Of a DNA stretch of 64,000 bases, positions 1 through 64,000 are shown in pieces. Made by a program: the position numbers and the translations under genes. Below the pieces are notes generated by a model that saw only the letters and a program-made list of their open reading frames with translations, had not been told where the DNA came from and ran no database searches. Origin of the DNA: a virus; IMG/VR virus record IMGVR_UViG_3300042373_001362, positions 32,001 through 96,000 of that record; one strand, 5' to 3'. Numbering within the stretch: position 1 is the first letter of the stretch; the number at the start of each line of letters is the position of its first letter.

Positions 1-134
1 AAACGTTCTCTTACTTCTGCAATTTCTTCCCTTTTTTCGTCCATGAAGAAAATAACGCCACCATATTGGCGTTCGAGAGAGCGGGGAATTTGCTTCCATA
101 ATTCAATTGGAATCCTGTTATCTGTATTACTCAT
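1..134 (-). CDS. 5' part of a tail/baseplate-region gene, running off the window edge
   Basis: ATG at 134 overlaps the TGA of the upstream gene (ATGA); open frame MSNTDNRIPIELWKQ... to the edge. Confidence 0.5.
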   Translation of the reverse strand, partial: MSNTDNRIPIELWKQIPRSLERQYGGVIFFMDEKREEIAEVRER

Positions 135-1792
135 GGGTTTACAAAATTACCATTATCAAGAATTTCGTCAAAATTCATAGTCGGATTTTGTTTAGCTCTA
201 GCGTAAGCAGCTTCGCGGCCAGTAACCACAATAACAGAATTGCATTTTGCATTAAATTCTATAAATCCTCTTGCAGCAGCTCGAGTTAAAAAGTCAATCG
301 TAAGTCCTGTCCTTAATGCCAAACTTGTACTTGGTTTGGTTCTGCTACACAGCGTTCCTTCTCTTGGAGTACGTGGCGGTAACTCTACAATTGGCGTAAG
401 TTTTGGAAACTCAATAAGTTTTATTAGTTCTTTCGGATACTCAGTCAATGTTATGTCGCATGAAGCCCTGCTTATTGCCCCAGTTGAACTTCTGTACACA
501 GATGTAACGCTAAAGTCAGCTATGACAAACAGTGAACCGCTACCCGAGTCTTTGTTAAATGGGTATCTAACGGGTTCTTGTAAGAGTTTGTCAAAACCCA
601 TAAACACAACAGGGAAAGGGCTTGAGGCCATTTGCCTAAGTGTTTTCAAATCGTTATCTACACTTGTTGTTATTACACCGTTGTCAAGCGCCCTATCAAG
701 ACTTCCCTCAGCGTTTGGTGCAACTAAAAAGCTAAACGAAACACTCATTAGCTTGTAAGACTTCCAATCAACCATCGGCCTATTTGCAGCGCGGTCAATT
801 GGCGACCATTCAGAACCAATGCTTGTATAAGAAATTTGGTTTGGTCTATGAAGAAACTCGTATGTGAGCTGAGGCTGTCCAGAAGTTGTTGTCTGTACAA
901 GTTTTGGCGCTTGGGAAGCAGAAATAGTTACAGAGCCAGCATTAACTGTTCGACTTAAAGCAGGTGAGGCGACAGTTACCGCTATGTTTTGACTTCTTGG
1001 TGTTTGCCTGGCAATTCTTGCACTTGGCATAATTAATGAATTTGCTGCTCTTGTTGAAAGTGCAGCAGCTGAATTTGCATTTACAAGAGCAATTGCCTCA
1101 GCTCTTGTGTTCCCTCTGGCTATTAGTTCATCAATTTTAGCAAGCCTAATTGATTCTGCAACGTTAGCCATTAAAGATTCGTTGCTTTGACCAGATGTGT
1201 CTCTTGTAAATAAACTGTCAATCAAATATTGACTGTCGGTAAACCCAAAAGTTTCTAAATTTCCAAATGTATAAAATCTATTGTCAAACGGGTGATACCA
1301 ATATGCAGGAATAATTAGGTTGCCGTTATCATCGTATGTGTTTGTGTACGTTTGAGGGCTTTCAATCCAAACCTGAATATTATTGTAAGAATATGGATTT
1401 GTTGACGCAGGAAGAGATGCAGAAACAGGGTATAGCTTTGTTCTGCTTGTTGCAACAAAAAGCTTTGTTCCATAGTACTTATGTGTATAAACACTAAACC
1501 TGTCGGGGTAGTACCTGCGGGTTGGTTTTATGCCTATTTCTGTACGCGGTTCGTATCTTGTTCTTTCGGCGGGAACGTTTTCATCTCCAGGCATATATTG
1601 CTTGTACGCAGTGAGGGCAGGAAGAGGAAGCCAGTATTCAATTTCATTAATTCTTAAATCGGTGCCATTTAAGATGCGTTTGTATAGATGAAAAATTGGA
1701 TACCCAGGGTACACAACACCAGGACCGGGTTGAGTTTTTCTGACTTCTTTGTAGTAATAGGTTTCTTGAATTGGCTGAGGAGATATAGACAT
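131..1792 (-). CDS. tail/baseplate-associated protein (tube-initiator-like C-terminal part)
   Basis: 553 aa, directly after the tape measure; YEFLHRPNQISY...EWSPIDR...CDITLTEYP resembles contractile-tail tube-initiator proteins. Confidence 0.5.
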   Translation of the reverse strand: MSISPQPIQETYYYKEVRKTQPGPGVVYPGYPIFHLYKRILNGTDLRINEIEYWLPLPALTAYKQYMPGDENVPAERTRYEPRTEIGIKPTRRYYPDRFSVYTHKYYGTKLFVATSRTKLYPVSASLPASTNPYSYNNIQVWIESPQTYTNTYDDNGNLIIPAYWYHPFDNRFYTFGNLETFGFTDSQYLIDSLFTRDTSGQSNESLMANVAESIRLAKIDELIARGNTRAEAIALVNANSAAALSTRAANSLIMPSARIARQTPRSQNIAVTVASPALSRTVNAGSVTISASQAPKLVQTTTSGQPQLTYEFLHRPNQISYTSIGSEWSPIDRAANRPMVDWKSYKLMSVSFSFLVAPNAEGSLDRALDNGVITTSVDNDLKTLRQMASSPFPVVFMGFDKLLQEPVRYPFNKDSGSGSLFVIADFSVTSVYRSSTGAISRASCDITLTEYPKELIKLIEFPKLTPIVELPPRTPREGTLCSRTKPSTSLALRTGLTIDFLTRAAARGFIEFNAKCNSVIVVTGREAAYARAKQNPTMNFDEILDNGNFVNP

Positions 1793-4700
1793 TAGATTCT
1801 CTCTCTTATTCTCTGCTCAGTAGTCTTTATCTTTGCCATTACCATGTTTGCTATCTCTTCAGGGTTGTTTTGTCCACCGTTTATATGGAAAGTAAACGAA
1901 TTTCCTCCTGATGTAACAGTAGCCTGAGTTGCTACACCCATTTGGTTAGAAGCTGGAGTCAATGTGTCGCCAAGTGCGCCTGGCCCTGGAACTGCATGAA
2001 GATGTCTACCCGCTCCACTTCCATGGAATTCGGCAAACCCACCAGCATTACGTGTTGCCACGGCGTAGGAACCAAGGTTTTGACCAACAAGGTCGATTGC
2101 CCTACCCGTTACATGGTCAGAGTTGAGTGAACCAAGACCATATGTTCTATACGAAGAGGTGATTGACCTCTTCCCAGGAATAGAGCTGTTAATAGCCTTG
2201 TGCCTATCCATTGTTTGGCTAAGTCGTGAAGAAGTGGTATCACCGACAACGCCACCACGAGGGGTTGTCGTGTCCGTCTGCATTATTTCTTTCATTGCTT
2301 CTTTTGACCACCACTCAGGTTTGGCTGCTTCTGGACCAAAAGCGGTACTCATATCTCTACTGAATTTTTCAACGGCCTCTTTAAACGTTGTTGATGCTGT
2401 TTTCATTTCTTTTGCAACAGCGTTTGTTTGGTCAGTATCTTGAGCACGAACTATAAGGCCAGCGTTTGTAACCCCATAATTAGCGAACTGTTGATTGAGA
2501 AGCATTCCCTGATAGTGTGCTTTGCTCTTGGCTCCTTTAGAGGTGTACAATTTCTTTGCTTCTGCGTCCGTCATGTTTGCAAACGGGTCCGTTATTTGGA
2601 AAATTCCACTTTCAACGTCGCTTAGGAATCTTTCTCTATTTTCAGCACTCATTTTAGAAATTGCTTCGTTCATCTTTGTAGTGTTGCCGTACCTCCCCAT
2701 TCCGCCAAGCATTCCCTGCACTTGAGCGCTAGCGTTGGATATGAGTCCTTTTTCGGTTTCTGTAGATGTTTTAGTGAGAGCCTCAGTAACTTCCGGTGTA
2801 AAAAAATCAGCTGGGTTAATATCAGCAAATGCGCCACCTGGCTTAAAAAGGTCACCAGGGTTAGCAAGTGTGCCTATCTGTCTCTGTTGGGCATAAAAAT
2901 CCGTTATCGGGTTGTCTGTCATTCCTATGGATGACTCTTGAAATGCCCTTAAAGCATTGAGTACAGATAATGTGTCTCCTCCACCCCTAATGGTGTCACC
3001 AAGCGCCGTACCTCTTTCGTCATATATTTCGGGCGCTTGAACTCTTTTTATTATTTCGTCAAAACCAGTAGCTATAGCAGAAAGCGATACGTCTATATTG
3101 GCCTCTTTCATTTCTTTTGCAGTTTTAACCATTGTTAAGCCAAGTTTTTCAACTATGTCAGAAGTCTTGAGTGTCGCGTCGTATAGGTCTACACCCATCT
3201 TCTTGGCAAGAACTTCTATTTCTGCTCCAGACTTTCCGCTCATGTCTTTGAGCAGCTCCATGCGTGCACCTTGCTGCTTGCTGATTGTGTCTGCTGCTTT
3301 AAGCCTTTCAGGAAGCTCTTTAGAAAGCTTTGTAAGTCCAGCGCCTTTGTCTTTGCTTATGGCTGCCATTTCTTCGGGCGTAATAATTCCTTTAAAGGCT
3401 GGGTCTTCGCTTATTTCTTTGAGTATCTTGTAATCTTTTTCTTGTTTTTTCTTTCTTTCACCTCTACCAAAAAGACCTTTTGTTAAACCTGTAATTCCTC
3501 CCACGACTCCACCGAGAACTGCACCAATACTTCCAAAGGTAGCTGCTGTTACTAAAGAGCCGATAGGTCCGCCGACGCTTCCCGCTATCGCGCCAGTCGC
3601 GACTCCAAGTCCTCCGCCTATTGCTGCGCCAGTACCCATGCCGCCCTTGGTTTGCTCCCATGTCGACTTTCCGTAGTCTCCGCTAAATCCTCGCTCTTTT
3701 AGTGCTTTGCTGAGGTTTCCGTAAGCTGCAGCAGTTTCTCCAGCTATCCCTTCATATGCTCCCGTGCGCCCAGTCATATCTACACCTGCAGCTGCATCTG
3801 CCTCTTGTCGAAGTACTTTGTCTTTGGCATTCATGATTTGACGAGTAGCTATGCCATCAAGAAATGAGCCCATCGCTTCTTTTGATTCTTTTGCTCTTTG
3901 TCTCATTCCTCCAGCAAAACCAGCAACTGCTCCAGTTATCGCACCAAGAGCTGCACCTACAGCAGTACCAATTCCTGGGGCAATCATTGTTCCAATTGCT
4001 GCACCCGCACCAGCACCGGTCATTGCTCCGCCTGCTGCCGTTCTAGAGTTAAGTGCTGCTCCACCGAGACCAACAGCAAGACCGGCTAGTGGGTTGAATT
4101 GACCAACCATTGCACCCATAGCCATTGCCCCCTGTGCTTCTGGTGCCATGTACTGAGACGCAACTCCCATGCCTAGGCCAACGCCCATTTTTGCACCCAT
4201 GCTTCTGTTAACTCCGCTAATACCTTTTTCATCGTTACCGAGAATTGCGGAACCAAGGGCGCTGTTTCTGCGTGAGCGTGAAGTGAGGCCTGCATATTTA
4301 ATTTTGTTTCTAAAGGTTTGACCTTTTGTGTCTACAAAACCTGTTTGTGCGTCATATCTAGCGCCCACCGTGGCTATTCTTTGACCTGTAACCGGGTCTA
4401 TCTTTCTACTTAAATTAAGCACTTCACCAGTAGATTCATCTAGTGTCGCAAATCGACGGCCAGTAATTTTTCCTCTAAATAAATCTTGACCAACTCCTGT
4501 ATTACCCTGTGCTTGTTGTCTTGAGCCATCGAATATGCGACCCAAAAAGCCTCTGCGGCTGTACGCGCCTTGCGTTCCTGGTCCGCCAGCACCAGGAGGA
4601 GCTGTTCCTGGACCTCCAGGACCGGGCATGCCACCGCCACCACCTGCGCCACCACCTGTTGCGCCGCTAGAAAATCTCGCTGCGTCAATTGGGGAACTAG

Positions 4701-6903
4701 GGCCTGCTGGAGTCGAGTCGATAAACTGATAACCTCGTTGGACCATCATTATTGGTCTAGTGCTGCTTCCGGCAGTTGGTGCAGGCGGGTAAGGTGCTCC
4801 ACCCTGCCCTGTTCTTCCAACTTCTCCGGTACCCGGAGTTTTTGCAACAAAAGCTCCCGGATTCCAGTACCGTGTACCGTCTTTTTTGGTTACCCAGTTA
4901 CCTCTACCGACAAGCTTTGCGTCAGGGTTAGGGTAATCCTTGCCCCAGGTAATTGGCCTTCCACCCGCATCAACTTCTCCGGTGCGTGTATCTCCAGGCC
5001 ACCTACGTCCTCCATACAAGGGACTACCGTGCGGGTCATAAAGTGGTTTACCCCCTCTTCTTACGGTAACGGGGACGCCTGGTGGAATAGCTGGCGGTCT
5101 TTGTGGGCCGATAGGAACAGGTCCGGTGGGTATTGGTCTTGGTGGAGTCCCCGGTGGTGTTCCTGGTGGTGTTCCAGGTGGCGTTCCCGGTGGCCCGCCC
5201 GGTCCACTTGGTCCTACTGGTGGACCTCCAGGCCCTCCTGGTCTTCCACCATTAACAATAACGCTTCTAGCTGTTACGGTCATCGTATTTACTGGTGCGC
5301 GCTCTCTGCCCAAAAAACCACCAGTATTGCCCTTCATCTGACGGCCCAATATCAAGAGAGCCATATACGCCATTGGCCCTCCGAGAATGCTGCTGAATTT
5401 AGAAAGCAAGCCGGTCATCATTCCAACAACCTCGGTAATACCTTTAATTACATCGCTCAAAAATGGAAGAGCATCAGAAAATGCTTTAGTAAAAACATCC
5501 TGCAATTTAAATAGTTCTGTTATTAAAGAACCGAGGTTGTTGCCTATTTCTACAAATGTTTCTTTGTTACTGATGGCTCCTTCATTAAAATCTTTGAAAG
5601 AATCCAAAAATCCAGATTTCAATGCTGAAAGAATTGGTTTGAATATTCCTTCTACGGCCCTTGCGCCTTCAATAAAAGGCCTAAGCTCTTCTCTGGAATT
5701 TTTAAACCATCTAGAAAACTTCTCCCATCCGCCAGCCATGTTTTTGAAAAATCCATCAGTCTTTGGAAGCCACTCGCGAATAAGCTTTACAAAGAAGTTT
5801 GACATTTTTTCGACTCCGCTTACTATTCCGTCGAAAAAAGAATCATTTCCAAAATCAGAAAGCGCCCCACTTACGCGAACAAGGTCTGTTCTAATAATCC
5901 TAAAAATCTTTTGCATTGCAACTTTGGCTGGCTCAAGAAACTGTTGACCAAAGTCTCCGAACTCAATTTTTAAAAGATTAAAAAATGATTTTGCCTGTCC
6001 AATGAGTGTCGAGTTAACAGCTTCAAATTGACCAGCAACTCCACCAGCCTTGGCGAGTTCGCCAGACATGATAAGTTCCTTCATCTGCTTCTTGCTGGTT
6101 ACTTTTGCATCTTTGAGCGCTTTTTCCATTTGTGGACCAAGCGCTTTTGCGGCTTGTTTAACGCTAGCCATGCTTGTCTTAGAGTTATTGAGAGCCTCAA
6201 TAAGAGCCCCAACTTTGTCAGCCGCCGCTGCTGGGTCTTGACCCGCTGCTCCAAAGTCCATGAGGTTCTTAATCATGGCTCCACTTTGTGCAATTTGCGA
6301 GGACTTCATCGACTTAGCCATTGATGCGTAAGCTTTGTTAAGTGCATCAACACCAAGGCCTGCCAGCTGAGCATCGGCTTGAAGGGTTCGCATTGCAACA
6401 CGAACCTGGTTTGTTCCTGTTATGTATTCCCCTGCTCCACCTGCCGTGTACGCATGCATTGCGGCTTGTTGTTCGCGAATAGCGGCAGTGGCAACTCCAA
6501 TTGCAATCGCTGCGCTTGCGGCCGCACCGGCCATGGCTGTCATGCCCCAGGAATAGGCTTTGTGCAACCACTTTCCTGCAATAAATAGAGCATGAATTCC
6601 CATTAAAGCAGCAGAAAATAAACCAAACTGAAGAAGCGTTGATTTAAGAGCAAGACCCAGGACTTTAGTTAGTCCTGTGCCCATCATTTTTATGCCCTTG
6701 TCTACAGAGTCGAACACTTTGCGTGTTGCCACGCTGGTGGTTACCAAGCTTTTTGATACAGTTGCTACCGACCTAGCACCACTGCTTAGCTTTTTTCCTT
6801 GCCTATCAAGCCTGTCGATGGCTTTGCTGAGAGTCCTGACTTCAAGAGCACCCTGAAGGGCACCCTTTACCTCAATATTGACTGTTGCTTCAGCCCTGGA
6901 CAC
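1792..6903 (-). CDS. tape measure protein with C-terminal M15-like (LAS) peptidase domain
   Basis: 1703 aa; Ala/Gly-rich helical and hydrophobic tracts; follows tube and chaperone; C-terminal ITSSYR...SDHVTGRAID...HLH motif. Confidence 0.85.
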   Translation of the reverse strand: MSRAEATVNIEVKGALQGALEVRTLSKAIDRLDRQGKKLSSGARSVATVSKSLVTTSVATRKVFDSVDKGIKMMGTGLTKVLGLALKSTLLQFGLFSAALMGIHALFIAGKWLHKAYSWGMTAMAGAAASAAIAIGVATAAIREQQAAMHAYTAGGAGEYITGTNQVRVAMRTLQADAQLAGLGVDALNKAYASMAKSMKSSQIAQSGAMIKNLMDFGAAGQDPAAAADKVGALIEALNNSKTSMASVKQAAKALGPQMEKALKDAKVTSKKQMKELIMSGELAKAGGVAGQFEAVNSTLIGQAKSFFNLLKIEFGDFGQQFLEPAKVAMQKIFRIIRTDLVRVSGALSDFGNDSFFDGIVSGVEKMSNFFVKLIREWLPKTDGFFKNMAGGWEKFSRWFKNSREELRPFIEGARAVEGIFKPILSALKSGFLDSFKDFNEGAISNKETFVEIGNNLGSLITELFKLQDVFTKAFSDALPFLSDVIKGITEVVGMMTGLLSKFSSILGGPMAYMALLILGRQMKGNTGGFLGRERAPVNTMTVTARSVIVNGGRPGGPGGPPVGPSGPGGPPGTPPGTPPGTPPGTPPRPIPTGPVPIGPQRPPAIPPGVPVTVRRGGKPLYDPHGSPLYGGRRWPGDTRTGEVDAGGRPITWGKDYPNPDAKLVGRGNWVTKKDGTRYWNPGAFVAKTPGTGEVGRTGQGGAPYPPAPTAGSSTRPIMMVQRGYQFIDSTPAGPSSPIDAARFSSGATGGGAGGGGGMPGPGGPGTAPPGAGGPGTQGAYSRRGFLGRIFDGSRQQAQGNTGVGQDLFRGKITGRRFATLDESTGEVLNLSRKIDPVTGQRIATVGARYDAQTGFVDTKGQTFRNKIKYAGLTSRSRRNSALGSAILGNDEKGISGVNRSMGAKMGVGLGMGVASQYMAPEAQGAMAMGAMVGQFNPLAGLAVGLGGAALNSRTAAGGAMTGAGAGAAIGTMIAPGIGTAVGAALGAITGAVAGFAGGMRQRAKESKEAMGSFLDGIATRQIMNAKDKVLRQEADAAAGVDMTGRTGAYEGIAGETAAAYGNLSKALKERGFSGDYGKSTWEQTKGGMGTGAAIGGGLGVATGAIAGSVGGPIGSLVTAATFGSIGAVLGGVVGGITGLTKGLFGRGERKKKQEKDYKILKEISEDPAFKGIITPEEMAAISKDKGAGLTKLSKELPERLKAADTISKQQGARMELLKDMSGKSGAEIEVLAKKMGVDLYDATLKTSDIVEKLGLTMVKTAKEMKEANIDVSLSAIATGFDEIIKRVQAPEIYDERGTALGDTIRGGGDTLSVLNALRAFQESSIGMTDNPITDFYAQQRQIGTLANPGDLFKPGGAFADINPADFFTPEVTEALTKTSTETEKGLISNASAQVQGMLGGMGRYGNTTKMNEAISKMSAENRERFLSDVESGIFQITDPFANMTDAEAKKLYTSKGAKSKAHYQGMLLNQQFANYGVTNAGLIVRAQDTDQTNAVAKEMKTASTTFKEAVEKFSRDMSTAFGPEAAKPEWWSKEAMKEIMQTDTTTPRGGVVGDTTSSRLSQTMDRHKAINSSIPGKRSITSSYRTYGLGSLNSDHVTGRAIDLVGQNLGSYAVATRNAGGFAEFHGSGAGRHLHAVPGPGALGDTLTPASNQMGVATQATVTSGGNSFTFHINGGQNNPEEIANMVMAKIKTTEQRIRERI

Positions 6904-6971
6904 GGTTAGACCTCACACGCTATCTGACGATTTTTTTTAGAAATCGCGTGAGTGTAGGAAGGGAACCTAGC

Positions 6972-7160
6972 TCATTGCCTAGATTTGCGTTCCTGCTCTT
7001 CGCGGTCGTTACTTATTACTTTAGCACAAGCAAGCCTTATGAGCCATTCAGTTTCTGTTGAATCCAGAAGCCTAATGGGGTCGGTTCCGAACAGTTCACC
7101 TAGTCTGGCCGCAGATATGACCAGAGGGTCTTCAACTAGTTCGTCGAAGACCCCTTCGTA
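6972..7160 (-). CDS. tail assembly chaperone C-terminal extension (putative -1 frameshift product)
   Basis: Open -1 frame overlapping the end of the 179-aa ORF (..FDELVEDPLVISAARLGELFGTDP..RKSRQ*), no ATG, between chaperone and tape measure. Confidence 0.7.
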   Translation of the reverse strand, partial: YEGVFDELVEDPLVISAARLGELFGTDPIRLLDSTETEWLIRLACAKVISNDREEQERKSRQ

Positions 7161-7675
7161 GGGTCCTCTACGTCAACCGAGTCTGAATATCCTGCGGCGT
7201 CAAGGATTGAGAGAGCTGCTGCCTCGATGTGCGGGTCAACACCGAAAAACTCTTTAACGCAGTCTGGGAGTGGACGGGTTGTCCCTGTCATCTCCAAAAT
7301 AACTGCTGAAGCAAAAGTTAATTCGTGTCCAGCATCATCAAACACTTCTTCGTCATCGAAAAGTATTCCGATAGTCGTGTGGCCGATAACTGAACAAGCA
7401 AAACGTGTTCCGTCCATGCCGTTACGAGTATCTTCACCAGCTTGCTTACGCCAGTTCTTCATCTGGTTCTGTGTAATGTTCGGGCTAATCTTGATTTTTA
7501 CACCAGGACGCTCAGGAACAGGAATAAGAACAACAGGGCGTTCAACTTTGCGCTTAACAACGCCGGTCAGCTTTTGAAGTGGTGTTTCCTCTACGGAAGC
7601 AGCAGCTTTAGCCTGTCTGGCTTTCGGAGAAGAATCTTCTGTGGATGTTGTGTAGAGTTCAGAGTTTTCTGTCAT
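7136..7675 (-). CDS. tail assembly chaperone
   Basis: Position between tail tube and tape measure; ends EDPTKGSSTN. Confidence 0.7.
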   Translation of the reverse strand: MTENSELYTTSTEDSSPKARQAKAAASVEETPLQKLTGVVKRKVERPVVLIPVPERPGVKIKISPNITQNQMKNWRKQAGEDTRNGMDGTRFACSVIGHTTIGILFDDEEVFDDAGHELTFASAVILEMTGTTRPLPDCVKEFFGVDPHIEAAALSILDAAGYSDSVDVEDPTKGSSTN

Positions 7676-7732
7676 GAGAGAAAACCTAGCACATCATTTA
7701 TGCTAGCGATGGAACTCAGTAAAGAAGATTTA

Positions 7733-8212
7733 TCAGCCAGCTGCGCCAGCGCCGGACTCAACGTCCGAGATGGCAAATGTTAGCGAGAAAGTTGCAGGTG
7801 CGCCCGAAGATGAGTCACCGTCTGGCTCGGTAATGCCAACCAGAAGGGCCTTGTAATAAACTCGGTCTGTGCCTGGAACCTTAAGGTCGCAGTCAGTCGT
7901 TTCGATGGTTATGTCATAAGAAGCGCGACCAACCAATGGACGAAGTGTTGCAATCTTTTCTGCAATTCCGGTAGGGCCGTCTGCTGCAATTCTGTCGTCA
8001 TCATAATGAGCGGTTAGGGTGATGTCGCCAACCTCAGATGGAGCGCAAAGAACTGTCGGGCGGAGCTTGCCACCTTCGTAGATTTTTTCTACAGATGCGG
8101 TTATTTCTCCACCAGAAACTTGGGCGAAATAGAAACCGGTCCATTTCGGGTGCTTTGTTGGCTCTACTGGATTAATAGAGGCGAGTACTTGGCGTTGAGA
8201 TACCTTTGGCAT
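7733..8212 (-). CDS. tail tube protein
   Basis: 159 aa right after the sheath; FAQVSGGE..DITLT..DGDSSSGAPATFSLTF pattern. Confidence 0.75.
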   Translation of the reverse strand: MPKVSQRQVLASINPVEPTKHPKWTGFYFAQVSGGEITASVEKIYEGGKLRPTVLCAPSEVGDITLTAHYDDDRIAADGPTGIAEKIATLRPLVGRASYDITIETTDCDLKVPGTDRVYYKALLVGITEPDGDSSSGAPATFSLTFAISDVESGAGAAG

Positions 8213-8226
8213 GTTTATATCCTTCT

Positions 8227-9759
8227 TTAGACGACGCTGGAGGTCAGATTCGACTTAATGATGTCAACCTCAATCTTGTCACCGACGCTGCTGGTTCGAA
8301 CACCAACTTTTGCCTTGACAGTACCGCCAGCAAGCTGGGTTACCGGATTGAGAGCTGAGTCGCATCGTACGGTGTAGCCATTGTCAACCTTCTTGCCATT
8401 GGCATCAAATGCCTGGAAGAGAGCGCCCTGCTCACGGAGTGGAGCAAGGATGGCTATCAGTCTCGATGTGATTGCAGAGAAAATAGTGTCTCTACCGTCG
8501 ATTACACCGAACACAAGGTCTTCAAGTGACCTTTGTGACTCAACAACAATGTGGTTGATGATTTCTTGAGTTGTGATATAACGGAAGTTTTCTGTATCGA
8601 TAGAAAGCGAACGAGCACCGTAGATTCTGACAGAGTTTTGAATTATTCTAATTGCATTGATATTTTCAGAATCAAGAGAATCACCAACGGTCTTGTTGAT
8701 GTCCAATGCTGTTCCGGATACATATCGTGAGTTAGAAATCAAACCAGCTGCTGGAATATGTGCTCCACCCTGGTTGTGTGCCTGGGCACGCTTAGCAGCA
8801 ACGTAACCATCTGGTGGGATGGTCTTGCTAAGGCCATTGGTTGATGTTGGAACGGTAACCCATGGGAAGTAGATAGCTGCATGCTCAAGGCCCTCAAGGA
8901 GCTTGATGTCATCAGCCTTAGAAATTGCATTGGCAGCCGTATCAGCAACGCCACAGTGCAAGATTGCTATTCTGTTGTTTGCATTTGCGTGCGCAATAAG
9001 AGCAGCAGAAACTTCAAAGTCTGATTTAAGTGTTCCGTCGTAGTCTGTTGCTGGGCCTCCCGATGAGGCGAGGGTTGCTGTTTCTCCGTCTGGAATTGCA
9101 ACAGCTCCTGCACCAAGAGAGTCATTGAAGGCTTCAAGACCAGCAATCAAAACAGCATCGTCAACACCAGCAAGGTCATCGGAGCCTGTTGAAAGAGCTG
9201 TTAATGAAATTGCTGCCGGTATCTGGCTTACGCCAACTGCTCCTGCATCTGGGCCCAGTTCAGCAACTACATAACGTGAAGCGACACTGCTTGAGTTGAT
9301 TCGCCCAACAGCCTGTGCAAGAGATGTAACAACACCAGTGTTATATACAGGGTTGCCATCATATTCAATAATTACAGCGAATGCTGAACCTGGATTGGTA
9401 ACAGTCACGCCAACTTCGGCGCTCCAGTTTCCAGGACCAGTTGCTTTAAGGATAAGCAAAGAGTCTTCGTCTTCGTTTTCAAGAACAAGCTCTCCTACTG
9501 TGGCGTCTTCGCCAGCAACCCTGGAAACATAGACCTGGGTGCCACCCTCTTCAAAGAACGTCTCTACCGTTGGGTGAAGGTATGACCAGGCTACATAGCC
9601 GCCAAAAATGTTTTCAAATTCTGTGAGGCTCTGAACAAGAACTGCTTCACCTACTGGTCCGCGTTCTGCTAGTCCGACAACAAAAAGCTGCGAAGATTCG
9701 CGCACTGTCGCGGAAGATGGGCCTGTTCTGACTGCTGTGGAGATAACTACGCCTGGCAT
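8227..9759 (-). CDS. tail sheath protein (contractile tail)
   Basis: MPGVVI start, GLAERGP, FFEEGG, YFPWV, PPDGYVAA, INAIR, IYGARSL sheath motifs. Confidence 0.92.
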   Translation of the reverse strand: MPGVVISTAVRTGPSSATVRESSQLFVVGLAERGPVGEAVLVQSLTEFENIFGGYVAWSYLHPTVETFFEEGGTQVYVSRVAGEDATVGELVLENEDEDSLLILKATGPGNWSAEVGVTVTNPGSAFAVIIEYDGNPVYNTGVVTSLAQAVGRINSSSVASRYVVAELGPDAGAVGVSQIPAAISLTALSTGSDDLAGVDDAVLIAGLEAFNDSLGAGAVAIPDGETATLASSGGPATDYDGTLKSDFEVSAALIAHANANNRIAILHCGVADTAANAISKADDIKLLEGLEHAAIYFPWVTVPTSTNGLSKTIPPDGYVAAKRAQAHNQGGAHIPAAGLISNSRYVSGTALDINKTVGDSLDSENINAIRIIQNSVRIYGARSLSIDTENFRYITTQEIINHIVVESQRSLEDLVFGVIDGRDTIFSAITSRLIAILAPLREQGALFQAFDANGKKVDNGYTVRCDSALNPVTQLAGGTVKAKVGVRTSSVGDKIEVDIIKSNLTSSVV

Positions 9760-9885
9760 AAGACCTTCCTATTGGTTATGTTGAGTGACAATGCCGCCAA
9801 CGATTTATATTGTACAGATGATTTGTTGTTGATTATTGCAACTGTTACAAAAGAATGCTGTACAAATAGAATACGGCAAAAAGGT

Positions 9886-10506
9886 CTACAAAACAGGAAG
9901 TGTTGACGCCGAATTGCCGGTTCCATCTATTTCTAGTTCAATGTTTGACACTGTTCCGATTGGCTTGCGTGAAACAACTTCATCTATCTCCATGTTGTAG
10001 CCGATGTAGGCTCCAGCCATGATTCTGTCGCCTTTTAGTAGTGTTAAATCCGAGAACTCTTCACGTATTGAGCCTTCGTCAATCATCGCTTTAAAAGAGT
10101 TTCTTTCGTCATAAGCTTTTAGACACGGATAGTCAAGGAGCGCTGAGCGCAAAACCGTCGTAAGCCTGTCTCTCATTATCGTGCACTCTTCAGAACCTTC
10201 TGTTCTGACCCAAACGTATGTACGCATTGAATAAGAAACGCGGTAAAGAGGGTCTCGTCCATCAAAGCCAATCCTGTTAAATGCCGTCGAAGATATTACG
10301 ACAGTTATAACGAGCGGCCATGTATCGATGGCAAACGGCTCGTATGTTGTAAAGCCTTCAGGGGTAGGGAGGGTTATGTCGTCAACATTCCATCCGTTAC
10401 GGTAGTCAATAATCCTGACAGGAATGTCGTTTGATAGGTAGTCCGTAACATACTGTTTGGCGAACTGGGCACCGTGCATTAATGGATATCCGGGTGGAGT
10501 TGTCAT
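9886..10506 (-). CDS. tail completion/terminator-like protein
   Basis: Synteny immediately upstream of the sheath; 206 aa. Confidence 0.5.
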   Translation of the reverse strand: MTTPPGYPLMHGAQFAKQYVTDYLSNDIPVRIIDYRNGWNVDDITLPTPEGFTTYEPFAIDTWPLVITVVISSTAFNRIGFDGRDPLYRVSYSMRTYVWVRTEGSEECTIMRDRLTTVLRSALLDYPCLKAYDERNSFKAMIDEGSIREEFSDLTLLKGDRIMAGAYIGYNMEIDEVVSRKPIGTVSNIELEIDGTGNSASTLPVL

Positions 10507-10985
10507 TATGCCGTAAGCCCTTCATTTCCTTCAACAATGTAATTGGCAAGCTTTTCAGCAAATTCATCAGCAAACGACTGAGGTATAAAGAGTATTTGTC
10601 TTTTAGGCATTTTTGATGTCCCATACTGATGAAATCCTGCGTATTTAACGCCAGTTCCAAAAGTAGCACTTAACCTATTTATTTCATTGACAGAAGGGTC
10701 GGAGAGTTCTGAGATGCTCCTAAATAGTTCCCCGCTACGAACAAGTGTTGGCCTTCCGGGGAGGTCTCTTGCTTTCCATGCCGCATATTCGGCATCAAGT
10801 GGTGACCATCCACCAACGGCAAGACCTTGAGATGTAAAGTTTTCTGCGAATGTTTTCTTTAATACCTGTTGAGCCCACCTAAAAACAGGCCGAGCATCAA
10901 TACATCTTTCGTTCACATCGTCGATAAGGTTTTGGACTTTTTCAACCCTTACCTCAACATCAATCCTTACTGGAGCCTTTGCCAT
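10506..10985 (-). CDS. virion morphogenesis (neck/tail completion) protein
   Basis: WSPL...LVRSGELFRSI...GTGVKYAGFHQYGTSKMPKRQIL motif. Confidence 0.8.
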   Translation of the reverse strand: MAKAPVRIDVEVRVEKVQNLIDDVNERCIDARPVFRWAQQVLKKTFAENFTSQGLAVGGWSPLDAEYAAWKARDLPGRPTLVRSGELFRSISELSDPSVNEINRLSATFGTGVKYAGFHQYGTSKMPKRQILFIPQSFADEFAEKLANYIVEGNEGLTA

Positions 10986-10986
10986 T

Positions 10987-11634
10987 TTAAGACACTCTGC
11001 TTCGTCTGTACTTCCTTAAAGACATCAGTTCAGTGTCTAGAAATCCAGTAACAAGAGGACCGACGTTTCTTGTGGTCAAGTCTTTTAAGCCAACAACATC
11101 GTCGTGCATGTTTTGCATTTCTCTTGACGCAGCCCTGAGTATCAAAAGCTTAAACATGGGAATATTTGTTCCGTCGAGTCCTGCCGTATATGTGACGGTG
11201 ACAACATCTCCGTCCAGGGCATAGAAATAGTCGATACCAAACCTGCGAACAACATAGTCATGCTCAACGACCAAAGTTCTTGGTTCGCCGTAGAGCGGTT
11301 TAACCACTACTTCAGATACCTCTACAACTGGAGAGTTTCGTAAATAGATTGTGCTCGGTGGGGTCGCCCAGGTTGTGCTGTCAACCATGTTTGACTGAAC
11401 AAAAGAGTCCGTGTAGCTGTGGGGAGGGGCGCTCAAGAATGTACCCATAGGTACTCCGTGATACGTTCCTTCAACAGTGTGGTCTTCTTCAAATTCTTCT
11501 ACTTCAACTGGTCGACGGAGGTATGCCTCCATCTCGGACTGAAGTCCTGCAAGAATCATTTCTGCAGCATCCTGCTGGCGAAGCGTGAACTTCACGTCCA
11601 TATAGTTAACAAGGTCTGCTTGTGTGACTAGCAT
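10987..11634 (-). CDS. head-tail adaptor/connector protein
   Basis: LVTQADLVNYM start, EAYLRRP, PVVEV, VTVTYTAG, ends LRKYRR. Confidence 0.75.
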   Translation of the reverse strand: MLVTQADLVNYMDVKFTLRQQDAAEMILAGLQSEMEAYLRRPVEVEEFEEDHTVEGTYHGVPMGTFLSAPPHSYTDSFVQSNMVDSTTWATPPSTIYLRNSPVVEVSEVVVKPLYGEPRTLVVEHDYVVRRFGIDYFYALDGDVVTVTYTAGLDGTNIPMFKLLILRAASREMQNMHDDVVGLKDLTTRNVGPLVTGFLDTELMSLRKYRRSRVS

Positions 11635-11674
11635 GTGTTACCTCCGTAAGGATGACAGGTCGACTATTTTCGAC

Positions 11675-12331
11675 CTATCTCCTTTTCTGTGGTGCCTTCT
11701 TGGCTGGAGCCTTCTTAGCTGGAGCCTTCTTTGCTGCGGCTTTTTTAGCGGGGGCCTTCTTAGCTGCGGCCTTTTTGGCTGGAGCTGCCTTCTTGGCTGC
11801 AGGAGCCTTCTTGGCTGCAGGAGCTTTCTTGGCTCCAGAAACTTTTTTAGCTGTTTTTTTGGCTTTGGTTCTTGAAGCTTGCGCTGCAGTTCTTTGAGCC
11901 CTTATGCGACGCATCGTCTCATTAGCCTGAGCTTTTGTTGTTGCAGACCTGTATAGGTCTGAATGTTCAGTCTCTTTACGAGCCTGGAAGCCTTGTTTGC
12001 GACCAATCTGCTGACTGCGACGGCCAGGTGTGGCGGGGAGGCCGAGTGGTCCTTTGCCCTGGACTTTTGCGTATCTTTTGGCCCCAATAGCTTTTACTTC
12101 CTCGGGGGTCATGTACCCCTGCCTTCTGACAGACTCGCGTTGTAGCTTTCTGGCATTGGCTCTAGAACCAAAAACTTCTTTAATTGCCTTGTTTATAAGT
12201 TCTCTTTGCTTAAGAAGCTGCTCTCTTCTTCGACCAGTTGCAGTCGTAAGTTGATTTTTGATTCTACTTTCATCCAGCAACAAGGAGTCTGCGTCGTCAG
12301 TAATGTCTGGGCCATATCTTACTCTGGGCAT
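11675..12331 (-). CDS. basic histone H1-like protein (PAKK/AAKK tail)
   Basis: C-terminal KKAPAAKKAPAAKKAAPAKK... repeats; Arg-rich body. Confidence 0.7.
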   Translation of the reverse strand: MPRVRYGPDITDDADSLLLDESRIKNQLTTATGRRREQLLKQRELINKAIKEVFGSRANARKLQRESVRRQGYMTPEEVKAIGAKRYAKVQGKGPLGLPATPGRRSQQIGRKQGFQARKETEHSDLYRSATTKAQANETMRRIRAQRTAAQASRTKAKKTAKKVSGAKKAPAAKKAPAAKKAAPAKKAAAKKAPAKKAAAKKAPAKKAPAKKAPQKRR

Positions 12332-12412
12332 AATGAGCCAACTCCTTTAAGAAATACTTTAAAGAAGTTTACCATATGGCGCCAAGCTATTGATAAATAG
12401 CCACGCCAATGC

Positions 12413-12967
12413 CTACCTGTCAGCGTTTGGTGGGGATTCTATTGTTGGTCCCTTGTCGACAGTTCCTGGAGGTGCCTCAACCGGAACCCATGCTCTTGAG
12501 TATGTGTATTCTTTGATATTTCTTGACTTCAATATCGTTCCGTCAATCATCAAAGAGTATTCATTTGGCTTCATGCACAATGTTCTTTCTAGGCTTTTTT
12601 CATTAGCCGCTCTAGCTCGAACAAGTTTTTTAATTATTGAGGACATGGGTTTGGCGACTACTGAACCTCTTCCTCTATTGAGACGAAGGTGCATCTCCAT
12701 TGCTTCCATGGTGCCAATGTCATGTTTTATAACTGGAATTGTTCCACCAGTTATTTCCATTATTTGCTTTACATTGGTAGCCAGCAGGTACCGCTCAGAG
12801 CCGTCAATTATCTCTCCGCTTCTGGCAGATACGTGAATTGGTTGAATAAAACCAAAATCAGCAAGAGACGCAGAAAGAACCAAAAGGTCTGGCCTCAATA
12901 TGTAGGTTGCTCTCCATGATGGAACCACAAGCGTTGATGGGTCGACTTCTTCAATTTCATACTTCAT
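12413..12967 (-). CDS. ParB/Srx-like protein (IbrB-like)
   Basis: SLADFGFIQPIHV..EIIDGSER..HLRLNRGRG; overlaps the PAPS-reductase-like gene. Confidence 0.7.
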   Translation of the reverse strand: MKYEIEEVDPSTLVVPSWRATYILRPDLLVLSASLADFGFIQPIHVSARSGEIIDGSERYLLATNVKQIMEITGGTIPVIKHDIGTMEAMEMHLRLNRGRGSVVAKPMSSIIKKLVRARAANEKSLERTLCMKPNEYSLMIDGTILKSRNIKEYTYSRAWVPVEAPPGTVDKGPTIESPPNADR

Positions 12968-14096
12968 ATGTTGAATCTATTTCTTCTTCTTGGTTTCTTA
13001 CTGTGTACGCCCTGGTCCTTGGTCCAACGGGCGAAGGCGAGCCACCATCTATCTCATTTAGAACAAGGGTTCTAATTAATAGGCTGATTGGATATGCTCG
13101 TTGGTCTTCTAGGTGTTTCTTGCGAAACTTGGACACATACGCTTTTGCTTCCATTTGTCTACGTTCACCAATAAGGTACTCCTCAATAAACATAGAGGCA
13201 CCTTCTAGACCGAGTGCTGAATATTGGTCTATTAGTTTTTCGATGTCAAACTCTGGCCACCATCGACGCTGGGCATCTATGTAGGGGAAGCACTCAAAAA
13301 GTTTGTCGTAGAACTCTGGTTCAGTAGCAACCACATCACCAATTCTGCGGATAGCAATACTATGGAGTGGAATACCGATTCTTGTGTTGCTCTCTGTTTG
13401 GGCGGCAAGGTCGTAGTACTCACAATATTCAGAACCGTGCTCTTCAATTAGAAACTTAAAAACATCGTTTGTATTCCAGTCATAAATGACCTTTGCAAAC
13501 TTCATCGGAATTCCGGTTTTCAGCTTGTACGGAGTGACGATGTAGTTTTCGTGAAGCTTCTGCACGCATGAGCGATAACGAACCATCGACTCGCTAGCCC
13601 TAACTCCAGTGATGAAGGCAACATTGCCTTTCTTTCCCTGCATTGTGTAGTAGTCGGTTTGCTCGGGCAAAGAGACGTCATGTGTCAAGCCAAAGTCTTC
13701 AGCAGTAATTGCCCATGGCGGAATATCTCTAACGAGCCTTCCTTGGTTCTTGCGCGTATTGCTCCAAAGAACCGTGGTAACTCTTTGTCCAAGAACCCAA
13801 ATCTCTGCAGGGTATGGAAGGCAGTACCACTCCATGTCAACCCAGTCGTAGTTTCTGACCTTCTCGACGTACTTGATGGTTGCCGGGCTAACCATTTCTT
13901 CATCTCTAAAGATGACCTTTACAGGGCCAAGTCCTCGCTCTTCATGGACTTCTTTGGCAAGGTACATAACAGCAGAAGAGTCTTTGCCACCAGAGAATTG
14001 AACACACACGGTGTCAAAGGTGTCGTATACGTGGCGAATTCTTTGACGAGCTGCATCGATGCAACTCATGTCAAGAAACATTCTTTGTCTAGTCAT
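12957..14096 (-). CDS. PAPS reductase-family PP-loop protein (IbrA-like)
   Basis: AARQRIRHVYDTFD, VQFSGGKDS PP-loop, FRDEE, GVRASES, IYDWNTNDVF. Confidence 0.85.
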   Translation of the reverse strand: MTRQRMFLDMSCIDAARQRIRHVYDTFDTVCVQFSGGKDSSAVMYLAKEVHEERGLGPVKVIFRDEEMVSPATIKYVEKVRNYDWVDMEWYCLPYPAEIWVLGQRVTTVLWSNTRKNQGRLVRDIPPWAITAEDFGLTHDVSLPEQTDYYTMQGKKGNVAFITGVRASESMVRYRSCVQKLHENYIVTPYKLKTGIPMKFAKVIYDWNTNDVFKFLIEEHGSEYCEYYDLAAQTESNTRIGIPLHSIAIRRIGDVVATEPEFYDKLFECFPYIDAQRRWWPEFDIEKLIDQYSALGLEGASMFIEEYLIGERRQMEAKAYVSKFRKKHLEDQRAYPISLLIRTLVLNEIDGGSPSPVGPRTRAYTVRNQEEEIDSTYEV

Positions 14097-14275
14097 TAAT
14101 ATTTCGCAATCTGAGAAAGCCTCTGATTTTCTGCTCTAACATTTTCCAACTCTATGCGCAAGCGTTCAATCTCATCGGCCGCTTCCCAGCAGGCAACGGG
14201 AACGACTTTGCCGCTCATGTCGCCACGCAGGGATGCTATGTCTCGCAGTCGGGTCAGAATATCATTTTGATTCAT
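14096..14275 (-). CDS. small phage protein
   Basis: MNQNDILTRLR...EAADEIERLR motif common in phages; start moved to the internal Met. Confidence 0.55.
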   Translation of the reverse strand: MNQNDILTRLRDIASLRGDMSGKVVPVACWEAADEIERLRIELENVRAENQRLSQIAKY

Positions 14276-14486
14276 TGTATTTCCTTGTGTTTTTGGCATT
14301 CCTTGCATAAACCGCAGCATAGGCAATCGCCATCAATATGAATCCATATTGCTTGGTTCTTATTGCGTAGACAATCCAAAGAATTTCATTAACGAGGTTT
14401 ATTAACCAACCCCACCAAACCCTATTGCCAGCGATTAGGAGACCAGTAACTCCTAAAATGCCCAGCACCCATGACCATGCACTCAT
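14262..14486 (-). CDS. small membrane protein, PnuC-like
   Basis: Three hydrophobic segments, WWGWLINLVNEILWIVYAI..QYGF. Confidence 0.6.
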   Translation of the reverse strand: MSAWSWVLGILGVTGLLIAGNRVWWGWLINLVNEILWIVYAIRTKQYGFILMAIAYAAVYARNAKNTRKYNESK

Positions 14487-15292
14487 TAAATCTCCGAGTG
14501 TTGGCCGATGAAGTCCATCAGTCTTTCTGCTGTTGTGTTTCCAACAATTGCAGGGTCGCTACGAAGCCATCTAACAAAGTCATACCAGCGAGACTGCTGA
14601 GCAGGGTTATCAAAAACAATCGTAAACTGAACCACGGCCTGCTGTGCGGCTCCGTTTGCCATTGTCGAACCTCTAACGGCAATGTCATTCTGGTCGGATG
14701 AAGGTGGGGCAACGATTCTTTTTTCTCCATCGCTATCACGAGAAACAGAGAACTGTTGTTCTGGCAATTCTGGGACATCATTGAATCCCTGTATTTCTGT
14801 GTTGCGGTCGATTAGAACAGGCGGAACATAGGAACCAGTTGTAGACATCTCGCTACTGTTCCTGTATGCCTCTTGCTCATACTCGGCAATCTCAAACTCA
14901 TCCCAACCGAGTCCTTCTAAAAGTTCTGGGTAGTCATCGCTTACTGCGGTAATCAGTTCATAAAGAACTTCTGGTTCTGAATAACCTAGTTCAACAGTTC
15001 TATTGTCTGCCAACGCAAACGCAACTGCACGGGAATCGTCACCGTCAAGATAAACAACAGCAACTTTGTCCCACCCAAGCATCTTGGCTGCTTCAAGTTG
15101 GTGGTTTCCTGCGATAACCGTGGCTGTACCATCATCGTTTTTCTTTGCAACAATTGGCTTTACTTGTCCGAATTCAGCATAGGAAGCGGCAATTGCATCA
15201 ACGTCGCCAATTCTTGGATTTTTTTCAAGCGGCAAAAGAGTTTCTATATCTACTGCCATTCCTAACAGTGACTCATGAATTCCATTACTCAT
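14486..15292 (-). CDS. ParB N-terminal domain protein
   Basis: NPRIGDVDAIAASYAEFGQVKPIV..VIAGNH..AFALADNR. Confidence 0.85.
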   Translation of the reverse strand: MSNGIHESLLGMAVDIETLLPLEKNPRIGDVDAIAASYAEFGQVKPIVAKKNDDGTATVIAGNHQLEAAKMLGWDKVAVVYLDGDDSRAVAFALADNRTVELGYSEPEVLYELITAVSDDYPELLEGLGWDEFEIAEYEQEAYRNSSEMSTTGSYVPPVLIDRNTEIQGFNDVPELPEQQFSVSRDSDGEKRIVAPPSSDQNDIAVRGSTMANGAAQQAVVQFTIVFDNPAQQSRWYDFVRWLRSDPAIVGNTTAERLMDFIGQHSEI

Positions 15293-15630
15293 ACTTGATG
15301 TCTCACATTGGCGTTGAGGGTTCTCATAGCATCAATAGACGTACGAAGTGAAAGTAACTTCTCTCTCTTTGACTTAACCAATGCTTCAGATATTTTGTAA
15401 TCGAAAGAAGATGAGTCAAGCTTGTAGTCAGCCCATGCTTCACGTTCTTTGATTGAGCCTTTTGCAGACAAGTATTCTTTCGCCCAATTAGACTTATGAA
15501 GTGCTTCCTTCTTGGCATTGTCTGTGGCCAAAACCTCAAAAGCTTCTGTCTCTTCTTCAAGCATCTCTATAAGACGAAGAAGCTCGTTTTCGATGTCTAC
15601 CTGGCTAATTGGCTTATTTCTATGTTGCAC
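15289..15630 (-). CDS. coiled-coil protein (possibly UvsY-like)
   Basis: Helical 113 aa, overlapping the neighbouring genes; function weakly inferred. Confidence 0.45.
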   Translation of the reverse strand: MQHRNKPISQVDIENELLRLIEMLEEETEAFEVLATDNAKKEALHKSNWAKEYLSAKGSIKEREAWADYKLDSSSFDYKISEALVKSKREKLLSLRTSIDAMRTLNANVRHQV

Positions 15631-16162
15631 TTACGCTCCTCTTATTATCCAGCGGCGACCAATCTATCTTCTCCAGAGAAGATAGTTGCACCGATGTCCA
15701 ATCATATGAACTTTTACCTAAATATGCAAGTCCCATTTGTTCAAGAATCCATGCGTCGCATTCGTCGTCGGCTCCAGCGCCAGAAAAGATAAGACCGGTC
15801 TTTGATGAGATTGCAGAGATAACTTCCGTTTTTCCCGCATTGCCTTTTCCAGTGGCAAATTTAGCCCTGGATGTTGGAGGAACCTCTACATATGCAATTC
15901 CACACTCCCAGAAAGTCATCCTGATACACCCACCAAGCTCTCCAATGCTGTGGGCCTGTGAGTTGCGTGATGCAAACGAGTAGCCCTCAATGATGGCGCA
16001 GTCAATTTTATCGTCAAGACATGTCTGAAGAACGGTCTTATTTATATAAGACAGCCTTTCAGGGCCCTTAGTTTTAGTGGAAATAATCGACGTTTTGCCA
16101 TTTATTGACACTCCGGTGGAGGTCAGTGAAAGGTCTAGTCCTATTAGCTTCAAATCGGGCAC
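15620..16162 (-). CDS. ruvC: RuvC-like Holliday junction resolvase
   Basis: IGLDLSLTSTG, IIEGYS, KFATGKGNAGK, DDECDA. Confidence 0.85.
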   Translation of the reverse strand: MPDLKLIGLDLSLTSTGVSINGKTSIISTKTKGPERLSYINKTVLQTCLDDKIDCAIIEGYSFASRNSQAHSIGELGGCIRMTFWECGIAYVEVPPTSRAKFATGKGNAGKTEVISAISSKTGLIFSGAGADDECDAWILEQMGLAYLGKSSYDWTSVQLSSLEKIDWSPLDNKRSVSAT

Positions 16163-16283
16163 AAACAGACCCTACTACACAAAAATCGGGCAGGATTTCT
16201 CCTACCCGACTTTTGCCTATAACGGTCACAAATCTTGTGCTGAAACAATTGTACAACAATAACAAACTGAGCTGATACAGCAA

Positions 16284-16316
16284 ACAACCGCTTATCCTGC
16301 AGAGACAAGCGGTTGT
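16284..16316 (-). terminator. hairpin, probable terminator after the short ORF
   Basis: ACAACCGCTT...AAGCGGTTGT inverted repeat, extending to ~13 bp with G-U pairs on the minus strand. Confidence 0.5.
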
Positions 16317-16323
16317 AGAGAAA

Positions 16324-16368
16324 TTAAGAAATAAATCTCCGAATTGCCGTGGTTAGGCCACTAGACAT
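16324..16368 (-). CDS. putative 14-aa peptide MSSGLTTAIRRFIS
   Basis: ATG preceded by AGGAAAGGA at 9 nt spacing, followed by a hairpin. Confidence 0.4.
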   Translation of the reverse strand: MSSGLTTAIRRFIS

Positions 16369-16530
16369 TGACCACCGTCCTTTCCTTTCCGACAGCAGGT
16401 TTGTAGGTACCTGGTATCAAGAATACACGCATGAATAATAAACGAACAATAAATAATTGCCGAAATAATGCAAAGAAGAAAAACTTCTGATGCTATTATT
16501 GTTTCATACCCCCTCACTCAAGGAGAAAAT

Positions 16531-16884
16531 ATGTCAACAGCAGCATTGGCCCCAACAACGGTCACACTCACGATTCCCGGAACCCTTTCGACCTCAAGCC
16601 TTGTTTCCGTAGCTTTGCCTTTCAATGGCAGAATCACTGGAGCATACGTTGCAGTTACTGGTGCACCAGCAGGTTCGGCACTTACTGCAGACCTCAAGGT
16701 TGGCTCAGATGTCGCAGCAGCCTTCTCAATCGCAGCAGGCGGTTTTGTAGACGCAGGAACGCTTACAGCAGCCAACACGGACTTCGTTGCAGGCGACCTT
16801 ATTAGCCTTGATGTTTCAGCAGTTGGTTCTGGTACCGCCGGTTCAAACATGACTGTTGCTTTTACGGTTCAAGAAGGCCGTTAA
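16531..16884 (+). CDS. small beta-rich virion protein (decoration-like)
   Basis: AAGGAG RBS before ATG 16531; Ala/Gly/Thr/Val-rich; own terminator. Confidence 0.55.
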   Translation: MSTAALAPTTVTLTIPGTLSTSSLVSVALPFNGRITGAYVAVTGAPAGSALTADLKVGSDVAAAFSIAAGGFVDAGTLTAANTDFVAGDLISLDVSAVGSGTAGSNMTVAFTVQEGR

Positions 16885-16908
16885 TTAAAAATTAACCAAA
16901 ATCTGATT

Positions 16909-16935
16909 AAAGCGCTTCTTCGGGGGCGCTTTTTT
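16909..16935 (+). terminator. intrinsic terminator
   Basis: AAAGCGCTTC-TTCG-GGGGCGCTTT stem-loop followed by a T run. Confidence 0.8.
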
Positions 16936-16960
16936 CATGCCCAATATAGAGCCGTAGGGC

Positions 16961-17335
16961 TTATTCGTCGTATGAGTGTTTAGATAGTCCAAGGTCAAAG
17001 GCAAGCTGGGGATAGTTCCCTATCCGTGTATGGCACTGACGGCAGACACACATAAGGTTTGACTCATCAAGAATAGAACCACCCTGTGAGCGTCTCACTA
17101 GTTCATGCACATCAACAGATGGTCTTTGCTGATAAACGGCAAGGCCATCATACTGGGCAAAAACAGGACATGCCTGACACCATGGTCGCTCCTCTAAAAG
17201 CTTTTTTACCAAAGGTCTGCGAAGTTCGTACTTTTCTTCCGTCTTCTTGGAACGCTGATTTATCTTCTTGGAAGAGTTCTTAATCGGAGTTCTTTTTAGC
17301 GGTTTATCTGACCGCTTGAGAGGCTTGCGCTTCAC
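16961..17335 (-). CDS. HNH endonuclease
   Basis: CQAC...DVHELVRRSQGG...NLMCVCRQCH. Confidence 0.8.
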   Translation of the reverse strand: MKRKPLKRSDKPLKRTPIKNSSKKINQRSKKTEEKYELRRPLVKKLLEERPWCQACPVFAQYDGLAVYQQRPSVDVHELVRRSQGGSILDESNLMCVCRQCHTRIGNYPQLAFDLGLSKHSYDE

Positions 17336-17850
17336 TCTGCAGGGAATAGGCTTGACTCATCGATTGAGTCAAAAAGCCATTCATTGTCAAGAACAGCCCA
17401 CAGCGCCCTATCGATTGAAGTCTCTTCAAGGTCGAATTCTCGCAAGAGGGTCCGATGCTTGATAATTGCCTTTTTGAGAGTTTCCATCTCTTGCCAACCG
17501 TTTGACTCAGGGGCCTCTCCAGTATCAATCATTGCTGAGATTTCGTCAAGTCTCTTGTTTACATGAAACCTAAACCTAAGAATCTTCTTCTTGCGTCCTT
17601 CGTATGCACGAGAAGCCTCTTGGGCAAGAATCTTTCCATCTCTGCCCATCCTTTGGAATCGCTCCAGGTCTGCATCGTTGTCCATGTCAATGTCTTCGAT
17701 TTGGTCATCAAGGTTGTCAACCAAAGCCTGCAGATTGTCTCTCCATCTTTCCCAGTTTTCTCTTTCCATTAAGAGGTCTCTCTGGATTGGGGATAGTTTG
17801 TTTTTTACTTCCTCAGCAACCATTTGTGCGAAAGTATTATCGTCAATCAT
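17332..17850 (-). CDS. hypothetical coiled-coil protein
   Basis: 172 aa, 4-nt overlaps with both neighbours. Confidence 0.6.
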   Translation of the reverse strand: MIDDNTFAQMVAEEVKNKLSPIQRDLLMERENWERWRDNLQALVDNLDDQIEDIDMDNDADLERFQRMGRDGKILAQEASRAYEGRKKKILRFRFHVNKRLDEISAMIDTGEAPESNGWQEMETLKKAIIKHRTLLREFDLEETSIDRALWAVLDNEWLFDSIDESSLFPAE

Positions 17851-18665
17851 TTCTTACCACCAAACATTGGGCATATCTCTTGGTAACTACACCAGTTACA
17901 CAGTATTGATTTTCTTGCTTCAAATTCACCGGTTCGACAGCATTCGTCGACCTGCTTTTTTGTATCGATTACATGCTCAATCATGTTCTTAGCTTCTCTG
18001 CTGTTTACATGTTTTTTGAGCCTTACGCCATCTTTGAGATAAAGAAGTTCAAGCTCTTTAGCAGTGCCTACTCCCATTTTCTCTAACATGTATGCGTAGA
18101 CATAAAGTTGGAAGAACTTGTCACCCTGATACTGAGGGCGAGGTGTTTTGCCTGTTTTATAGTCGCTCACGATGAGTGATTCTCCGTCTCTAAGGGTTGA
18201 ATATCGGTCGATAAACCCCTTGATTACGACACCCTCAATGTCTCCTACGACTTCAAACTCAAGACCGTCAGGCTCTAGTTCCTGAGGGTTTTCCAATCTC
18301 CATAGGTTCTCAATACAGAACCATGAGCGCCATCTAAAGAGGCGTACTTCTTCTGAGTTCTTTACAGAGGAAGTTGCTTGGTCAACCCAAATCTCTTCCC
18401 ATACTTGCTTTGCAAGAACCTTTGCATTATCAAGCGTTCTGTCTTCCGCAGGAAGTTTATAAAGCTCCTCAAGAACATCGTGAACAAAGTTTCCCATGAC
18501 GGCAGCTTCACCTGAAACATCTGGAATTTTGTCAATTTTGTTATATCTGAACTTAAGTGGACATTGATGAAATGTGCCAATAGAAGATGCAGAAAGATGA
18601 GGAGGAGGTGTTAGCTCACTCTGAGACAAGTGTGCCACCAAACTGAATGCGGACAATCTCTGCAA
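17847..18665 (-). CDS. PD-(D/E)XK RecB/Cas4-like exonuclease
   Basis: HLSASSI..CP, GNFVHDVLE, GFIDR, DYKTGK, QLYVYA, CNWCSYQEICP; true start probably ~18629. Confidence 0.88.
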   Translation of the reverse strand: MQRLSAFSLVAHLSQSELTPPPHLSASSIGTFHQCPLKFRYNKIDKIPDVSGEAAVMGNFVHDVLEELYKLPAEDRTLDNAKVLAKQVWEEIWVDQATSSVKNSEEVRLFRWRSWFCIENLWRLENPQELEPDGLEFEVVGDIEGVVIKGFIDRYSTLRDGESLIVSDYKTGKTPRPQYQGDKFFQLYVYAYMLEKMGVGTAKELELLYLKDGVRLKKHVNSREAKNMIEHVIDTKKQVDECCRTGEFEARKSILCNWCSYQEICPMFGGKK

Positions 18666-19272
18666 TCAAGTCGTCAAGGTCTTGGTCGGTTGCATTTGAC
18701 TTTGTTGGCTTTGGTCGACCACCTGCATGCTTCTCCCAAAACTCATTGAGTTCTGTCTTTTGTTCAGCGTTGAGCGACTTAGCAAGGCCAGCAAACTGCT
18801 CCCACTTGTCAAGTCGTTCTTGTTCCTGTGGAGAGATGCTCATTGCTTCTTCAACATCCATTGCCTCTTCACTGCGAGCGAGATACAAGCCAACTCCAAG
18901 AGTTTGGGCTGCTTTCTTGAGCGCATCAGAAACCGCACCCTTCATCTCGTCACCGAGGTCAACAATGTCGCCAGTCTTCGTGCGCTTGATTTTTTGACCA
19001 CCAAATCCATCACGAACAATGACGCTTTCTGGACGTGTTGCATCTGTGTGCCACATTAAACGCACATGGGCGACAATGTAGTCAGGGTCAAGAGTGTCAC
19101 GCTCGCACGAAAGAATATTGAATGACCACGCTTCAATTCCAAGAACTTTGTTTAAGCGAGTAATCACTTCACTTACCGGAATGTAGGTAAGAGATGCTCC
19201 ACCTTTCTTGAGGATTTTTTCCATTTCTCGTGGAAATGGTTCGCTTAACTGTTGCATAACTGTGTTGTTCAT
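18616..19272 (-). CDS. Rad52/22-family single-strand annealing protein (Sak-like)
   Basis: LSEPFP, LTYIPVSEVITRLNKVLG, KGAVSDALKKAAQTLGVGLYL; start moved to MNNTVM. Confidence 0.85.
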   Translation of the reverse strand: MNNTVMQQLSEPFPREMEKILKKGGASLTYIPVSEVITRLNKVLGIEAWSFNILSCERDTLDPDYIVAHVRLMWHTDATRPESVIVRDGFGGQKIKRTKTGDIVDLGDEMKGAVSDALKKAAQTLGVGLYLARSEEAMDVEEAMSISPQEQERLDKWEQFAGLAKSLNAEQKTELNEFWEKHAGGRPKPTKSNATDQDLDDLIAEIVRIQFGGTLVSE

Positions 19273-19766
19273 TCTGTGTCGCCCTTTCTGACGATGATGC
19301 TTGTTTTTAGTACGCCTGTTTCGCAATACATATCTGGGTTGATACCGATGTTGTTGAGTTCTTTGATTCTCCAGTAAGAAGGAGCGCAGTAAGTCATTAA
19401 CTCCATAGCAATATCCTCTGGAGACTTTACAACCTCGCCCGTGTCCATGTCAACGGACATCTGACCAAGTCGGTCAACTACCGCTTTGGCAAGGTCTTTA
19501 TGTTGCCAAGCTTTTCGTTCGTATGAAGACTTCTTTTCAATGATTGCGTTTCCAGGAAGTGGAACAGCAGACTCTTTGTCCATCATTTCTCCAAAACGAT
19601 TCGCAACAGAGTCATAAACAAGAGACATGTCTCGTTTGGCTAGATTCATCTGAAGAAGCATGTTTCCCGCTTCTTCAAGAGTTGCTCCATTGTTCATGGC
19701 TTCAAGAACTTCTGCTTCGAGTTGAACCATGAGGTAGCGAATCTCAACAATTTTTTCTATGGTCAT
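19269..19766 (-). CDS. hypothetical protein
   Basis: 165 aa, coupled to the SSAP gene. Confidence 0.6.
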   Translation of the reverse strand: MTIEKIVEIRYLMVQLEAEVLEAMNNGATLEEAGNMLLQMNLAKRDMSLVYDSVANRFGEMMDKESAVPLPGNAIIEKKSSYERKAWQHKDLAKAVVDRLGQMSVDMDTGEVVKSPEDIAMELMTYCAPSYWRIKELNNIGINPDMYCETGVLKTSIIVRKGDTE

Positions 19767-19801
19767 TAGTACCGTCCTAGTTAGTAGCTGGTCTCCCAGT
19801 G

Positions 19802-21118
19802 CTAGATAACGATAGCAATCCTTCTTCTTTGTTGCAACCCGAGTCCGGCCAAATGTGTAAAAGCCCCAACAGCAGAGTCCACTTGGTCGTCATGGTCGCA
19901 TGCTTCAGGGAAAGAAGAAAGTTCATCAAGCCATTGAGTCAGCCATGGACCCCTAACTACCCTTACGTTTCCATTTGCTACTGCTGCGGCAAATGGTCTA
20001 GCCCTAGTGACCTTGTCTCCGGTTGCCCTAACTCCAGAAAAGTTATAACCGGGAAGAACGTATCTGGCGTACTGGTCGACAAGCGCTTTACCGCTTGAGC
20101 CGGGCTCCATTTCCATAAGAATCGGGGTATCTAGACCGTCTTCGTATGCTGTTTGAGATATTAATTGCTCGACTTTTTCCCCACGAACCCTGACTCTCTT
20201 GACGTCCATGATGTAGGCAATGCCTTGGTCAAACATCATCAAGGTTCCAACCGTGTAGTCAGGGTCAGGGTTGTTTGAACTTGGTTCGGTTGCTGCAAGG
20301 TCCCAAAACCTAACAACTCTTGCTGTGTTGGATATTGTTGGAACTTCAGACTGGTCAATAATAATTACCGACTCTCGTTCAAAGAGGCTTCCGAGAGTCG
20401 TGCTCCACCAGTCACCTTCTTCAAGTCGTCTACGCTCGATTGGGTCAAGGGCTTGCAGAGCCTGACGATACGAATCAGCGTCAATTCCGGGGTTGTCCGT
20501 AAGTTTTGAAGGTACGAATATTCTTCCTTCAGACAATCCCTCAACAATGAATCTCTGCCTTACCCAGTTGGGCGCAGGGTTAGATGCGCAACGCATTCTG
20601 AGGGGGACTTCCGATAGAGGGCCAGAGTTGGGTCGACGCAAGCGGGAGAACATGTAGCGATAGTCGGATTCCCGGATTTCGGTGACTTCGTCCATTCCGA
20701 TGAACTGGAATTCAGAACCTTTGTAGCGAAGATAGTCGGACTGGTTGTTTAGATATCCAAACGAGATTCTTGCCCCCGAAGGGAAGGTAGCCACGAAGCT
20801 GTTGTTGTTCCAGTGGACATCGTCATAGTTGGACATCCACGACTTAAAGCGGTCCATGAGCGCTCCAGGGAGCGACAAGTCTGCGAATGTTCTACGAAAA
20901 AGAATTGCAGAATAGTTGGGAATATCTACAAACTGAAGGGCGGACATTAGAAGCGCAGAAGACTTACCACCGCCAGCAGCACCCCCAAAAAGGGCCTCAA
21001 TGCCGTTAGTTCTTAAAAACACCTTTTGAGGCAAAGACGGCTCTTCTGGGCAGTAATCGGACATCTTTGGTTGGAGATACTCAAGAACTTGTTCCCAGTT
21101 CGTAGGTTGTTCTGACAT
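19802..21118 (-). CDS. terL: terminase large subunit
   Basis: GGAAGGGKS Walker A, MDEVTE Walker B, SNP, FWDLAAT and HDDQVDS nuclease motifs. Confidence 0.93.
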   Translation of the reverse strand: MSEQPTNWEQVLEYLQPKMSDYCPEEPSLPQKVFLRTNGIEALFGGAAGGGKSSALLMSALQFVDIPNYSAILFRRTFADLSLPGALMDRFKSWMSNYDDVHWNNNSFVATFPSGARISFGYLNNQSDYLRYKGSEFQFIGMDEVTEIRESDYRYMFSRLRRPNSGPLSEVPLRMRCASNPAPNWVRQRFIVEGLSEGRIFVPSKLTDNPGIDADSYRQALQALDPIERRRLEEGDWWSTTLGSLFERESVIIIDQSEVPTISNTARVVRFWDLAATEPSSNNPDPDYTVGTLMMFDQGIAYIMDVKRVRVRGEKVEQLISQTAYEDGLDTPILMEMEPGSSGKALVDQYARYVLPGYNFSGVRATGDKVTRARPFAAAVANGNVRVVRGPWLTQWLDELSSFPEACDHDDQVDSAVGAFTHLAGLGLQQRRRIAIVI

Positions 21119-21174
21119 ATATATCTCCGGGTTGTTTAGTCTGATGATACTCCAATGCGCTAGGCTGTGAGCAT

Positions 21175-21354
21175 ATGCAAAAGTTATGGCTACGAGTTAA
21201 AATCAGACTGAACAGGTCTTTGTTCGCTTATTTTTTCATGGTTTCATTTATAATACTATCTAGTATTGGTGCAGCGCTTATATACCCCCCAGCTGGTTTG
21301 CTGGTTGGAGGGGCTACATGTGGCTTCTTCGGATTTTTGTTAGGTCGTGAGTAA
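21175..21354 (+). CDS. small two-TM membrane protein preceding the portal (59 aa, below the ORF-track cutoff)
   Basis: MQKLWLRVK...IGAALIYPPAGLLVGG...LLGRE*; typical position in HK97-like head modules. Confidence 0.65.
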   Translation: MQKLWLRVKIRLNRSLFAYFFMVSFIILSSIGAALIYPPAGLLVGGATCGFFGFLLGRE

Positions 21355-21359
21355 AAAAT

Positions 21360-23438
21360 ATGGCATGGAACGCTTCAACGAACAAGTCGCTGAATAATCA
21401 AGCACAAAAAGACATTGGACCTGGAGCACCAGTAGCCCAAAATCCTGGCTATGCAGGCAAGCCGTACAGGGACTCCTGGGATATTGAGCGTGCCTATAGA
21501 GAAGGCATGCAGAAGGTTACATGGGTGTCTAGGTGTATCGATGCCATTGCTGGAAACCAGGCAAGACTGCCGATAATACTCAGAAAAGACAACTCACCTA
21601 ATGGTGAAATTCTTTCAATCAGAGAGTCAAAAAAGACAAATCTTCTTAATATTCTAAACTCAAAGTCTAATGTTGGAGAAAACTCCTACATTTTTAGGTA
21701 CAGGCTTTCTGCTCAGCTGATGCTTGGTACTAGGGGTGCTTTTATTGAAAAAGTAAGAGGACGAGACGGCGGAATAATTGGCCTCAACCTATTACCTCCT
21801 CAGTCAACCTCCCCAATACCAGACCCTAAAAAGTTTGTTTCTGGCTACGAAGTTCAAATGCCCACAGGAAACAAGGTCTACCTGAAGCCAGAAGACGTTT
21901 GCTGGGTGAGAAGACCTCACCCAATCGACCCATACTTGTCACTGACCCCATTGGAGGCCTGTGGCGTTGCGATTGAAATAGAAAACCTGGCAAAGCTTTA
22001 CAACAGAAACTACCTATTAAACGACGGTAGACCGGGTGGTTTGCTTGTTCTTCGTGGAGAAATCGACGACGACGACAAAGAAGAATTGAGAAGCCGTTTC
22101 CGTGGAAACCTTTCACGCGCTGGATATACCTCTGTAATCGCTTCCGACGACGGTGTTGACTATGTTGACACTTCAGCAAACCCAAGAGACGCTGCGTACA
22201 TACAGATGCGGCAAATAACAAAGGAGGAAATCCTTGCTTCATTTGGTGTTCCAGAGTCGGTTATCGGTAATGCTGCTGGTAGAACTTTTAGCAACGCTTC
22301 GGAAGAAATTCGTGTCTTTTGGATGGAGACGATGCTTCCCCATTTGGAGATTCTTTCACGGGCTCTAGATGAACTAGATGAAGACAACTATGTTGACTTC
22401 AATGTTGACCAAGTGCCCATTTTGATGCTTTACGAGCAGGAGCGCCACCGCTACTTGATGGACGAATTCAACGCAGGTCTTATCAGCAATAACGAGTACA
22501 GAATAGGCTCAGGTCGCAAAGAAACAGAAAGCGACCTTGCTGACTCGCTCTTGGCTAATCCAAACCTTATTCCTATTGCAAATACGAAGAAGAAGATGGA
22601 AGAGCCTTCTCAAGCTCAGGTTCCAGGTGCACCAGGACAGCCTGGAATGCCCGGAATGCCCCCTGGGGCACCCGGAATGCCCCCAATGCCCGGAATGCCT
22701 CCAGCACCAGGACAACAGCCACCGCTCGACCCAAATACGATGGCTGGGGCAATGGCAGAAGTATCTGGAGCACAGCCAGGCGGAGAACTGGCGCAATCAC
22801 CAATTCCAGGAATGCCTCCAGGAATGATGACCGGAGCAGAGCCAGTACCTCCAGGTGCTACTTCTGCTGAGTCGCCAACCATAATGACAAAAGATGCTCT
22901 TGAAGCGATTTCCCAAAAGCAAGAAATCGAAAGATGGGAAGAGATACTTGTCAGAAGCATGGAAAGAGTCATGGAAAGACAGCAGCGTGTTGTTCTTGAG
23001 AAGTCAAGTGGAGCAAAAGCAAAGAAGGCTTTGTTTGCTGGAACCCTAGATATCCCATCCGTGCTTCACTCGGAGACATGGGACAGACAATTTGATGAAG
23101 ACATTAGGCCAGTAATTACAGCCATCGTCAAAGAGTCGTTGAAAGCATCTACATCAATCGAGAAAAAGTCCGCGAAAAGTTGGGAAGTAGAGTCTGACAT
23201 CATTGCTCAAGTCGATTCTCAAATGTTACGAATCAAGAGCTTGAACCAGGATTTGACAGAGGAAATTACTTCCCTCATGTTGTCTTCTCTGAATGTTTCT
23301 GACGAAGACCAGCGAGCTGGCGCTTTTAGGTCAAACATCGTGTCTTTGTATACAAATGTGTTGGCAAAACGGCTTCCGGAGATAGCTAGCGAGGAATCTA
23401 GGCGTGCCTGGACTTACGGAAAATTCATCGCTAGATAG
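21360..23438 (+). CDS. HK97-family portal protein with Pro/Gly/Met-rich linker and MuF-like C-terminal extension
   Basis: CIDAIA, LTPLEA, NDGRPGGLL, ILASFGVP, NEYR; C-terminal ERQQRVV...IASEESRRAW. Confidence 0.9.
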   Translation: MAWNASTNKSLNNQAQKDIGPGAPVAQNPGYAGKPYRDSWDIERAYREGMQKVTWVSRCIDAIAGNQARLPIILRKDNSPNGEILSIRESKKTNLLNILNSKSNVGENSYIFRYRLSAQLMLGTRGAFIEKVRGRDGGIIGLNLLPPQSTSPIPDPKKFVSGYEVQMPTGNKVYLKPEDVCWVRRPHPIDPYLSLTPLEACGVAIEIENLAKLYNRNYLLNDGRPGGLLVLRGEIDDDDKEELRSRFRGNLSRAGYTSVIASDDGVDYVDTSANPRDAAYIQMRQITKEEILASFGVPESVIGNAAGRTFSNASEEIRVFWMETMLPHLEILSRALDELDEDNYVDFNVDQVPILMLYEQERHRYLMDEFNAGLISNNEYRIGSGRKETESDLADSLLANPNLIPIANTKKKMEEPSQAQVPGAPGQPGMPGMPPGAPGMPPMPGMPPAPGQQPPLDPNTMAGAMAEVSGAQPGGELAQSPIPGMPPGMMTGAEPVPPGATSAESPTIMTKDALEAISQKQEIERWEEILVRSMERVMERQQRVVLEKSSGAKAKKALFAGTLDIPSVLHSETWDRQFDEDIRPVITAIVKESLKASTSIEKKSAKSWEVESDIIAQVDSQMLRIKSLNQDLTEEITSLMLSSLNVSDEDQRAGAFRSNIVSLYTNVLAKRLPEIASEESRRAWTYGKFIAR

Positions 23439-23536
23439 TTTTAGTATTTAGTTTTAGTAAACGACGCTAAAAACCTGAATACTTGCGGTTTCCATTGGTA
23501 TTTTCGTTTATTATCGAAGAAGACACAAGGAGTCAC

Positions 23537-26500
23537 ATGTCCTCTTCTAATAAAAAATCCGACATTCAGTACAAGGCTGCACCGCAAGGAATGGTGAATT
23601 TAGACGAGGCCCAAGGCATCGTCGAATGTTTTGTCGCTGGGATAGGCAACAAAGACTCTGTTGGTGACGTTTGCGCACCAGGAGCTTTCGGCAAGAGCCT
23701 TACCAGAAGGAAGCCACGAGTCGTATGGGGACACAACTGGAACGACCCCATTGGCAAGGTCATCGATATGTACGAGGTTCCACCCAACGACCCTCGTTTG
23801 CCAGCAAAGATGAAGGCTGCAGGAATTGGCGGTCTTTATGCTCGCGTTCAATTCAACCTTATGTCGGAAAAGGGTCGTGAGGCGTTTGCCAATGTTGCTT
23901 TCTTTGGTGAAGAGCAAGAGTGGTCTATTGGTTACAAAACAATCAATGCAAAATTTGACCCACAGATGCAAGCAAACATTCTTTATGAAGTAGAGCTTTA
24001 TGAGGTGTCTCCAGTTCTTCATGGTGCAAACCAGTTGACAGGAACAATTTCAGTAAAGTCGGAAGAGCAGCCATCTGGCGTTTCAGTAATTAATGCACCA
24101 AGCATTGATGGATTAAACGTAAATGAGCTTTCTTCTATTCTTGATGCACTCAAGGCTATTTCTTCTTCCGTTTCAGAAGACGAAAAGTGTGGACCAGGAA
24201 TGATGCCACAGGGAATGCCAGGAATGCCTTCTGGTGGACCAGGCATGCCTTCTGGGCCAAAGCCAATGCATACACATACCCCTGGTGCAGCACCAAGAGA
24301 AGTTGTTAAGCCACAAATTCCATCCATGCCAGAAAACCCAATGACCGTAGCGCTTCGCCGCGAACTTGCGACTCGCACCGGCTCAAACGTAATCGTGCGT
24401 TCAGCAAGCGACAGTGTCGTTGTTTTTGACAGAGTGCTGGCTGACGGAACGTCAAGCACATACAGACTGCCTTTCCATTATGCCGGTGGAGAGTTTATGT
24501 TTGGCAAACCAGAAAAAGTTCAGTCTCAAGCAAACTACGTCCAAGATTCTCCTTTGTCTGAAATCATGGTTGAAGCGCTTCTTTCTGGCCCCACTGCAGG
24601 CGCAGAAAAGTCTTTAATCTCTTTTGATGACCAAGAGTGGGGTGAAGGATTTGGGCAATCAATTCCGTCACAGCAAGTTGATGCTTCAACTTTGAATAGC
24701 GTTATCGCTAATCTTCAAAAAATAATCGAGCAGAAATCTGAATATGTTGTTCAAGTTGCTCCAGAACATGCTTTTGAAGTAAAGCAAGCGATAGACCCAA
24801 TTCTTGATTTCTACAAGGTTGACGCAACCATCAATGAAGATGGAATTGTTGTTAAGTCACTCAATGAAGACTTTTTGAACGCTCTTGACATCGCCACAAA
24901 AGGCGTATTACGCAGTCTTGGCAACCTTGCGGGTAGAGCAATAGACCGCCCTAATATTGGCAGAAACAGAAGAGACAGAACACCCAACCTTGCATCACGA
25001 GGCCCTGGAATTGGTTCACGAGGAGCGGTAGTAAGACTCCGTGATGGAAGCATGTGGGACCCAAAAAACGCACCGGATAGAAACCGTAATGGCATTGTAG
25101 GTGAAGGCCTCTTTGACAGTAGCGGAAGGTCGTTGGCACAGCCAGACCCAACACCAGAGGGGCCAGATTCTATCCGGGGAGCAAAGACACCAAAGTCACC
25201 GCAGACCCCTAAAAGGCAAGCAGCGGCTGCCGCAAAAAGAAACGCTACTGTAAAAAGAACTTCTGGGCAGCCCCAGAAAGCAAGGCAGCGTCTTTCTTCA
25301 GGCGGAATTGACCAAGAAGTTGACGATACACCAATGCTTGAGGAGAAGTTCAAGAAGGAAGTCTCTGGCTTTTTGTCTGAAATAGGAACAAACCGTAATG
25401 AGATAGAAAACATTCTTGACCTGTGGGAAAACAACGATGCAGACCATGACAAGTACATGGAAGAGCATGGAGCTGGTTCAAAAAACTTTGCTGAAAACGT
25501 GGCTTATGCAGCGTCAGCAATGTACGAAGACTACATCTCTGATGCGGGAGATAGGCAGGCTGACCGTCGTGCCGAGGGAGGGCGTTTCTCGTCTGGCGAG
25601 TGGACAAAAATTCCTGGTGTTGGCTATGAGATGGATGCCCCAGACATCGAAGGTGCTTACGAAATCCAAGAAGGCCTTGATGGGAAGTTCTATGTAGTTA
25701 GATTCTCTGATGGCAACCGCAACGGTGGTCAGGACATGACCGAATACGAACATGACAAGCCTTTCTCTACTCTTGCAGCAGCAAAGAAGTGGGCTGAAAA
25801 AGACTATGCACAAGCAGCGGACGAGTACATGCCAGATGAAGAAATGCCAGATGGTGATGCATCCGAAAGACTGAATAGCCTTGTTGCTCCAGAACTACCA
25901 AGCCTTGACGGCATGGACGAGTCTGAAGCAGATGAAGCCTTGCAAAACTTTAGTGACGAAATGTTCAGCTTTGTTAACGAGACAGAGAACATTGCCAGAG
26001 AAGTACTAGGTGACGACGAATACAACAAGAGATTTGGCGGAGCAGTGCCCCTCATTGAAGAGATTTCAAAGAGGCACGATGGAAGCATTGAGCAGCGTGA
26101 TATTGCTCTAGAAAATGCCTTTGACCAAGCAGAGAGGTTTAACAACTCTGTTAACGGTTCACTTGGCGGCGGAAGATTCTCTTCTGGTCAAATCGACTTC
26201 GACAAGATAGGTGAATCAGGTCTCAGGGAAATGCGCCATGTTGAGCGCAACCCTCTTAGATTTGATACACAGGCAGACAAAGATGCACGCGCTGCGTACG
26301 AACGGGTTGTAGCAAACTTTAGAGCAAACAACGGTTTCTTCCGTGAAGTGCCCATGTATGCAGGTGATAAAAAGTGGCACAGCGAAGACTGGTTCCGTGG
26401 CCGCGAGATGGCAGAAAACGTTGCCACCTTGCGATTTGGCGACCCGATTGACCAAATGCCGTTCTTCGATAAACCAGGAAAGCCATCAAAAAGAGAATTC

Positions 26501-29500
26501 TTCGAGAGAACTACGGCTGTTGATTACAAGTCCTGGTATATGACCAAAATTCCAGCCATGACGCAAGAGCTGGACAGAGTGCTTGCTTCCGACGCCTATT
26601 CAGATGAATACAAAGAAGCATTCCTAGAAGGAATGAGGACATTCTTCTACGTGAATAGGCCAAACCTTCAGTACGCTCCGAAAGATACACAGGCGCAGTA
26701 TGAAGAGTGGCTTCAGCGGTCAGGTCTCGGCTGGAAGGGTAGATACTCTACTTCTGGTCCAAAATTTGAAGACCTTGACGACACGGGAAGATTTTCTTCT
26801 GGTGCTAAAGACAAAAAAACAATCAATTCGTATGACAACTCGGAAGACCTTAAATCGGCGATGTTTAGCGCATTGTGGACAAACGGTTCACGTGACGAAA
26901 TAAACAACATGACAGCTGAAGAGCTGGCTGAAATACTAAGCGTAAATCCAGAATGGGTTGAACCTCTTCTTGAAGACACTAAAAAATACACAATCGAGGC
27001 AATGGACGATTATGATAAGTATTTATCTTCTCTTCCTGAGCCAACTGATGAAGAGATAAACCAGGAGTACCAAGAGTGGTTGTCGCGACAGGCTGGCGCA
27101 GACTACGCACAGGGCATGACTGTTAGAGACAAATTCCAGGACATGACCGACGAAGAGGCTGCAGACTACGCTGCATGGCTCGACGAAGAAACATGGAGAG
27201 ACAGAGACGATAGGTTCTCCTCGGGAGGAGGCAAAACACCTGAAGAGCGTCTTGAAGAATACAACAGAAGAAGTGCAGAAAAGAACGCAGTTCTTGAAAA
27301 GATGACTCCCGAAGAGCTAGAAGAATACGCTCGTGAATGGAATGAAAGTCATGTTGAAGATGTTCGTCTTTCATCTGGTTCAACAAATAGACCAAAGTCT
27401 ACAAAAACCGGAGAAGAATTTATTGGCCGTAGCTATGGTCTTCATGATTTCTTTGTCTACGACGAAGAAGACGATTTTGAAAACATCGACAAAGCTATTG
27501 TAGATTCGCTTCTTAAGAACGAAAGAATAACCCTTGATGACCTTTTGCTTGAAGTGCGAGGTATTAAGGACCCTGACCTTAGCGGAGAGGCATTGGTCCG
27601 CAGGCCGGACTATATGGGCGCAAACGCAAGGCGTGTTGCTGAAGCCGTTGCAAACAACACATCCGTTAATCCATCGCTGGCCAACCAGAAAGCCGGAAGA
27701 GAAGACATACTTCACTTTAGGTACAACGGTAAGCAGCGCTCCATATACCCAGAGACTTTTTCAACAAGCAAAAAGGGTGTTGGTTATTTTGTTGGATGGG
27801 ACGAAACCGCAGATAACGGCAACGGTGCATACAGAAGTTTCAATGTAGACAAAATAGAAGGTCTTATATCTAGCGCAATACCTCCACATGTAGACAGAGC
27901 AGCAAGGTATACCGATTATTCATGGAACATAACTGACTTCTCTGATGAAGATAATCAAAAAATTCTTGAACAGATGCGACGCACTAAAGAGTTCAGGGTT
28001 CTTGATGACGCGCAAGACCTGATAGACGATGAGGTGAGCGCAGGAGGCACAAGAGTTGCAGGCTCGACTCTTGATATTGCGGAAAAAGAAGCCCAAGCAG
28101 CTTTCCAGGATGCTCGCAATAGACAAATCGACAAGATGGTTGCCGACGGCAAAATTAAGCCGCTATCAAGAGATAGTAGATTCTCTTCAGGAATGGTTAA
28201 CGACGGTCTTCCAGACGGATACTGGGACACCGCAGACGACATGGCAGATTCTTATGGTGATAGAGAAGACTATACAGACGCAAGATTCTCCTCTGGTGGA
28301 ATGCCAAGCACCAAAGAGCAAGCAGACCTAATAGCGTTTGCTAGGTCAAAGCCTGGCACTTTTACAGACAGTGTTGTTTCTCAATTTGACAGAAATAGAA
28401 GACTGTCAGAAAAGCAATGGGACGCAATACGCAGAATGATGCGCGGCGCATCTGGTGGTAAGGCTGCTCCAAAAGCAGATAAACCAACTGCTCGTTTTTC
28501 TGGAAAGCGTCGTCAAATTGTAGATATTGCCGATATTGAAAAGTATGACTACCCAGAGCTTCCTGCAAAGATAAAGCCAACACCGGAACAAGACAGAGCT
28601 ATCGATGCGATGATGACTGGTGCAGACGTAAAGATTGGTGCTTTAGCAGCAACAGGAAAGACGACAACCGTTATCAACTTTGCTAACCGTCTTAAGGCTA
28701 AAGAGCCAGACGCAAGGGTTGTCTATCTCGTGTTTAACAGAAACGCAAAAGACGACGTAGAAAAGCGTGGAATGCCAGGAAACGTTTCTGTCTCAACGAT
28801 GGACGGAATTGCTTACAGAGCAATGGACGCTATCAACCCAGAAATGACCAAGAAGAGCTTTGACAAAAAAGAGGGCCACATAAAGCCAATCAACTCTTTC
28901 AAAGATAGGGCTAAGTATCTTGGTACAAAGGGAATGGTTTCCCAAGGCGAAGAATTGACCGATGTTGATGTTTATAGAATCGTAGCTAAAGCGATAGATG
29001 CCTATTCAATAAGCGACGACAAGGAAATTGGACCACAACACTTTACTGGCCCATACAACGGTTCATACAGGGTGACAGACACTTCATTGCTTCCTGAGTT
29101 GCTTAAGTATGCAAACAAGATGTGGGAAGACATGAATCTTCCTAGAGTCAATGGTGCCACCAGGAAAGACCAAAAAGGAATGCTTCCTGTAAACAACACA
29201 CATCTAACAAAGATGTGGGCATTGACAAATCCAGACATAAGCGAAATTGCTGAAGTCAATGTGGCAATGGTTGACGAAGCTCAAGACATGAACCCAGTTT
29301 TTGCTGGAATATTGAGGAACTCAAACCTTCAGAAAATCTACATTGGTGACACAAACCAGGCAATTAACGCATGGCGTGGAGCAGACGGAACAACGCTTGC
29401 AAATGTAGAAGCAACATACGACATGCCAATTACTGATTCGTTCAGATTCGGCAAGAACGTAGCGAACATGGGCAACAGATTCCTTTCGCTTCTCAATACA

Positions 29501-32500
29501 AAAGAGCGCATGACCGGAAGAAAGACAGACAAGTCTGGAAATCCTGTTGACGGAAGAATTGGACAAGTTGATAACCCAACAATGATTTTGACACGCTCTA
29601 ATGGCGGAGCTATCGCTGCAACCATGGAAGTGTTTGCAGATGGTGGAATTGTTTACGGAAGCCAAAACTTCAAGAGAGATTTGGAGAACTTCTTAAACAA
29701 CATCGAATGGATGCAGAATGCCCAAAAGGGCAAACCGTTCTATACAGACGTATATGGAAAGAAAGTATTTTCAGCTCCTGAGTTCAGTCAAGACCTTGAC
29801 GGAATTACAAACATTGCAGACTTCAATAAGGCTATTGAAAAGGGCGATGACAACAGACTGAACATGCTTTCTAAGCTGATGAACGAATACTCGCTTGAAG
29901 ACTTGAGAGAATCTCTCAATAACATCATTACAGACAAAAACAAGCTTCCAAAGAATCGTGACGAGTATGTCCACATCCAGACAGCCCACACATCAAAGGG
30001 CCTCGAATCACCACGAGTGAAGATTTGGTCAGACTTTAGAAAGCCAAAGAAACTTCCAAACGGTGAATGGGAATACCCGAACGAGCAGGAGATGAGGCTT
30101 TCCTATGTTGCTGTAACAAGAGCAGAGGAAGAACTTGACCTAGGTTCACTTAGTTGGATTCTTGACCACACAACAGAAGAGGACGGTATGCCGAATACTT
30201 TCTCTTCTGGAAGAAGCAAGGCAAGAGGCAACAGAGGTGATGGCAAGGGAAGACAAAAACCATGGTCGGCAGAAGATAGGCAAAGATTTGCGGACAGGGA
30301 CATTCTTCGTTCACAAACACGCCCAGGAAAGCGTCGTCCAGGTCCTTCAGCAAACGAATTCTCGTCTGGTGCTGAATTTGATTTCACTCCAGAAGAGCTC
30401 AATAGGTGGCAAAAAGCTAGCGAACATGCCAGCGCGTATGGCGATTGGGAAAATCTTCCAGAAAACAGAAAAAACGGATATCTTCGTAAATTCAACGGAG
30501 ATGAAAATCTTGCTCGCGAGCAATTTAACGTGGAAAGAGATTTGGCAGACTTTGCTGCAGATGCACAATTTGACAAAACAGATTCACGATTCTCTTCTGG
30601 AGGCCGCTTCGCAACACCACTGGATGCACCAGAGGGCTGGGAAATGCCAGAAATTGGTGATGACGGCGAAATAAAGAATGGACCGCTTAAGGGTTACTAT
30701 GTTCGTGGCTTCGGGGACGATTACGTACGAGGAAGAAAATACGTAAGCTATCGTGGTGCAGACTACAGTAGTACTGATGAGCACAAAAATAACTTAGTTG
30801 ATTGGGGTGATTACGAAGCGGGATACACCCTCGACAGAAACATAGGCTCTGACGAGGACATTAGGAGCATTTCTGACTCTTCCGAGCAAGAAGAAATGGC
30901 GCAGTATGGCGACGAAGGTTTGTACTATGGCAATAGTTCACGCGGGCGATACGACCCTCAAAATGATTATGAAACTCCAGTAACCGACGACTCCCATTCA
31001 CCAGAAAACGGTGCAGACCACATCGGTAAAGCCGTATCCGTAACGGATGAAAATGGAAACAAATTCTACGGTGTAGTTGTTAGAGGTTGGGAACCGGAAT
31101 ACGAAGAAGACTTAGATGTTGATGAGGATGGGTGGGCAACCCCGAGCATGAACATACAAGACGGTGGCATGGTAGTTCTCGCTACTCATGATGCTGACGG
31201 CAAAAAACTTGATAAACCAGTAGTTGTTGAGGCAAGTTTTGGTCTTGAAAATGAATACGCCCTCGTATCAAATGTTGAGAGAGGTGGAGACGACTACGAA
31301 GGGCCAAAGGTCAATGTATCAAAAGGCCGTGTAAGTGAAGAAACCCTTGACGAAGCCAAAAAGCTTTATGAAGAACTGGACCCATATAGAAATGGTAAAG
31401 CCGAGGAGTTCAGGCGTCAAGGAGCCTTGATAGATAGAGCATGGAGAATGCCGGGAGGCGAAAAAGAGCGCAGGGAAAAAGCTGCCGAAGAAGCTTACAG
31501 AAGAAGCCCTGAAGGAATACAAGAGCAAAGAGAAAAGCTAGAAGCATCCATATCGGCTATAGAAGACAAGATAAGAAGCGCGGAGTCTTCTCGTGAATCT
31601 CTCATGGAGAGGCTGAACGATGTTTCTGAAAGTGGAGACAATGTCCTTGCTTCAAAAATGGAAGAAATATTAAGAGACAGAGAGGGAGCGGTACGACTCC
31701 TCCAAGAAAGACTTGAAGAAGCAAAAGCTGAACTAGATGCTTTTAATGGCGAAGGAAACAGGCTTTCTTCTGGAAGATTTGCGCCTGATGGACAATCGGG
31801 TTCAAGGCTTCAAAGAAGACTTTCTTCTGGCGATGTTTTTGGCCCACCACCAGGACAGTCGGCAAGGTATGACCGCAAGAAGCAAGTCGAGGCAACGATG
31901 GGTGCATTCCATTCTGACCCAGGCAAGGCTGTTGTGTCGAGCGACACCGAAGGCTTATTGGGTAAAATCCCTTCCGGTAAGAACTCCCATATCCTTAACG
32001 CCGAAGCAGCTAAGAGAATAATTGCAGACCCAGATACAGAGTATTCAGCAGATACCGGATGGCCGGTAGATGCAGGAAGACTTCTTGATTTCATCGAAAT
32101 TGAGAATCCTCTTGGTGGACGTCCAAGCACTCTTCGTGATAAAGACGACGCACAGCTTATTGCAAGGGTTTTGGGTATACCAGTATCGGATGCTCAGGAC
32201 ATGCTTGACGGAAAGCCTGTATACATTGCCAGCTCAACTGCGGCTGACATGTTTGACAACCTTTCAAGAAGCAGAGAGTACACAGCAAGCGTTGGTGGAT
32301 TAAACGACGTAGCGAGAGTTTGGGGATTTGATGGCGCTCCAAAGTGGGTGCGTCATAGCGATATTGCTACTCCAGAATTTGACCTCGACGAAAACGACAG
32401 AGTTAACTGGTCGCAGGTTAAGTGGGATGGACTTTCGAGGGCTGACTTTGATGCAGCAGTAAGAAGAGGGAATAACCCACCAGAACCCGTATACACATCA

Positions 32501-35374
32501 CCTGTTGAGTTTTTCAATAGTGATGCAATCGCCAGTAACCCCAAGTGGGACGCTCGTGGTGGCTCATTCAGAAACCCAACTGTGGATGCTGAGTTCACTG
32601 CAACACCAAAGAAGGTTGCTAGAGCTGAACAGCTGGAGCCAGAAAGATTTGTTTCTCAGGCAAGAGCCGGAGAAAGGGTTGCACGCGCTGACAAAGATTT
32701 CATGGATGAATGGACCAACGGAAGTCATGGAATTGGTGCAGCGCAGCTTATGCAAATGCTTGGATTGGAAAGAGATTCAGAAGGCGACCGCATAAGCAGC
32801 CAAGACGTAAGAAAGCTTCTTGATGAAATAAACAAGATTAAAGAAGAAGCTGGAAGCGGACTTGTTCCTGCTGCAAAGAGGGAAGACGGAAAATTTAAAG
32901 AATCACTTGAGCTGGACACAAAGAAGTCTCCAATCAATGATGAAATAATGCACGCCCTCATTGTTTCTGGAAGATTCAAGAACATGAAAGAAGCGGTTGC
33001 TTCTCTTGGTGACCCAAGACTTGATTCTCTTGCTGCAGAATATGACTCCCGCATGCTTGTAGATGCAGCATTTATAAGAATCAAAGACCATTTAAACAAG
33101 GTTGGAGCAGCAGACCAAAAGAAGATTCTTTCTAAGGTAATCACTGCCACCCTTGGTCGCAAGACAACACTTGAATCTCGCGTACAGGAAGGCAGAGCAT
33201 CAATCAAGGGTGTAATGAATTCAGACGCAATGATTGGCGATGAAAAGCTTTCCGAAGTAATTGGCATGGTCAACGAGGTTCTTGATGCAAGGGGTCTTGA
33301 GACAATCGACAAGGATGCATTGTTCCCAAGGGACGAGGCAGGCGGATTTGTGAACAACTTGAGTGCTTCGGCTCCAGGCGCAACGAGGCTTGCTTCTGGT
33401 CAGAGGTTTGTAGCCAGAACCGCATCAAGCAGAAGAGCTGATGCCGGAATGGATGCTGCAGCAAGAAGAGCAACAGATAGGCCAACGTTCTCAAGCGGTG
33501 CAAAGCCAGCATTTAGGGACCCAGACGGAAAACTGAACGCCACAAACATGAGAGATGCTGCATCCGAAGCAACAATTCCAGAAGGAACAATGATAAGAAA
33601 AACTCCTGGCCAAAATATAGAAGACTTTGAAAAAGCAGTTAAGACGAGGGCCGAAATAGCAGAAACCCTAAACATAGATACTTCAGCAATAAATGGCTTT
33701 ACTGTCTACGACGTTATAGACGAGCTTAAAAAGGCAGGAATACCTGAAGATACCGCAGAAGACCTTGTCGATAAGCTTGTAGAACTAGATTTCTATATTG
33801 ATGCAATCGAGGAGAGATTCTCTGAAGCCAGAGAAATCATGGATGAAGCTATTGAAGAAGCTGAAGATGCTATGGACAAGATTGCGAAGCTAAGAAAAGA
33901 GCGTGCCGACATTATTAATAGGTACGGCGAAGAAGATGGACAGCCACTGCTTGAGGTTGTTGATGAAAAAATTAGCAGAGCGACAAAAAAGCTTGACGAT
34001 GCCTACCAAAGAGGTATCGGCAATGAGGATGCAAGAATGGGAACTCTCTATTCTCAGGTTGACGAAATTCTGAGCAATAATCGTGGATGGAGAGAGTATT
34101 CGCCATCCCCATGGGGAGATAGTACAAATCAGAACCTTGCTGCTCTTGAATTAGCAATTGCAAAAGCTGGCGGAGTAAAGAAAGCCGTACCAGTTACGGG
34201 AATAGATTTCGGAGTTCCAGAAGGCACAAGGCTTTCTTCAGGAAAAGCAGAAGAGTATTACCAAAACCTCACAAGCCACTTGATAAACATGATTGAAAAA
34301 TCACAAAAAGAAGGCGGTAAGTGGGAAGCACCATGGCATAAGGCTGGAAACCTTCCAAGAAATGCTTCTACAAAGAATATGTATTCGGGTGGAAACATCT
34401 TTGCTCTTATGCTTGCAGCCGAAGAAAAGGGCTTCACAACCTCTCACTGGGGTGGATTCCAGCAGTGGAAGAAGCTTGGAGGAAGCGTAAAGAAGGGTGA
34501 AAAGGCAACCATCATCCTCATGCCAAAGCAGATGTTTGGTGAGGAAATCGACCCAGACACAGGGCAGAAGGTTAGAAAGTCAAAGGGCGTATATTTTACG
34601 ACCGCACATGTTTTCAACCTTGACCAAGTTGAGGGAATTGACCGCGATGAGTTCTTGAAGCTGCCGACAGATGCTCTGACACCAGAGCAGAGAGTCACAA
34701 AGCTTGAAGACGCAATCAAGGAAGTTGGTGCAACAATCAAGACCGGAGATGGAAGTAGGGCCTACTACTCTCCGCGTGAAGACCATGTTGTGATGCCTCC
34801 ATTCGAACTGTTCAAGTCCCCAGAGGGATACTACGGAACACTCGCCCATGAGCTTGTTCACTGGACAGGGCATTCGTCAAGACTTGACAGAAAGAACATG
34901 AACCAGTTTGGTTCTCCTGACTATGCAAGAGAAGAGCTTATTGCTGAATTTGGCTCAGCTTTCCTGTTGGCAATGTTTGGTCTTTCTGCAGAACCAAGAG
35001 AAGACCATGCCCATTACTTGGCAAACTGGTTGCAGGTTCTTCGCGATGAGCCAAATGCTCTACAGGAAGCAGCAACGAAAGCTCAAGAAGCATCAAAAAT
35101 GCTTATCGACAAGATGAAGGCAGTTCTGGAAGAGATGGGCGAAACCGCATCTACTGCTGAGTCGACGGTAGAAGAAAAGAATGCAAATATTTTTACAGAC
35201 CCGCTTTACGGAATAAAGAATGGACTTGTTGAGTGGAGCAAAAACATTGAGAACGCTCCATATTTCATCAAATCCTTGACAGACCCTGATGAGAAATACG
35301 GAAATGTAAATAGAAGATGGGAAAGAATTGCGGAAGCAGCGCTATTCCTGAACGGAATAAACAACAAAATCTAG
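23537..35374 (+). CDS. giant polyprotein 1: prohead protease + RFSSG-delimited modules (WYL, SF1 helicase, ArdC)
   Basis: AAGGAG RBS before ATG 23537; continuous ORF; domain motifs listed separately. Confidence 0.9.
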   Translation: MSSSNKKSDIQYKAAPQGMVNLDEAQGIVECFVAGIGNKDSVGDVCAPGAFGKSLTRRKPRVVWGHNWNDPIGKVIDMYEVPPNDPRLPAKMKAAGIGGLYARVQFNLMSEKGREAFANVAFFGEEQEWSIGYKTINAKFDPQMQANILYEVELYEVSPVLHGANQLTGTISVKSEEQPSGVSVINAPSIDGLNVNELSSILDALKAISSSVSEDEKCGPGMMPQGMPGMPSGGPGMPSGPKPMHTHTPGAAPREVVKPQIPSMPENPMTVALRRELATRTGSNVIVRSASDSVVVFDRVLADGTSSTYRLPFHYAGGEFMFGKPEKVQSQANYVQDSPLSEIMVEALLSGPTAGAEKSLISFDDQEWGEGFGQSIPSQQVDASTLNSVIANLQKIIEQKSEYVVQVAPEHAFEVKQAIDPILDFYKVDATINEDGIVVKSLNEDFLNALDIATKGVLRSLGNLAGRAIDRPNIGRNRRDRTPNLASRGPGIGSRGAVVRLRDGSMWDPKNAPDRNRNGIVGEGLFDSSGRSLAQPDPTPEGPDSIRGAKTPKSPQTPKRQAAAAAKRNATVKRTSGQPQKARQRLSSGGIDQEVDDTPMLEEKFKKEVSGFLSEIGTNRNEIENILDLWENNDADHDKYMEEHGAGSKNFAENVAYAASAMYEDYISDAGDRQADRRAEGGRFSSGEWTKIPGVGYEMDAPDIEGAYEIQEGLDGKFYVVRFSDGNRNGGQDMTEYEHDKPFSTLAAAKKWAEKDYAQAADEYMPDEEMPDGDASERLNSLVAPELPSLDGMDESEADEALQNFSDEMFSFVNETENIAREVLGDDEYNKRFGGAVPLIEEISKRHDGSIEQRDIALENAFDQAERFNNSVNGSLGGGRFSSGQIDFDKIGESGLREMRHVERNPLRFDTQADKDARAAYERVVANFRANNGFFREVPMYAGDKKWHSEDWFRGREMAENVATLRFGDPIDQMPFFDKPGKPSKREFFERTTAVDYKSWYMTKIPAMTQELDRVLASDAYSDEYKEAFLEGMRTFFYVNRPNLQYAPKDTQAQYEEWLQRSGLGWKGRYSTSGPKFEDLDDTGRFSSGAKDKKTINSYDNSEDLKSAMFSALWTNGSRDEINNMTAEELAEILSVNPEWVEPLLEDTKKYTIEAMDDYDKYLSSLPEPTDEEINQEYQEWLSRQAGADYAQGMTVRDKFQDMTDEEAADYAAWLDEETWRDRDDRFSSGGGKTPEERLEEYNRRSAEKNAVLEKMTPEELEEYAREWNESHVEDVRLSSGSTNRPKSTKTGEEFIGRSYGLHDFFVYDEEDDFENIDKAIVDSLLKNERITLDDLLLEVRGIKDPDLSGEALVRRPDYMGANARRVAEAVANNTSVNPSLANQKAGREDILHFRYNGKQRSIYPETFSTSKKGVGYFVGWDETADNGNGAYRSFNVDKIEGLISSAIPPHVDRAARYTDYSWNITDFSDEDNQKILEQMRRTKEFRVLDDAQDLIDDEVSAGGTRVAGSTLDIAEKEAQAAFQDARNRQIDKMVADGKIKPLSRDSRFSSGMVNDGLPDGYWDTADDMADSYGDREDYTDARFSSGGMPSTKEQADLIAFARSKPGTFTDSVVSQFDRNRRLSEKQWDAIRRMMRGASGGKAAPKADKPTARFSGKRRQIVDIADIEKYDYPELPAKIKPTPEQDRAIDAMMTGADVKIGALAATGKTTTVINFANRLKAKEPDARVVYLVFNRNAKDDVEKRGMPGNVSVSTMDGIAYRAMDAINPEMTKKSFDKKEGHIKPINSFKDRAKYLGTKGMVSQGEELTDVDVYRIVAKAIDAYSISDDKEIGPQHFTGPYNGSYRVTDTSLLPELLKYANKMWEDMNLPRVNGATRKDQKGMLPVNNTHLTKMWALTNPDISEIAEVNVAMVDEAQDMNPVFAGILRNSNLQKIYIGDTNQAINAWRGADGTTLANVEATYDMPITDSFRFGKNVANMGNRFLSLLNTKERMTGRKTDKSGNPVDGRIGQVDNPTMILTRSNGGAIAATMEVFADGGIVYGSQNFKRDLENFLNNIEWMQNAQKGKPFYTDVYGKKVFSAPEFSQDLDGITNIADFNKAIEKGDDNRLNMLSKLMNEYSLEDLRESLNNIITDKNKLPKNRDEYVHIQTAHTSKGLESPRVKIWSDFRKPKKLPNGEWEYPNEQEMRLSYVAVTRAEEELDLGSLSWILDHTTEEDGMPNTFSSGRSKARGNRGDGKGRQKPWSAEDRQRFADRDILRSQTRPGKRRPGPSANEFSSGAEFDFTPEELNRWQKASEHASAYGDWENLPENRKNGYLRKFNGDENLAREQFNVERDLADFAADAQFDKTDSRFSSGGRFATPLDAPEGWEMPEIGDDGEIKNGPLKGYYVRGFGDDYVRGRKYVSYRGADYSSTDEHKNNLVDWGDYEAGYTLDRNIGSDEDIRSISDSSEQEEMAQYGDEGLYYGNSSRGRYDPQNDYETPVTDDSHSPENGADHIGKAVSVTDENGNKFYGVVVRGWEPEYEEDLDVDEDGWATPSMNIQDGGMVVLATHDADGKKLDKPVVVEASFGLENEYALVSNVERGGDDYEGPKVNVSKGRVSEETLDEAKKLYEELDPYRNGKAEEFRRQGALIDRAWRMPGGEKERREKAAEEAYRRSPEGIQEQREKLEASISAIEDKIRSAESSRESLMERLNDVSESGDNVLASKMEEILRDREGAVRLLQERLEEAKAELDAFNGEGNRLSSGRFAPDGQSGSRLQRRLSSGDVFGPPPGQSARYDRKKQVEATMGAFHSDPGKAVVSSDTEGLLGKIPSGKNSHILNAEAAKRIIADPDTEYSADTGWPVDAGRLLDFIEIENPLGGRPSTLRDKDDAQLIARVLGIPVSDAQDMLDGKPVYIASSTAADMFDNLSRSREYTASVGGLNDVARVWGFDGAPKWVRHSDIATPEFDLDENDRVNWSQVKWDGLSRADFDAAVRRGNNPPEPVYTSPVEFFNSDAIASNPKWDARGGSFRNPTVDAEFTATPKKVARAEQLEPERFVSQARAGERVARADKDFMDEWTNGSHGIGAAQLMQMLGLERDSEGDRISSQDVRKLLDEINKIKEEAGSGLVPAAKREDGKFKESLELDTKKSPINDEIMHALIVSGRFKNMKEAVASLGDPRLDSLAAEYDSRMLVDAAFIRIKDHLNKVGAADQKKILSKVITATLGRKTTLESRVQEGRASIKGVMNSDAMIGDEKLSEVIGMVNEVLDARGLETIDKDALFPRDEAGGFVNNLSASAPGATRLASGQRFVARTASSRRADAGMDAAARRATDRPTFSSGAKPAFRDPDGKLNATNMRDAASEATIPEGTMIRKTPGQNIEDFEKAVKTRAEIAETLNIDTSAINGFTVYDVIDELKKAGIPEDTAEDLVDKLVELDFYIDAIEERFSEAREIMDEAIEEAEDAMDKIAKLRKERADIINRYGEEDGQPLLEVVDEKISRATKKLDDAYQRGIGNEDARMGTLYSQVDEILSNNRGWREYSPSPWGDSTNQNLAALELAIAKAGGVKKAVPVTGIDFGVPEGTRLSSGKAEEYYQNLTSHLINMIEKSQKEGGKWEAPWHKAGNLPRNASTKNMYSGGNIFALMLAAEEKGFTTSHWGGFQQWKKLGGSVKKGEKATIILMPKQMFGEEIDPDTGQKVRKSKGVYFTTAHVFNLDQVEGIDRDEFLKLPTDALTPEQRVTKLEDAIKEVGATIKTGDGSRAYYSPREDHVVMPPFELFKSPEGYYGTLAHELVHWTGHSSRLDRKNMNQFGSPDYAREELIAEFGSAFLLAMFGLSAEPREDHAHYLANWLQVLRDEPNALQEAATKAQEASKMLIDKMKAVLEEMGETASTAESTVEEKNANIFTDPLYGIKNGLVEWSKNIENAPYFIKSLTDPDEKYGNVNRRWERIAEAALFLNGINNKI
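23615..24061 (+). other. HK97-type prohead protease domain (S78)
   Basis: DSVGDVCAPGAF, WGHN..PIGK, GLYARVQF, WSIGY, LYEVSPVLHGAN. Confidence 0.9.
27701..27862 (+). other. WYL-like domain
   Basis: HFRYNGKQRSIYP...YFVGWD...YRSFNVDKI. Confidence 0.7.
28577..30145 (+). other. UvrD-like SF1 helicase domain
   Basis: TPEQ, ALAATGKTT, VDEAQD, IGDTNQAINAWRGA, SFRFG, TAHTSKGLE, YVAVTRA. Confidence 0.9.
34244..35120 (+). other. ardC: ArdC-like domain pair (ssDNA-binding + zincin metallopeptidase)
   Basis: APW..PRN..YSGGN..FQQWKKLGGSVKKGEK..VFNLDQ; AYYSP..HELVHWTGH..RLDR..YAREELIAE. Confidence 0.88.
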
Positions 35375-35465
35375 GAATAGTAATCAGTACATACACCGCA
35401 ATACTTACTCGAATGATACGTTTAGAGTATAATTTACGGTACTTACCAATTAGGAGTCATCTTTT

Positions 35466-37016
35466 ATGAACGATGAAATGAACATGAGCCTCAGCGTCAC
35501 AGGAGATGGCGAAGTTCTGAAGTGCGCAAAAATGGGCGCTGACGTCTCTGGCTGCGGGTACACGCCTGGTTCAAAGCTTTGTGCCAAATGTGGTGCGATG
35601 CCAACTCAGGTAAAAATCGTTCCCGTTGACGAACCAGAAGACGAGATGGAAGACGAGATGGAAGACGACGACCGTGCAATGCCTGCTCCAAGAATGGGCA
35701 ACAAGCCTGCGCCAGTCGCCATGGAAGACGCTGGCATGGAGCCAGAAGAGCTTGAAGTCGAAGACGAAGAAGACGAAGAGTCCATGGATGAAGAAAAAAC
35801 AGCTTATTACAAGAAGTATGGCTATGACCGCTACGTCAAGAAGTATGGCAAGAAGCCATGGATGATGGACGGAGAAGGTCCTGACGAAGAAGAGGATATG
35901 AGTGACGAAGAAAAGGCTCTCCTCTGGGCTCTCAACAAGAAGCGCAAGGCTCGTGGTCTGACGGCAACCCAAAACGGCATGGACGTAAAGGGTATGGGCG
36001 AAGAGTATTACGAAGAAGAAGACGAAGAAGACGAAGAAGAAATGTCTGAGGACATGCCAGAAGACGACGAAGTCGAAAAAATGGCAATGCTCGAAAGAAT
36101 GCGCAAGAAGCGCATTAAGTCACTGGGCATCACACCAGAGGCTGTAGGTCCTCGCGGCTATCTTTGCGCCATCGAAAGAAAGGCATACCCAGGTGGAGCG
36201 TCTGTTTGTGACGACTGCCCAGGCGGATGTGTTTCAGAAAAGGGACTTCCTGGCTTGCTTCATGTCGAAGGTCTTGCTGAGCAGATGTTTAAGGGAACAG
36301 TTCTTGACTCCGGATACTCAGCAAAAGCAGACATGTACGTCATTGATATCCAAACAAAAACTGGCGCAGTAAACGAAGTCTTCGTTGACGGAACAACTGC
36401 AGAGGTCATGGGTTTCCACAGGCTTGACAACTCCGTATTTGAGCAGAAGTCGGCACAAGACAGCATGCAGATGATTCAGTTCTATGAAGCAGCAGACATT
36501 GCTGTTAAGTCAATTGACGGCCACGTAATTGGTGTTGAGCCAGATTCTTTTGAAGGAATCGATGCATACGCAGTAGAAATTGATGGCTTCGACGGTAAGT
36601 CATATGACGTCTTTGTTTCTCTTGATGGCGAAGTTCTGGGCTACGATAAGTACGAGATGGACGAAGCAGAAGAGATTGAAGCAGAAGCTGCAGAAATTGC
36701 TCTGAAGCGTGCGTTCACTGAAGACCAGCGCACATCGATGGCTAAGGAAGGAACAGCAATGCCAGATGGTTCGTTCCCAATCAAGAACGAATCAGACTTG
36801 CGTAATGCAATCCAGGCCTACGGTCGTGCAAAGGACAAAGAAGCCGCAAAGCGCCACATCATGAAGCGTGCGAAAGAAATGGGCAAAGAGAACCTGATTC
36901 CTTCAAACTGGGTAATGGGTGGCGGAACCGAAAAGAAGAGTGACGTTGTTGACGCAAGTTTGATGGCTTCTCTTATCGAATTCGAGCTTCTTCAAGCCGA
37001 AACAGAAATCAACTAG
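35466..37016 (+). CDS. acidic head-region protein with Cys clusters, two PepSY-like repeats and a C-terminal PDGSFPI domain
   Basis: CxxC motifs, Glu/Asp tracts, EAADIAVKSIDG..YAVEI..YDVFVSLDGEVLG, AMPDGSFPIKNESDLRNAIQAYGRA. Confidence 0.7.
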   Translation: MNDEMNMSLSVTGDGEVLKCAKMGADVSGCGYTPGSKLCAKCGAMPTQVKIVPVDEPEDEMEDEMEDDDRAMPAPRMGNKPAPVAMEDAGMEPEELEVEDEEDEESMDEEKTAYYKKYGYDRYVKKYGKKPWMMDGEGPDEEEDMSDEEKALLWALNKKRKARGLTATQNGMDVKGMGEEYYEEEDEEDEEEMSEDMPEDDEVEKMAMLERMRKKRIKSLGITPEAVGPRGYLCAIERKAYPGGASVCDDCPGGCVSEKGLPGLLHVEGLAEQMFKGTVLDSGYSAKADMYVIDIQTKTGAVNEVFVDGTTAEVMGFHRLDNSVFEQKSAQDSMQMIQFYEAADIAVKSIDGHVIGVEPDSFEGIDAYAVEIDGFDGKSYDVFVSLDGEVLGYDKYEMDEAEEIEAEAAEIALKRAFTEDQRTSMAKEGTAMPDGSFPIKNESDLRNAIQAYGRAKDKEAAKRHIMKRAKEMGKENLIPSNWVMGGGTEKKSDVVDASLMASLIEFELLQAETEIN

Positions 37017-37033
37017 AGCAAGGACTACCCGAC

Positions 37034-40000
37034 ATGACGGGTACGTTTAAAACGAAAACAAGATTTTATACCTCTTCGCAATTTGTGACCCCTATTTCAG
37101 GGCGCAAGCATTTCGTTGACTCCGCTATTGATTTCAGGCGAGGCCTTATTGAGAACTCATCAATGGCCGTTCTTAATGCCGATATCGCTGTTAAGGCTGC
37201 AATGGGAGCAGGGCTCTCTTCGTCTTCTGCTTCTGTCGGTCAAAAAGCACAGGGCGGCACATCTCCCGATTCTGACGGCAAAAAGCGCGTCAACAAAGGT
37301 GGCGTTCCTGGAATGGAAGAAGACGCCAACGGCTATAGGTACATGCCTGAAGCAACATGGGGTCCAGATAAGGTCCTAAATCTTTTTCCATCTCAAGAGA
37401 ATAGACAGTCAACAGACAGAACTCCAAACTTTGGATTCATCGACAAGGGTCCAGTCATCACTCCAGAACAATACGTTCAAAAAATGGAGAACGAACCACG
37501 AATCAGGATGTCCAAATACAAAATCAACTCTAGAACTGGTGAGCCTATAGAGGACACTGAAGTTGAATTTGACCGAATGAGATTCGGAAAAACTTTTGAT
37601 ATCAATCCAGATGTATCTGATGAAATATCTGAATCAGTTTCAGAAGAAATACAGGAAAAAAGTTTAGGAAGAAGTCTTAAAGAAAGAATGCCCGGCGGAA
37701 GCCTTATCGGAAGAGCTGCTGCTCGATTTGGCGTAATTATGGATGAACTTGGGAAGATGAGATGTCCTCCAGGAACTCCAGCCGCAAACCAATTTACCGA
37801 CATGACGGGTTCAAACTGTTTTGGCACATCGCCAGGAACGTTGATATCCGAAGCAATAAACCTTGCTCAAAACCTTGTTCCAGAAGACGATTCAAGACGT
37901 TCCTCTCGCCTCACAAGAGGCATTGTGAATCTTATGTTCGACTTAGAAAACGGTTTGTTTGGCAACAACGTCTGGTATCACGCAGACGGAACAAGAATGA
38001 AGCACGGCGAGTGGCGCAAGTTTCGCGAAGCTGGTGGTGTAGCAAAAAATGAACGCTGGATGGTCAATGGTGTTGAGAGAGTACTTGCCGAATTGGACTC
38101 TCAAGATGCACGAATGGAAGACCTTTATAGCAAGCTTGGCATAGACGTAAGCGATGTCAGAAAAGCAACAAACGAAGATGTATTTGAAGCTTTTCAAAAA
38201 CTCAAAGATTCAGGTGTAATTAGAGCTCAGCTTAGGGGTAGGCCATCGGCGGCTCAAGTTGAGGCGATGATGACTGCTCGCTTGCAAAACATGGACGCCC
38301 ACTGGATAGCAAGAAGCGCTGAAGAAAGAAAAATACTACTTGATATCGAGGTTAAGCGGTATAGGGAGCTAGAGAGAGCCCACATGGAGGCTTTTCTAGA
38401 TGAGGTTATTAAAAACCCAGAGCACATGAAAACTATCGGTGACGTCACTTTTAACCCAGCCGGAAGAGACCGCGCATCGTTTGGGATATCTAGGATAGGC
38501 CCAGATGGCAAGCCAGTTGGCTCTATAAATATAGACATACCGATGTCGCTCAAGTTTCAGGACTCAATGTTGCCAAATCTTTCTCCAGATGAGAGGCTAC
38601 GCATTTGGGCCGAAGGTGGACAGTCTGAAGTTTTGAGAGCAATGGCTGTTAAAGATTTCCTTGTTAATTCTAACTCTCATGCTGGACAGATGATAGCGAT
38701 GGTTGATGGTGGTCGTGGCCTTGGTCGACACGACATGAAACACGAAATAGCCCACTCAATCCAAGCCGTTGCGATATTCAACCATATGAAGAGAGAGCTA
38801 GACGCACGTGGCTCGCTCGTTATAGACAATGGAGAAAACAAAGCGCCCACCGTAATAACGGACGTAAGTCAACTTAACTCTGACATGCTTATGGCGTTGA
38901 TGGCTAGAGAAAACTTTATGGGCATTGACCTCAACTCACTAAAAGACCTCAGGTCTAGAGGTGACGTTGTTGCTTTTCTCGCTGGAAAATATATTGACGA
39001 AGTGCAGGCTCAATACGGAGGCATGAGAAGAGCGGCAGAAATAGGTGCAGAATTATGGTCACTCCGCAGTTCTGGTTTAATTTATGGCGATGACGTTGAT
39101 GCGGCTCTTGAATATATGGATGATGTTGCTTCTGGGGCGATTACAATTGATAGGACAGTTTCGGACGAAATTTTAAACAGAAGAGTTTATGAAGAATACC
39201 TCGATGGCTCCCGAAGGATACGCGAAGCCAGGGAGGAATCCGAGAGGCTCGCTGAAGAGGCTGAAGACGGGGAGTTTTTTGACGCGGAAGGAAGGGCGTC
39301 TGCCGAAAGGCTTTCTGCTGCCAGAGAAGCATACGCAGCAGAAAAACGCGCAGAAGTAAAAGAAGTAAAAGAAGCAGCAAAAACAATGTCTGAAGAAGAC
39401 ATGATTGACTTCCTCGCCGATGCGACAGAATCTTCTGATGTTCTGACAGAAATGCTTGATTCAGTAGAAGAAGCAGGTGAGGAACCTGACTGGATGTCTG
39501 TCATGGACAGAGACACTCTAGATGCAATGTCAAAAGCGGTTGTTGATGAATGGGTAAAAAGGTTTACCGTAAGAAGAAGCCCTGAGGCTATGGAAAAGCT
39601 TCAGAAAATGATTGACGACAAGCGTGAATCAAAAGGAACACTTTCTCCAGAAAAGGTTGAAGAGCGAAGATTTAGACAGTTCATGGAAGGTGCTGCTGAG
39701 CGGGCACAAGAAATGGGCCTAGAAGACCTTGTTCAGGCATACTCTGACTGGGAAGAGCTCGCTACTGGAGAAGGCGTTGATGGCGTCGACAGGGCACGCA
39801 GAAAAGAAATGCGTGATATGTACAGGGACGAGTACATAAAGAGAAGAACAGAAGGTCCTGACTCTGTTTCCAAAGAAGACGCACGCAAAGAATTCAACTC
39901 AAAGTTTAAGACACTTCGCAAGCCAAAGACAACGGCTGCTCGCGAAAGAGAAAAAAGAGCAAATCCGAAGAAGTTTAAAACTCATAACGGTAAAGATGGA

Positions 40001-43000
40001 GCACGAACTTTTGCTACCGCAGAAAGAGAAAGACTTCTCGAAGGTGCAACAACAGAAGAAAAAATTGCTCTTGTCGAAATGGGAAGCGGTGAAACTGACG
40101 TAATCAACATGATGAATGGCAGTTCCGAAGGAATGGCATCTGCTAGAGCTATCCAGAGAAGAAACACCAGACTTAAGAAAAATGGAGTTCTTCCTGATGA
40201 ATTAAATCATCATGAGGCGTCAATAGAAGAACAGGTAGAAAACTTCTACATACCACTTCTTGAATTGATGGACAAGTCCTCCCTGTCTCAAACTGTAGAA
40301 ATGCACATCGACAGCAATGATGATGCTATGAAGTACGTGGAAGACCTTCTTAATGGCGGAAGTCCAGAATTCACTGTCGGTATTGGAACCGGAACACTGG
40401 TTACAAGCAATACAGACTTTTCAGACGGCAAAAAGATAGTTATCCGCGTCCCAGAGGGAAGTAGGGCTGTTTTCCCGGACTGGTCTTTTTATTCTGACTC
40501 CGACAACGGTGAGCAGAAAATGATGATTCCACCGTCAAAGTTTCACCTTGTTGAAATTCGGGATGACGGAACAGTCGTTCTTGAGGTTGGAGAACAAAAA
40601 GGAACCGAAGAAGTTCTCAAAGATGCGATAGAGGAGATATCCCCTAGCGCTGGTGACAGTGACTTTGCATACAGAGAAGGCCTCAAGAAGAAGGTTGGCA
40701 GGGTAGTCGACAAGAGAATTGCGGAGCGTCGCAGACAGGGTATGTTTGACCCAGAAAAGCGTTCTCCAGTTGAAGAAGAAAGATTCTCTGCTAGTGCAGA
40801 CAACGCTGCTGCTGCTGCCGGTTTTGAACCAGACCTTCCACCAAGGCCAACCACTCCACCGCCAACAGGCGATTCACCCAACAAGCAGAGAGGAGTGAAA
40901 AGAAGACAGGCTTCAGCTGCGATTGACCGCGTAGTAAATCCAAACAATAGAACTGAAGACTCATGGCAGAAGGAAAGAAGAGCTAGACAAGAGCTGGATG
41001 CAATACACGCATACATAACCGGTGAAGGCGCATATCAAAATAGAACCAATCGAGTCGGTCGTAAAATAGCTCAAATGATGGAAGAAGCCTTCGGCACATC
41101 AAACATAAACGAACTAACCGAAGACCAAAAGTACGACTTAATTGATTTAATTTCTCAAAGATTAGATGCCAAGCTAAGAATAGACAACAACGGCTCTTAT
41201 GACGACAGAAGAAGCTTATCGCAATTCAAAAGCAGAATTCAAGACCACATTGACATTTCAAAAATGCTTGATTCAAATGACTTTAGCGACCCATATGGCA
41301 GCGATGGCTATGACATCGATTGGTCATCAATAGACACAACGCCTGATAGGCCTGAAAGATTCTCTTCCGGAGCCAAATGGGGGCAGATGCCTTCTAGCAA
41401 CGAACAAATAGATGGTCTTCTTGATGCATCAAACAATGATGGATTTAATGAGATTTATGGTTCACCACAAACTCGTGAAGAGCGAATTGCTCAGATGGTT
41501 GAAATGCAATCCGAAGTTCTCACTTCATTGAGAGAAATGATTGACAATGTTCCCGGCTCTGGAGACGAATTAGGACTTGAAGCCTCAAGCATTGACCCAG
41601 TAATCATGGACCTCATCAAGAACTCATCCGACGAAGAGATATATCAGATTATTTCAAAGGCCGCTATGGACTTGCATCAAAGTTTTGACTCACGACCACG
41701 TGTACGAATGAGACAAGATGAGCTTGATAACTTCCTGAAGACTGGAAGATACGGAAGAGAGTCTTCTTTTGATACCGATGCCAATAGATTTTCTTCAGGC
41801 AGGATAAGCAAAGGCATCAGGGCTAGAGCCAAAGATAAAGCAATAGAAATGATTGCTGAAAGAATTGGCAAAGATGAGGACTCACGTGAAATAGCAGAGA
41901 TGGTCCTAGACACTGTTTCTGCTCTTAAGTACGGCCCAGAAGCCGCCCTGACGCGCTTGGCGATAGACCTCGGAAGACGAGGAAGCCGAGATATTGCTGA
42001 AAGAACATTAGAAGAACTTGTTAGTAGAGGGAAACTCACAGACGAGCAAGCGAAATCTATATTGTCAAAAATGGACAGGTTTGCCCCAGACGGTCTTCCA
42101 GAACCAATCAAGAGAGGCGTCGGTTCGGCTGTTCGTGCCGCAGCAGACGCAATCGATACTCCAGAGAACAGAGAAAGACTGGACAGGGCTCGTGAAGCAG
42201 CAGGAGAAGCTGCAGGCAGAGCCAGGGAAGCTGTCGGTGAAGGTGCAAGAAACGTAGCCGAACGAGGTCGTGAGAGACTTAGAAGACTTAGGGAAAGAGA
42301 CGACAGAGGCGAAATTCCATCTTCTCCAGAAGATGTTCCATTTGGCGACTTTGACCCAGCGGATACAATTTTTTCAAGCGGCAGAAGACTCGACAGAAGA
42401 GTTGCTAGCTCGGAAGCTGGCCGTGAAAGAATCATGGATGGGGCAAAGAAGACCAGAACAAGATTCAGCAGCGGAGAGACGCCAGAACTTAAAGAGCCAA
42501 AGAAGCCAAGCAGGCCACGAGAGCCAGATAATGGCCCCATGACTGGAAAGTTCATCGACATCTTCAAGGGTGTTAAGTCATATAAAGAGATGCTCGATAG
42601 ATACAACGAGCAAGAAGTTATCTTCTTTGACTACGAGACAACTGGCTTTGACCCCAAAGTTGAAAGACCCGTTCAAATTGGTGCAGTAAAGATGAAGGGC
42701 GGAAAAGTTGTTGAAAGGTTCAATATCTTCGTAAACCCAGAAAAAGAACTTAGCGATTGGTCAAAAGCAAACCTCGTAGATGCTGACGGTAATCCACTAA
42801 CAAACGATTGGCTAAATAATCAGCCATCAATAGCAGAAGCACACCAACAACTTATTGATTTCTTTGGGCCTGATGCACTTCTTGGTGGACAGTTCACCCC
42901 GTTTGACCTTGGGTTCCTTGAAGAGTCACTCAAGAATGCCGGAATAGAATGGACTCCTGCTGGCGTTATTGACAGCAAGGCGCTTGCAGACGAGCTACTT

Positions 43001-46000
43001 CCAAAGTGGACACCAGAAACCGGCGATGGACCATTTGCTTTGAACGACGACGGCAGTAAATATGCTACTAACAGCCTTGGGCCCCTATCTGAGTACCTTG
43101 GCGTGGACCTCAAGGCATGGCATACGGCAGATGCTGACTCTGAGGCATCTGCAATGATTGTCCAGAAGATTCTTGAGCGTGCGGCCGAAAGAGACGACAC
43201 TCCAAAGCATCTGCTAAAAGTTGAAAACATGCCTGCAATCGTCAACGAGCGTAGAGCAAAGCACAAGTTGGCAATGGATAAGTACTTTGCTGACATGAAG
43301 CAGTACAAGGCAGACATGGAAGCCTATAACGCTTCTAAATCTGACTCAGGAGGCGGAACAAGATTCTCTTCCGGCGGGAAAGCCGACCCCATGGTCATCA
43401 AGACAAATGGTCGATACGGCGACACCAGCGGAAAGAGCGATTTTAGCTCAGATGAGCTAAAGACAATAGACGAAATAACCGAGCGTCTATCCAACTCTGA
43501 TTTGAATCTGGCGTGGTTTTCGTTAGAGAACGAAGACGGAACAGCCACATCTTCGCCATTGATTAACTTTAACGGCAGGCCAATAGCTGTTGTTCGTATT
43601 GGAGAACAGAACATACCGTTTTATAGAAGTACCGGAAGTGGCGGCAAAGACCCAAGCAGGTTTGTTCCAAACAAATGGTATCCATTCTGGGGGTATAACG
43701 CGTCTGGTCAGTGGTTTATAAAAAACGAAGAAATGGAAAACTATTACGGGATACCAGAGCTGGAAGAAATATCTAAACAACTGGACACCCTTACGGATGG
43801 TCTTCCAAAGTTAAAGGCATCAACAGAGTGGCGTAGCGTCGCAAACATAGAGACCGGCCAAATGGATGATGATTTTAGAGGTTTAATAAATGGAACTGCA
43901 TTTAGAAATGCTGACTCGCTTTATAACAGACGTGACATAACAAATCACATTACTGTATCTAAGAAAAAGACGAGAGACGAAATAAAGTTAATGAAGAGAG
44001 ATGCCTTAAAGGCCTCAAGAGATGGCAATACTCCTCCAGGGGTTGATAGGTTCTCTTCTGGAGAAACATATAGAGAACTGGTTAGAACTGAAGGAAGGCC
44101 ATCAGAAAAGCAAAAAGAAGCAATTTCTGATGTTAAGGACATTCTAAGAAATAACGAGTTTGGCATTGCTGACGAGTTTGACGATGAATACGAAGTAGTA
44201 GACAGTCCAAGAAGGGCTGAACTGAAGGCGAAAGTTGCTGAAAAGATTTCAGAAGCTTTCTCTCACGACATAGAAGCAAGAGAAGATGTCGTTGTTACCG
44301 CTAAGAATGGCGAAAAAATAAACCTAGGAAAAGATTTCAAGATTGAAATAAGCGAAATATCTGTAGATGTTGACACTTATGACGAAGAAACTTTAGAAGC
44401 AATCAAAGAGCAACAGTTTTACGATACTCCTACTGGCTCAATGAGCGACTCCCCAAGCACTTTAATATCGATGAAGATATCAATAAAGCCAAAAGACGAG
44501 GAAGCAGCAAAGCGCCTTGAGCAGGCAGGTATCCCGGAGCTTCTATTGCCAGACTATTTTGACGGAACCCCAGGGGCCGACGATGTAAGGGTTGGATTCT
44601 CATCAAGAAACTTAGTAATAAATGGCAACGAAATGCATGCAACGCATGAGTCACTATTCCTCAGGGATGAAGCTCAAGGGAAAGGCATAGGAAGTCTATT
44701 CAACGCTAAGAATGAAGGAGTCTATGAAGAGCTTGGCGTTAGAAGAATCCTCACCAACGGTCAATCCTCTGAACTTGGAGAATCTGAAGGTGGAACACAT
44801 TGGCCAAGAAATGGTTTTACGTGGGCCGGAGAACAGAGCAAACAGGACTTTATTAAGGTTATAGACCGAGCCCTGAAGAGAAGAAAGAGCAAATTCTCTG
44901 AAGAAGAATACGCAAGAATAAGTTCTTTATATAGAAAGAACCCCTCAACTAGGAAGTTCGAAACAGACGCATCAGCAGAAGAGCTTGTCGATTTTGCTTA
45001 TGCAGATGAACTGTTTAAAGAACAGGATGCAAGCTTCATGTTTAAGCGCGACATTGAGCTCGTATCTGCCGGTAGTCCGAGATTCTCTTCAGGTGGAACA
45101 AGGTTCTCTTCTGGGGCGTCTGGAGCAGCAAGAGCTGGAATAAACAGAGATATATATGAAAGAGAAGGGGGCAGACCCTCGGACAAGCTGGAGCCATCAT
45201 CTTTGTTAAGAAAATCATCAGACGGAAAAGACTCTTCTGCTCTAGAAATAAATGGCAAAACATATGACATTAAGTCACTCAAAAACGAAGACGGAAACTT
45301 TTCTGTATTTATAGAAAATGAAGACGGTAAAAAAATTGCTGAGATTGTTTTAAACCAGGAGCCAACATCTTATGCATCTATAGTTTCAATATCATCGGAA
45401 GAAGATGCACAAAAAGCTGGAGCGCTAGAAGGAATTTTAGACTCTTTGTTAATAAATAATCCTGACGCAACGTTTAGGAAAACAGAAAAAACAGCAGAAT
45501 GGTTCAACTACGTAACCAATGGCATGGCTGACTATGGGCTTCAGGGAAGCAGACAGGTTGGTTTCTCCGGAAAGTTCAGCGATGGAGAAAGAGCTACACC
45601 CGATGGCGACTATACGTTAAGTTCGTTTTTAAGATTTAAGCCGAAAAGAAATTCATCTAAAACGCTAAAATCCGATAAAAATTCTTTTTCAGAGTATTCA
45701 TATAAGTGGAACGGGGAAATATTTGATATCGGAGGAGAGTCATTAGTATTTGGCGCACCTGAAGATGCGGAATTTGAAGATAGTTCTATAAAAAAGATAA
45801 ATCTGAATCCATTTGAAATACTGGGTCTTGAGCCAACTTCAGAAGAAGGCAGAGATGCTGCCATGAAATGGATGTCAGCAATACACGGCGCATCAATATC
45901 CATAATATCTGACGGTCAAGAATTTAAACCTAGCACCTATGTTAGTGCTCTTCTTTACGCCTCTTCAAAGGGGGATAAGAAAGCAGCAGAAGAATTAGAC

Positions 46001-47506
46001 GCATTGGCAAAACGTTCAAGTGATTGGCTTGCAAAGCTAAAAGAAAAAGAACAAAAGATTGAAGAAACTGGAAATGCTTTGCCGCTCAATTCTAGGCTTG
46101 TTCACCAAACGTCATACAAGCCAACAATAGATAAAGACGGATATCTAGTCCTTCGACCACTAGAGGACTTTCCACAAAAATCGAACGATGGCTCTGACGT
46201 AACTGTTAACAGAACAACGCTGCATTTAGCAATCAATCACCTTGCAGAAGGTCATATGTTTAGGCAGGAAACACAAGGTAAGTCTTACATTGTAATGATG
46301 CCTCTTGACTCTTTTATGGACCAAAACCCAGATAGCCTCGAAAATCTTTCAATAGTTGACACTGCAGCAACACCCCCACCAGGAGATGGCTTGCGCATGG
46401 CTCCAGGAACATTCAAAGTTATAGAGGTCGATGAGGGCGGGAATGGTCGAAGGATGGTTGAAGATGCTCTCAGAGAAGATGGCGTAGGCGTTCTAGTCGG
46501 TGGTGACAGGTCTTCCGGAACTCCAGGAGCAGATAAAGCAGCCGAAGCTAGGGCGCGGATGCTTGGAGTGTCTAATAACGTTGCGTCTGACCTGCCGTTA
46601 ACAGTGTTTGAAACTATTAACAGGACAAGCATATATGAGCAGTCTCGCTATGCCGATGTTCCTGCAACTACCGAAATTATGCAAACTGCTAGCAAAAATA
46701 CACTCATGAGAATGGCCAACAGAAGAGAAAACGCATGGACAGCATTTGATAAAGAAGTAGTAGCAACAGACTTTTTGTCTAGCGGTGAAGTAAAAGCCCC
46801 AGCAGAACCAAGAACACGGAAGCCAAAGCGAGTAAAGAAGTATAAGGGCTACGACCTTAACGAGCCAGACAATCCGGCTCCTAAGCCGGGAGAATTCCCT
46901 GATGATGTTGTTGAGGCTGCAACAAAACATAGGGCAGAGATTGAAAAGGTAGAAGCGGAAATAACAAAGCTTCTCATTGACTTGGCCGAAAAGAATAAAG
47001 CCCGTATGGAAGGTCTTGATTTTAGGCTTAAAGCTCTGAAGTCACTAATGCGCAAGATAGCTGCAGAAAAAGACAGCGAGCATGGTGGAGACGCAGAAAA
47101 AGCAGCGAAGTCCATGTCTGATGTTGTTAGGTACACGATGTCCTACGGCCCAGAAGATTACGTTGCTGGCGTAAAAGACGTTGTAGCAGAAATGCAGAAA
47201 CTTGGGTATGACCTTAGAATTAAGAACTACTGGAAGGGCGGCGACCCATACCAGGGAATCAACGTTGCCGTAACACACCCCGATGGAACAAAGTTTGAAC
47301 TGCAATTCCATACTCCACAATCTGTGGCTGAGAAAGAAAAAATTCACGTAATGTATGAGGAGTACAGAACATCAAAAGACCCAGGTCAGAGATGGGAGTT
47401 GTACCAGCGGATGGTTGAAATAGCTAACCAAATAGGTGTACCTATTCCACCAGAAGAACTGCTAACTATCGGCCAAGTGAAAGAACAGCCATTCCAGGCG
47501 GAGTAA
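37034..47506 (+). CDS. giant polyprotein 2: zincin, ART-like, DEDDh exonuclease, GNAT, RelA/SpoT-type C-terminal domain
   Basis: Continuous 3490-aa ORF with AAGGA RBS; nine xFSSG/xLSSG delimiters. Confidence 0.9.
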   Translation: MTGTFKTKTRFYTSSQFVTPISGRKHFVDSAIDFRRGLIENSSMAVLNADIAVKAAMGAGLSSSSASVGQKAQGGTSPDSDGKKRVNKGGVPGMEEDANGYRYMPEATWGPDKVLNLFPSQENRQSTDRTPNFGFIDKGPVITPEQYVQKMENEPRIRMSKYKINSRTGEPIEDTEVEFDRMRFGKTFDINPDVSDEISESVSEEIQEKSLGRSLKERMPGGSLIGRAAARFGVIMDELGKMRCPPGTPAANQFTDMTGSNCFGTSPGTLISEAINLAQNLVPEDDSRRSSRLTRGIVNLMFDLENGLFGNNVWYHADGTRMKHGEWRKFREAGGVAKNERWMVNGVERVLAELDSQDARMEDLYSKLGIDVSDVRKATNEDVFEAFQKLKDSGVIRAQLRGRPSAAQVEAMMTARLQNMDAHWIARSAEERKILLDIEVKRYRELERAHMEAFLDEVIKNPEHMKTIGDVTFNPAGRDRASFGISRIGPDGKPVGSINIDIPMSLKFQDSMLPNLSPDERLRIWAEGGQSEVLRAMAVKDFLVNSNSHAGQMIAMVDGGRGLGRHDMKHEIAHSIQAVAIFNHMKRELDARGSLVIDNGENKAPTVITDVSQLNSDMLMALMARENFMGIDLNSLKDLRSRGDVVAFLAGKYIDEVQAQYGGMRRAAEIGAELWSLRSSGLIYGDDVDAALEYMDDVASGAITIDRTVSDEILNRRVYEEYLDGSRRIREAREESERLAEEAEDGEFFDAEGRASAERLSAAREAYAAEKRAEVKEVKEAAKTMSEEDMIDFLADATESSDVLTEMLDSVEEAGEEPDWMSVMDRDTLDAMSKAVVDEWVKRFTVRRSPEAMEKLQKMIDDKRESKGTLSPEKVEERRFRQFMEGAAERAQEMGLEDLVQAYSDWEELATGEGVDGVDRARRKEMRDMYRDEYIKRRTEGPDSVSKEDARKEFNSKFKTLRKPKTTAAREREKRANPKKFKTHNGKDGARTFATAERERLLEGATTEEKIALVEMGSGETDVINMMNGSSEGMASARAIQRRNTRLKKNGVLPDELNHHEASIEEQVENFYIPLLELMDKSSLSQTVEMHIDSNDDAMKYVEDLLNGGSPEFTVGIGTGTLVTSNTDFSDGKKIVIRVPEGSRAVFPDWSFYSDSDNGEQKMMIPPSKFHLVEIRDDGTVVLEVGEQKGTEEVLKDAIEEISPSAGDSDFAYREGLKKKVGRVVDKRIAERRRQGMFDPEKRSPVEEERFSASADNAAAAAGFEPDLPPRPTTPPPTGDSPNKQRGVKRRQASAAIDRVVNPNNRTEDSWQKERRARQELDAIHAYITGEGAYQNRTNRVGRKIAQMMEEAFGTSNINELTEDQKYDLIDLISQRLDAKLRIDNNGSYDDRRSLSQFKSRIQDHIDISKMLDSNDFSDPYGSDGYDIDWSSIDTTPDRPERFSSGAKWGQMPSSNEQIDGLLDASNNDGFNEIYGSPQTREERIAQMVEMQSEVLTSLREMIDNVPGSGDELGLEASSIDPVIMDLIKNSSDEEIYQIISKAAMDLHQSFDSRPRVRMRQDELDNFLKTGRYGRESSFDTDANRFSSGRISKGIRARAKDKAIEMIAERIGKDEDSREIAEMVLDTVSALKYGPEAALTRLAIDLGRRGSRDIAERTLEELVSRGKLTDEQAKSILSKMDRFAPDGLPEPIKRGVGSAVRAAADAIDTPENRERLDRAREAAGEAAGRAREAVGEGARNVAERGRERLRRLRERDDRGEIPSSPEDVPFGDFDPADTIFSSGRRLDRRVASSEAGRERIMDGAKKTRTRFSSGETPELKEPKKPSRPREPDNGPMTGKFIDIFKGVKSYKEMLDRYNEQEVIFFDYETTGFDPKVERPVQIGAVKMKGGKVVERFNIFVNPEKELSDWSKANLVDADGNPLTNDWLNNQPSIAEAHQQLIDFFGPDALLGGQFTPFDLGFLEESLKNAGIEWTPAGVIDSKALADELLPKWTPETGDGPFALNDDGSKYATNSLGPLSEYLGVDLKAWHTADADSEASAMIVQKILERAAERDDTPKHLLKVENMPAIVNERRAKHKLAMDKYFADMKQYKADMEAYNASKSDSGGGTRFSSGGKADPMVIKTNGRYGDTSGKSDFSSDELKTIDEITERLSNSDLNLAWFSLENEDGTATSSPLINFNGRPIAVVRIGEQNIPFYRSTGSGGKDPSRFVPNKWYPFWGYNASGQWFIKNEEMENYYGIPELEEISKQLDTLTDGLPKLKASTEWRSVANIETGQMDDDFRGLINGTAFRNADSLYNRRDITNHITVSKKKTRDEIKLMKRDALKASRDGNTPPGVDRFSSGETYRELVRTEGRPSEKQKEAISDVKDILRNNEFGIADEFDDEYEVVDSPRRAELKAKVAEKISEAFSHDIEAREDVVVTAKNGEKINLGKDFKIEISEISVDVDTYDEETLEAIKEQQFYDTPTGSMSDSPSTLISMKISIKPKDEEAAKRLEQAGIPELLLPDYFDGTPGADDVRVGFSSRNLVINGNEMHATHESLFLRDEAQGKGIGSLFNAKNEGVYEELGVRRILTNGQSSELGESEGGTHWPRNGFTWAGEQSKQDFIKVIDRALKRRKSKFSEEEYARISSLYRKNPSTRKFETDASAEELVDFAYADELFKEQDASFMFKRDIELVSAGSPRFSSGGTRFSSGASGAARAGINRDIYEREGGRPSDKLEPSSLLRKSSDGKDSSALEINGKTYDIKSLKNEDGNFSVFIENEDGKKIAEIVLNQEPTSYASIVSISSEEDAQKAGALEGILDSLLINNPDATFRKTEKTAEWFNYVTNGMADYGLQGSRQVGFSGKFSDGERATPDGDYTLSSFLRFKPKRNSSKTLKSDKNSFSEYSYKWNGEIFDIGGESLVFGAPEDAEFEDSSIKKINLNPFEILGLEPTSEEGRDAAMKWMSAIHGASISIISDGQEFKPSTYVSALLYASSKGDKKAAEELDALAKRSSDWLAKLKEKEQKIEETGNALPLNSRLVHQTSYKPTIDKDGYLVLRPLEDFPQKSNDGSDVTVNRTTLHLAINHLAEGHMFRQETQGKSYIVMMPLDSFMDQNPDSLENLSIVDTAATPPPGDGLRMAPGTFKVIEVDEGGNGRRMVEDALREDGVGVLVGGDRSSGTPGADKAAEARARMLGVSNNVASDLPLTVFETINRTSIYEQSRYADVPATTEIMQTASKNTLMRMANRRENAWTAFDKEVVATDFLSSGEVKAPAEPRTRKPKRVKKYKGYDLNEPDNPAPKPGEFPDDVVEAATKHRAEIEKVEAEITKLLIDLAEKNKARMEGLDFRLKALKSLMRKIAAEKDSEHGGDAEKAAKSMSDVVRYTMSYGPEDYVAGVKDVVAEMQKLGYDLRIKNYWKGGDPYQGINVAVTHPDGTKFELQFHTPQSVAEKEKIHVMYEEYRTSKDPGQRWELYQRMVEIANQIGVPIPPEELLTIGQVKEQPFQAE
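38400..39130 (+). other. zincin-like metallopeptidase domain
   Basis: HEIAH at 38741-38755 and downstream AAEIGAEL. Confidence 0.55.
42617..43180 (+). other. DEDDh (DnaQ-like) 3'-5' exonuclease domain
   Basis: FFDYETTG, QIGAV, PFDLGFL, IDSK, WHTADAD. Confidence 0.88.
44630..44830 (+). other. GNAT acetyltransferase-like core
   Basis: LFLRDEAQGKGIG (acetyl-CoA motif A) ... GGTHWPRNGF. Confidence 0.7.
46880..47503 (+). other. RelA/SpoT-type nucleotidyltransferase (toxic alarmone synthetase-like)
   Basis: RLKALKSLMRKI, DVVRYT, KNYW, YQGIN, FELQFHTPQS. Confidence 0.85.
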
Positions 47507-47507
47507 A

Positions 47508-47747
47508 ATGAAGAAAAGATTTTTCACAAAAGGTAAGAACACCAAATTATTCGTTCTTTTTATTGACGATGCAAAAAAAGAGATGTACGAGTATGTCTTG
47601 ACAGAGGATGGACTAGAAGAGACATCAGACCTTATGAAAATAATGATTGATGGGTTTCAGGGCATAGAAGAAATAAGCGAACAGAAGGCATCAGAACTTT
47701 ATAAAGACAAAGGCTTTAAAAAAGCCATGAATAGCCTTGGTAAGTAA
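47508..47747 (+). CDS. candidate immunity protein for the RelA/SpoT-type domain
   Basis: 79 aa, starts 1 nt after the toxin-like C-terminus; EEISEQKA near the end. Confidence 0.55.
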   Translation: MKKRFFTKGKNTKLFVLFIDDAKKEMYEYVLTEDGLEETSDLMKIMIDGFQGIEEISEQKASELYKDKGFKKAMNSLGK

Positions 47748-47748
47748 A

Positions 47749-48750
47749 ATGAGCGAAGAATCTACAAAAAAGATTGCCGACGTAGCAAGAAGAGCCTATG
47801 AAACACGCATTGGCATACAGCCAGACGTCGACGACTCTGCCAGGCCTGTTAGTGGCTATTTGGTCAATAGGTCACAGGACACAAAAAGAAGAGCAATGGC
47901 AAAACTGGAAAATCCAGAAGGAGCTACTGCCCCGTTTGAGACAGTAGAAGGAGACCCGTCTGGCACCGACGCTATATCTCAGGGAGAAATAGAGATAATT
48001 CTTAAGCCTGGCGTTGCCAAGAAAACCTCCTACACTCGCGGCGATGCTGTGTCTACCGGCGGAAGGGCCGTAGCAATGAACTCCGACGCGCAAGAAGACA
48101 TACTTAATGCGATAATCCACGATGATGGACCAAATGCCAAAAAGACAATGGCCAGGACGATGATTGGTCTTCTAAAATCGTCTCTAGACGAAGATTATAC
48201 AGGGGTTACTTCTCTCCCTGATAATGCAGGAAGACTTACGCCTGTAGACAAAGAAGACCCGTCTGCATCGCAAAGAAAAAATGAGTCGTTTGAAGCAATG
48301 ATTCTAGGTGGGTTTGAAATAGACGATGTTGAGGGTGTTCATTTCCCTTACTCAAAAATCAAACAAATAGCTGAAGATGAAGATATTTCTGACTTCTTCA
48401 ACAACAACTTTGTTATGTCTCGCCTAAAAACTCTCAACAATAACGCTGAACAAGCAAGGGTTTTTTCAACCCTTGAATCAGCGGACAAGATAAGAACGGA
48501 ATCTGTAGTCGCTCTCAAGGAATATAGGGCAGCAAAGCGCATTAAGAAAATGTACGAATCTGGAGGGGTTGGATATGTGAAGATATCTCACCCAAAGGGA
48601 GTCAACATAGAAGACCCAAGGACGTATGACAGAAACGCATCTCCTCTTGACAATGTTGAATCAATACTAAAAGCAAAGATAGCCAAAGAACTGGATTCAG
48701 AAATTCAGAAAATATTTAACAAAAAGCCTGGAATGAAGAAGGAAAAGTAA
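47749..48750 (+). CDS. DUF3626-like protein (apparently degenerate)
   Basis: RRAYETRIG..RPVSGYL..GEIEIILKP..TSYTRGD..FEAMILGG..DDV. Confidence 0.5.
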   Translation: MSEESTKKIADVARRAYETRIGIQPDVDDSARPVSGYLVNRSQDTKRRAMAKLENPEGATAPFETVEGDPSGTDAISQGEIEIILKPGVAKKTSYTRGDAVSTGGRAVAMNSDAQEDILNAIIHDDGPNAKKTMARTMIGLLKSSLDEDYTGVTSLPDNAGRLTPVDKEDPSASQRKNESFEAMILGGFEIDDVEGVHFPYSKIKQIAEDEDISDFFNNNFVMSRLKTLNNNAEQARVFSTLESADKIRTESVVALKEYRAAKRIKKMYESGGVGYVKISHPKGVNIEDPRTYDRNASPLDNVESILKAKIAKELDSEIQKIFNKKPGMKKEK

Positions 48751-49184
48751 TGGGTGCTGTTCTTGTTGCTACGGCCGGAGATAAAAAAATATATTACGTT
48801 GTCGACTCTAAGGACTCATCAAAAGATGGAGTCATTGAGGATGCAGATGGAAAAACAACTGAAGTCCCATTCTTTTCATACATAGGCAAGACAACCGGAA
48901 TTCGACCAATCAGAAGCACCGAATTCCACAAGTTTTTATGGGATGAGCCGTCTGAAAAAAACAAAAAAAGATGGATGGAAACATTCATACTGAAGGTCGA
49001 GGAGCCAGATAAAAACGAGATGGACGGAGTAGTAGTCCAGGACTCAACTGGCAAGGCTAGAAAAAAGAAAACAAATATTGACAGGAAAGCAAATGCTTTT
49101 ATGAACAATAATCACATTAGCAATTCGTATGGTCTTCAGTTTTCGACTAAAATGATACTATCTGATATTAAGCGCGAAAAATAG
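48750..49184 (+). CDS. hypothetical head-region protein
   Basis: Coupled ORF, 144 aa. Confidence 0.6.
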   Translation: MGAVLVATAGDKKIYYVVDSKDSSKDGVIEDADGKTTEVPFFSYIGKTTGIRPIRSTEFHKFLWDEPSEKNKKRWMETFILKVEEPDKNEMDGVVVQDSTGKARKKKTNIDRKANAFMNNNHISNSYGLQFSTKMILSDIKREK

Positions 49185-49195
49185 GCAGGAAAAAG

Positions 49196-49846
49196 ATGTC
49201 AAGAGAATATTGGGAAAAAGCTGCTGGAGAAGGTGTTCTTCCAGACTTCGTCCCTCAGGAAAACGTAACTGGAGACATCCTTAAGGGCCGAGGTCCAAGA
49301 AGAGGAAACCTGGAGCGACTTCTTCGCTACTGGAGACCAATCATGAAGAAGCCAGGTGGTTTTCGTCGCTGCAGGGTAATTCTAGCTAACCACCCAGAAC
49401 TTTTTCCATTGGAGAGAATCTGTGCTTGGTTGCATCACGAAACTACTGGTCTTTGGCCAAACGAGGGCTGCCACCACCCAGGAATGAAAAACTGTCGTGG
49501 AAAACTGAAGAAGATAAACATGTCTGATTCTGACTTCAGAAAAAAACTTAGGAAAATAGGCGCTGCTGGAAAGCCTGGTAAAAAATCAGCCGAACAAGCA
49601 GAAGATTTTGACTACTTCTATAGCCAAATGGACCACCCAAACATGGGTGAGGACAATCCCGTAGTGACGGAAGACGACCTTATGCATGCAATGAAGGTTT
49701 TGGTTGACTTCTGCGAAATGGAAAAGGATTTTGTCAAATTTCTGAGAGATGACGAAAGCTGGGAAATAGAAGGAGAAGATTCCATGGGCAGGACAAAGTC
49801 TGTTCCATTCTCTTCCCTTGAAAGAAAGACCGATTGCTGCGGCTAA
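49196..49846 (+). CDS. head-region protein with Cys/His motif
   Basis: GNLERLLRYW..PGGFRRC..CAWLHHETTGLWP. Confidence 0.65.
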   Translation: MSREYWEKAAGEGVLPDFVPQENVTGDILKGRGPRRGNLERLLRYWRPIMKKPGGFRRCRVILANHPELFPLERICAWLHHETTGLWPNEGCHHPGMKNCRGKLKKINMSDSDFRKKLRKIGAAGKPGKKSAEQAEDFDYFYSQMDHPNMGEDNPVVTEDDLMHAMKVLVDFCEMEKDFVKFLRDDESWEIEGEDSMGRTKSVPFSSLERKTDCCG

Positions 49847-49850
49847 TAAA

Positions 49851-51854
49851 ATGAATAACGAATCATGCTGTGACGATAGACAAACACATGTGACAAGAGT
49901 GATTCTTGGCGCATCTGTTGAAAGAAGCCGCCCAATGGTGGTTAAGTCTGCTATCGCAAAAACTGGCTTGATTGTTGACTACAAGGCTGCTGCCAACAGA
50001 AGCGGCACAACAAGGAATTTCTCTAAATCTAAAAGCGATGCAACTTCTGGCTATAGAGAAAAGTCGGCAGTGTTAAGCACCCTGACATCGCTGGCCATAC
50101 CTGGAGACATCTCTCCAATCAGGTCACCGATACGTTCAGCGGTGTACAGAACAATTACCCCAGGCAAACCTGGCTTTGGCGGCAGCGTGCCAACGAAGCC
50201 AAACAGGGGCTACAGATGCCCAGAGGGCTATCAGTATGGTGGAAGATTTACCGACTCTAGGCTTTCAACATGCGGAATGAAGTTGTTCGACATTCCTAGC
50301 CCGCTCGGAATGGCTCTTGCTGCTATCAGGCGTTCCGTGAGAAGGCCGAAACTTGATGGCATAACATCTGGTGTTCTTGGTGGTATTGCGCCACCAGGAG
50401 ACCCAACAGTAAGACGAGACCCGAACGTACAGATACCAAAAGTGTCTTCGTTTAATAAAGCTGCCTTCCTTGCTCAGATTAAAGAAATGATTAATGGGCT
50501 AAGTTCTACAAGCTCTCCAGCTGCACGAATGGTCCGTAGAGATGGGTTTGTTCTTCAGCCGGTTGTTCCAGCACGAGTTCTGCGTTCGATACCAGACAAC
50601 AGGGACATGGAGGGGGCCGCTTATTTAACTTCAGTCCTTAATCCTCGTGGATTTGGTAAAGACGAAGTTGGCTTGCTTTCAAATACTGGAGTAAATTCGG
50701 TTACTTTCGTTCTTCCAGGTGGTTCGACGATTTCTTTATCCAAAGCTCGTGACCTAACGGTTGGAGAGAGAAGAAAATTAGGCAAGACAATACGTACTGC
50801 CGAGTCAATGGCAACACCTAAAGACCCAACTGGAAACATGAAATACATTGCTGACCAGATGGGTGATGGTATTGCCTATTCAGAGTCGTTCGTTAACATT
50901 AAGAACCCAAATGAAATAGTCAACGGTAAGCCAAAGTGGATAACTTCTGTATTTTCTGAAGCCAACAGGCCGAAGAAACCAGAAGAATTTTCAGCCAGAG
51001 AAACGGTTAGTAGTTCTGCCATTGGTAAAAAAATAAACTCGCTGGATGCTGCCGTTGAGCACATTCTTGGCGGTGGAAGCCTGTCTCAGATATCTCCAGA
51101 TGTCTTGGCAAAAATCCTTGCTAGTAAAGAATTGGTAAAACTGCAAAAAATCAATAGCAGGCAATCAATGGTTGTCATAAACGGACAACAGTACATTCTT
51201 TACTCTCCTAAATCAGACTATGCGCACCTTGCCGAGAGGTTCGCTTCTGATGTTCAGCAGTATCTAAGTCTTGAATCTCCAGATGTTTTGCTCGTAGGAA
51301 AGCCTTCAGATAAAAGAAAGTATTTAGTTCAGGGCGTTGAGTCTGCTGTTCAGGGAGCAGTATTTAATCCCAACGCAAAAATGTCCGACTTCAAACCAGA
51401 AGACGTTGCAAAAATGATGGTTTCTGATTTCTTGACAGACCAAAGGGTAAGGGATTTGTCGTCAGTGCATGCCCTAACTACGGCAGATGGCGAAATACCG
51501 ATGTTTGCTCAAAACCCAACATCTGGATTGACCGAGTTGAGCAAGATAGAAATTACAAAACGAATGAAAATGTCTATAGCGGAATTCTATAATTCCGGCA
51601 CCCAAATAGACTATTCAGAGTATTACCAAGCTCTAAAGATAGAGCAGCAGCTTGCCTATAGAAGAATGATAGAGCAGCTGATAACGAGAGCTAAAAACTT
51701 TAAGGTTGCAGACATAAGAAGAAGATTGAAGACAGACGGGTTAAGTGCTGGTGAATTAGCTCACCTAGAGATAATCGAGAAAATATACACAGCAAGAATG
51801 AACGTTTTATCTTCAAGCAAAAAAATGCTCACCAACTACCTAAAGGGAATGTGA
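49851..51854 (+). CDS. head-region protein with RCPxG..FTD..C motif and a degenerate HipA/PI3K-like kinase fold
   Basis: AERFASDVQQYLSLESPDV...VSDFLTDQRVRD; start moved to MNNESCC. Confidence 0.6.
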   Translation: MNNESCCDDRQTHVTRVILGASVERSRPMVVKSAIAKTGLIVDYKAAANRSGTTRNFSKSKSDATSGYREKSAVLSTLTSLAIPGDISPIRSPIRSAVYRTITPGKPGFGGSVPTKPNRGYRCPEGYQYGGRFTDSRLSTCGMKLFDIPSPLGMALAAIRRSVRRPKLDGITSGVLGGIAPPGDPTVRRDPNVQIPKVSSFNKAAFLAQIKEMINGLSSTSSPAARMVRRDGFVLQPVVPARVLRSIPDNRDMEGAAYLTSVLNPRGFGKDEVGLLSNTGVNSVTFVLPGGSTISLSKARDLTVGERRKLGKTIRTAESMATPKDPTGNMKYIADQMGDGIAYSESFVNIKNPNEIVNGKPKWITSVFSEANRPKKPEEFSARETVSSSAIGKKINSLDAAVEHILGGGSLSQISPDVLAKILASKELVKLQKINSRQSMVVINGQQYILYSPKSDYAHLAERFASDVQQYLSLESPDVLLVGKPSDKRKYLVQGVESAVQGAVFNPNAKMSDFKPEDVAKMMVSDFLTDQRVRDLSSVHALTTADGEIPMFAQNPTSGLTELSKIEITKRMKMSIAEFYNSGTQIDYSEYYQALKIEQQLAYRRMIEQLITRAKNFKVADIRRRLKTDGLSAGELAHLEIIEKIYTARMNVLSSSKKMLTNYLKGM

Positions 51855-52570
51855 TGCAGTTATTTTCTGTTGTTTATGACCCAAGTACGTCTTCTCCGTT
51901 TGGTCTAGTCGTTGAGGATGCAAGCGGAGAAAGGCATGCCTATGGTCTTTCTGAAGCTGGACGCTATTGGGAAAAATCTGGAAATACTTCTATCCCAGAA
52001 AGAATGATTACAACAGGTTTTGCTCCATATACAAAGTCCGCACAGGAGGCTCTATCTTTGGCAATAACTGGCGATGTCGTGGTATCTCTGTCAGAGATAA
52101 AAGAATATGTCAATCCTGAAATGGTTTACGCGGGAAGAACAATTAGAAAAAATACAAAGCAGCCTTCTGGTAGGACTTTTTCTATATCTAAATCTTATGG
52201 AAAATCAAAAGTTCAAATCGCTGAGTATTTAGCAGAAAAGTTTAAGTCATCCATAAAGCAGGCAACAGTAGTTTATGAAGTCAAATCTGCGAACATAGGC
52301 TTTAGCGAAAAGATAAATACACCTAAAACCGTAAGTTCTGAACCCGGCAAAGTATGGCTGGTTGATAGGGTTGGGTCGTTTCTGGGAAGAAGCGCTTCTC
52401 GTAGAATGGGTGAAAAAATAAACTCTTCTTATAGAGATAGTTACTCTGAAAATAACAGAATAAACAGAAGAGTAAAGTCTCTTATCGGAATTGAAGAAAT
52501 AGACCTAAGCCACTATCCAGTACCTGAAAGAATGAATATTTCTGGCATTGAGAGAACTAGGAGAATCTGA
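51851..52570 (+). CDS. hypothetical head-region protein
   Basis: Coupled ORF, 239 aa. Confidence 0.6.
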   Translation: MMQLFSVVYDPSTSSPFGLVVEDASGERHAYGLSEAGRYWEKSGNTSIPERMITTGFAPYTKSAQEALSLAITGDVVVSLSEIKEYVNPEMVYAGRTIRKNTKQPSGRTFSISKSYGKSKVQIAEYLAEKFKSSIKQATVVYEVKSANIGFSEKINTPKTVSSEPGKVWLVDRVGSFLGRSASRRMGEKINSSYRDSYSENNRINRRVKSLIGIEEIDLSHYPVPERMNISGIERTRRI

Positions 52571-53724
52571 TGACCAAGAAGCAAAGGTTCAGAGCTCCAA
52601 GGTTTGATAAGGCTGATGCCGAAAAGCTTGCAGCATCCATAGGATGTTCAGGAGCCCATCAGGATTCCGAAGGTAAATGGCTCCCCTGTGCATCAGAAGA
52701 AGAAATGCAGCGTCTTTCTAATGAGGCCGAACCAGAAAAAAAACCAGTTGGCTTTTATGACAAAAAAGAAGGAAAGCCAAAAAGAAAAAAGCGTGGGAAA
52801 AGAAAACGCTATGTAAATGATGAATGGGAAAATCTAAGGCAACGCGCACCTCTTGGTTTTGACAGTCTTCCAGGTGGTGGCATTGTGTCTGGAAATAACC
52901 CTCCGATTCCTGCAGTTGGAGAAACTGTTACAGCTTTTGGTGGTGGAACAATTCCTGGTATAACGAATACTGGAATCAAGTCTGCCCTTGGAGCATCTAT
53001 TGGAGAAAGAGCTGGTGGCAGTTCTTCTTCTGGAAGTGCGAGAGACGGTGTTGACAGAGATGGTGACGGAGTAATAAATGACGGCACAGAAGACGAGCGC
53101 CCATCTAAAAAGAAAAAACGAGACGAACGTCCAGTGCCTGGAGATGGAGTTGGTCCGCCAAAACCAAAGAACAGAGACGAAATGCCACCAGGGGGCAATG
53201 CTGGTCCGCCAAAACCCAAAAACAGAGATAGGCGTCCAGTGCCTGGAGATGGAGTTGGTCCGCCAAAACCAAAGAATCCTCGCCGCAGAGACACTCCGAT
53301 AAGGCCAATACCTAATGCTCCGTTGCAGGGTAGAGATACACCTGCGAGGCCAATACCAAATAGCCCAATTGACAGTAATCGCGATGAAGCGGCAAGGCCT
53401 TATAACAAGGGCAAGTCAGAGAGTGTAGAAGACGTCGAGACCAAAGCAAGACAGATGGTTGGTCCTGAGTACGTTAGAGACAATGACCCAGACGTGTTTA
53501 TAGACCCAGAGTCTGCAAGGTTTCGCTCTAGGCAGCTTGGGTGTATAGGAATTTCTAGAAGAATATCTAAAACAGGTAGAGCCGTGTGGATGCCTTGCAC
53601 AAACATGAGCGATTATTCAAGAGTTTCTGGCTCAACATCTCTCGGCAGAAGAGGCCAAAGAAGAGAGATGGAAAACACGGTTAGAACGATTGTGTCAAGA
53701 GAACTTAGAAAAAACAAGAAGTAA
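52570..53724 (+). CDS. head-region protein with two DUF3721-like (GC.G...W.PC) motifs, a DxDxDG motif and Pro-rich repeats
   Basis: IGCSGAH..WLPC; LGCIG..WMPC; DRDGDGVINDGT. Confidence 0.65.
   Translation: MTKKQRFRAPRFDKADAEKLAASIGCSGAHQDSEGKWLPCASEEEMQRLSNEAEPEKKPVGFYDKKEGKPKRKKRGKRKRYVNDEWENLRQRAPLGFDSLPGGGIVSGNNPPIPAVGETVTAFGGGTIPGITNTGIKSALGASIGERAGGSSSSGSARDGVDRDGDGVINDGTEDERPSKKKKRDERPVPGDGVGPPKPKNRDEMPPGGNAGPPKPKNRDRRPVPGDGVGPPKPKNPRRRDTPIRPIPNAPLQGRDTPARPIPNSPIDSNRDEAARPYNKGKSESVEDVETKARQMVGPEYVRDNDPDVFIDPESARFRSRQLGCIGISRRISKTGRAVWMPCTNMSDYSRVSGSTSLGRRGQRREMENTVRTIVSRELRKNKK
53128..53276 (+). repeat. 44-nt exact direct repeat with a degenerate middle copy (GPPKPKN x3)
   Basis: 53128-53171 equals 53233-53276. 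Confidence 0.85.
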
Positions 53725-53887
53725 CATTTTTATTGTTCGTATAAATATTTACGCACAATAGTTACTAAATATTGTTAGTTCCACTATTGATGGTAAATCT
53801 CTGTTATTTTTGATAGTTAAGGGCTGGGTGCTCACCTAAGTCGCAGTTAACCATCCATTATCAATCTCACAAAGAAGTAGGAAAATC

Positions 53888-55255
53888 ATGTCGGAAGACA
53901 CTTCAAGAATCAAGGAACTGCAGAGCGCACTCCGCGTCAAAATGGCAGACAACAAGGCTATCGCCGATTCATTCAGAATCGAAGATGGCGCTGTGGTCGT
54001 CTCTGCAGAGCAAAAGACTGCGTTCGATAAGAACATGCAGGACATCAAAGAAATCAAGAGCCTCATTGAGGGTCTTGAGACCATGGGCGGCGTAAGCAGC
54101 TGGTCATCTGAGCCACAGGAAACTGTTTCTGGTGCATTTGCAGCAGCACAGAATGACATCAAGCAACTTTCTTCACGCGAAATCAAGAGCATCGGTGAAA
54201 TGTTCCTCGACTCAGCAGAATTCAAGGCACTTAATGGTGGCAAGAATGGCGCAAACATGGCAGCAGCATGGCAGGCAGGCGTTTCGCTTACCGGCTTCAA
54301 CGTCAAGGACGTTTACTCAGCACTTCCAAGCGGCACAATGGGCCGTGGTGCAGACGCAGTATTCGGTTCAATTCAGCGCGATGCGCTGGTAACTCCTCCA
54401 ATGCGCACAAAGCGCGTTCGTGACTTGTTCCCAGTTCGCACCACAACCGCTGCAGTTATCGAATACTTCCGCCAAATCGGTTTCACGACCTTGGCAGCAC
54501 CTGGTGTTACCAACTCCACATATTCGACCAACAACGCTGCAGCTCCAGTTGCAGAGCGTGACGGCGGAGCATTCGGCATCAAGCCACAGTCAGCATTCCA
54601 GTTCGTCGGCGAGCAGTCGCCAGTGCGTACGCTTGCTCACTGGGAAGCTGCACACCGCAATGTTCTCGCAGACGAGCCACAGCTTCGTAGCATCATCGAC
54701 AACGAGTTGATGTACGGTCTTCGCCTCCTTGAAGACTCACAAATCCTCAACGGTGACGGTACCGGCGAAAACTTGCTCGGCGTTTTGAACACACCTGGCA
54801 TCCAGGAGTACGCATGGTCAGACGGCGCTGTATCTCCAGTTCCCGACACCAAGGCTGATGCACTTCGTCGCGCTGCAACTCTCTCGTTCCTCGCATACTA
54901 CGAGCCAACCGGCATCGTGTTGCACCCGAACGATTGGGAAGACATCGAATTGACCAAGGACTCACAAGGTCAGTACCTCATCGCAGTTTCGGTTGCAATG
55001 GGTGGCGAGCCAAAGGTTTGGCGCATGCCAATCGTGGACACTCCTGCAATGCAAGAGGGAACAGCTTTGGTTGGTGCTTTCGGTACCGGCGCTCAGTTGT
55101 ACGACCGCGAGCAAGCAAGCATCCGCATCTCAGAGCAGCACTCGGACTTCTTCGTGCGCAACGCAATTGTCATCTTGGCCGAGCAGCGCCTCGCCCTTGC
55201 TGTCAAGCGCCCAGAAGCATTCGTGACTGTCGACTTTGACGGTGCACCTAGCTGA
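53888..55255 (+). CDS. major capsid protein, HK97 fold, with N-terminal delta-like domain
   Basis: VRDLFP, RTLAHW, LADEPQLRSIID, QILNGDG, LHPNDW, FVRNAIVILAEQRLALAVKRPEAF. Confidence 0.95.
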   Translation: MSEDTSRIKELQSALRVKMADNKAIADSFRIEDGAVVVSAEQKTAFDKNMQDIKEIKSLIEGLETMGGVSSWSSEPQETVSGAFAAAQNDIKQLSSREIKSIGEMFLDSAEFKALNGGKNGANMAAAWQAGVSLTGFNVKDVYSALPSGTMGRGADAVFGSIQRDALVTPPMRTKRVRDLFPVRTTTAAVIEYFRQIGFTTLAAPGVTNSTYSTNNAAAPVAERDGGAFGIKPQSAFQFVGEQSPVRTLAHWEAAHRNVLADEPQLRSIIDNELMYGLRLLEDSQILNGDGTGENLLGVLNTPGIQEYAWSDGAVSPVPDTKADALRRAATLSFLAYYEPTGIVLHPNDWEDIELTKDSQGQYLIAVSVAMGGEPKVWRMPIVDTPAMQEGTALVGAFGTGAQLYDREQASIRISEQHSDFFVRNAIVILAEQRLALAVKRPEAFVTVDFDGAPS

Positions 55256-55278
55256 TAGCTAGTTAATAGCAAAGATGT

Positions 55279-55312
55279 AAGCCCCCTGCAGAAATGTGGG
55301 GGGCTTCTTCTA
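55279..55312 (+). terminator. intrinsic terminator after the capsid gene
   Basis: AAGCCCCCTGCA-GAAA-TGTGGGGGGCTT then a T-rich tail. Confidence 0.75.
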
Positions 55313-55354
55313 TTATTGGATGATGTAGAATATAAAAAACAAAAAGGTGCACCA

Positions 55355-56017
55355 ATGAACGAAGAAGAAATATTCGAAAGTCTTTTAAAGATTGAAAAAA
55401 ACATCGTCGTAAAAGATGATTTTTTTGATGTCGAATTTCCTGAGTGGGGTGAAGACTATTCAGATGAAGCGCTATTCGGTGATGGAATCTCTTCCAAGTC
55501 TGCAAAGCTAAAAGACCCCAAGGGTGGACTTACTGCGGCAGGAAGAAAGCACTTCAAGAGAACGCAGGGAGCAAACCTCAAGCCTGGAGTAAAAGGTGCT
55601 GCCGACACTCCCGAGAAGATGAGACGTAAGGGTTCTTTCCTTACCCGCTTCTTTACCAACCCATCTGGCCCAATGGTCGACGAAAAAGGAAGAGCAACGA
55701 GACTGGCTTTATCAGCAGCAGCGTGGGGCGAAAGAGTTCCCAAGAATGCAGAAGATGCAGCAGCACTTGCAGCAAAAGGTCGCAGACTTCTTGAAAGATA
55801 CGAAAATACAAAGAAAAAGAAAAAAGACGCTTTCGATGACGTTAAAACAAAGTCAAAGAAAAAGCCAGCATTCTGGGAGCAGCCTTCACCATCAAAAGGG
55901 AAGACTTCTAAGCTGACAGATTCTCAAAAGAAAAAAGCTAAAGCTCGTGCCAAGGCAGCCGGTCGTCCATATCCAAACCTTGTAGACAATGCATGGGCAG
56001 TTAAGCAGAAGCCATGA
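55355..56017 (+). CDS. basic conserved phage protein
   Basis: KDPKGGLTAAGRK..NLKPGV..SFLTRF and KARAKAAGRPYPNLVDN motifs; start moved to MNEEE. Confidence 0.65.
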   Translation: MNEEEIFESLLKIEKNIVVKDDFFDVEFPEWGEDYSDEALFGDGISSKSAKLKDPKGGLTAAGRKHFKRTQGANLKPGVKGAADTPEKMRRKGSFLTRFFTNPSGPMVDEKGRATRLALSAAAWGERVPKNAEDAAALAAKGRRLLERYENTKKKKKDAFDDVKTKSKKKPAFWEQPSPSKGKTSKLTDSQKKKAKARAKAAGRPYPNLVDNAWAVKQKP

Positions 56018-56424
56018 GTCAGAGATTTTGGTACGGAGCAACTGTCCTAAACGTCGTTGATGGTGACACTATTGACTTAATGATTGACCTTGGATTCAAT
56101 GTTCATCACAAAATCAGGGTGAGACTTTATGGAGTCAACACTCCAGAATCAAGAACAAAAGATTTGAAAGAAAAAGAGCTAGGTCTAAAGGCTAAGGAAT
56201 TTACAAAAGACTGGCTATCTAAGCATCAGTGGGTATACGTAAATACAATTCCCGACAAGAACGATAAGTACGGCCGTGTACTTGCAAAAATATACACAGA
56301 TGAAGAAATAGCGCGCCCAGAAGTAGCTTGCCTCAATGAAGACATTATTGAGTCTGGTTACGCTCGTCAGTACTTTGGCGTTGGCGATAAAACTTGGTCA
56401 GAATTCAAGAAGGAAACAAAATAG
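56014..56424 (+). CDS. thermonuclease (SNase-like)
   Basis: VVDGDTID..DLGF..RVRLYGVNTPE..DKYGRVLA. Confidence 0.88.
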   Translation: MSQRFWYGATVLNVVDGDTIDLMIDLGFNVHHKIRVRLYGVNTPESRTKDLKEKELGLKAKEFTKDWLSKHQWVYVNTIPDKNDKYGRVLAKIYTDEEIARPEVACLNEDIIESGYARQYFGVGDKTWSEFKKETK

Positions 56425-56426
56425 CC

Positions 56427-56792
56427 ATGTCTGAAGAAAAATCAATTATAGAACTCCTGATGGCTGGAATGCCTGTAAGAATTGTCAACAGGCCAGAGCC
56501 CCCAAAACACTTTCTTCAACCAGAAGAAAAAGAACTTGCTGAATCTTTAGTAAAGATTGCAGAAAAGTATGGAAAGTTCAACGAGGACGGAAAAGGCATC
56601 TGGGCTGGGTACAAGCCAGCATCCAGTAATCAAAAAGCCAGAATAGGCGTTAAGTGCGAAAACTGTGTCCTATACGCAGGCGGCGGGCAATGCCGCATAA
56701 TCCTTCAGACTGTTGAGCCTGAAGGAAAATGCAGATTTGCAGTTATCCCTGATGGCGTTGTTCAAGTAGCTATGGGTGGCCCGACTACTTAA
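56427..56792 (+). CDS. small protein with a HiPIP-like four-Cys motif
   Basis: CENCVLY..QCRII..PEGKC. Confidence 0.55.
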   Translation: MSEEKSIIELLMAGMPVRIVNRPEPPKHFLQPEEKELAESLVKIAEKYGKFNEDGKGIWAGYKPASSNQKARIGVKCENCVLYAGGGQCRIILQTVEPEGKCRFAVIPDGVVQVAMGGPTT

Positions 56793-58725
56793 TCGGACAT
56801 GCGCCAGTAGCGCAGTCATCCATGTCCATTTCACCGATTCCCTTTGGAACGTAAAGAGGAACAGTGAAATCAACCTTGCTAAGAAGCTTTTCGTATGCTT
56901 CTTTTGTGATTTCCTCATATGGAGCCAAAGCAAAGTTGTGGTCCGAATGGAGAAGGAAAGATACGGACTTAACTGAGTTGTCGTAATTCTTCTCAAGCCA
57001 TTCTTTAATCAATGGAAGCTCTTCTTTGCGGTAATAGACGGTCACCGAAACAGCATTGTCTGCCCATTCAGTTTGCATCTTCTTTACCCACTCAAGCTGT
57101 TCTACTGCTGTCATGTCTTTTGCGAGAACCGCATTCTCTGGAGACTCACAGGGGAACTCAACCACGTAGCGAGTGTGGTCTTCGCGTCCATCAAGACCCA
57201 TGTCCCATTGAACTTTGTATCCACGCTTACGGCATGCCTCAACCAATGGGTCAGCAGAGCCAAAACGCACTCTACGGATGTAGTGGCGAGCATACGCTGG
57301 GTGAATTCCCGGAGCAATGCCAGGGAGAAGAGACAGGGTTCCAGAAGGCTGGACAGTAGTAAGCCTCACCGACTTAGGGAATGAGTTCTCCTTGGAGTAG
57401 GACTCGTCAAATTCTCTAAGATGCTTGTAAGCCTCATCAAGCCACGAAACTTGCTCTTCAGATGCTTGAAGCACTCCTGTGATTGACTGACCAAGACGAG
57501 CATTCTGACGAACGATTGCCGTGGTCTTCTCGTATGGGTAATTCATTCTGGTGATTTGCTTTTGAACCTTGTACAGAAGCGTGCTGATTTCCTTGAACTG
57601 CTTAAGCGACTCAATGTTCGGAAGGAATATTGTTGCCAAGTTGCAAGACTCGCCATCACCTAGCGCTATTTCTGCGCAAGGGTTAAATCCTTCGATTGAG
57701 TTATCCAGTCGCTTCTCTCCAAGACGGCCAGTGGTACGAGCCAAACGACGATTAAGAAGGCCGTATGGCTCTCCTGAGCCGTCATAGCCCTTCCACAGTT
57801 CGGACATAATCTCATCAAAATGGTCAGCGTAAATACTGTTGTTCGAGTTGGCTCTCCATGCAGGAACATTTCCCGATGCCCAGTTCTTTGCACGAAGGAA
57901 AAGAACGTCATCTGGGTCACCCATTGCTATTTGCGCCGACCGCCTAGACGAGCCGGAAACAACAATGCGACCAATAATGTTACAAATATCCAGAACATCA
58001 ATAGACCTCAATTTCTTTCCTGCGCGGTTCTCCAGAACCTTGCAGATGTCTTCAATACCGTCAACGAGCGCGCCAGGTCCGCTTGCTGTTCCACCAAACG
58101 TCTTGAGTGGTGCTCCAAATTCGCGAATCAAAATTGTGGAGTAAGAGAACGACTTGCCGGTATCAAAGTATGAACGAAGAACACTATGCAACAGGCGACG
58201 CCATCCTTGACGTGAGTCTGGAACAATGATGTCTGCATCGTTGCTGCGTTCGTGAGTGATTGATACACCGGTCTTTACTTTTGGAAGTTCGTGAATCTTG
58301 GAACGCTCTACAGAAAAACCAACGCCTCCACCAAGCATGAGGTAGTCAAACAAAAGCTCAAAGTCCTCAATCTTCTCAATGTTCGTGAAGTAACAGTTAT
58401 TAAGAGAAGTTGCGTTGTACTTTTCTACTAATGGCGTTCCGAGTTGCCATAAAGACCTGCCCGAAAAAGAACAACGCAAGTTAAAACAGTGGTCGAATAA
58501 AGTCTCAGCTTCATCTTTTGTGAACGGTACGCCAATGTCAATAGCACCATTAATAACACGCTGGAGTGTTTCTGCCCACGTCTCATTATCGCCATTCTCT
58601 TTCTGTCTGCTGTATGTACGAAGAAATACTATTTCTCCAAGACCGTTGAATCCCCAAGGGGCTTGTTTCATTGCGTAAGAGTCAACAAATGACTGTTCTA
58701 AGTGGCTCATTTTCTTCCTGTTCAT
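56785..58725 (-). CDS. nrdJ: class II (B12-dependent) ribonucleotide reductase
   Basis: RTYSR, LNNC, LMLGGGVGF, RRSAQI, NPCAEI, VQPSGTLS, C-terminal CATGACP. Confidence 0.92.
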   Translation of the reverse strand: MNRKKMSHLEQSFVDSYAMKQAPWGFNGLGEIVFLRTYSRQKENGDNETWAETLQRVINGAIDIGVPFTKDEAETLFDHCFNLRCSFSGRSLWQLGTPLVEKYNATSLNNCYFTNIEKIEDFELLFDYLMLGGGVGFSVERSKIHELPKVKTGVSITHERSNDADIIVPDSRQGWRRLLHSVLRSYFDTGKSFSYSTILIREFGAPLKTFGGTASGPGALVDGIEDICKVLENRAGKKLRSIDVLDICNIIGRIVVSGSSRRSAQIAMGDPDDVLFLRAKNWASGNVPAWRANSNNSIYADHFDEIMSELWKGYDGSGEPYGLLNRRLARTTGRLGEKRLDNSIEGFNPCAEIALGDGESCNLATIFLPNIESLKQFKEISTLLYKVQKQITRMNYPYEKTTAIVRQNARLGQSITGVLQASEEQVSWLDEAYKHLREFDESYSKENSFPKSVRLTTVQPSGTLSLLPGIAPGIHPAYARHYIRRVRFGSADPLVEACRKRGYKVQWDMGLDGREDHTRYVVEFPCESPENAVLAKDMTAVEQLEWVKKMQTEWADNAVSVTVYYRKEELPLIKEWLEKNYDNSVKSVSFLLHSDHNFALAPYEEITKEAYEKLLSKVDFTVPLYVPKGIGEMDMDDCATGACPIK

Positions 58726-58791
58726 TTAGTCACCCATGGTGGTGGGAGTTACTATTGTAACCTACAGGAAAATACTAAAAGGGTCTACTAT

Positions 58792-59133
58792 CTACGGAAG
58801 TTTTGGTCTTTCAACCAAGCCAAGTTTTTCTGCTTCTCTAAACGGAATGTATTTACCTTTTCTGTGCAAAAGAACTTTTGCACGAGTGAAAGGTGTTATT
58901 TGTCTCTCTTCAAAAATGTCTTCTTCAACAAGAATTGTTTGTGTGTCAATGATTGTTTCACTTGAGCCTTGACCAAAAATAACTATTGGTGGACCGGAGT
59001 CTCCAGTGCAGTCCCCAGTTTCATGGCCACAAACAATGCATGGCTTTCTATCTGCTCCAAGAACTGTTACGTCGTTGAAAAGTCTACGAGTGCCGTCCCC
59101 ATTCATGTATGAATTTTCGTAGAACGCGCTCAT
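58792..59133 (-). CDS. hypothetical protein with CxxCGH..C motif
   Basis: PCIVCGHETGDC; TATAAT 5 nt before ATG 59133. Confidence 0.6.
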   Translation of the reverse strand: MSAFYENSYMNGDGTRRLFNDVTVLGADRKPCIVCGHETGDCTGDSGPPIVIFGQGSSETIIDTQTILVEEDIFEERQITPFTRAKVLLHRKGKYIPFREAEKLGLVERPKLP

Positions 59134-59147
59134 GACCAATTATACCA

Positions 59148-59783
59148 TTAAGGCAGTTCTTGAATGTAAAACCCGTTGCTATCTATCGCATCACGTAATT
59201 CCGTGTAGGCCTCATCTGGGAGCTCTTCGGTAGAGATGGGTTCGGCCAGTGCCTTGCGAAGCATTTTGGGAAAGCTTGAATTTCTCAACACTTTATCTGC
59301 GCTTCCAGGATAGGTTAGAATTTCTCCCCACTCTATTTCATTGTTTTGTAAATATTTATAGGGGACAGCGACAAGGTCGCTTAGCATTTTGTCGCCAACT
59401 ATTGACGCATGGGCTACGGTTATGCACTCCTGGACGTCTTCTTTATTATCGGCATAGGCTTTGGCTAGGTCTAGACCTTTGGTTTTTCGCGAATCGGTGG
59501 AGCAAAAGCCCTCGGCAACCATAGTTATGTCGGTTACCCCCCAGTACCTTCTCAGGGCAGTACACAGATGGCCAGACCTGGTTAGCCTTTCGGCGTGCTC
59601 TAGGTCCATTATGGGCTTCTTCATTTGACAGATTATGACAAGAGTGTCCCTGTCCCATCCCATGAAGTTAAAAGTAAGGTCTTCCCCTACTCCAAACTCC
59701 TTGACAGACATTTTCTTAGCCAATTGAGCAGAAGTTATCGACAGGGCGATTTTGCTAAAATTATTGTCGTAACTTGATTCCAC
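59148..59783 (-). CDS. hypothetical protein
   Basis: 211-aa ORF. Confidence 0.6.
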   Translation of the reverse strand: MESSYDNNFSKIALSITSAQLAKKMSVKEFGVGEDLTFNFMGWDRDTLVIICQMKKPIMDLEHAERLTRSGHLCTALRRYWGVTDITMVAEGFCSTDSRKTKGLDLAKAYADNKEDVQECITVAHASIVGDKMLSDLVAVPYKYLQNNEIEWGEILTYPGSADKVLRNSSFPKMLRKALAEPISTEELPDEAYTELRDAIDSNGFYIQELP

Positions 59784-59862
59784 AGGGCAATAATAATCAC
59801 AAATTGGTCGTTCCTAGGGGTACTTCCACCGCAGGCCCGCCACATTCGCTATTATGTCCCCT

Positions 59863-60243
59863 ATGGCAACACAAAAGAAAAAGACAACAGCAAAGAAGGC
59901 CCCTGCAAAGAAGGCCGCCCCTAAGAAGAGCACGGCAAAAAAGGCCCCCGCTAAAAAGGCTCCTGCAAAGAAGAGCCCTGCGAAAAAAGCCCCTGCCCCC
60001 AAAACACCTTCTGTTGTCAATGTTACGAGCACAACAACAACCTCCGGTACGCCCGACTTTAAGGTGTCGTTTCAGACTGCACCAATTCATGAGGCGATTG
60101 ACAAGACTGTCGAAAATGCAACAGTCGTAATTAACGACATTGTGGACAGCGTTGAAGAAATGGTGTCTACCCTTGACTCAGCACTTCCGGAGAGCATTAA
60201 GAAGACATCGTTCTTCAAGAGGATTTTCCGTCGTAAGAAGTAG
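59863..60243 (+). CDS. second histone H1-like protein (N-terminal PAKK repeats)
   Basis: AKKAPAKKAAPKK... repeats. Confidence 0.7.
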   Translation: MATQKKKTTAKKAPAKKAAPKKSTAKKAPAKKAPAKKSPAKKAPAPKTPSVVNVTSTTTTSGTPDFKVSFQTAPIHEAIDKTVENATVVINDIVDSVEEMVSTLDSALPESIKKTSFFKRIFRRKK

Positions 60244-60249
60244 TCATAA

Positions 60250-60657
60250 ATGACTACAGAACACCGCAAGGCCCCAAGAAAAAAAATCATATCTGTAACC
60301 AGAGTTGGTGAATGGGGCAATGTTCGCTATGACCACCTTCTTTCCTGTGGACACATAGAGTCGAGACCAAGAGAAGCTGACACCAAAACGAATACCCTCG
60401 CTTGTGCATGGTGTTTTAAGTCGGTGAATATGGGTAGGGAACTTATGAAGCTCGGTTCATCGACAGTTCTCTATGAAGAGGACTCTTCAAGTTCGGAATC
60501 TCGAATAAACAGCATCAAGGCTTCTATCGCCGCAAAGTTCAATGTTCCACTCGATTCTGTTGATGTAGTTTCAACTGTGGATAACGCTGAATTGAAAATT
60601 CAGTACGCAACGGTATTTCTTTCTTCTATTGACGTTGGTAGGATTACAAACACCTAG
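60250..60657 (+). CDS. hypothetical protein with putative Zn-binding motif
   Basis: LSCGH...CAWC. Confidence 0.55.
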   Translation: MTTEHRKAPRKKIISVTRVGEWGNVRYDHLLSCGHIESRPREADTKTNTLACAWCFKSVNMGRELMKLGSSTVLYEEDSSSSESRINSIKASIAAKFNVPLDSVDVVSTVDNAELKIQYATVFLSSIDVGRITNT

Positions 60658-60675
60658 CCACTAACGGAGGAATAA

Positions 60676-61035
60676 ATGGCCGACAAGTTCGATGAAGCCC
60701 CACGGGATGGAAACTGCAAAGGCCATGACACAAATATGTGGTTTCCCGTTTTTGGACCTTCGCCCACTAGGGAAGAACGAAAAACAAACGAGAGAAACAC
60801 TGCGCAGGCTTTAATTATCTGTGGTTCTTGCGCAAAGACTGAACACTGTCTAGAGTATTCGCTACGCCACGAGCCCTATGGGATTTGGGGTGGAAAAACA
60901 GAGTTACAGCGTGCAAAACTGAGAGCAATTAGAAGCATAAGGCTCTCGCGCGACGCAAGAATATTTTTTCCAGGGATAGGGACAAGGAATGCCAACGGAG
61001 ACTTCACCGGATGGCGTGAAATGGAAACAGAGTGA
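60676..61035 (+). CDS. whiB: WhiB-family transcription factor
   Basis: C..D..MWFP, CGSC, CLEYSL, GIWGG; GGAGG RBS. Confidence 0.9.
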   Translation: MADKFDEAPRDGNCKGHDTNMWFPVFGPSPTREERKTNERNTAQALIICGSCAKTEHCLEYSLRHEPYGIWGGKTELQRAKLRAIRSIRLSRDARIFFPGIGTRNANGDFTGWREMETE

Positions 61036-62798
61036 GTCAACCTAAATATCCACACACCCAAGAATTTCTATCTCGTCTTGTCGGTGTAAGAGACACATCT
61101 GCAGGATGGGAAGCCAGATGTCCATGCAGAGACGACGACAGAAATCCGTCTTTGTCGGTGGCAGAGGACGAAAATGGTACGGTCCTTGTTCACTGTCACA
61201 GAGGTAATGGGTGTGGCGTAGACAAAATATGTTCTTCCGTTGGGCTTAAACCAGCAGACCTCTATCCTGTCAAGATAGAAAAGAAAGAACGCCCACAAGA
61301 AAAGGAAAAGCTCACTCTTGTAAAAGAGTATGACTACCTTGACAAAGATGGGAACCTGCTGTTCCAGAAGCTACGGTACGTGAATCAGTGGGGAGTAAAA
61401 ACCTTTAGACAAAGAAAACCATTGCCAAATGGCGATTGGGCTTACTCGTTGGGCGACACTCCTAAAGTTTTATATAACTTGCCCTACATTGCGCAGGCAA
61501 TAGAAGCGAACGTACCAATCTGGTTGGTCGAGGGTGAAAAAGATGCAGACACACTCATGGATATGGGTATTGTCGCAACTACAGCTCCGGGTGGTGCTGG
61601 TAAATGGCTTGACATAAATACAGAATCACTCGCTGGCGCAACTGTTGAGATTGTTGCCGACAATGATTCAGTGGGTAAAGCCCACGCAATAATGGTTTGT
61701 GACCAGCTTAAAAAGGCTGGATGCACTGCAACCATATTCATAAGCCCTTTTGCAAAAGACGTAACAGACCATATAGAGGCTGGATACTCTCTTGATGAGC
61801 TTGAATACTTTGACCCATCTGACTTCATTGAAGAAGTAAAAGAGACAGATGAAGTAATCGAAAAAGAAAAAGACAAGGGTCAAGAAACTCTTGACAGGCT
61901 CTCAAAGATTCTCGGCAATGATGAGTTAAATACTCTTCAGAAGATAGTCAAGGCATCGACAATCATAAGTTCGTTTTCGCAGGATGAAGCACCAGACCCA
62001 GGTCGCCTTGTTGATTGGGAGACGTTCTTAGCAGAGACAGACGATGATACATACGAATGGATTATCCCTGGCCTTTTGGAAAAGAGCGAAAGAGTAATTG
62101 TTGTTGCAGCGGAAGGCGTTGGAAAGACAATGCTTGCTCGACAAATAGCAATTTGTTCAATGTGGGGAATTCACCCTTTCACATATCAACCAATGGACCA
62201 AGTCAGAACTCTGACAATCGACCTTGAGAACCCTGAAAGAATCATCAGGAGAACGTCCAGAGCAATCGGTAAGGCTGCGGAAAACAGGGCGAAGATGTAT
62301 CGAAAGGTAAGCTCGCCTACGGGCAGTCTCGTTGTCAAGCCAGACGGACTAGACTTACTAAAAGCGTCCGACAGGCTAATCATCGAGGAACATATCGAGA
62401 AGAAAAAGCCTCAGCTTGTAGTCATGGGTCCTCTGTACAAGGCTTTCGTAGACCCAGGTGGAAGAACTTCTGAATCCGTTGCTGTCGAAGTAGCAAAATA
62501 CCTTGACTACATCAGGACAACCTATGGTTGCGCTCTATGGCTTGAGCACCATGCACCGCTTGGTCAGAGTATGTCAACAAGAGACCTGCGTCCATTTGGT
62601 TCCGCAGTTTGGTCTAGGTGGCCAGAATTCGGCGTATCCCTACAGCCAGACTTTACCTCTACCGTTCCCTATGTGTACGATGTGAGACACTTTAGAGGCG
62701 CTCGCGATGAGCGCCATTGGCCTACGAAAATCAAGCGTGGCAAAGAATTCCCGTTTGAGGTGCTTGAATTTGCTAATGTTTCAGGAGAGCATCGATGA
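61032..62798 (+). CDS. DNA primase-helicase (Zn finger + TOPRIM + RepA-like AAA)
   Basis: CPC..D..PSLS..HCH..C; VEGEKD, ADND; AAEGVGKT, IDLEN, LEHHA. Confidence 0.88.
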   Translation: MSQPKYPHTQEFLSRLVGVRDTSAGWEARCPCRDDDRNPSLSVAEDENGTVLVHCHRGNGCGVDKICSSVGLKPADLYPVKIEKKERPQEKEKLTLVKEYDYLDKDGNLLFQKLRYVNQWGVKTFRQRKPLPNGDWAYSLGDTPKVLYNLPYIAQAIEANVPIWLVEGEKDADTLMDMGIVATTAPGGAGKWLDINTESLAGATVEIVADNDSVGKAHAIMVCDQLKKAGCTATIFISPFAKDVTDHIEAGYSLDELEYFDPSDFIEEVKETDEVIEKEKDKGQETLDRLSKILGNDELNTLQKIVKASTIISSFSQDEAPDPGRLVDWETFLAETDDDTYEWIIPGLLEKSERVIVVAAEGVGKTMLARQIAICSMWGIHPFTYQPMDQVRTLTIDLENPERIIRRTSRAIGKAAENRAKMYRKVSSPTGSLVVKPDGLDLLKASDRLIIEEHIEKKKPQLVVMGPLYKAFVDPGGRTSESVAVEVAKYLDYIRTTYGCALWLEHHAPLGQSMSTRDLRPFGSAVWSRWPEFGVSLQPDFTSTVPYVYDVRHFRGARDERHWPTKIKRGKEFPFEVLEFANVSGEHR

Positions 62799-62811
62799 AT
62801 AGGCGCGCTAA

Positions 62812-63459
62812 ATGGCAGATGACAAAGGAAACAAGCCGGTAACCAGGGAGTTCCTGTCGGAAAGAGACGCCCGCATTTTTAAGATGCGTCAAGCTGGAAC
62901 GTCTATACAAGAAATAGCTAGAAGATTTGGCGTTAGTAGTGGTGTTGTCTCTAACGCAATTAAGCGACAACTAGAAAAGCTCAACAAAGAAGCAATGCTT
63001 GCTTACCCTGAGGTTCTCAGGATGGAGCTTGAGCGTTTGGACAACCTCCAGCAGGCGATATGGCCTATGACTCAACATCGCAAGGTCAGAATGGATGACG
63101 GCTCAGAGGTGTCTGTCGAGCCAGACATGAAAGCAATACAACAGGTACTGTCAATCATGGATAGACGCACAAAGCTATTGGGCATGGACCATGTCAATGT
63201 AAATGTGCAAATGGAAGCAAATATGTCCAATGCCGACCCGGTCAAGGTAACGCTTGCTGGAGCAATTACCAATCAAGAGACAGAGAAGTTTGACCCAGAG
63301 TCCGAAGCTAAGAAACTTCTTGAACTTATGGGAGCATCGGGAATATTACCCCCAGACATGATTAAGCAGCTTCTGGGTAACAGAGAAATAATTGATGCAG
63401 AAATAGTCGAAGAAGAAGAAGAGGAAATGACTCTCAGTATTGAGGAGTCAAAAGAATGA
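62812..63459 (+). CDS. HTH protein, candidate terminase small subunit
   Basis: MRQAGTSIQEIARRFGVS; MELERLD; IMDRRTKLLGMD; IIDAEIV. Confidence 0.6.
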   Translation: MADDKGNKPVTREFLSERDARIFKMRQAGTSIQEIARRFGVSSGVVSNAIKRQLEKLNKEAMLAYPEVLRMELERLDNLQQAIWPMTQHRKVRMDDGSEVSVEPDMKAIQQVLSIMDRRTKLLGMDHVNVNVQMEANMSNADPVKVTLAGAITNQETEKFDPESEAKKLLELMGASGILPPDMIKQLLGNREIIDAEIVEEEEEEMTLSIEESKE

Positions 63460-63773
63460 TGGAAAAGAACAAAAAAGCCAGAGAAGCAATTGACAAAGTC
63501 ATGGAAGAAAATAAAGACATATCTATTGCCAACCCTGCAACAGCAAATGGTGAAACTGTTGACAAACAGGTTCTTATTCGTGCATCAGAGGCAGACAGAG
63601 ACAGATGGAAACAGGCTGCAGAAAAAGCCGGAATAACACTTTCTGCATGGATACGAGATTCTTTAAATAAAAGCGCATCTGAAGCCCTGGATTGCCCACA
63701 CCCTCTCAACTTTAGAAGGTTTTACCCATGGGCAGAAATTTGCTTAGCTTGTCACACTAGGTTAAAAGGTTAG
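63456..63773 (+). CDS. ribbon-helix-helix-like protein
   Basis: QVLIRASEADRDRWKQAAEKAGITLSAWIRDSL. Confidence 0.65.
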   Translation: MMEKNKKAREAIDKVMEENKDISIANPATANGETVDKQVLIRASEADRDRWKQAAEKAGITLSAWIRDSLNKSASEALDCPHPLNFRRFYPWAEICLACHTRLKG

Positions 63774-63812
63774 TTTCCCTACCTAGCCCTGTATAAAAGT
63801 AGAATATCTTCT

Positions 63813-64000
63813 ATGGAAAATACACCAGAAGGCAATTCGGGGCGACGAAATAAATGGCCTGACCAGAAGAACTCGGAACGAATAGCTGGTGCCGGGAGGG
63901 TAAAAAGGAAATTCCTCTCTGACAGGGTTGCCCCAAAAAACAAATCTGAGTTTTCTGAGCGGACCCCCATAAAGGCTCTCCCGGTTGAAGAAACCCTAGA
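63813..64000 (+). CDS. 5' part of a gene running off the window edge
   Basis: ATG 7 nt after TAGAAT; open to the end of the window. Confidence 0.45.
   Translation, partial: MENTPEGNSGRRNKWPDQKNSERIAGAGRVKRKFLSDRVAPKNKSEFSERTPIKALPVEETL

Follow-up and report, generated by a model that had tools for sequence, protein, structure and literature searches.

The internal proteins of T4 and the ejection proteins of phiKZ and SPN3US are capsid cargo that is released by the head-maturation protease at a short consensus. In polymorphic toxin systems, the CdiA-CT toxin cassettes are delimited by the VENN motif, and the core motif of Rhs proteins is likewise delimiting; for CdiA, recombination between the motif-coding sequences has been proposed as a route to reload modules (Poole et al., 2011, PMC3150448). 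For the polyvalent proteins of phages and conjugative elements, proteolytic processing was predicted and recombinational variability was raised as a possibility (Iyer, Burroughs, Anand, de Souza and Aravind, 2017, PMC5512222). A text search of the latter paper retrieved neither the word "linker" nor a recurrent inter-domain peptide motif or junction-level breakpoints. Rad52-like phage annealases, acting together with exonucleases, promote mosaicism on short, diverged homologies, and the minimal efficient pairing segment of Red-beta is 23–27 bp (De Paepe et al., 2014, PMC3945230).

The window analysed here is a 64,000-nucleotide stretch (positions 32,001 to 96,000) of IMG/VR record IMGVR_UViG_3300042373_001362, the complete 148,355-bp viral record, with terminal repeats, of an uncultured phage. 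The genes for the large terminase (19802–21118) and the portal protein (21360–23438) lie directly upstream of two giant open reading frames:

23537..35374, plus strand: giant A, 3945 aa counted from ATG, with 15 [FL]SSG motifs
37034..47506, plus strand: giant B, 3490 aa, with nine [FL]SSG motifs and an RNase_T (DnaQ-like) module

Giant A carries an N-terminal S78 prohead protease (Peptidase_S78, residues 46–189), a UvrD helicase, ArdC-N and MPTase-PolyVal. The two giants are "polyvalent" cargo polyproteins of the head operon and are putatively packaged and delivered with the DNA into the host.

Both giants together contain 24 copies of a short inter-module motif, which family-wide takes the form (R/K)(F/L/M)SSG. 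The motif is kept in all close relatives, with 13–20 copies per giant A and often with Leu for Phe and Lys for Arg, and its consensus shifts by clade from RFSSG/RLSSG to KLSSG and then, in a more distant clade, to G[LF]AS, GLRS or GFSS. Outside the two giants and a 1703-aa ORF, no strict motif was detected except for one chance-like match. The first role of the motif is at the protein level, where it is most likely a signal for a maturation protease whose predicted cleavage would free the modules; the S78 domain is the candidate cognate protease.

The sequence-only reading had proposed that the motif doubles as an in-frame microhomology through which modules are deleted or exchanged, and had asked whether related phages have their indel and replacement breakpoints at the motif. 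The obtained alignments showed that they do: in these comparisons, gains, losses and swaps of whole modules among related phages fall exactly at the motif. Homologous modules with an unrelated neighbour across the motif were compared at 249 boundaries (179 left and 70 right) under a strict definition of a different neighbour; a loose definition gave blurred results. Ungapped identity dropped from 0.2–0.6 inside the module to a background of 0.03–0.12 immediately beyond the motif, and none of the boundary pairs presented a shared tail. Of the BLASTP HSP ends, 27% lay at most 6 aa from a motif, whereas random positions did so at a rate of 5.6%. Among phages that are 79–94% identical, six of seven clean large indels (107, 168, 112, 93, 51 and 236 aa) ran from motif to motif in register; indels were counted only where the flanks were well aligned, and global alignment, which force-aligns non-homologous cassettes, is unreliable inside replaced regions. 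Three-way crossover mapping placed the switch of the short allele inside the motif DNA: up to that point it follows the left copy, and beyond it the right copy. At these indels the copies shared exact tracts of 8–24 nt, and at junctions in relatives the tracts of exact identity measured 8–29 nt; the flanking repeat reached 43/45 nt. One slot was observed with three alleles, namely empty, occupied by a 168-aa cassette and occupied by an unrelated 112-aa cassette.

Motif-bounded modules recur with conserved lengths in different orders and neighbourhoods. The helicase module spans 638–681 aa in nine phages, and the DnaQ-like cassette is located in giant B in most phages and in giant A in L040. 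The homology of giant B to L009_B, L010_B, P0004, P0010 and P0012 starts or stops at motifs 1443, 2111, 2340 and 3248 (the junctions of P0026, P0004, P0010, P0012 and P0015 were read at the protein level only). One cassette of giant B was followed individually:

44048..45079, plus strand: cassette X with its 5' motif, giant B residues 2339–2682

P0004 lacks this cassette, while P0010/11, P0012 and P0015 carry it next to differing upstream neighbours, and in three different contexts its homology begins at the first residue after SSG. Less regular events were also found. A 71-aa internal deletion in a relative occurred away from the motif, with only 2 nt of microhomology, and left a 16-aa slot. 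Giant A and its 95.7%-identical relative P0026 differ on a large scale only by an internal 24+77-aa deletion. The left end of one 140-aa event falls 5–8 aa upstream of a motif, and the block common to giant B and P0010 has its right end ∼12 aa past one. Searches of both giants by megablast against 50,697 phage records gave no match, and no relatives were found for giant B and its 912-aa variable part among viral contigs, or for module X among metagenome contigs.

A shared DNA core had been placed at eight motif copies from the letters alone. A search for the 14-nt core MGRTTCTCTTCNGG returned eight matches, all on the plus strand and each exactly where it had been placed. Six of them are:

26174..26187, plus strand: DNA core copy in giant A, pattern match
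28178..28191, plus strand: DNA core copy in giant A, pattern match
30587..30600, plus strand: DNA core copy in giant A, pattern match
41357..41370, plus strand: DNA core copy in giant B, where homology to L009_B resumes exactly
43361..43374, plus strand: DNA core copy in giant B, where homology to L009_B, L010_B and P0010 ends
44048..44061, plus strand: DNA core copy in giant B, the 5' boundary of cassette X

The two remaining copies begin at 45080 and 45101, in a pair of tandem motifs. No further copy was found across the whole 148,355-bp genome, and the core was absent from 100 dinucleotide shuffles. When synonymous codons at the 24 motif copies were redrawn according to codon usage in the giants (2000 runs), the core appeared 1.13 times on average and five times at most, and in-register exact runs of at least 11 nt were shared by 28 pairs of motif copies, against 6.5 expected. 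The motif-bearing DNA forms the largest direct-repeat family of the 24-kb region.

The serine codons of the motif showed a marked preference for TCT. In all lineages pooled, which share ancestry, TCT encodes the first Ser in 97 and the second Ser in 92 of 171 motif copies (∼0.55), against a baseline of 0.24 overall and of 0.33–0.38 in matched contexts (after F/L, in SS, before G); pooled binomial tests against the highest context-matched rates gave p = 5e-9 (first Ser) and p = 2e-5 (second Ser). The preference persists where TCT is otherwise rare (L023: 0.13). In the source phage alone, the context-matched bias is modest at the first Ser (p 0.008) and not significant at the second. Orthologous Ser codons are identical at a rate of 0.71 in the motif and 0.58 at other conserved Ser, and the motif Gly codon displayed no extra synonymous conservation (0.49 vs 0.50). 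Two motif copies lie outside the giants, and neither of these two uses the core. A phage tRNA-Ser was considered as the source of the TCT bias and rejected, as no such tRNA is encoded.

Small intervals between motifs had been reported as well, and the near-empty slots had been taken as a sign of cassette gain or loss. Intervals of 7, 19, 31 and 35 aa are present, and one of 33 aa exists only if the degenerate RLASG at giant A residue 3303 is counted. The 7-aa spacing belongs to the tandem described below; the other slots are:

28181..28297, plus strand: 35-aa slot, acidic, specific to the lineage of the source phage
31763..31831, plus strand: 19-aa slot, a peptide conserved in L009_A and L010_A, the first motif being degenerate (RFYSG) in L010_A
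33389..33499, plus strand: 33-aa slot between the degenerate RLASG and TFSSG; its peptide is conserved, keeping the length of 33 aa in L009_A and L010_A
42371..42475, plus strand: 31-aa slot, a basic mini-peptide of the same length and ∼80% identity in L009_B, P0004, P0010, P0011 and P0015

Three of the five slots (19, 31 and 33 aa) are thus conserved peptides in relatives, which speaks against the reading as cassette turnover. Near-empty slots were rejected as footprints of precise excision on the grounds of these conserved peptides and of the 16-aa slot, which arose from an internal deletion without motif involvement.

The tandem RFSSG-GT-RFSSG itself was found as described, at 45080–45115, corresponding to residues 2683–2695 of the 3490-aa ORF at 37034–47506:

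45080..45094, plus strand: first RFSSG (AGA TTC TCT TCA GGT), which bounds the 344-aa module X at its 3' end
45095..45100, plus strand: Gly-Thr spacer, two codons (GGA ACA)
45101..45115, plus strand: second RFSSG (AGG TTC TCT TCT GGG), which bounds the following module (residues 2691–3248) at its 5' end

The first RFSSG aligns with the single motif that closes module X in P0010 and P0012, and at the tandem position relatives present either a single motif without a spacer or a spacer of 34, 35 or 55 aa. Since in-register motif-to-motif recombination removes a slot and never leaves two adjacent motifs, the tandem is not explained by this process and is not a footprint of motif-to-motif cassette recombination. 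It would be a variable spacer slot behind cassette X, which may have been cut to two residues by an imprecise event or made by a local 21-nt duplication.

The phage was also said to encode a Rad52-like annealase and an exonuclease at 17847–19272. Both genes were identified, with the pair extending over 17847–19326:

17847..18665, minus strand: PD-(D/E)XK exonuclease (PDDEXK_1, E 3.6e-34; exonuclease phrog_69)
18616..19326, minus strand: Rad52-family single-strand annealing protein (Pfam Rad52_Rad22 PF04098, E 1.5e-12, 48 bits, cut-off 20.3)

The annealase gene, which has an additional weak Erf-like phrog match, overlaps the end of the exonuclease gene. In the source phage, in-register exact identity between motif copies has a mean of 5.5 nt and a maximum of 15 nt. 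Because this lies below the 23–27-bp pairing minimum, the link of the annealase to exchange at the motif is only circumstantial, and we infer no more firmly than this that the Rad52-type pair may take part in cassette exchange. The microhomology proposal therefore stands in part: the breakpoints at the motif and the synonymous bias agree with it, while the near-empty slots and the motif identity below the Red-beta minimum do not, and the data would look alike whether motif DNA guides the exchanges or only exchanges sparing modules and motifs survive.

Several explanations that dispense with recombination at the motif DNA can be weighed against these observations. Ordinary codon bias or chance might account for the shared core, given that AGA, TTC/CTT and TCT are common in the source genome, but the comparison of motif codon usage with the background, which the sequence-only reading had suggested, placed the DNA similarity beyond ordinary codon bias. 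The excess of core copies over resampling, their absence from the shuffles and the pooled binomial test led us to reject this origin, which we regard as highly improbable. For the tandem, two origins unrelated to cassette turnover were considered, namely a double cut site with a function of its own and the duplication of 21 nt by simple slippage. Closely spaced pairs of sites occur independently elsewhere, of 6 aa (P0016), 14 aa (L024), 15 aa (P0010) and 10 aa (L012), and several short slots are conserved, which points to a tolerance of, or a use for, short excised peptides or double cuts. The two 21-nt units (45080–45100 and 45101–45121) are identical at 14 of 21 positions, although this identity is mostly the motif itself. 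The variation of the spacing in relatives (0, 7, 34, 35 and 55 aa) fits a decaying spacer better than a fixed doublet, and we consider the double-site or slippage origin rather unlikely.

A further explanation takes selection as the only filter. Under this explanation illegitimate breakpoints fall anywhere, the products that survive have their folded modules whole and the processing motif intact, and the TCT bias is unrelated, stemming from context-dependent codon usage, from translational accuracy or pausing at linkers, or from shared linker descent. Junctions in register are also expected under selection that preserves complete modules and joints, the purged events being invisible, and the motif is clearly under protein-level selection. 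The microhomology at the motif is short and under the reported pairing minimum, and internal, motif-independent deletions were seen in the closest comparisons. The TCT excess is partly contextual, as shown by the raised rates in matched contexts, and could reflect a translational or mRNA-level constraint at linkers. However, scars appear to be tolerated, since tandem motifs, slots of 6–17 aa and truncated modules all occur, and imprecise junctions should therefore be common if selection alone were at work; instead, six of the seven clean large indels are in perfect register and the 249 boundary comparisons revealed no neighbour tails. Furthermore, the cassettes of close relatives are flanked by direct repeats of 18–43 nt, which are longer than the peptide requires, the TCT enrichment extends to lineages that otherwise seldom use this codon, and the two motif copies outside the giants lack the core (n = 2). 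On balance, selection as the sole filter is possible, though we lean against it.

We rate at about even chances, as a whole, the explanation that the motif is a protein joint whose DNA also resolves module-sized exchanges. On this explanation, each cassette would be flanked by the same in-frame, TCT-TCT-GG-biased sequence, and because all cassettes would share it, a crossover between any two motif copies would yield an in-frame polyprotein with an intact joint. The two copies could belong to a single genome, to the two giants or to related phages infecting the same cell, and short-homology recombination at the motif would account for most events in which a whole cassette is gained, lost or replaced. 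The crossover may often be assisted by a few bases of additional identity in the adjoining linker, and selection for intact modules would act as a second filter. Motif DNA identity would then be the cause, and not a by-product, of the motif-precise junctions. An extended version, which we put forward tentatively and judge unlikely, is that of a dual code, in which the peptide would be the cut signal and the TCT-TCT-GG-biased DNA a universal in-frame crossover site. The two giants, with a third giant type in related phages, would then constitute a shared, expressed "cassette rack" of anti-defence cargo for co-infecting phages, with exchange driven by their own Rad52-type annealase.

If the joint is both a cut signal and a crossover site, this phage family could reshuffle two dozen injected enzymes while always staying in frame, the cargo modules concerned including the helicase, the ArdC anti-restriction, exonuclease and acetyltransferase-like modules. 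This would explain the fast diversification of polyvalent proteins, provide a simple parsing rule for the functional units of the giants, namely to cut at the motif, and offer a natural design for swapping phage-delivered cargo. The in-register indels, the three alleles at one slot and the single-residue homology steps make the idea directly testable.

Motif-delimited exchange in the giants can be understood as a variant of a known logic, that of the VENN-delimited CdiA cassettes and of the polyvalent proteins. As with VENN in CdiA, a short conserved peptide marks off variable modules, and homology between relatives has its exact limits at the DNA encoding that peptide. CdiA has one variable C-terminal slot, silent orphan arrays and immunity genes, whereas the giants present ∼24 expressed slots in series in two phage polyproteins, and all giant cassettes seen lie inside expressed ORFs. 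Unlike VENN, the motif of the giants is probably a protease site, and its DNA is less conserved than that of CdiA. Like the polyvalent proteins, the giants combine disparate activities, including ArdC-N and MPTase-PolyVal, and sit in the virion gene region; they differ from those described by Iyer et al. (2017, PMC5512222) in that their protease is an N-terminal S78 prohead protease. The source phage has a Rad52-family annealase/exonuclease pair, in agreement with the systems of De Paepe et al. (2014, PMC3945230), although the pairing minimum reported there exceeds the 8–15 nt offered by the motif, with 18–29 nt reached only at some junctions in relatives. The cargo proteins of T4, phiKZ and SPN3US, in contrast, are encoded by separate genes with one or few sites each, and not by serial cassette arrays with motif-precise exchange.

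The source record is a complete viral record of 148,355 bp with terminal repeats, and the window represents its bases 32001-96000. Large terminase and portal genes directly precede two giant open reading frames (ORFs), in which successive modules are joined at the motif (R/K)(F/L/M)SSG. Giant A carries an N-terminal S78 prohead protease, a UvrD helicase, ArdC-N and MPTase-PolyVal domains, and giant B an RNase_T exonuclease; given this combination of domains, both qualify as polyvalent proteins as Iyer et al. 2017 defined them for phages. Between them lies a 516-aa ORF (35466-37016, + strand) with GAAGA-rich acidic repeats, which had no match in Pfam or PHROG.

Features of the phage (window coordinates unless a locus is named)
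23483/23537-35374, + strand: giant A, 3945 aa counted from the ATG
25781-26152: gap of the relative P0026, giant A residues ~767-890, inside the acidic module 702-899
37034-47506, + strand: giant B, the second giant ORF, 3490 aa, containing the tandem motif
42464-43363: DnaQ-like exonuclease cassette, compared with residues 3140-3422 of L040:10022-24241
G000:C1:16485-16580, 98626-98699, 99479-99555, 106663-106736, 106908-106980, 107399-107472: six phage tRNA genes outside the window, namely Gln(ctg), Ile(tat), Met, Arg(tct), Arg(cct) and Lys(ttt)

The sequence-only reading had reported a tandem motif, eight copies of a 14-nt DNA core and a Rad52-like annealase with an exonuclease, and all of these were borne out. 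Positions 45080-45115 translate to RFSSG-GT-RFSSG, the core was present at exactly those eight motif copies, all on the coding strand, with no further copy anywhere in the 148,355-bp genome, and a genuine Rad52-family annealase adjoins a PD-(D/E)XK exonuclease. [FL]SSG occurs 15 times in giant A and nine times in giant B; the other ~36,000 codons contain it only four times. Outside the giants, the full motif with Arg/Lys was limited to one chance-like match and two copies in a 1703-aa ORF (1792-6903, - strand; no family match). These two copies, KKLSSGA at residue 38 and ARFSSGA at residue 743, use CTA AGC AGT and TTT TCT AGC, not the TCT-TCT core (n=2 copies only).

The DNA similarity of the motif copies is not ordinary codon bias. 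Synonymous-codon resampling with the giants' own usage gave a mean of 1.13 core copies, and never more than five, against the eight observed; in-register exact runs of at least 11 nt joined 28 copy pairs, with 6.5 expected, and motif DNA forms the largest direct-repeat family of the region. Across nine lineages, TCT encodes the first and second motif Ser in 57% and 54% of copies, compared with 24% of other Ser codons in the same genes and 33-38% in matched contexts (after F/L, within SS, before G). A pooled binomial against the highest matched rate gave p values of 5e-9 and 2e-5, for copies that are not independent where orthologous. In L023, a lineage where TCT is a minor codon (background 0.13), it was found at 7/16 and 9/16 motif positions. 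Orthologous Ser codons were identical in 71% of cases at the motif versus 58% at other conserved Ser, and the motif Gly codon displayed no excess identity among orthologues. For the window phage alone, the context-matched excess was modest: it was significant for the first Ser (p 0.008) and for TTC (p 0.01), and not for the second Ser. The phage encodes no tRNA-Ser; the motif Arg codon is AGA or AGG in 15/19 copies, which are the codons read by its two tRNA-Arg.

Breakpoints in relatives coincided with the motif at every scale tested. When proteins were cut at the motif and the resulting pieces clustered, the same modules recurred in differing orders and neighbourhoods with conserved lengths. 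The exonuclease cassette resides in giant B in most phages and in giant A in L040, motif-bounded in both at about 40% identity. A third giant type has the N-terminus of neither A nor B and cassettes in common with B; its members (P0005-P0009, P0013, P0016, P0017; 2054-4670 aa) lack the protease N-terminus of A and the N-terminal 1200 aa of B, and the motif-bounded cassettes that they have in common with giant B are ordered differently. Of the ends of BLASTP HSPs, 27% lay no more than 6 aa from a motif, versus 5.6% of random positions, and motifs 1443, 2111, 2340 and 3248 mark where giant B begins or ceases to be homologous to L009_B, L010_B, P0004, P0010 and P0012. Where homologous modules had unrelated neighbours across the motif (179 and 70 comparisons, not independent events), identity dropped from 0.2-0.6 within the module to background right past SSG on both sides, and no neighbour tails were carried along. 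Clean indels between phages of 79-94% identity (107, 168, 112, 93, 51 and 236 aa; insertion/deletion polarity unrooted) ran exactly motif-to-motif, and one slot had three alleles: empty, a 168-aa cassette, or an unrelated 112-aa cassette. Three-way DNA alignments placed the short allele's switch from left to right copy inside motif DNA. Direct repeats flanking recent cassettes were exact over 8, 18, 24 and 29 nt, or reached 43/45 nt, often exceeding the length that the peptide demands.

Separately, the equally long proteins L010:8086-20694 and L012:4213-16821 differ at residues 2068-2084 by four base changes within about 30 nt (DFSSEES to DFSSGES), which add a motif 10 aa before the next, the motif positions being otherwise the same; this cluster looks like a short conversion tract.

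The near-empty slots, which the sequence-only reading took as a sign of cassette gain or loss, are poor evidence for it. Relatives about 75% identical retain both the length and the sequence of three of them (31 aa in giant B, 19 and 33 aa in giant A), which are mini-peptides and not vacated positions; lineage specificity is confined to the slots of 35 and 7 aa. The first RFSSG of the tandem ends the 344-aa cassette X, which is missing in P0004, sits behind three different upstream neighbours (giant B, P0010/11, P0012) and has homology beginning at the first residue past SSG. It is followed by a single motif in P0010 and P0012, and by two motifs separated by 35 aa in P0015, 34 aa in P0008, 55 aa in P0013 and two residues in the window phage. 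The block common to giant B and P0010 extends about 12 aa beyond the second tandem motif, which makes this junction imprecise relative to the motif. In-register recombination between two motifs would leave a single copy. The tandem is therefore more plausibly a spacer slot that an imprecise deletion has shortened, or else the result of a local 21-nt duplication (units 14/21 identical).

Imprecise events do occur and are tolerated, as evidenced by two deletions. The 16-aa slot of L028/L029 is the product of a 71-aa internal deletion with 2-nt microhomology, and the sole large difference between giant A and the 95.7%-identical P0026 is an internal 24+77-aa deletion in the latter, whose right end stops 3 aa short of the RFSSG at 26174. 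A 5-aa indel, PRPTT, was observed in a Pro-rich stretch away from any motif (40841-40855, giant B residues 1270-1274); it separates cluster members otherwise 100% identical and is a population-level length polymorphism.

Giant A has many relatives in IMG/VR (2200-4740 aa). Every close one keeps 13-20 copies of (R/K)(L/F/M)SSG, with Leu commoner than Phe and Lys replacing Arg in one clade, and distant ones lack it and have G[LF]AS, GLRS or GFSS(T) in its place, about as densely spaced. In L047-L081 (e.g. L049:9980-16294, L066:4909-11391, L047:9917-15355), [FL]SSG is absent and these variants number 5-9 copies; the Ser of G[LF]AS/GLRS was TCN in 29/29 cases (four proteins), with a variable third base. 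The motif acts in the first place as a protein signal, and it is a probable cleavage site, given that its consensus shifts clade by clade in proteins that start with a maturation protease.

The sequence-only reading further suggested that motif DNA serves as an in-frame microhomology for module exchange. Its breakpoint and codon predictions stood; the mechanism itself is less secure, since purifying selection acting purely as a filter would likewise yield motif-precise junctions, and motif identity within the window phage is at most 15 nt, under the pairing minimum of 23-27 bp reported for Red-beta (PMC3945230). A filter alone is possible, if on the doubtful side, and would have to accommodate precise in-register junctions that persist despite tolerated scars, extended direct repeats around recent cassettes and a family-wide synonymous bias. 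These same three features favour a mechanistic role, and we consider homology-guided exchange at the motif DNA to have an even chance of being correct.

The closest known logic is that of the CdiA VENN-coding sequence. In CdiA, the homology of orphan toxin modules spans one VENN-coding sequence to the next, and these sequences are proposed to recombine with one another (PMC3150448); homology between relatives of the window phage similarly starts and stops at the motif. For polyvalent proteins, Iyer et al. 2017 (PMC5512222) predicted processing and mentioned recombinational variability as possible; a term search of that paper returned neither 'linker' nor an inter-domain junction motif. Compared with the polyvalent proteins as described there, a recurrent junction motif is a feature of the giants of the window phage.

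Follow-up and report, generated by a model that had tools for sequence, protein, structure and literature searches.

The 3490-residue head-operon polyprotein encoded in the window (the whole 64,000-nt stretch of phage DNA analyzed here) ends in a 239-residue module that is, by sequence and fold, a RelA-SpoT-homologue synthetase of the Apk/EAS clade, i.e., a toxin-type nucleotide pyrophosphokinase whose conserved residues predict an intact catalytic site. One base after the polyprotein stop begins a 79-residue gene, which we call small79, and its product is very probably an inhibitor of the module. Taken as a whole, we consider it reasonably probable that the pair represents a packaged alarmone-synthetase toxin, released at an FLSSG motif, together with its cognate inhibitor. 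Toxic alarmone synthetases are known as type VI secretion system (T6SS) effectors, in toxin-antitoxin modules, and on MuF proteins of temperate phages. All of the window features described below lie on the + strand.

Identity and active site of the terminal synthetase module

Enzymes of the Apk2/SaEAS/Tas1 clade very rapidly pyrophosphorylate the 3'-OH of adenine and/or guanine nucleotides with ATP as the donor, so that ATP is drained and (p)ppApp or (p)ppGpp floods the cell. The module assigned to this clade (46787..47503) begins with a basic linker of about 40 residues (pI 9.1), and its assignment draws on PDB, Apk2, AF2, and PHROG matches. In BLASTP, it shares 34% identity (E 2e-26) with Apk2 from an S. 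pneumoniae prophage (phage IPP32), and MuF head proteins carry its closest phage relatives. A phmmer search of all PDB sequences retrieved SaEAS (8vx3; E 2.4e-16, or 4.4e-24 with a profile), with Tas1 as the second match (E 6e-4), and sequence searching with the module found no canonical Rel/SAS or tRNA-targeting enzymes. Matches as strong as those to Apk2 and SaEAS are not attributable to chance. The C-terminal parts of phrog_2859, phrog_7625, and phrog_2841 match the module, while Pfam RelA_SpoT (PF04607) covers it over profile positions 2-109 of 113 at 18.4 bits, which is under the cut-off of 27 (E 0.0026). The AF2 model (pLDDT 84.3) superimposes on 8vx3 with TM-scores of 0.70/0.81 and an rmsd of 2.2 Å, and its top Foldseek matches were 8vx3, 6ox6_A, RelP, RelQ, and CapRel, all with a probability of 1.00.

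The module carries five synthetase motifs or motif-like stretches. The syn1 motif RxKxxxSxxxK (FRLKALKSLMRK; 47021..47056, from aa 3330) contributes Arg80, Lys82, and Lys90 (module numbering), which are invariant in our alignment A7. The syn2 motif SDVVRYT (47117..47137, from aa 3362) places Asp3363 and Arg3366 at the positions of the SaEAS catalytic Asp121 and of Arg124, respectively; the SaEAS crystal carries a D121A substitution, and it is this alanine that aligns under the module aspartate, with the numbering offset having been checked through the L83M mutation. Further along, the syn3 motif YQGINV (47249..47266, from aa 3406) holds the GxN signature, with Asn3410 corresponding to SaEAS Asn169, and the syn4 motif ELQFHT (47297..47314, from aa 3422) provides Glu3422 and Gln3424 as the counterparts of Glu182 and Gln184; these residues are invariant in A7. 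A syn5-like stretch, IHVMYEEYR (47342..47368), adds the invariant module residues His187, Tyr190, and Tyr193. In SaEAS, Asp121 is catalytic, whereas Arg124, Asn169, Glu182, and Gln184 bind ATP (PMC12691689). The Apk signatures in syn2, syn3, and syn4 are RYT, GxN, and YH (PMC12226406), and the module carries RYT, GIN, and FH, with FH in place of YH, as in SaEAS. The initial annotation, made by reading the letters alone, had pointed to FLSSG, RLK..SL.RK, D..RYT, YQGIN, ELQFHT, and a 79-aa gene 1 nt after the stop, all of which we located where it had placed them; its likening of this motif set to the Apk2 type is borne out by the 34% identity to Apk2 and by the RYT, GxN, and (F/Y)H signatures of syn2, syn3, and syn4.

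The product specificity of the module is not readable from these motifs, because SaEAS, which has the same signatures, makes both alarmones, and further EAS enzymes yield (p)ppGpp alone (PMC12691689). The module may produce (p)ppApp, (p)ppGpp, or both, and it would be expected to be toxic.

The 79-residue gene and its linkage to the module

The polyprotein stop codon (TAA, 47504-47506) is separated by 1 base from the small79 start codon (ATG at 47508). The gene (47508..47747; 9.2 kDa) was delineated as a candidate immunity gene from its conserved family, its linkage, AF2 modeling, and a PHROG match. Its ribosome-binding site, read from the sequence as GGAG (47500..47503), lies 4 nt before the ATG and falls within the final codons of the polyprotein gene; where module and small gene meet, relatives show either a gap of 2 nt or an overlap of 4 nt. 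The small79 gene is probably translationally coupled to the polyprotein.

The distribution of the small gene follows that of the module. The small79 family is present in 8 of the 10 module-bearing records (8/8 where visible) and in none of the 42 records that lack the module, 8 of which are complete genomes. Module and small gene were gained or lost together in four independent clades, a number of pairs for which the sign test has a p floor of 0.125. In one sister clade, the small gene lies ∼35 kb from the module, among genes for SSB, thioredoxin, and lysozyme; in the sister clade L109, both are absent. Diverged forms of the pair recur on three other backgrounds, with the small gene next to the synthetase in each, namely (i) a small gene directly behind a stand-alone 257-aa synthetase on the metagenome contig L098, (ii) a pair with a carrier of at least 832 aa, and (iii) a pair with an ADP-ribosyltransferase-synthetase fusion. 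For one distant relative (L103) of the small protein, no synthetase is encoded upstream; the contigs of several other distant relatives are too short for their synthetase neighborhood to be judged. Because the pair travels together through four phage lineages and three carrier proteins, small79 is very probably the inhibitor of the module, and its relatives may constitute a new family of small proteins that bind and inhibit enzymes of the Apk/EAS clade.

Immunity proteins of the Tis1/IapK type bind their toxin and block the acceptor site. The small79 AF2 model (pLDDT 90.6) ranked Tis1 (6ox6_B) second among 48,161 PDB chains, a weak match with a Z of 4.1 and an rmsd of 3.5 Å over 60 of 76 residues, and Foldseek with the same model gave no match. 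The only PHROG match of small79 is phrog_3514, the IapK family (E 0.012); hhalign against IapK gave a probability of 71% (E 3.6e-5), and BLAST gave no match between the two. Sequence similarity to Tis1 is undetectable: none of the 17 members of the small-protein family matched Pfam Tis1_ImmP, nor did any IapK. In an Atlas feature search with small79, the Tis1_ImmP cluster appeared at rank 21 with a score of 0.81, which we treat as a lead only. A likeness of small79 to IapK or Tis1 had been specified beforehand, and the similarity observed is weak.

The carrier polyprotein, its separators, and a proposed route of delivery

The carrier (37034..47506), delineated by its ORF and translation, comprises a conserved N-terminal core of ∼1440 aa with an invariant HExxH, followed by nine cargo segments separated by [FL]SSG. 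Its only Pfam domain above cut-off is an RNase_T exonuclease (aa 1863-2041). It forms one head-assembly operon with the portal gene and a 3963-aa polyprotein that precedes it, and that neighbor begins with a Peptidase_S78 prohead protease domain (23618..24049; PF04586, E 3.4e-9, aa 46-189) and also bears ArdC-N and MPTase-PolyVal domains. RNase_T and the synthetase module thus share a single ORF adjacent to portal and prohead-protease genes, which is the arrangement by which polyvalent proteins are recognized. Polyvalent proteins are further marked by a linked processing peptidase (MPTase or another type), for which the candidates here are the MPTase-PolyVal and S78 domains of the neighbor and the HExxH of the carrier core. 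The gene downstream (47737..48750; 337 aa) shares 35% identity with the C-terminal module of a homologous polyprotein (P0026; E 3e-62), and in sister clades it forms an in-frame fusion on the C-terminal side of the synthetase module, preceded by an SLASG motif.

The source phage is uncultured, and its genome is complete at 148 kb with direct terminal repeats. A Pfam search of the carrier gave no match to MuF (PF04233) at E<=1, and PF04233 is likewise absent from the six-frame translation of the 148-kb genome. The initial annotation had proposed a non-MuF carrier and an adjacent immunity gene. The former agrees with the absence of PF04233 from both protein and genome, and small79 does behave as a cognate immunity gene, given its strict co-occurrence, its adjacency to the module in unrelated carriers, and its weak IapK/Tis1 similarity. 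Neither an HD_4/Aph1-type hydrolase nor an integrase was found anywhere in the 148-kb genome, and the lack of a detected integrase suggests that the phage is probably virulent.

The [FL]SSG motif is strongly over-represented, occurring 9 times in the carrier against 0.18 expected (p 5e-13) and 15 times in the 3963-aa neighbor against 0.16 expected. The last of these motifs in the carrier, FLSSG (46772..46786; aa 3247-3251), is presumably the site at which proteolysis would release the terminal module; since it ends at nt 46786, position 46787 starts the first codon of the module. Its placement recurs among relatives: in 23 of 31 homologous polyproteins, the last [FLM][SA]SG lies 102-125 aa upstream of RYT, at the N-terminal boundary of the module. 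In the clade with an internal module, the motif is found 122-143 aa downstream of RYT, at the C-terminal boundary of the module, and the carrier described here ends at about the same spot (125 aa after RYT). The polyprotein may be cleaved at FLSSG, and the S78 domain of the 3963-aa neighbor is the most likely candidate for an enzyme that would cut at [FL]SSG.

Our proposed sequence of events begins with the building of the polyprotein into the procapsid, where the [FL]SSG sites would be cut, most likely by the S78 protease, and where a cut after FLSSG would yield a free enzyme of ∼27 kDa. Packaged with the genome, this enzyme would enter the next host together with the ejected DNA and would perturb nucleotide pools during takeover. 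The small79 protein, putatively Tis1/IapK-like, would bind the synthetase and spare the producing cell the ATP drain caused by newly made polyprotein. A point against this scheme is that small79 lies in a late operon, so that the injected enzyme would not be neutralized early unless the inhibitor were co-packaged; in the sister clade with the gene ∼35 kb away, the small protein might in addition turn off the enzyme once it is injected.

Expression of the gene with the late head genes, together with the probable translational coupling of the inhibitor gene in the same late operon, would also suit a genuine synthetase that is never injected and that instead acts late in the producing cell, for example through shutdown of host metabolism or a superinfection block, with the small protein as a timing regulator. 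We regard this as unlikely. A late function in the cytoplasm would not require the enzyme to be part of a head polyprotein, yet the module lies among many unrelated cargo units between protease-type motifs and beside the portal and the S78-headed polyprotein; its nearest phage relatives, moreover, are on MuF head proteins, and passages of PMC5512222 interpret polyvalent proteins near virion genes as injected. A comparably low probability attaches to the idea that the small gene is no inhibitor at all, being instead a hitch-hiking cassette passenger, or a chaperone or packaging adaptor of the module. The weakness of the Tis1/IapK fold and profile similarities leaves room for it, co-occurrence alone is silent on the kind of partnership, and one distant relative has no synthetase neighbor. 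Simple hitch-hiking or a packaging adaptor would, however, sit poorly with a pair that is kept despite a separation of ∼35 kb, which takes the small gene into a non-structural gene block, and that recurs with a stand-alone 257-aa synthetase that does not look packaged; further, the only structural and profile leads point to the two known immunity proteins of the same enzyme clade.

The RSH fold is shared, with CapRel at rank 8 and FaRel2 at rank 41 in the fold search, and the module could in principle be a tRNA 3'-CCA pyrophosphokinase (CapRel, FaRel2, or PhRel2 type) that stops translation without making alarmones. This we consider very improbable, because single-sequence and profile searches of the PDB gave only SaEAS and Tas1, with CapRel and FaRel2 absent even at E 10, because the TM-score to CapRel is 0.41 vs 0.70 to SaEAS, and because the motif signatures are those of an adenosine 3'-pyrophosphokinase. 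The reading that we prefer remains a packaged and injected synthetase with a binding inhibitor. A bolder version of it, which we put forward only tentatively and hold to be doubtful, is a takeover timer, in which a probably virulent phage injects from its capsid, after release by a protease, a (p)ppApp/(p)ppGpp synthetase that crashes the nucleotide economy of the host. The position of the antidote gene would then set the timing: late and toxin-coupled for self-protection in assembly, or in an early/middle replication block for a timed off-switch. The polyprotein would serve as a cassette-swappable platform, akin to polymorphic toxins but without MuF.

Relation to known systems and significance

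The Apk2-IapK-Aph1 systems are MuF polymorphic toxins in temperate phages of S. pneumoniae, Mannheimia, Pasteurella, and Bacteroides caccae (PMC12226406). Their Apk2 is toxic when expressed and forms only (p)ppApp, with ATP as the source; behind its gene lie iapK, whose product inhibits by binding, and aph1, which encodes an HD pyrophosphohydrolase. As in those systems, a homologous toxin domain is found here at the C-terminus of a head-operon protein encoded just after the portal region, and, as in phage IPP32 (L001; apk2 up to 3109, iapK from 3111), a single nucleotide separates the toxin stop from the start of the small gene. Unlike in those systems, neither the protein nor the genome has a MuF domain, and no Aph1-type HD hydrolase or integrase was found in the genome; the carrier is a 3490-aa multi-module protein with [FL]SSG; small79 is at best a remote relative of IapK; and the immunity gene of one clade is ∼35 kb away.

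Among solved structures, SaEAS from Streptomyces albidoflavus (8vx3; PMC12691689) is nearest to the module in both fold and sequence, with an identical catalytic Asp and identical ATP-binding residues. It is, however, a Sec-exported, stand-alone enzyme without an immunity gene, whereas the window module lacks a signal peptide context and has a linked small gene. The Tas1 (Apk1)-Tis1 pair (6ox6), which contains the second-closest solved synthetase and a Tis1 of 76 aa, shares the logic of a delivered toxin with a small binding inhibitor; it is a type VI secretion toxin/immunity pair, while the window module has no PAAR or T6SS and its delivery would be by phage ejection. Nor is the arrangement that of toxSAS toxin-antitoxin modules, in which a stand-alone small synthetase gene neighbors an antitoxin gene: the window synthetase is the end of a 3490-aa protein, although the 257-aa relative on L098 does stand alone with the small gene behind it.

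Like the polyvalent proteins described in passages of PMC5512222, the carrier combines many unrelated enzymatic domains in one giant protein beside virion genes, and RelA/SpoT domains are already listed there among polyvalent-protein domains (Iyer et al. 2017). What sets the carrier apart is (i) an over-represented separator motif, (ii) a prohead serine protease on a sister polyprotein, and (iii) an immunity gene that tracks the module, none of which is mentioned for RelA/SpoT-bearing polyvalent proteins in those passages of PMC5512222.

Closely related phages of ∼150 kb with and without the module, and with the inhibitor gene either toxin-coupled or ∼35 kb away, offer a natural experiment, and the motif-delimited boundaries define the exact module to clone. 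The small79 family could also help to purify Apk/EAS enzymes that are otherwise too toxic. For phage biology, the logic of phage-borne polymorphic toxins and their immunity proteins is extended to carriers other than MuF and, probably, to phages that are not temperate.

The synthetase module and its place in the head operon

The source virus record is a complete genome of 148,355 bp with direct terminal repeats, and 20 kb of the region gave no megablast match against 50,697 phage records. Gene order starts with the portal (21360-23438) and continues with a 3963-aa protein, headed by a Peptidase_S78 prohead protease and with UvrD helicase, ArdC-N, and MPTase-PolyVal domains as well; a 516-aa protein; and the 3490-aa polyprotein (37034-47506, + strand; stop codon 47504-47506). 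The 79-codon small gene follows, with its ATG at 47508, 1 nt beyond the polyprotein stop, as the initial annotation had claimed; it is preceded by a GGAG 4 nt ahead of the ATG and ends at 47747, overlapping by 11 nt the gene for a 337-aa protein (47737-48750), after which come more structural-looking genes. No MuF domain, integrase, or HD_4 hydrolase was found anywhere in the 148-kb genome, which bears out the proposal of a non-MuF carrier.

The last 239 aa of the polyprotein (aa 3252-3490, nt 46787-47503) form a synthetase module of the Apk/EAS clade. Its start was correctly placed at the first codon past FLSSG (aa 3247-3251, nt 46772-46786), and all of the motifs listed for it are present in the translation, namely FRLKALKSLMRK at aa 3330, SDVVRYT at 3362, YQGINV at 3406, and ELQFHT at 3422. 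Among solved proteins, the module had one strong match, the exported alarmone synthetase SaEAS of Streptomyces albidoflavus (8vx3; E 2.4e-16); an eight-member family profile matched SaEAS at E 4.4e-24 and added the toxin Tas1 (6ox6_A; E 6e-4) and no others. The AlphaFold2 model (pLDDT 84.3) superposed on 8vx3 with TM scores of 0.70/0.81 and an rmsd of 2.2 Å, followed among its fold matches by Tas1, RelP, RelQ, and CapRel. In the sequence alignment, with the SaEAS numbering offset confirmed through its L83M mutation, Asp3363 falls on the alanine of the crystallized SaEAS D121A mutant, and Arg3366, Asn3410, Glu3422, and Gln3424 are the counterparts of the ATP-binding residues Arg124, Asn169, Glu182, and Gln184 (PMC12691689). 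The module is thus a homolog of SaEAS in sequence, active site, and fold.

The proposed Apk2-type match also held, at 34% identity (BLASTP, E 2e-26) to the MuF-fused Apk2 of the Streptococcus pneumoniae prophage IPP32, with the RYT, GxN, and (Y/F)H signatures that tell adenosine from guanosine 3'-pyrophosphokinases (PMC12226406) all present. Since SaEAS makes both alarmones with these same signatures, and other EAS enzymes make (p)ppGpp only (PMC12691689), the product of the module cannot be called from its sequence. PHROG families 2859, 7625, and 2841 match the module by their C-terminal parts, and two of the three are annotated as head morphogenesis or minor head protein. The Pfam RelA_SpoT model scored below threshold (18.4 bits; cut-off, 27), and the lone module sequence, used as the query of a pattern scan of IMG/VR, had no match. 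In NCBIfam, the module's match is to the XopAD/skwp effector model, in the C-terminal part of that model.

The module also matched 84 records labeled "Ralstonia phage". The locus examined (L108:42-3329, in the record labeled Ralstonia phage YO188_1) holds a 1095-aa ORF with two tandem synthetase domains of the module's clade and was rejected as a phage head protein. Because the module matches a type III effector model (XopAD/skwp), these are probably effector genes inside mislabeled or prophage-like records.

A separator motif and the segments that it delimits

The motif [FL]SSG occurs nine times in the 3490-aa protein (0.18 expected; p 5e-13) and 15 times in the neighboring 3963-aa protein (0.16 expected; p 1e-24). 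In the former, it sets off a 1446-aa N-terminal core from segments of 143, 194, 31, 300, 229, 344, 7, 557, and 239 aa. The last separator lies 102-125 aa upstream of RYT in 23 of 31 homologous polyproteins, and in the clade with an internal module, a separator lies 122-143 aa downstream of RYT; the window's protein ends 125 aa downstream of RYT, about the same distance. By this spacing, the motif marks true module boundaries, at which cleavage is putative. Two separators, KLSSG and RFSSG, are also present in a 1703-aa ORF on the opposite strand (1792-6903, - strand), so the motif is not limited to the two giant head proteins.

Other parts of the polyprotein also carry recognizable features. 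A DnaQ/RNase_T-type 3'-5' exonuclease module (42620-43156; Pfam E 3e-16) fills one of the motif-delimited segments. In the core, an HExxH motif (HEIAH, aa 570-574, nt 38741-38755) has an extra histidine four residues upstream, and both are invariant in five polyprotein cores of 34-77% mutual identity; the core may hold a zincin-type metallopeptidase, and the HExxH region matched no Pfam family. Many relatives have a ParB/sulfiredoxin-like module (DGHNR or DGHHR) directly ahead of the synthetase module (loci L002, L003, and L004; proteins P0014, P0016, P0018, P0021, and P0024-P0033). No separator lies between the two modules in the internal-module clade; a 5246-aa MuF+GNAT protein (P0033) pairs them as well, and the window's polyprotein lacks the ParB/sulfiredoxin-like module.

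Linkage of the small gene to the module

Phage relatives were gathered from IMG/VR by alignments of the polyprotein core and of the 337-aa protein, and their whole records were then searched for both the module and the small gene. The module was found in 10 records, 8 of which carry the small gene, the other two being short fragments that end ahead of its expected place; none of 42 module-less records, of which eight are genomes with a rated completeness of 90% or more, has the small gene. The two genes are therefore linked. In a tree of the cores, the module is borne by four independent clades, and the small gene accompanies it in all four; a sign test on the four clade pairs gives p 0.125, significance being out of reach at this number.

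Three layouts were seen. In the window and in L002, L003, and L013, the polyprotein ends with the module, which the small gene adjoins, and the 337-aa gene is separate. In the second, the module is internal and is joined via SLASG to a homolog of the 337-aa protein, and one finds the small gene (L015:4044-4295 is one such remote copy) 32-35 kb further downstream, among SSB, SLT lysozyme, thioredoxin, and TauD genes; these neighbors were used to judge its setting in place of the word AGCCCCG, which we had tested as an early-arm marker and which is almost absent around the remote small gene. In the third, both module and small gene are absent. The sister clade of the window's group has a polyprotein that ends with the module penultimate in the window's polyprotein and runs straight to the 337-aa gene, so that it lacks the synthetase module and the small gene alike. 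Behind the polyprotein of L109, which has no module, a 66-aa ORF was rejected as a relative, since it overlies the next gene in a different frame. The 337-aa protein, a free-standing gene in the window, is 35% identical (E 3e-62) to the in-frame C-terminal polyprotein module of sister clades; it had no Pfam or PHROG match, and an Atlas search gave nothing informative.

The small proteins form a family of 79-89 aa with no Pfam domain. An exhaustive profile search with this family returned 30 proteins; two large matches (P0090 and P0102) were rejected as repeat artifacts. In three further settings, distant members stand directly behind synthetases that share 42-46% identity with the window's module: a stand-alone 257-aa synthetase (L098), a carrier of at least 832 aa (L102), and a 1170-aa protein (L105:1489-5909) that combines an ADP-ribosyltransferase domain (ADPrib_exo_Tox) with a C-terminal synthetase module (46% identity), in a phage where MuF is a separate gene upstream. 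In the last of these, the next protein has 302 aa, of which the first 77 are the small-protein domain and the remaining ~225 a C-terminal extension that looks acetyltransferase-like by eye. One distant relative (L103:1069-1296) follows a 137-aa gene and has a trypsin-like protease and a UvrD helicase in its vicinity, but no synthetase; either this is an orphan immunity gene, or it points to a second function. Several others are on contigs too short to judge for a synthetase neighbor.

Resemblance to known immunity proteins and proposed mechanism

AlphaFold2 modeled the 79-aa protein with confidence (pLDDT 90.6), as four strands and a helix followed by a fifth strand and two helices. Foldseek found no PDB match for the model at E<=0.001; with an exhaustive aligner, the second-ranked of 48,161 chains was Tis1, which has 76 residues and confers immunity to Tas1 (Z 4.1, rmsd 3.5 Å, 60 residues aligned). 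As Tis1 and IapK, the immunity protein of Apk2, were named as targets beforehand, this rank carries more weight than the Z score, which is modest. Among PHROG families, the IapK of phage IPP32 falls in phrog_3514 (E 6e-37), which is also the only PHROG match of the window's protein (E 0.012, nearly full length) and is weakly matched by two more family members. Profile-profile comparison of the small-protein and IapK families gave a probability of 71% (E 3.6e-5) across 35 C-terminal columns, and BLASTP could not align the 79-aa protein with IapK. Profiles of both families had chance matches only among PDB sequences, with no sequence tie to Tis1; Pfam Tis1_ImmP matched none of 17 small-protein family members or three IapKs, NCBIfam had no match for the small protein, and an Atlas search with it listed a Tis1_ImmP cluster no higher than rank 21.

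A 2017 paper (PMC5512222) described RelA/SpoT domains both in polyvalent proteins of phages and on MuF proteins, and the Apk2-IapK-Aph1 module, with its HD pyrophosphohydrolase Aph1, is already characterized (PMC12226406). Unlike that system, the window's carrier has no MuF, and its genome has no Aph1-type HD_4 hydrolase. Neither these two papers as consulted nor the searched libraries showed a carrier that lacks MuF and is punctuated by a motif, a system with neither Aph1 nor integrase, a small-protein family that follows the enzyme from carrier to carrier, or the relocation of the small gene in one clade; this family had no name before and is covered by no Pfam or NCBIfam model.

We infer that the module is most likely a high-turnover pyrophosphokinase toxin, carried as cargo of the head polyprotein. 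A cut at FLSSG, for which the S78 protease is the most plausible enzyme, would free it for ejection into the next host. In the producing cell, the small protein would bind and block the module and, where its gene lies remote from an internal module, may act after injection too.
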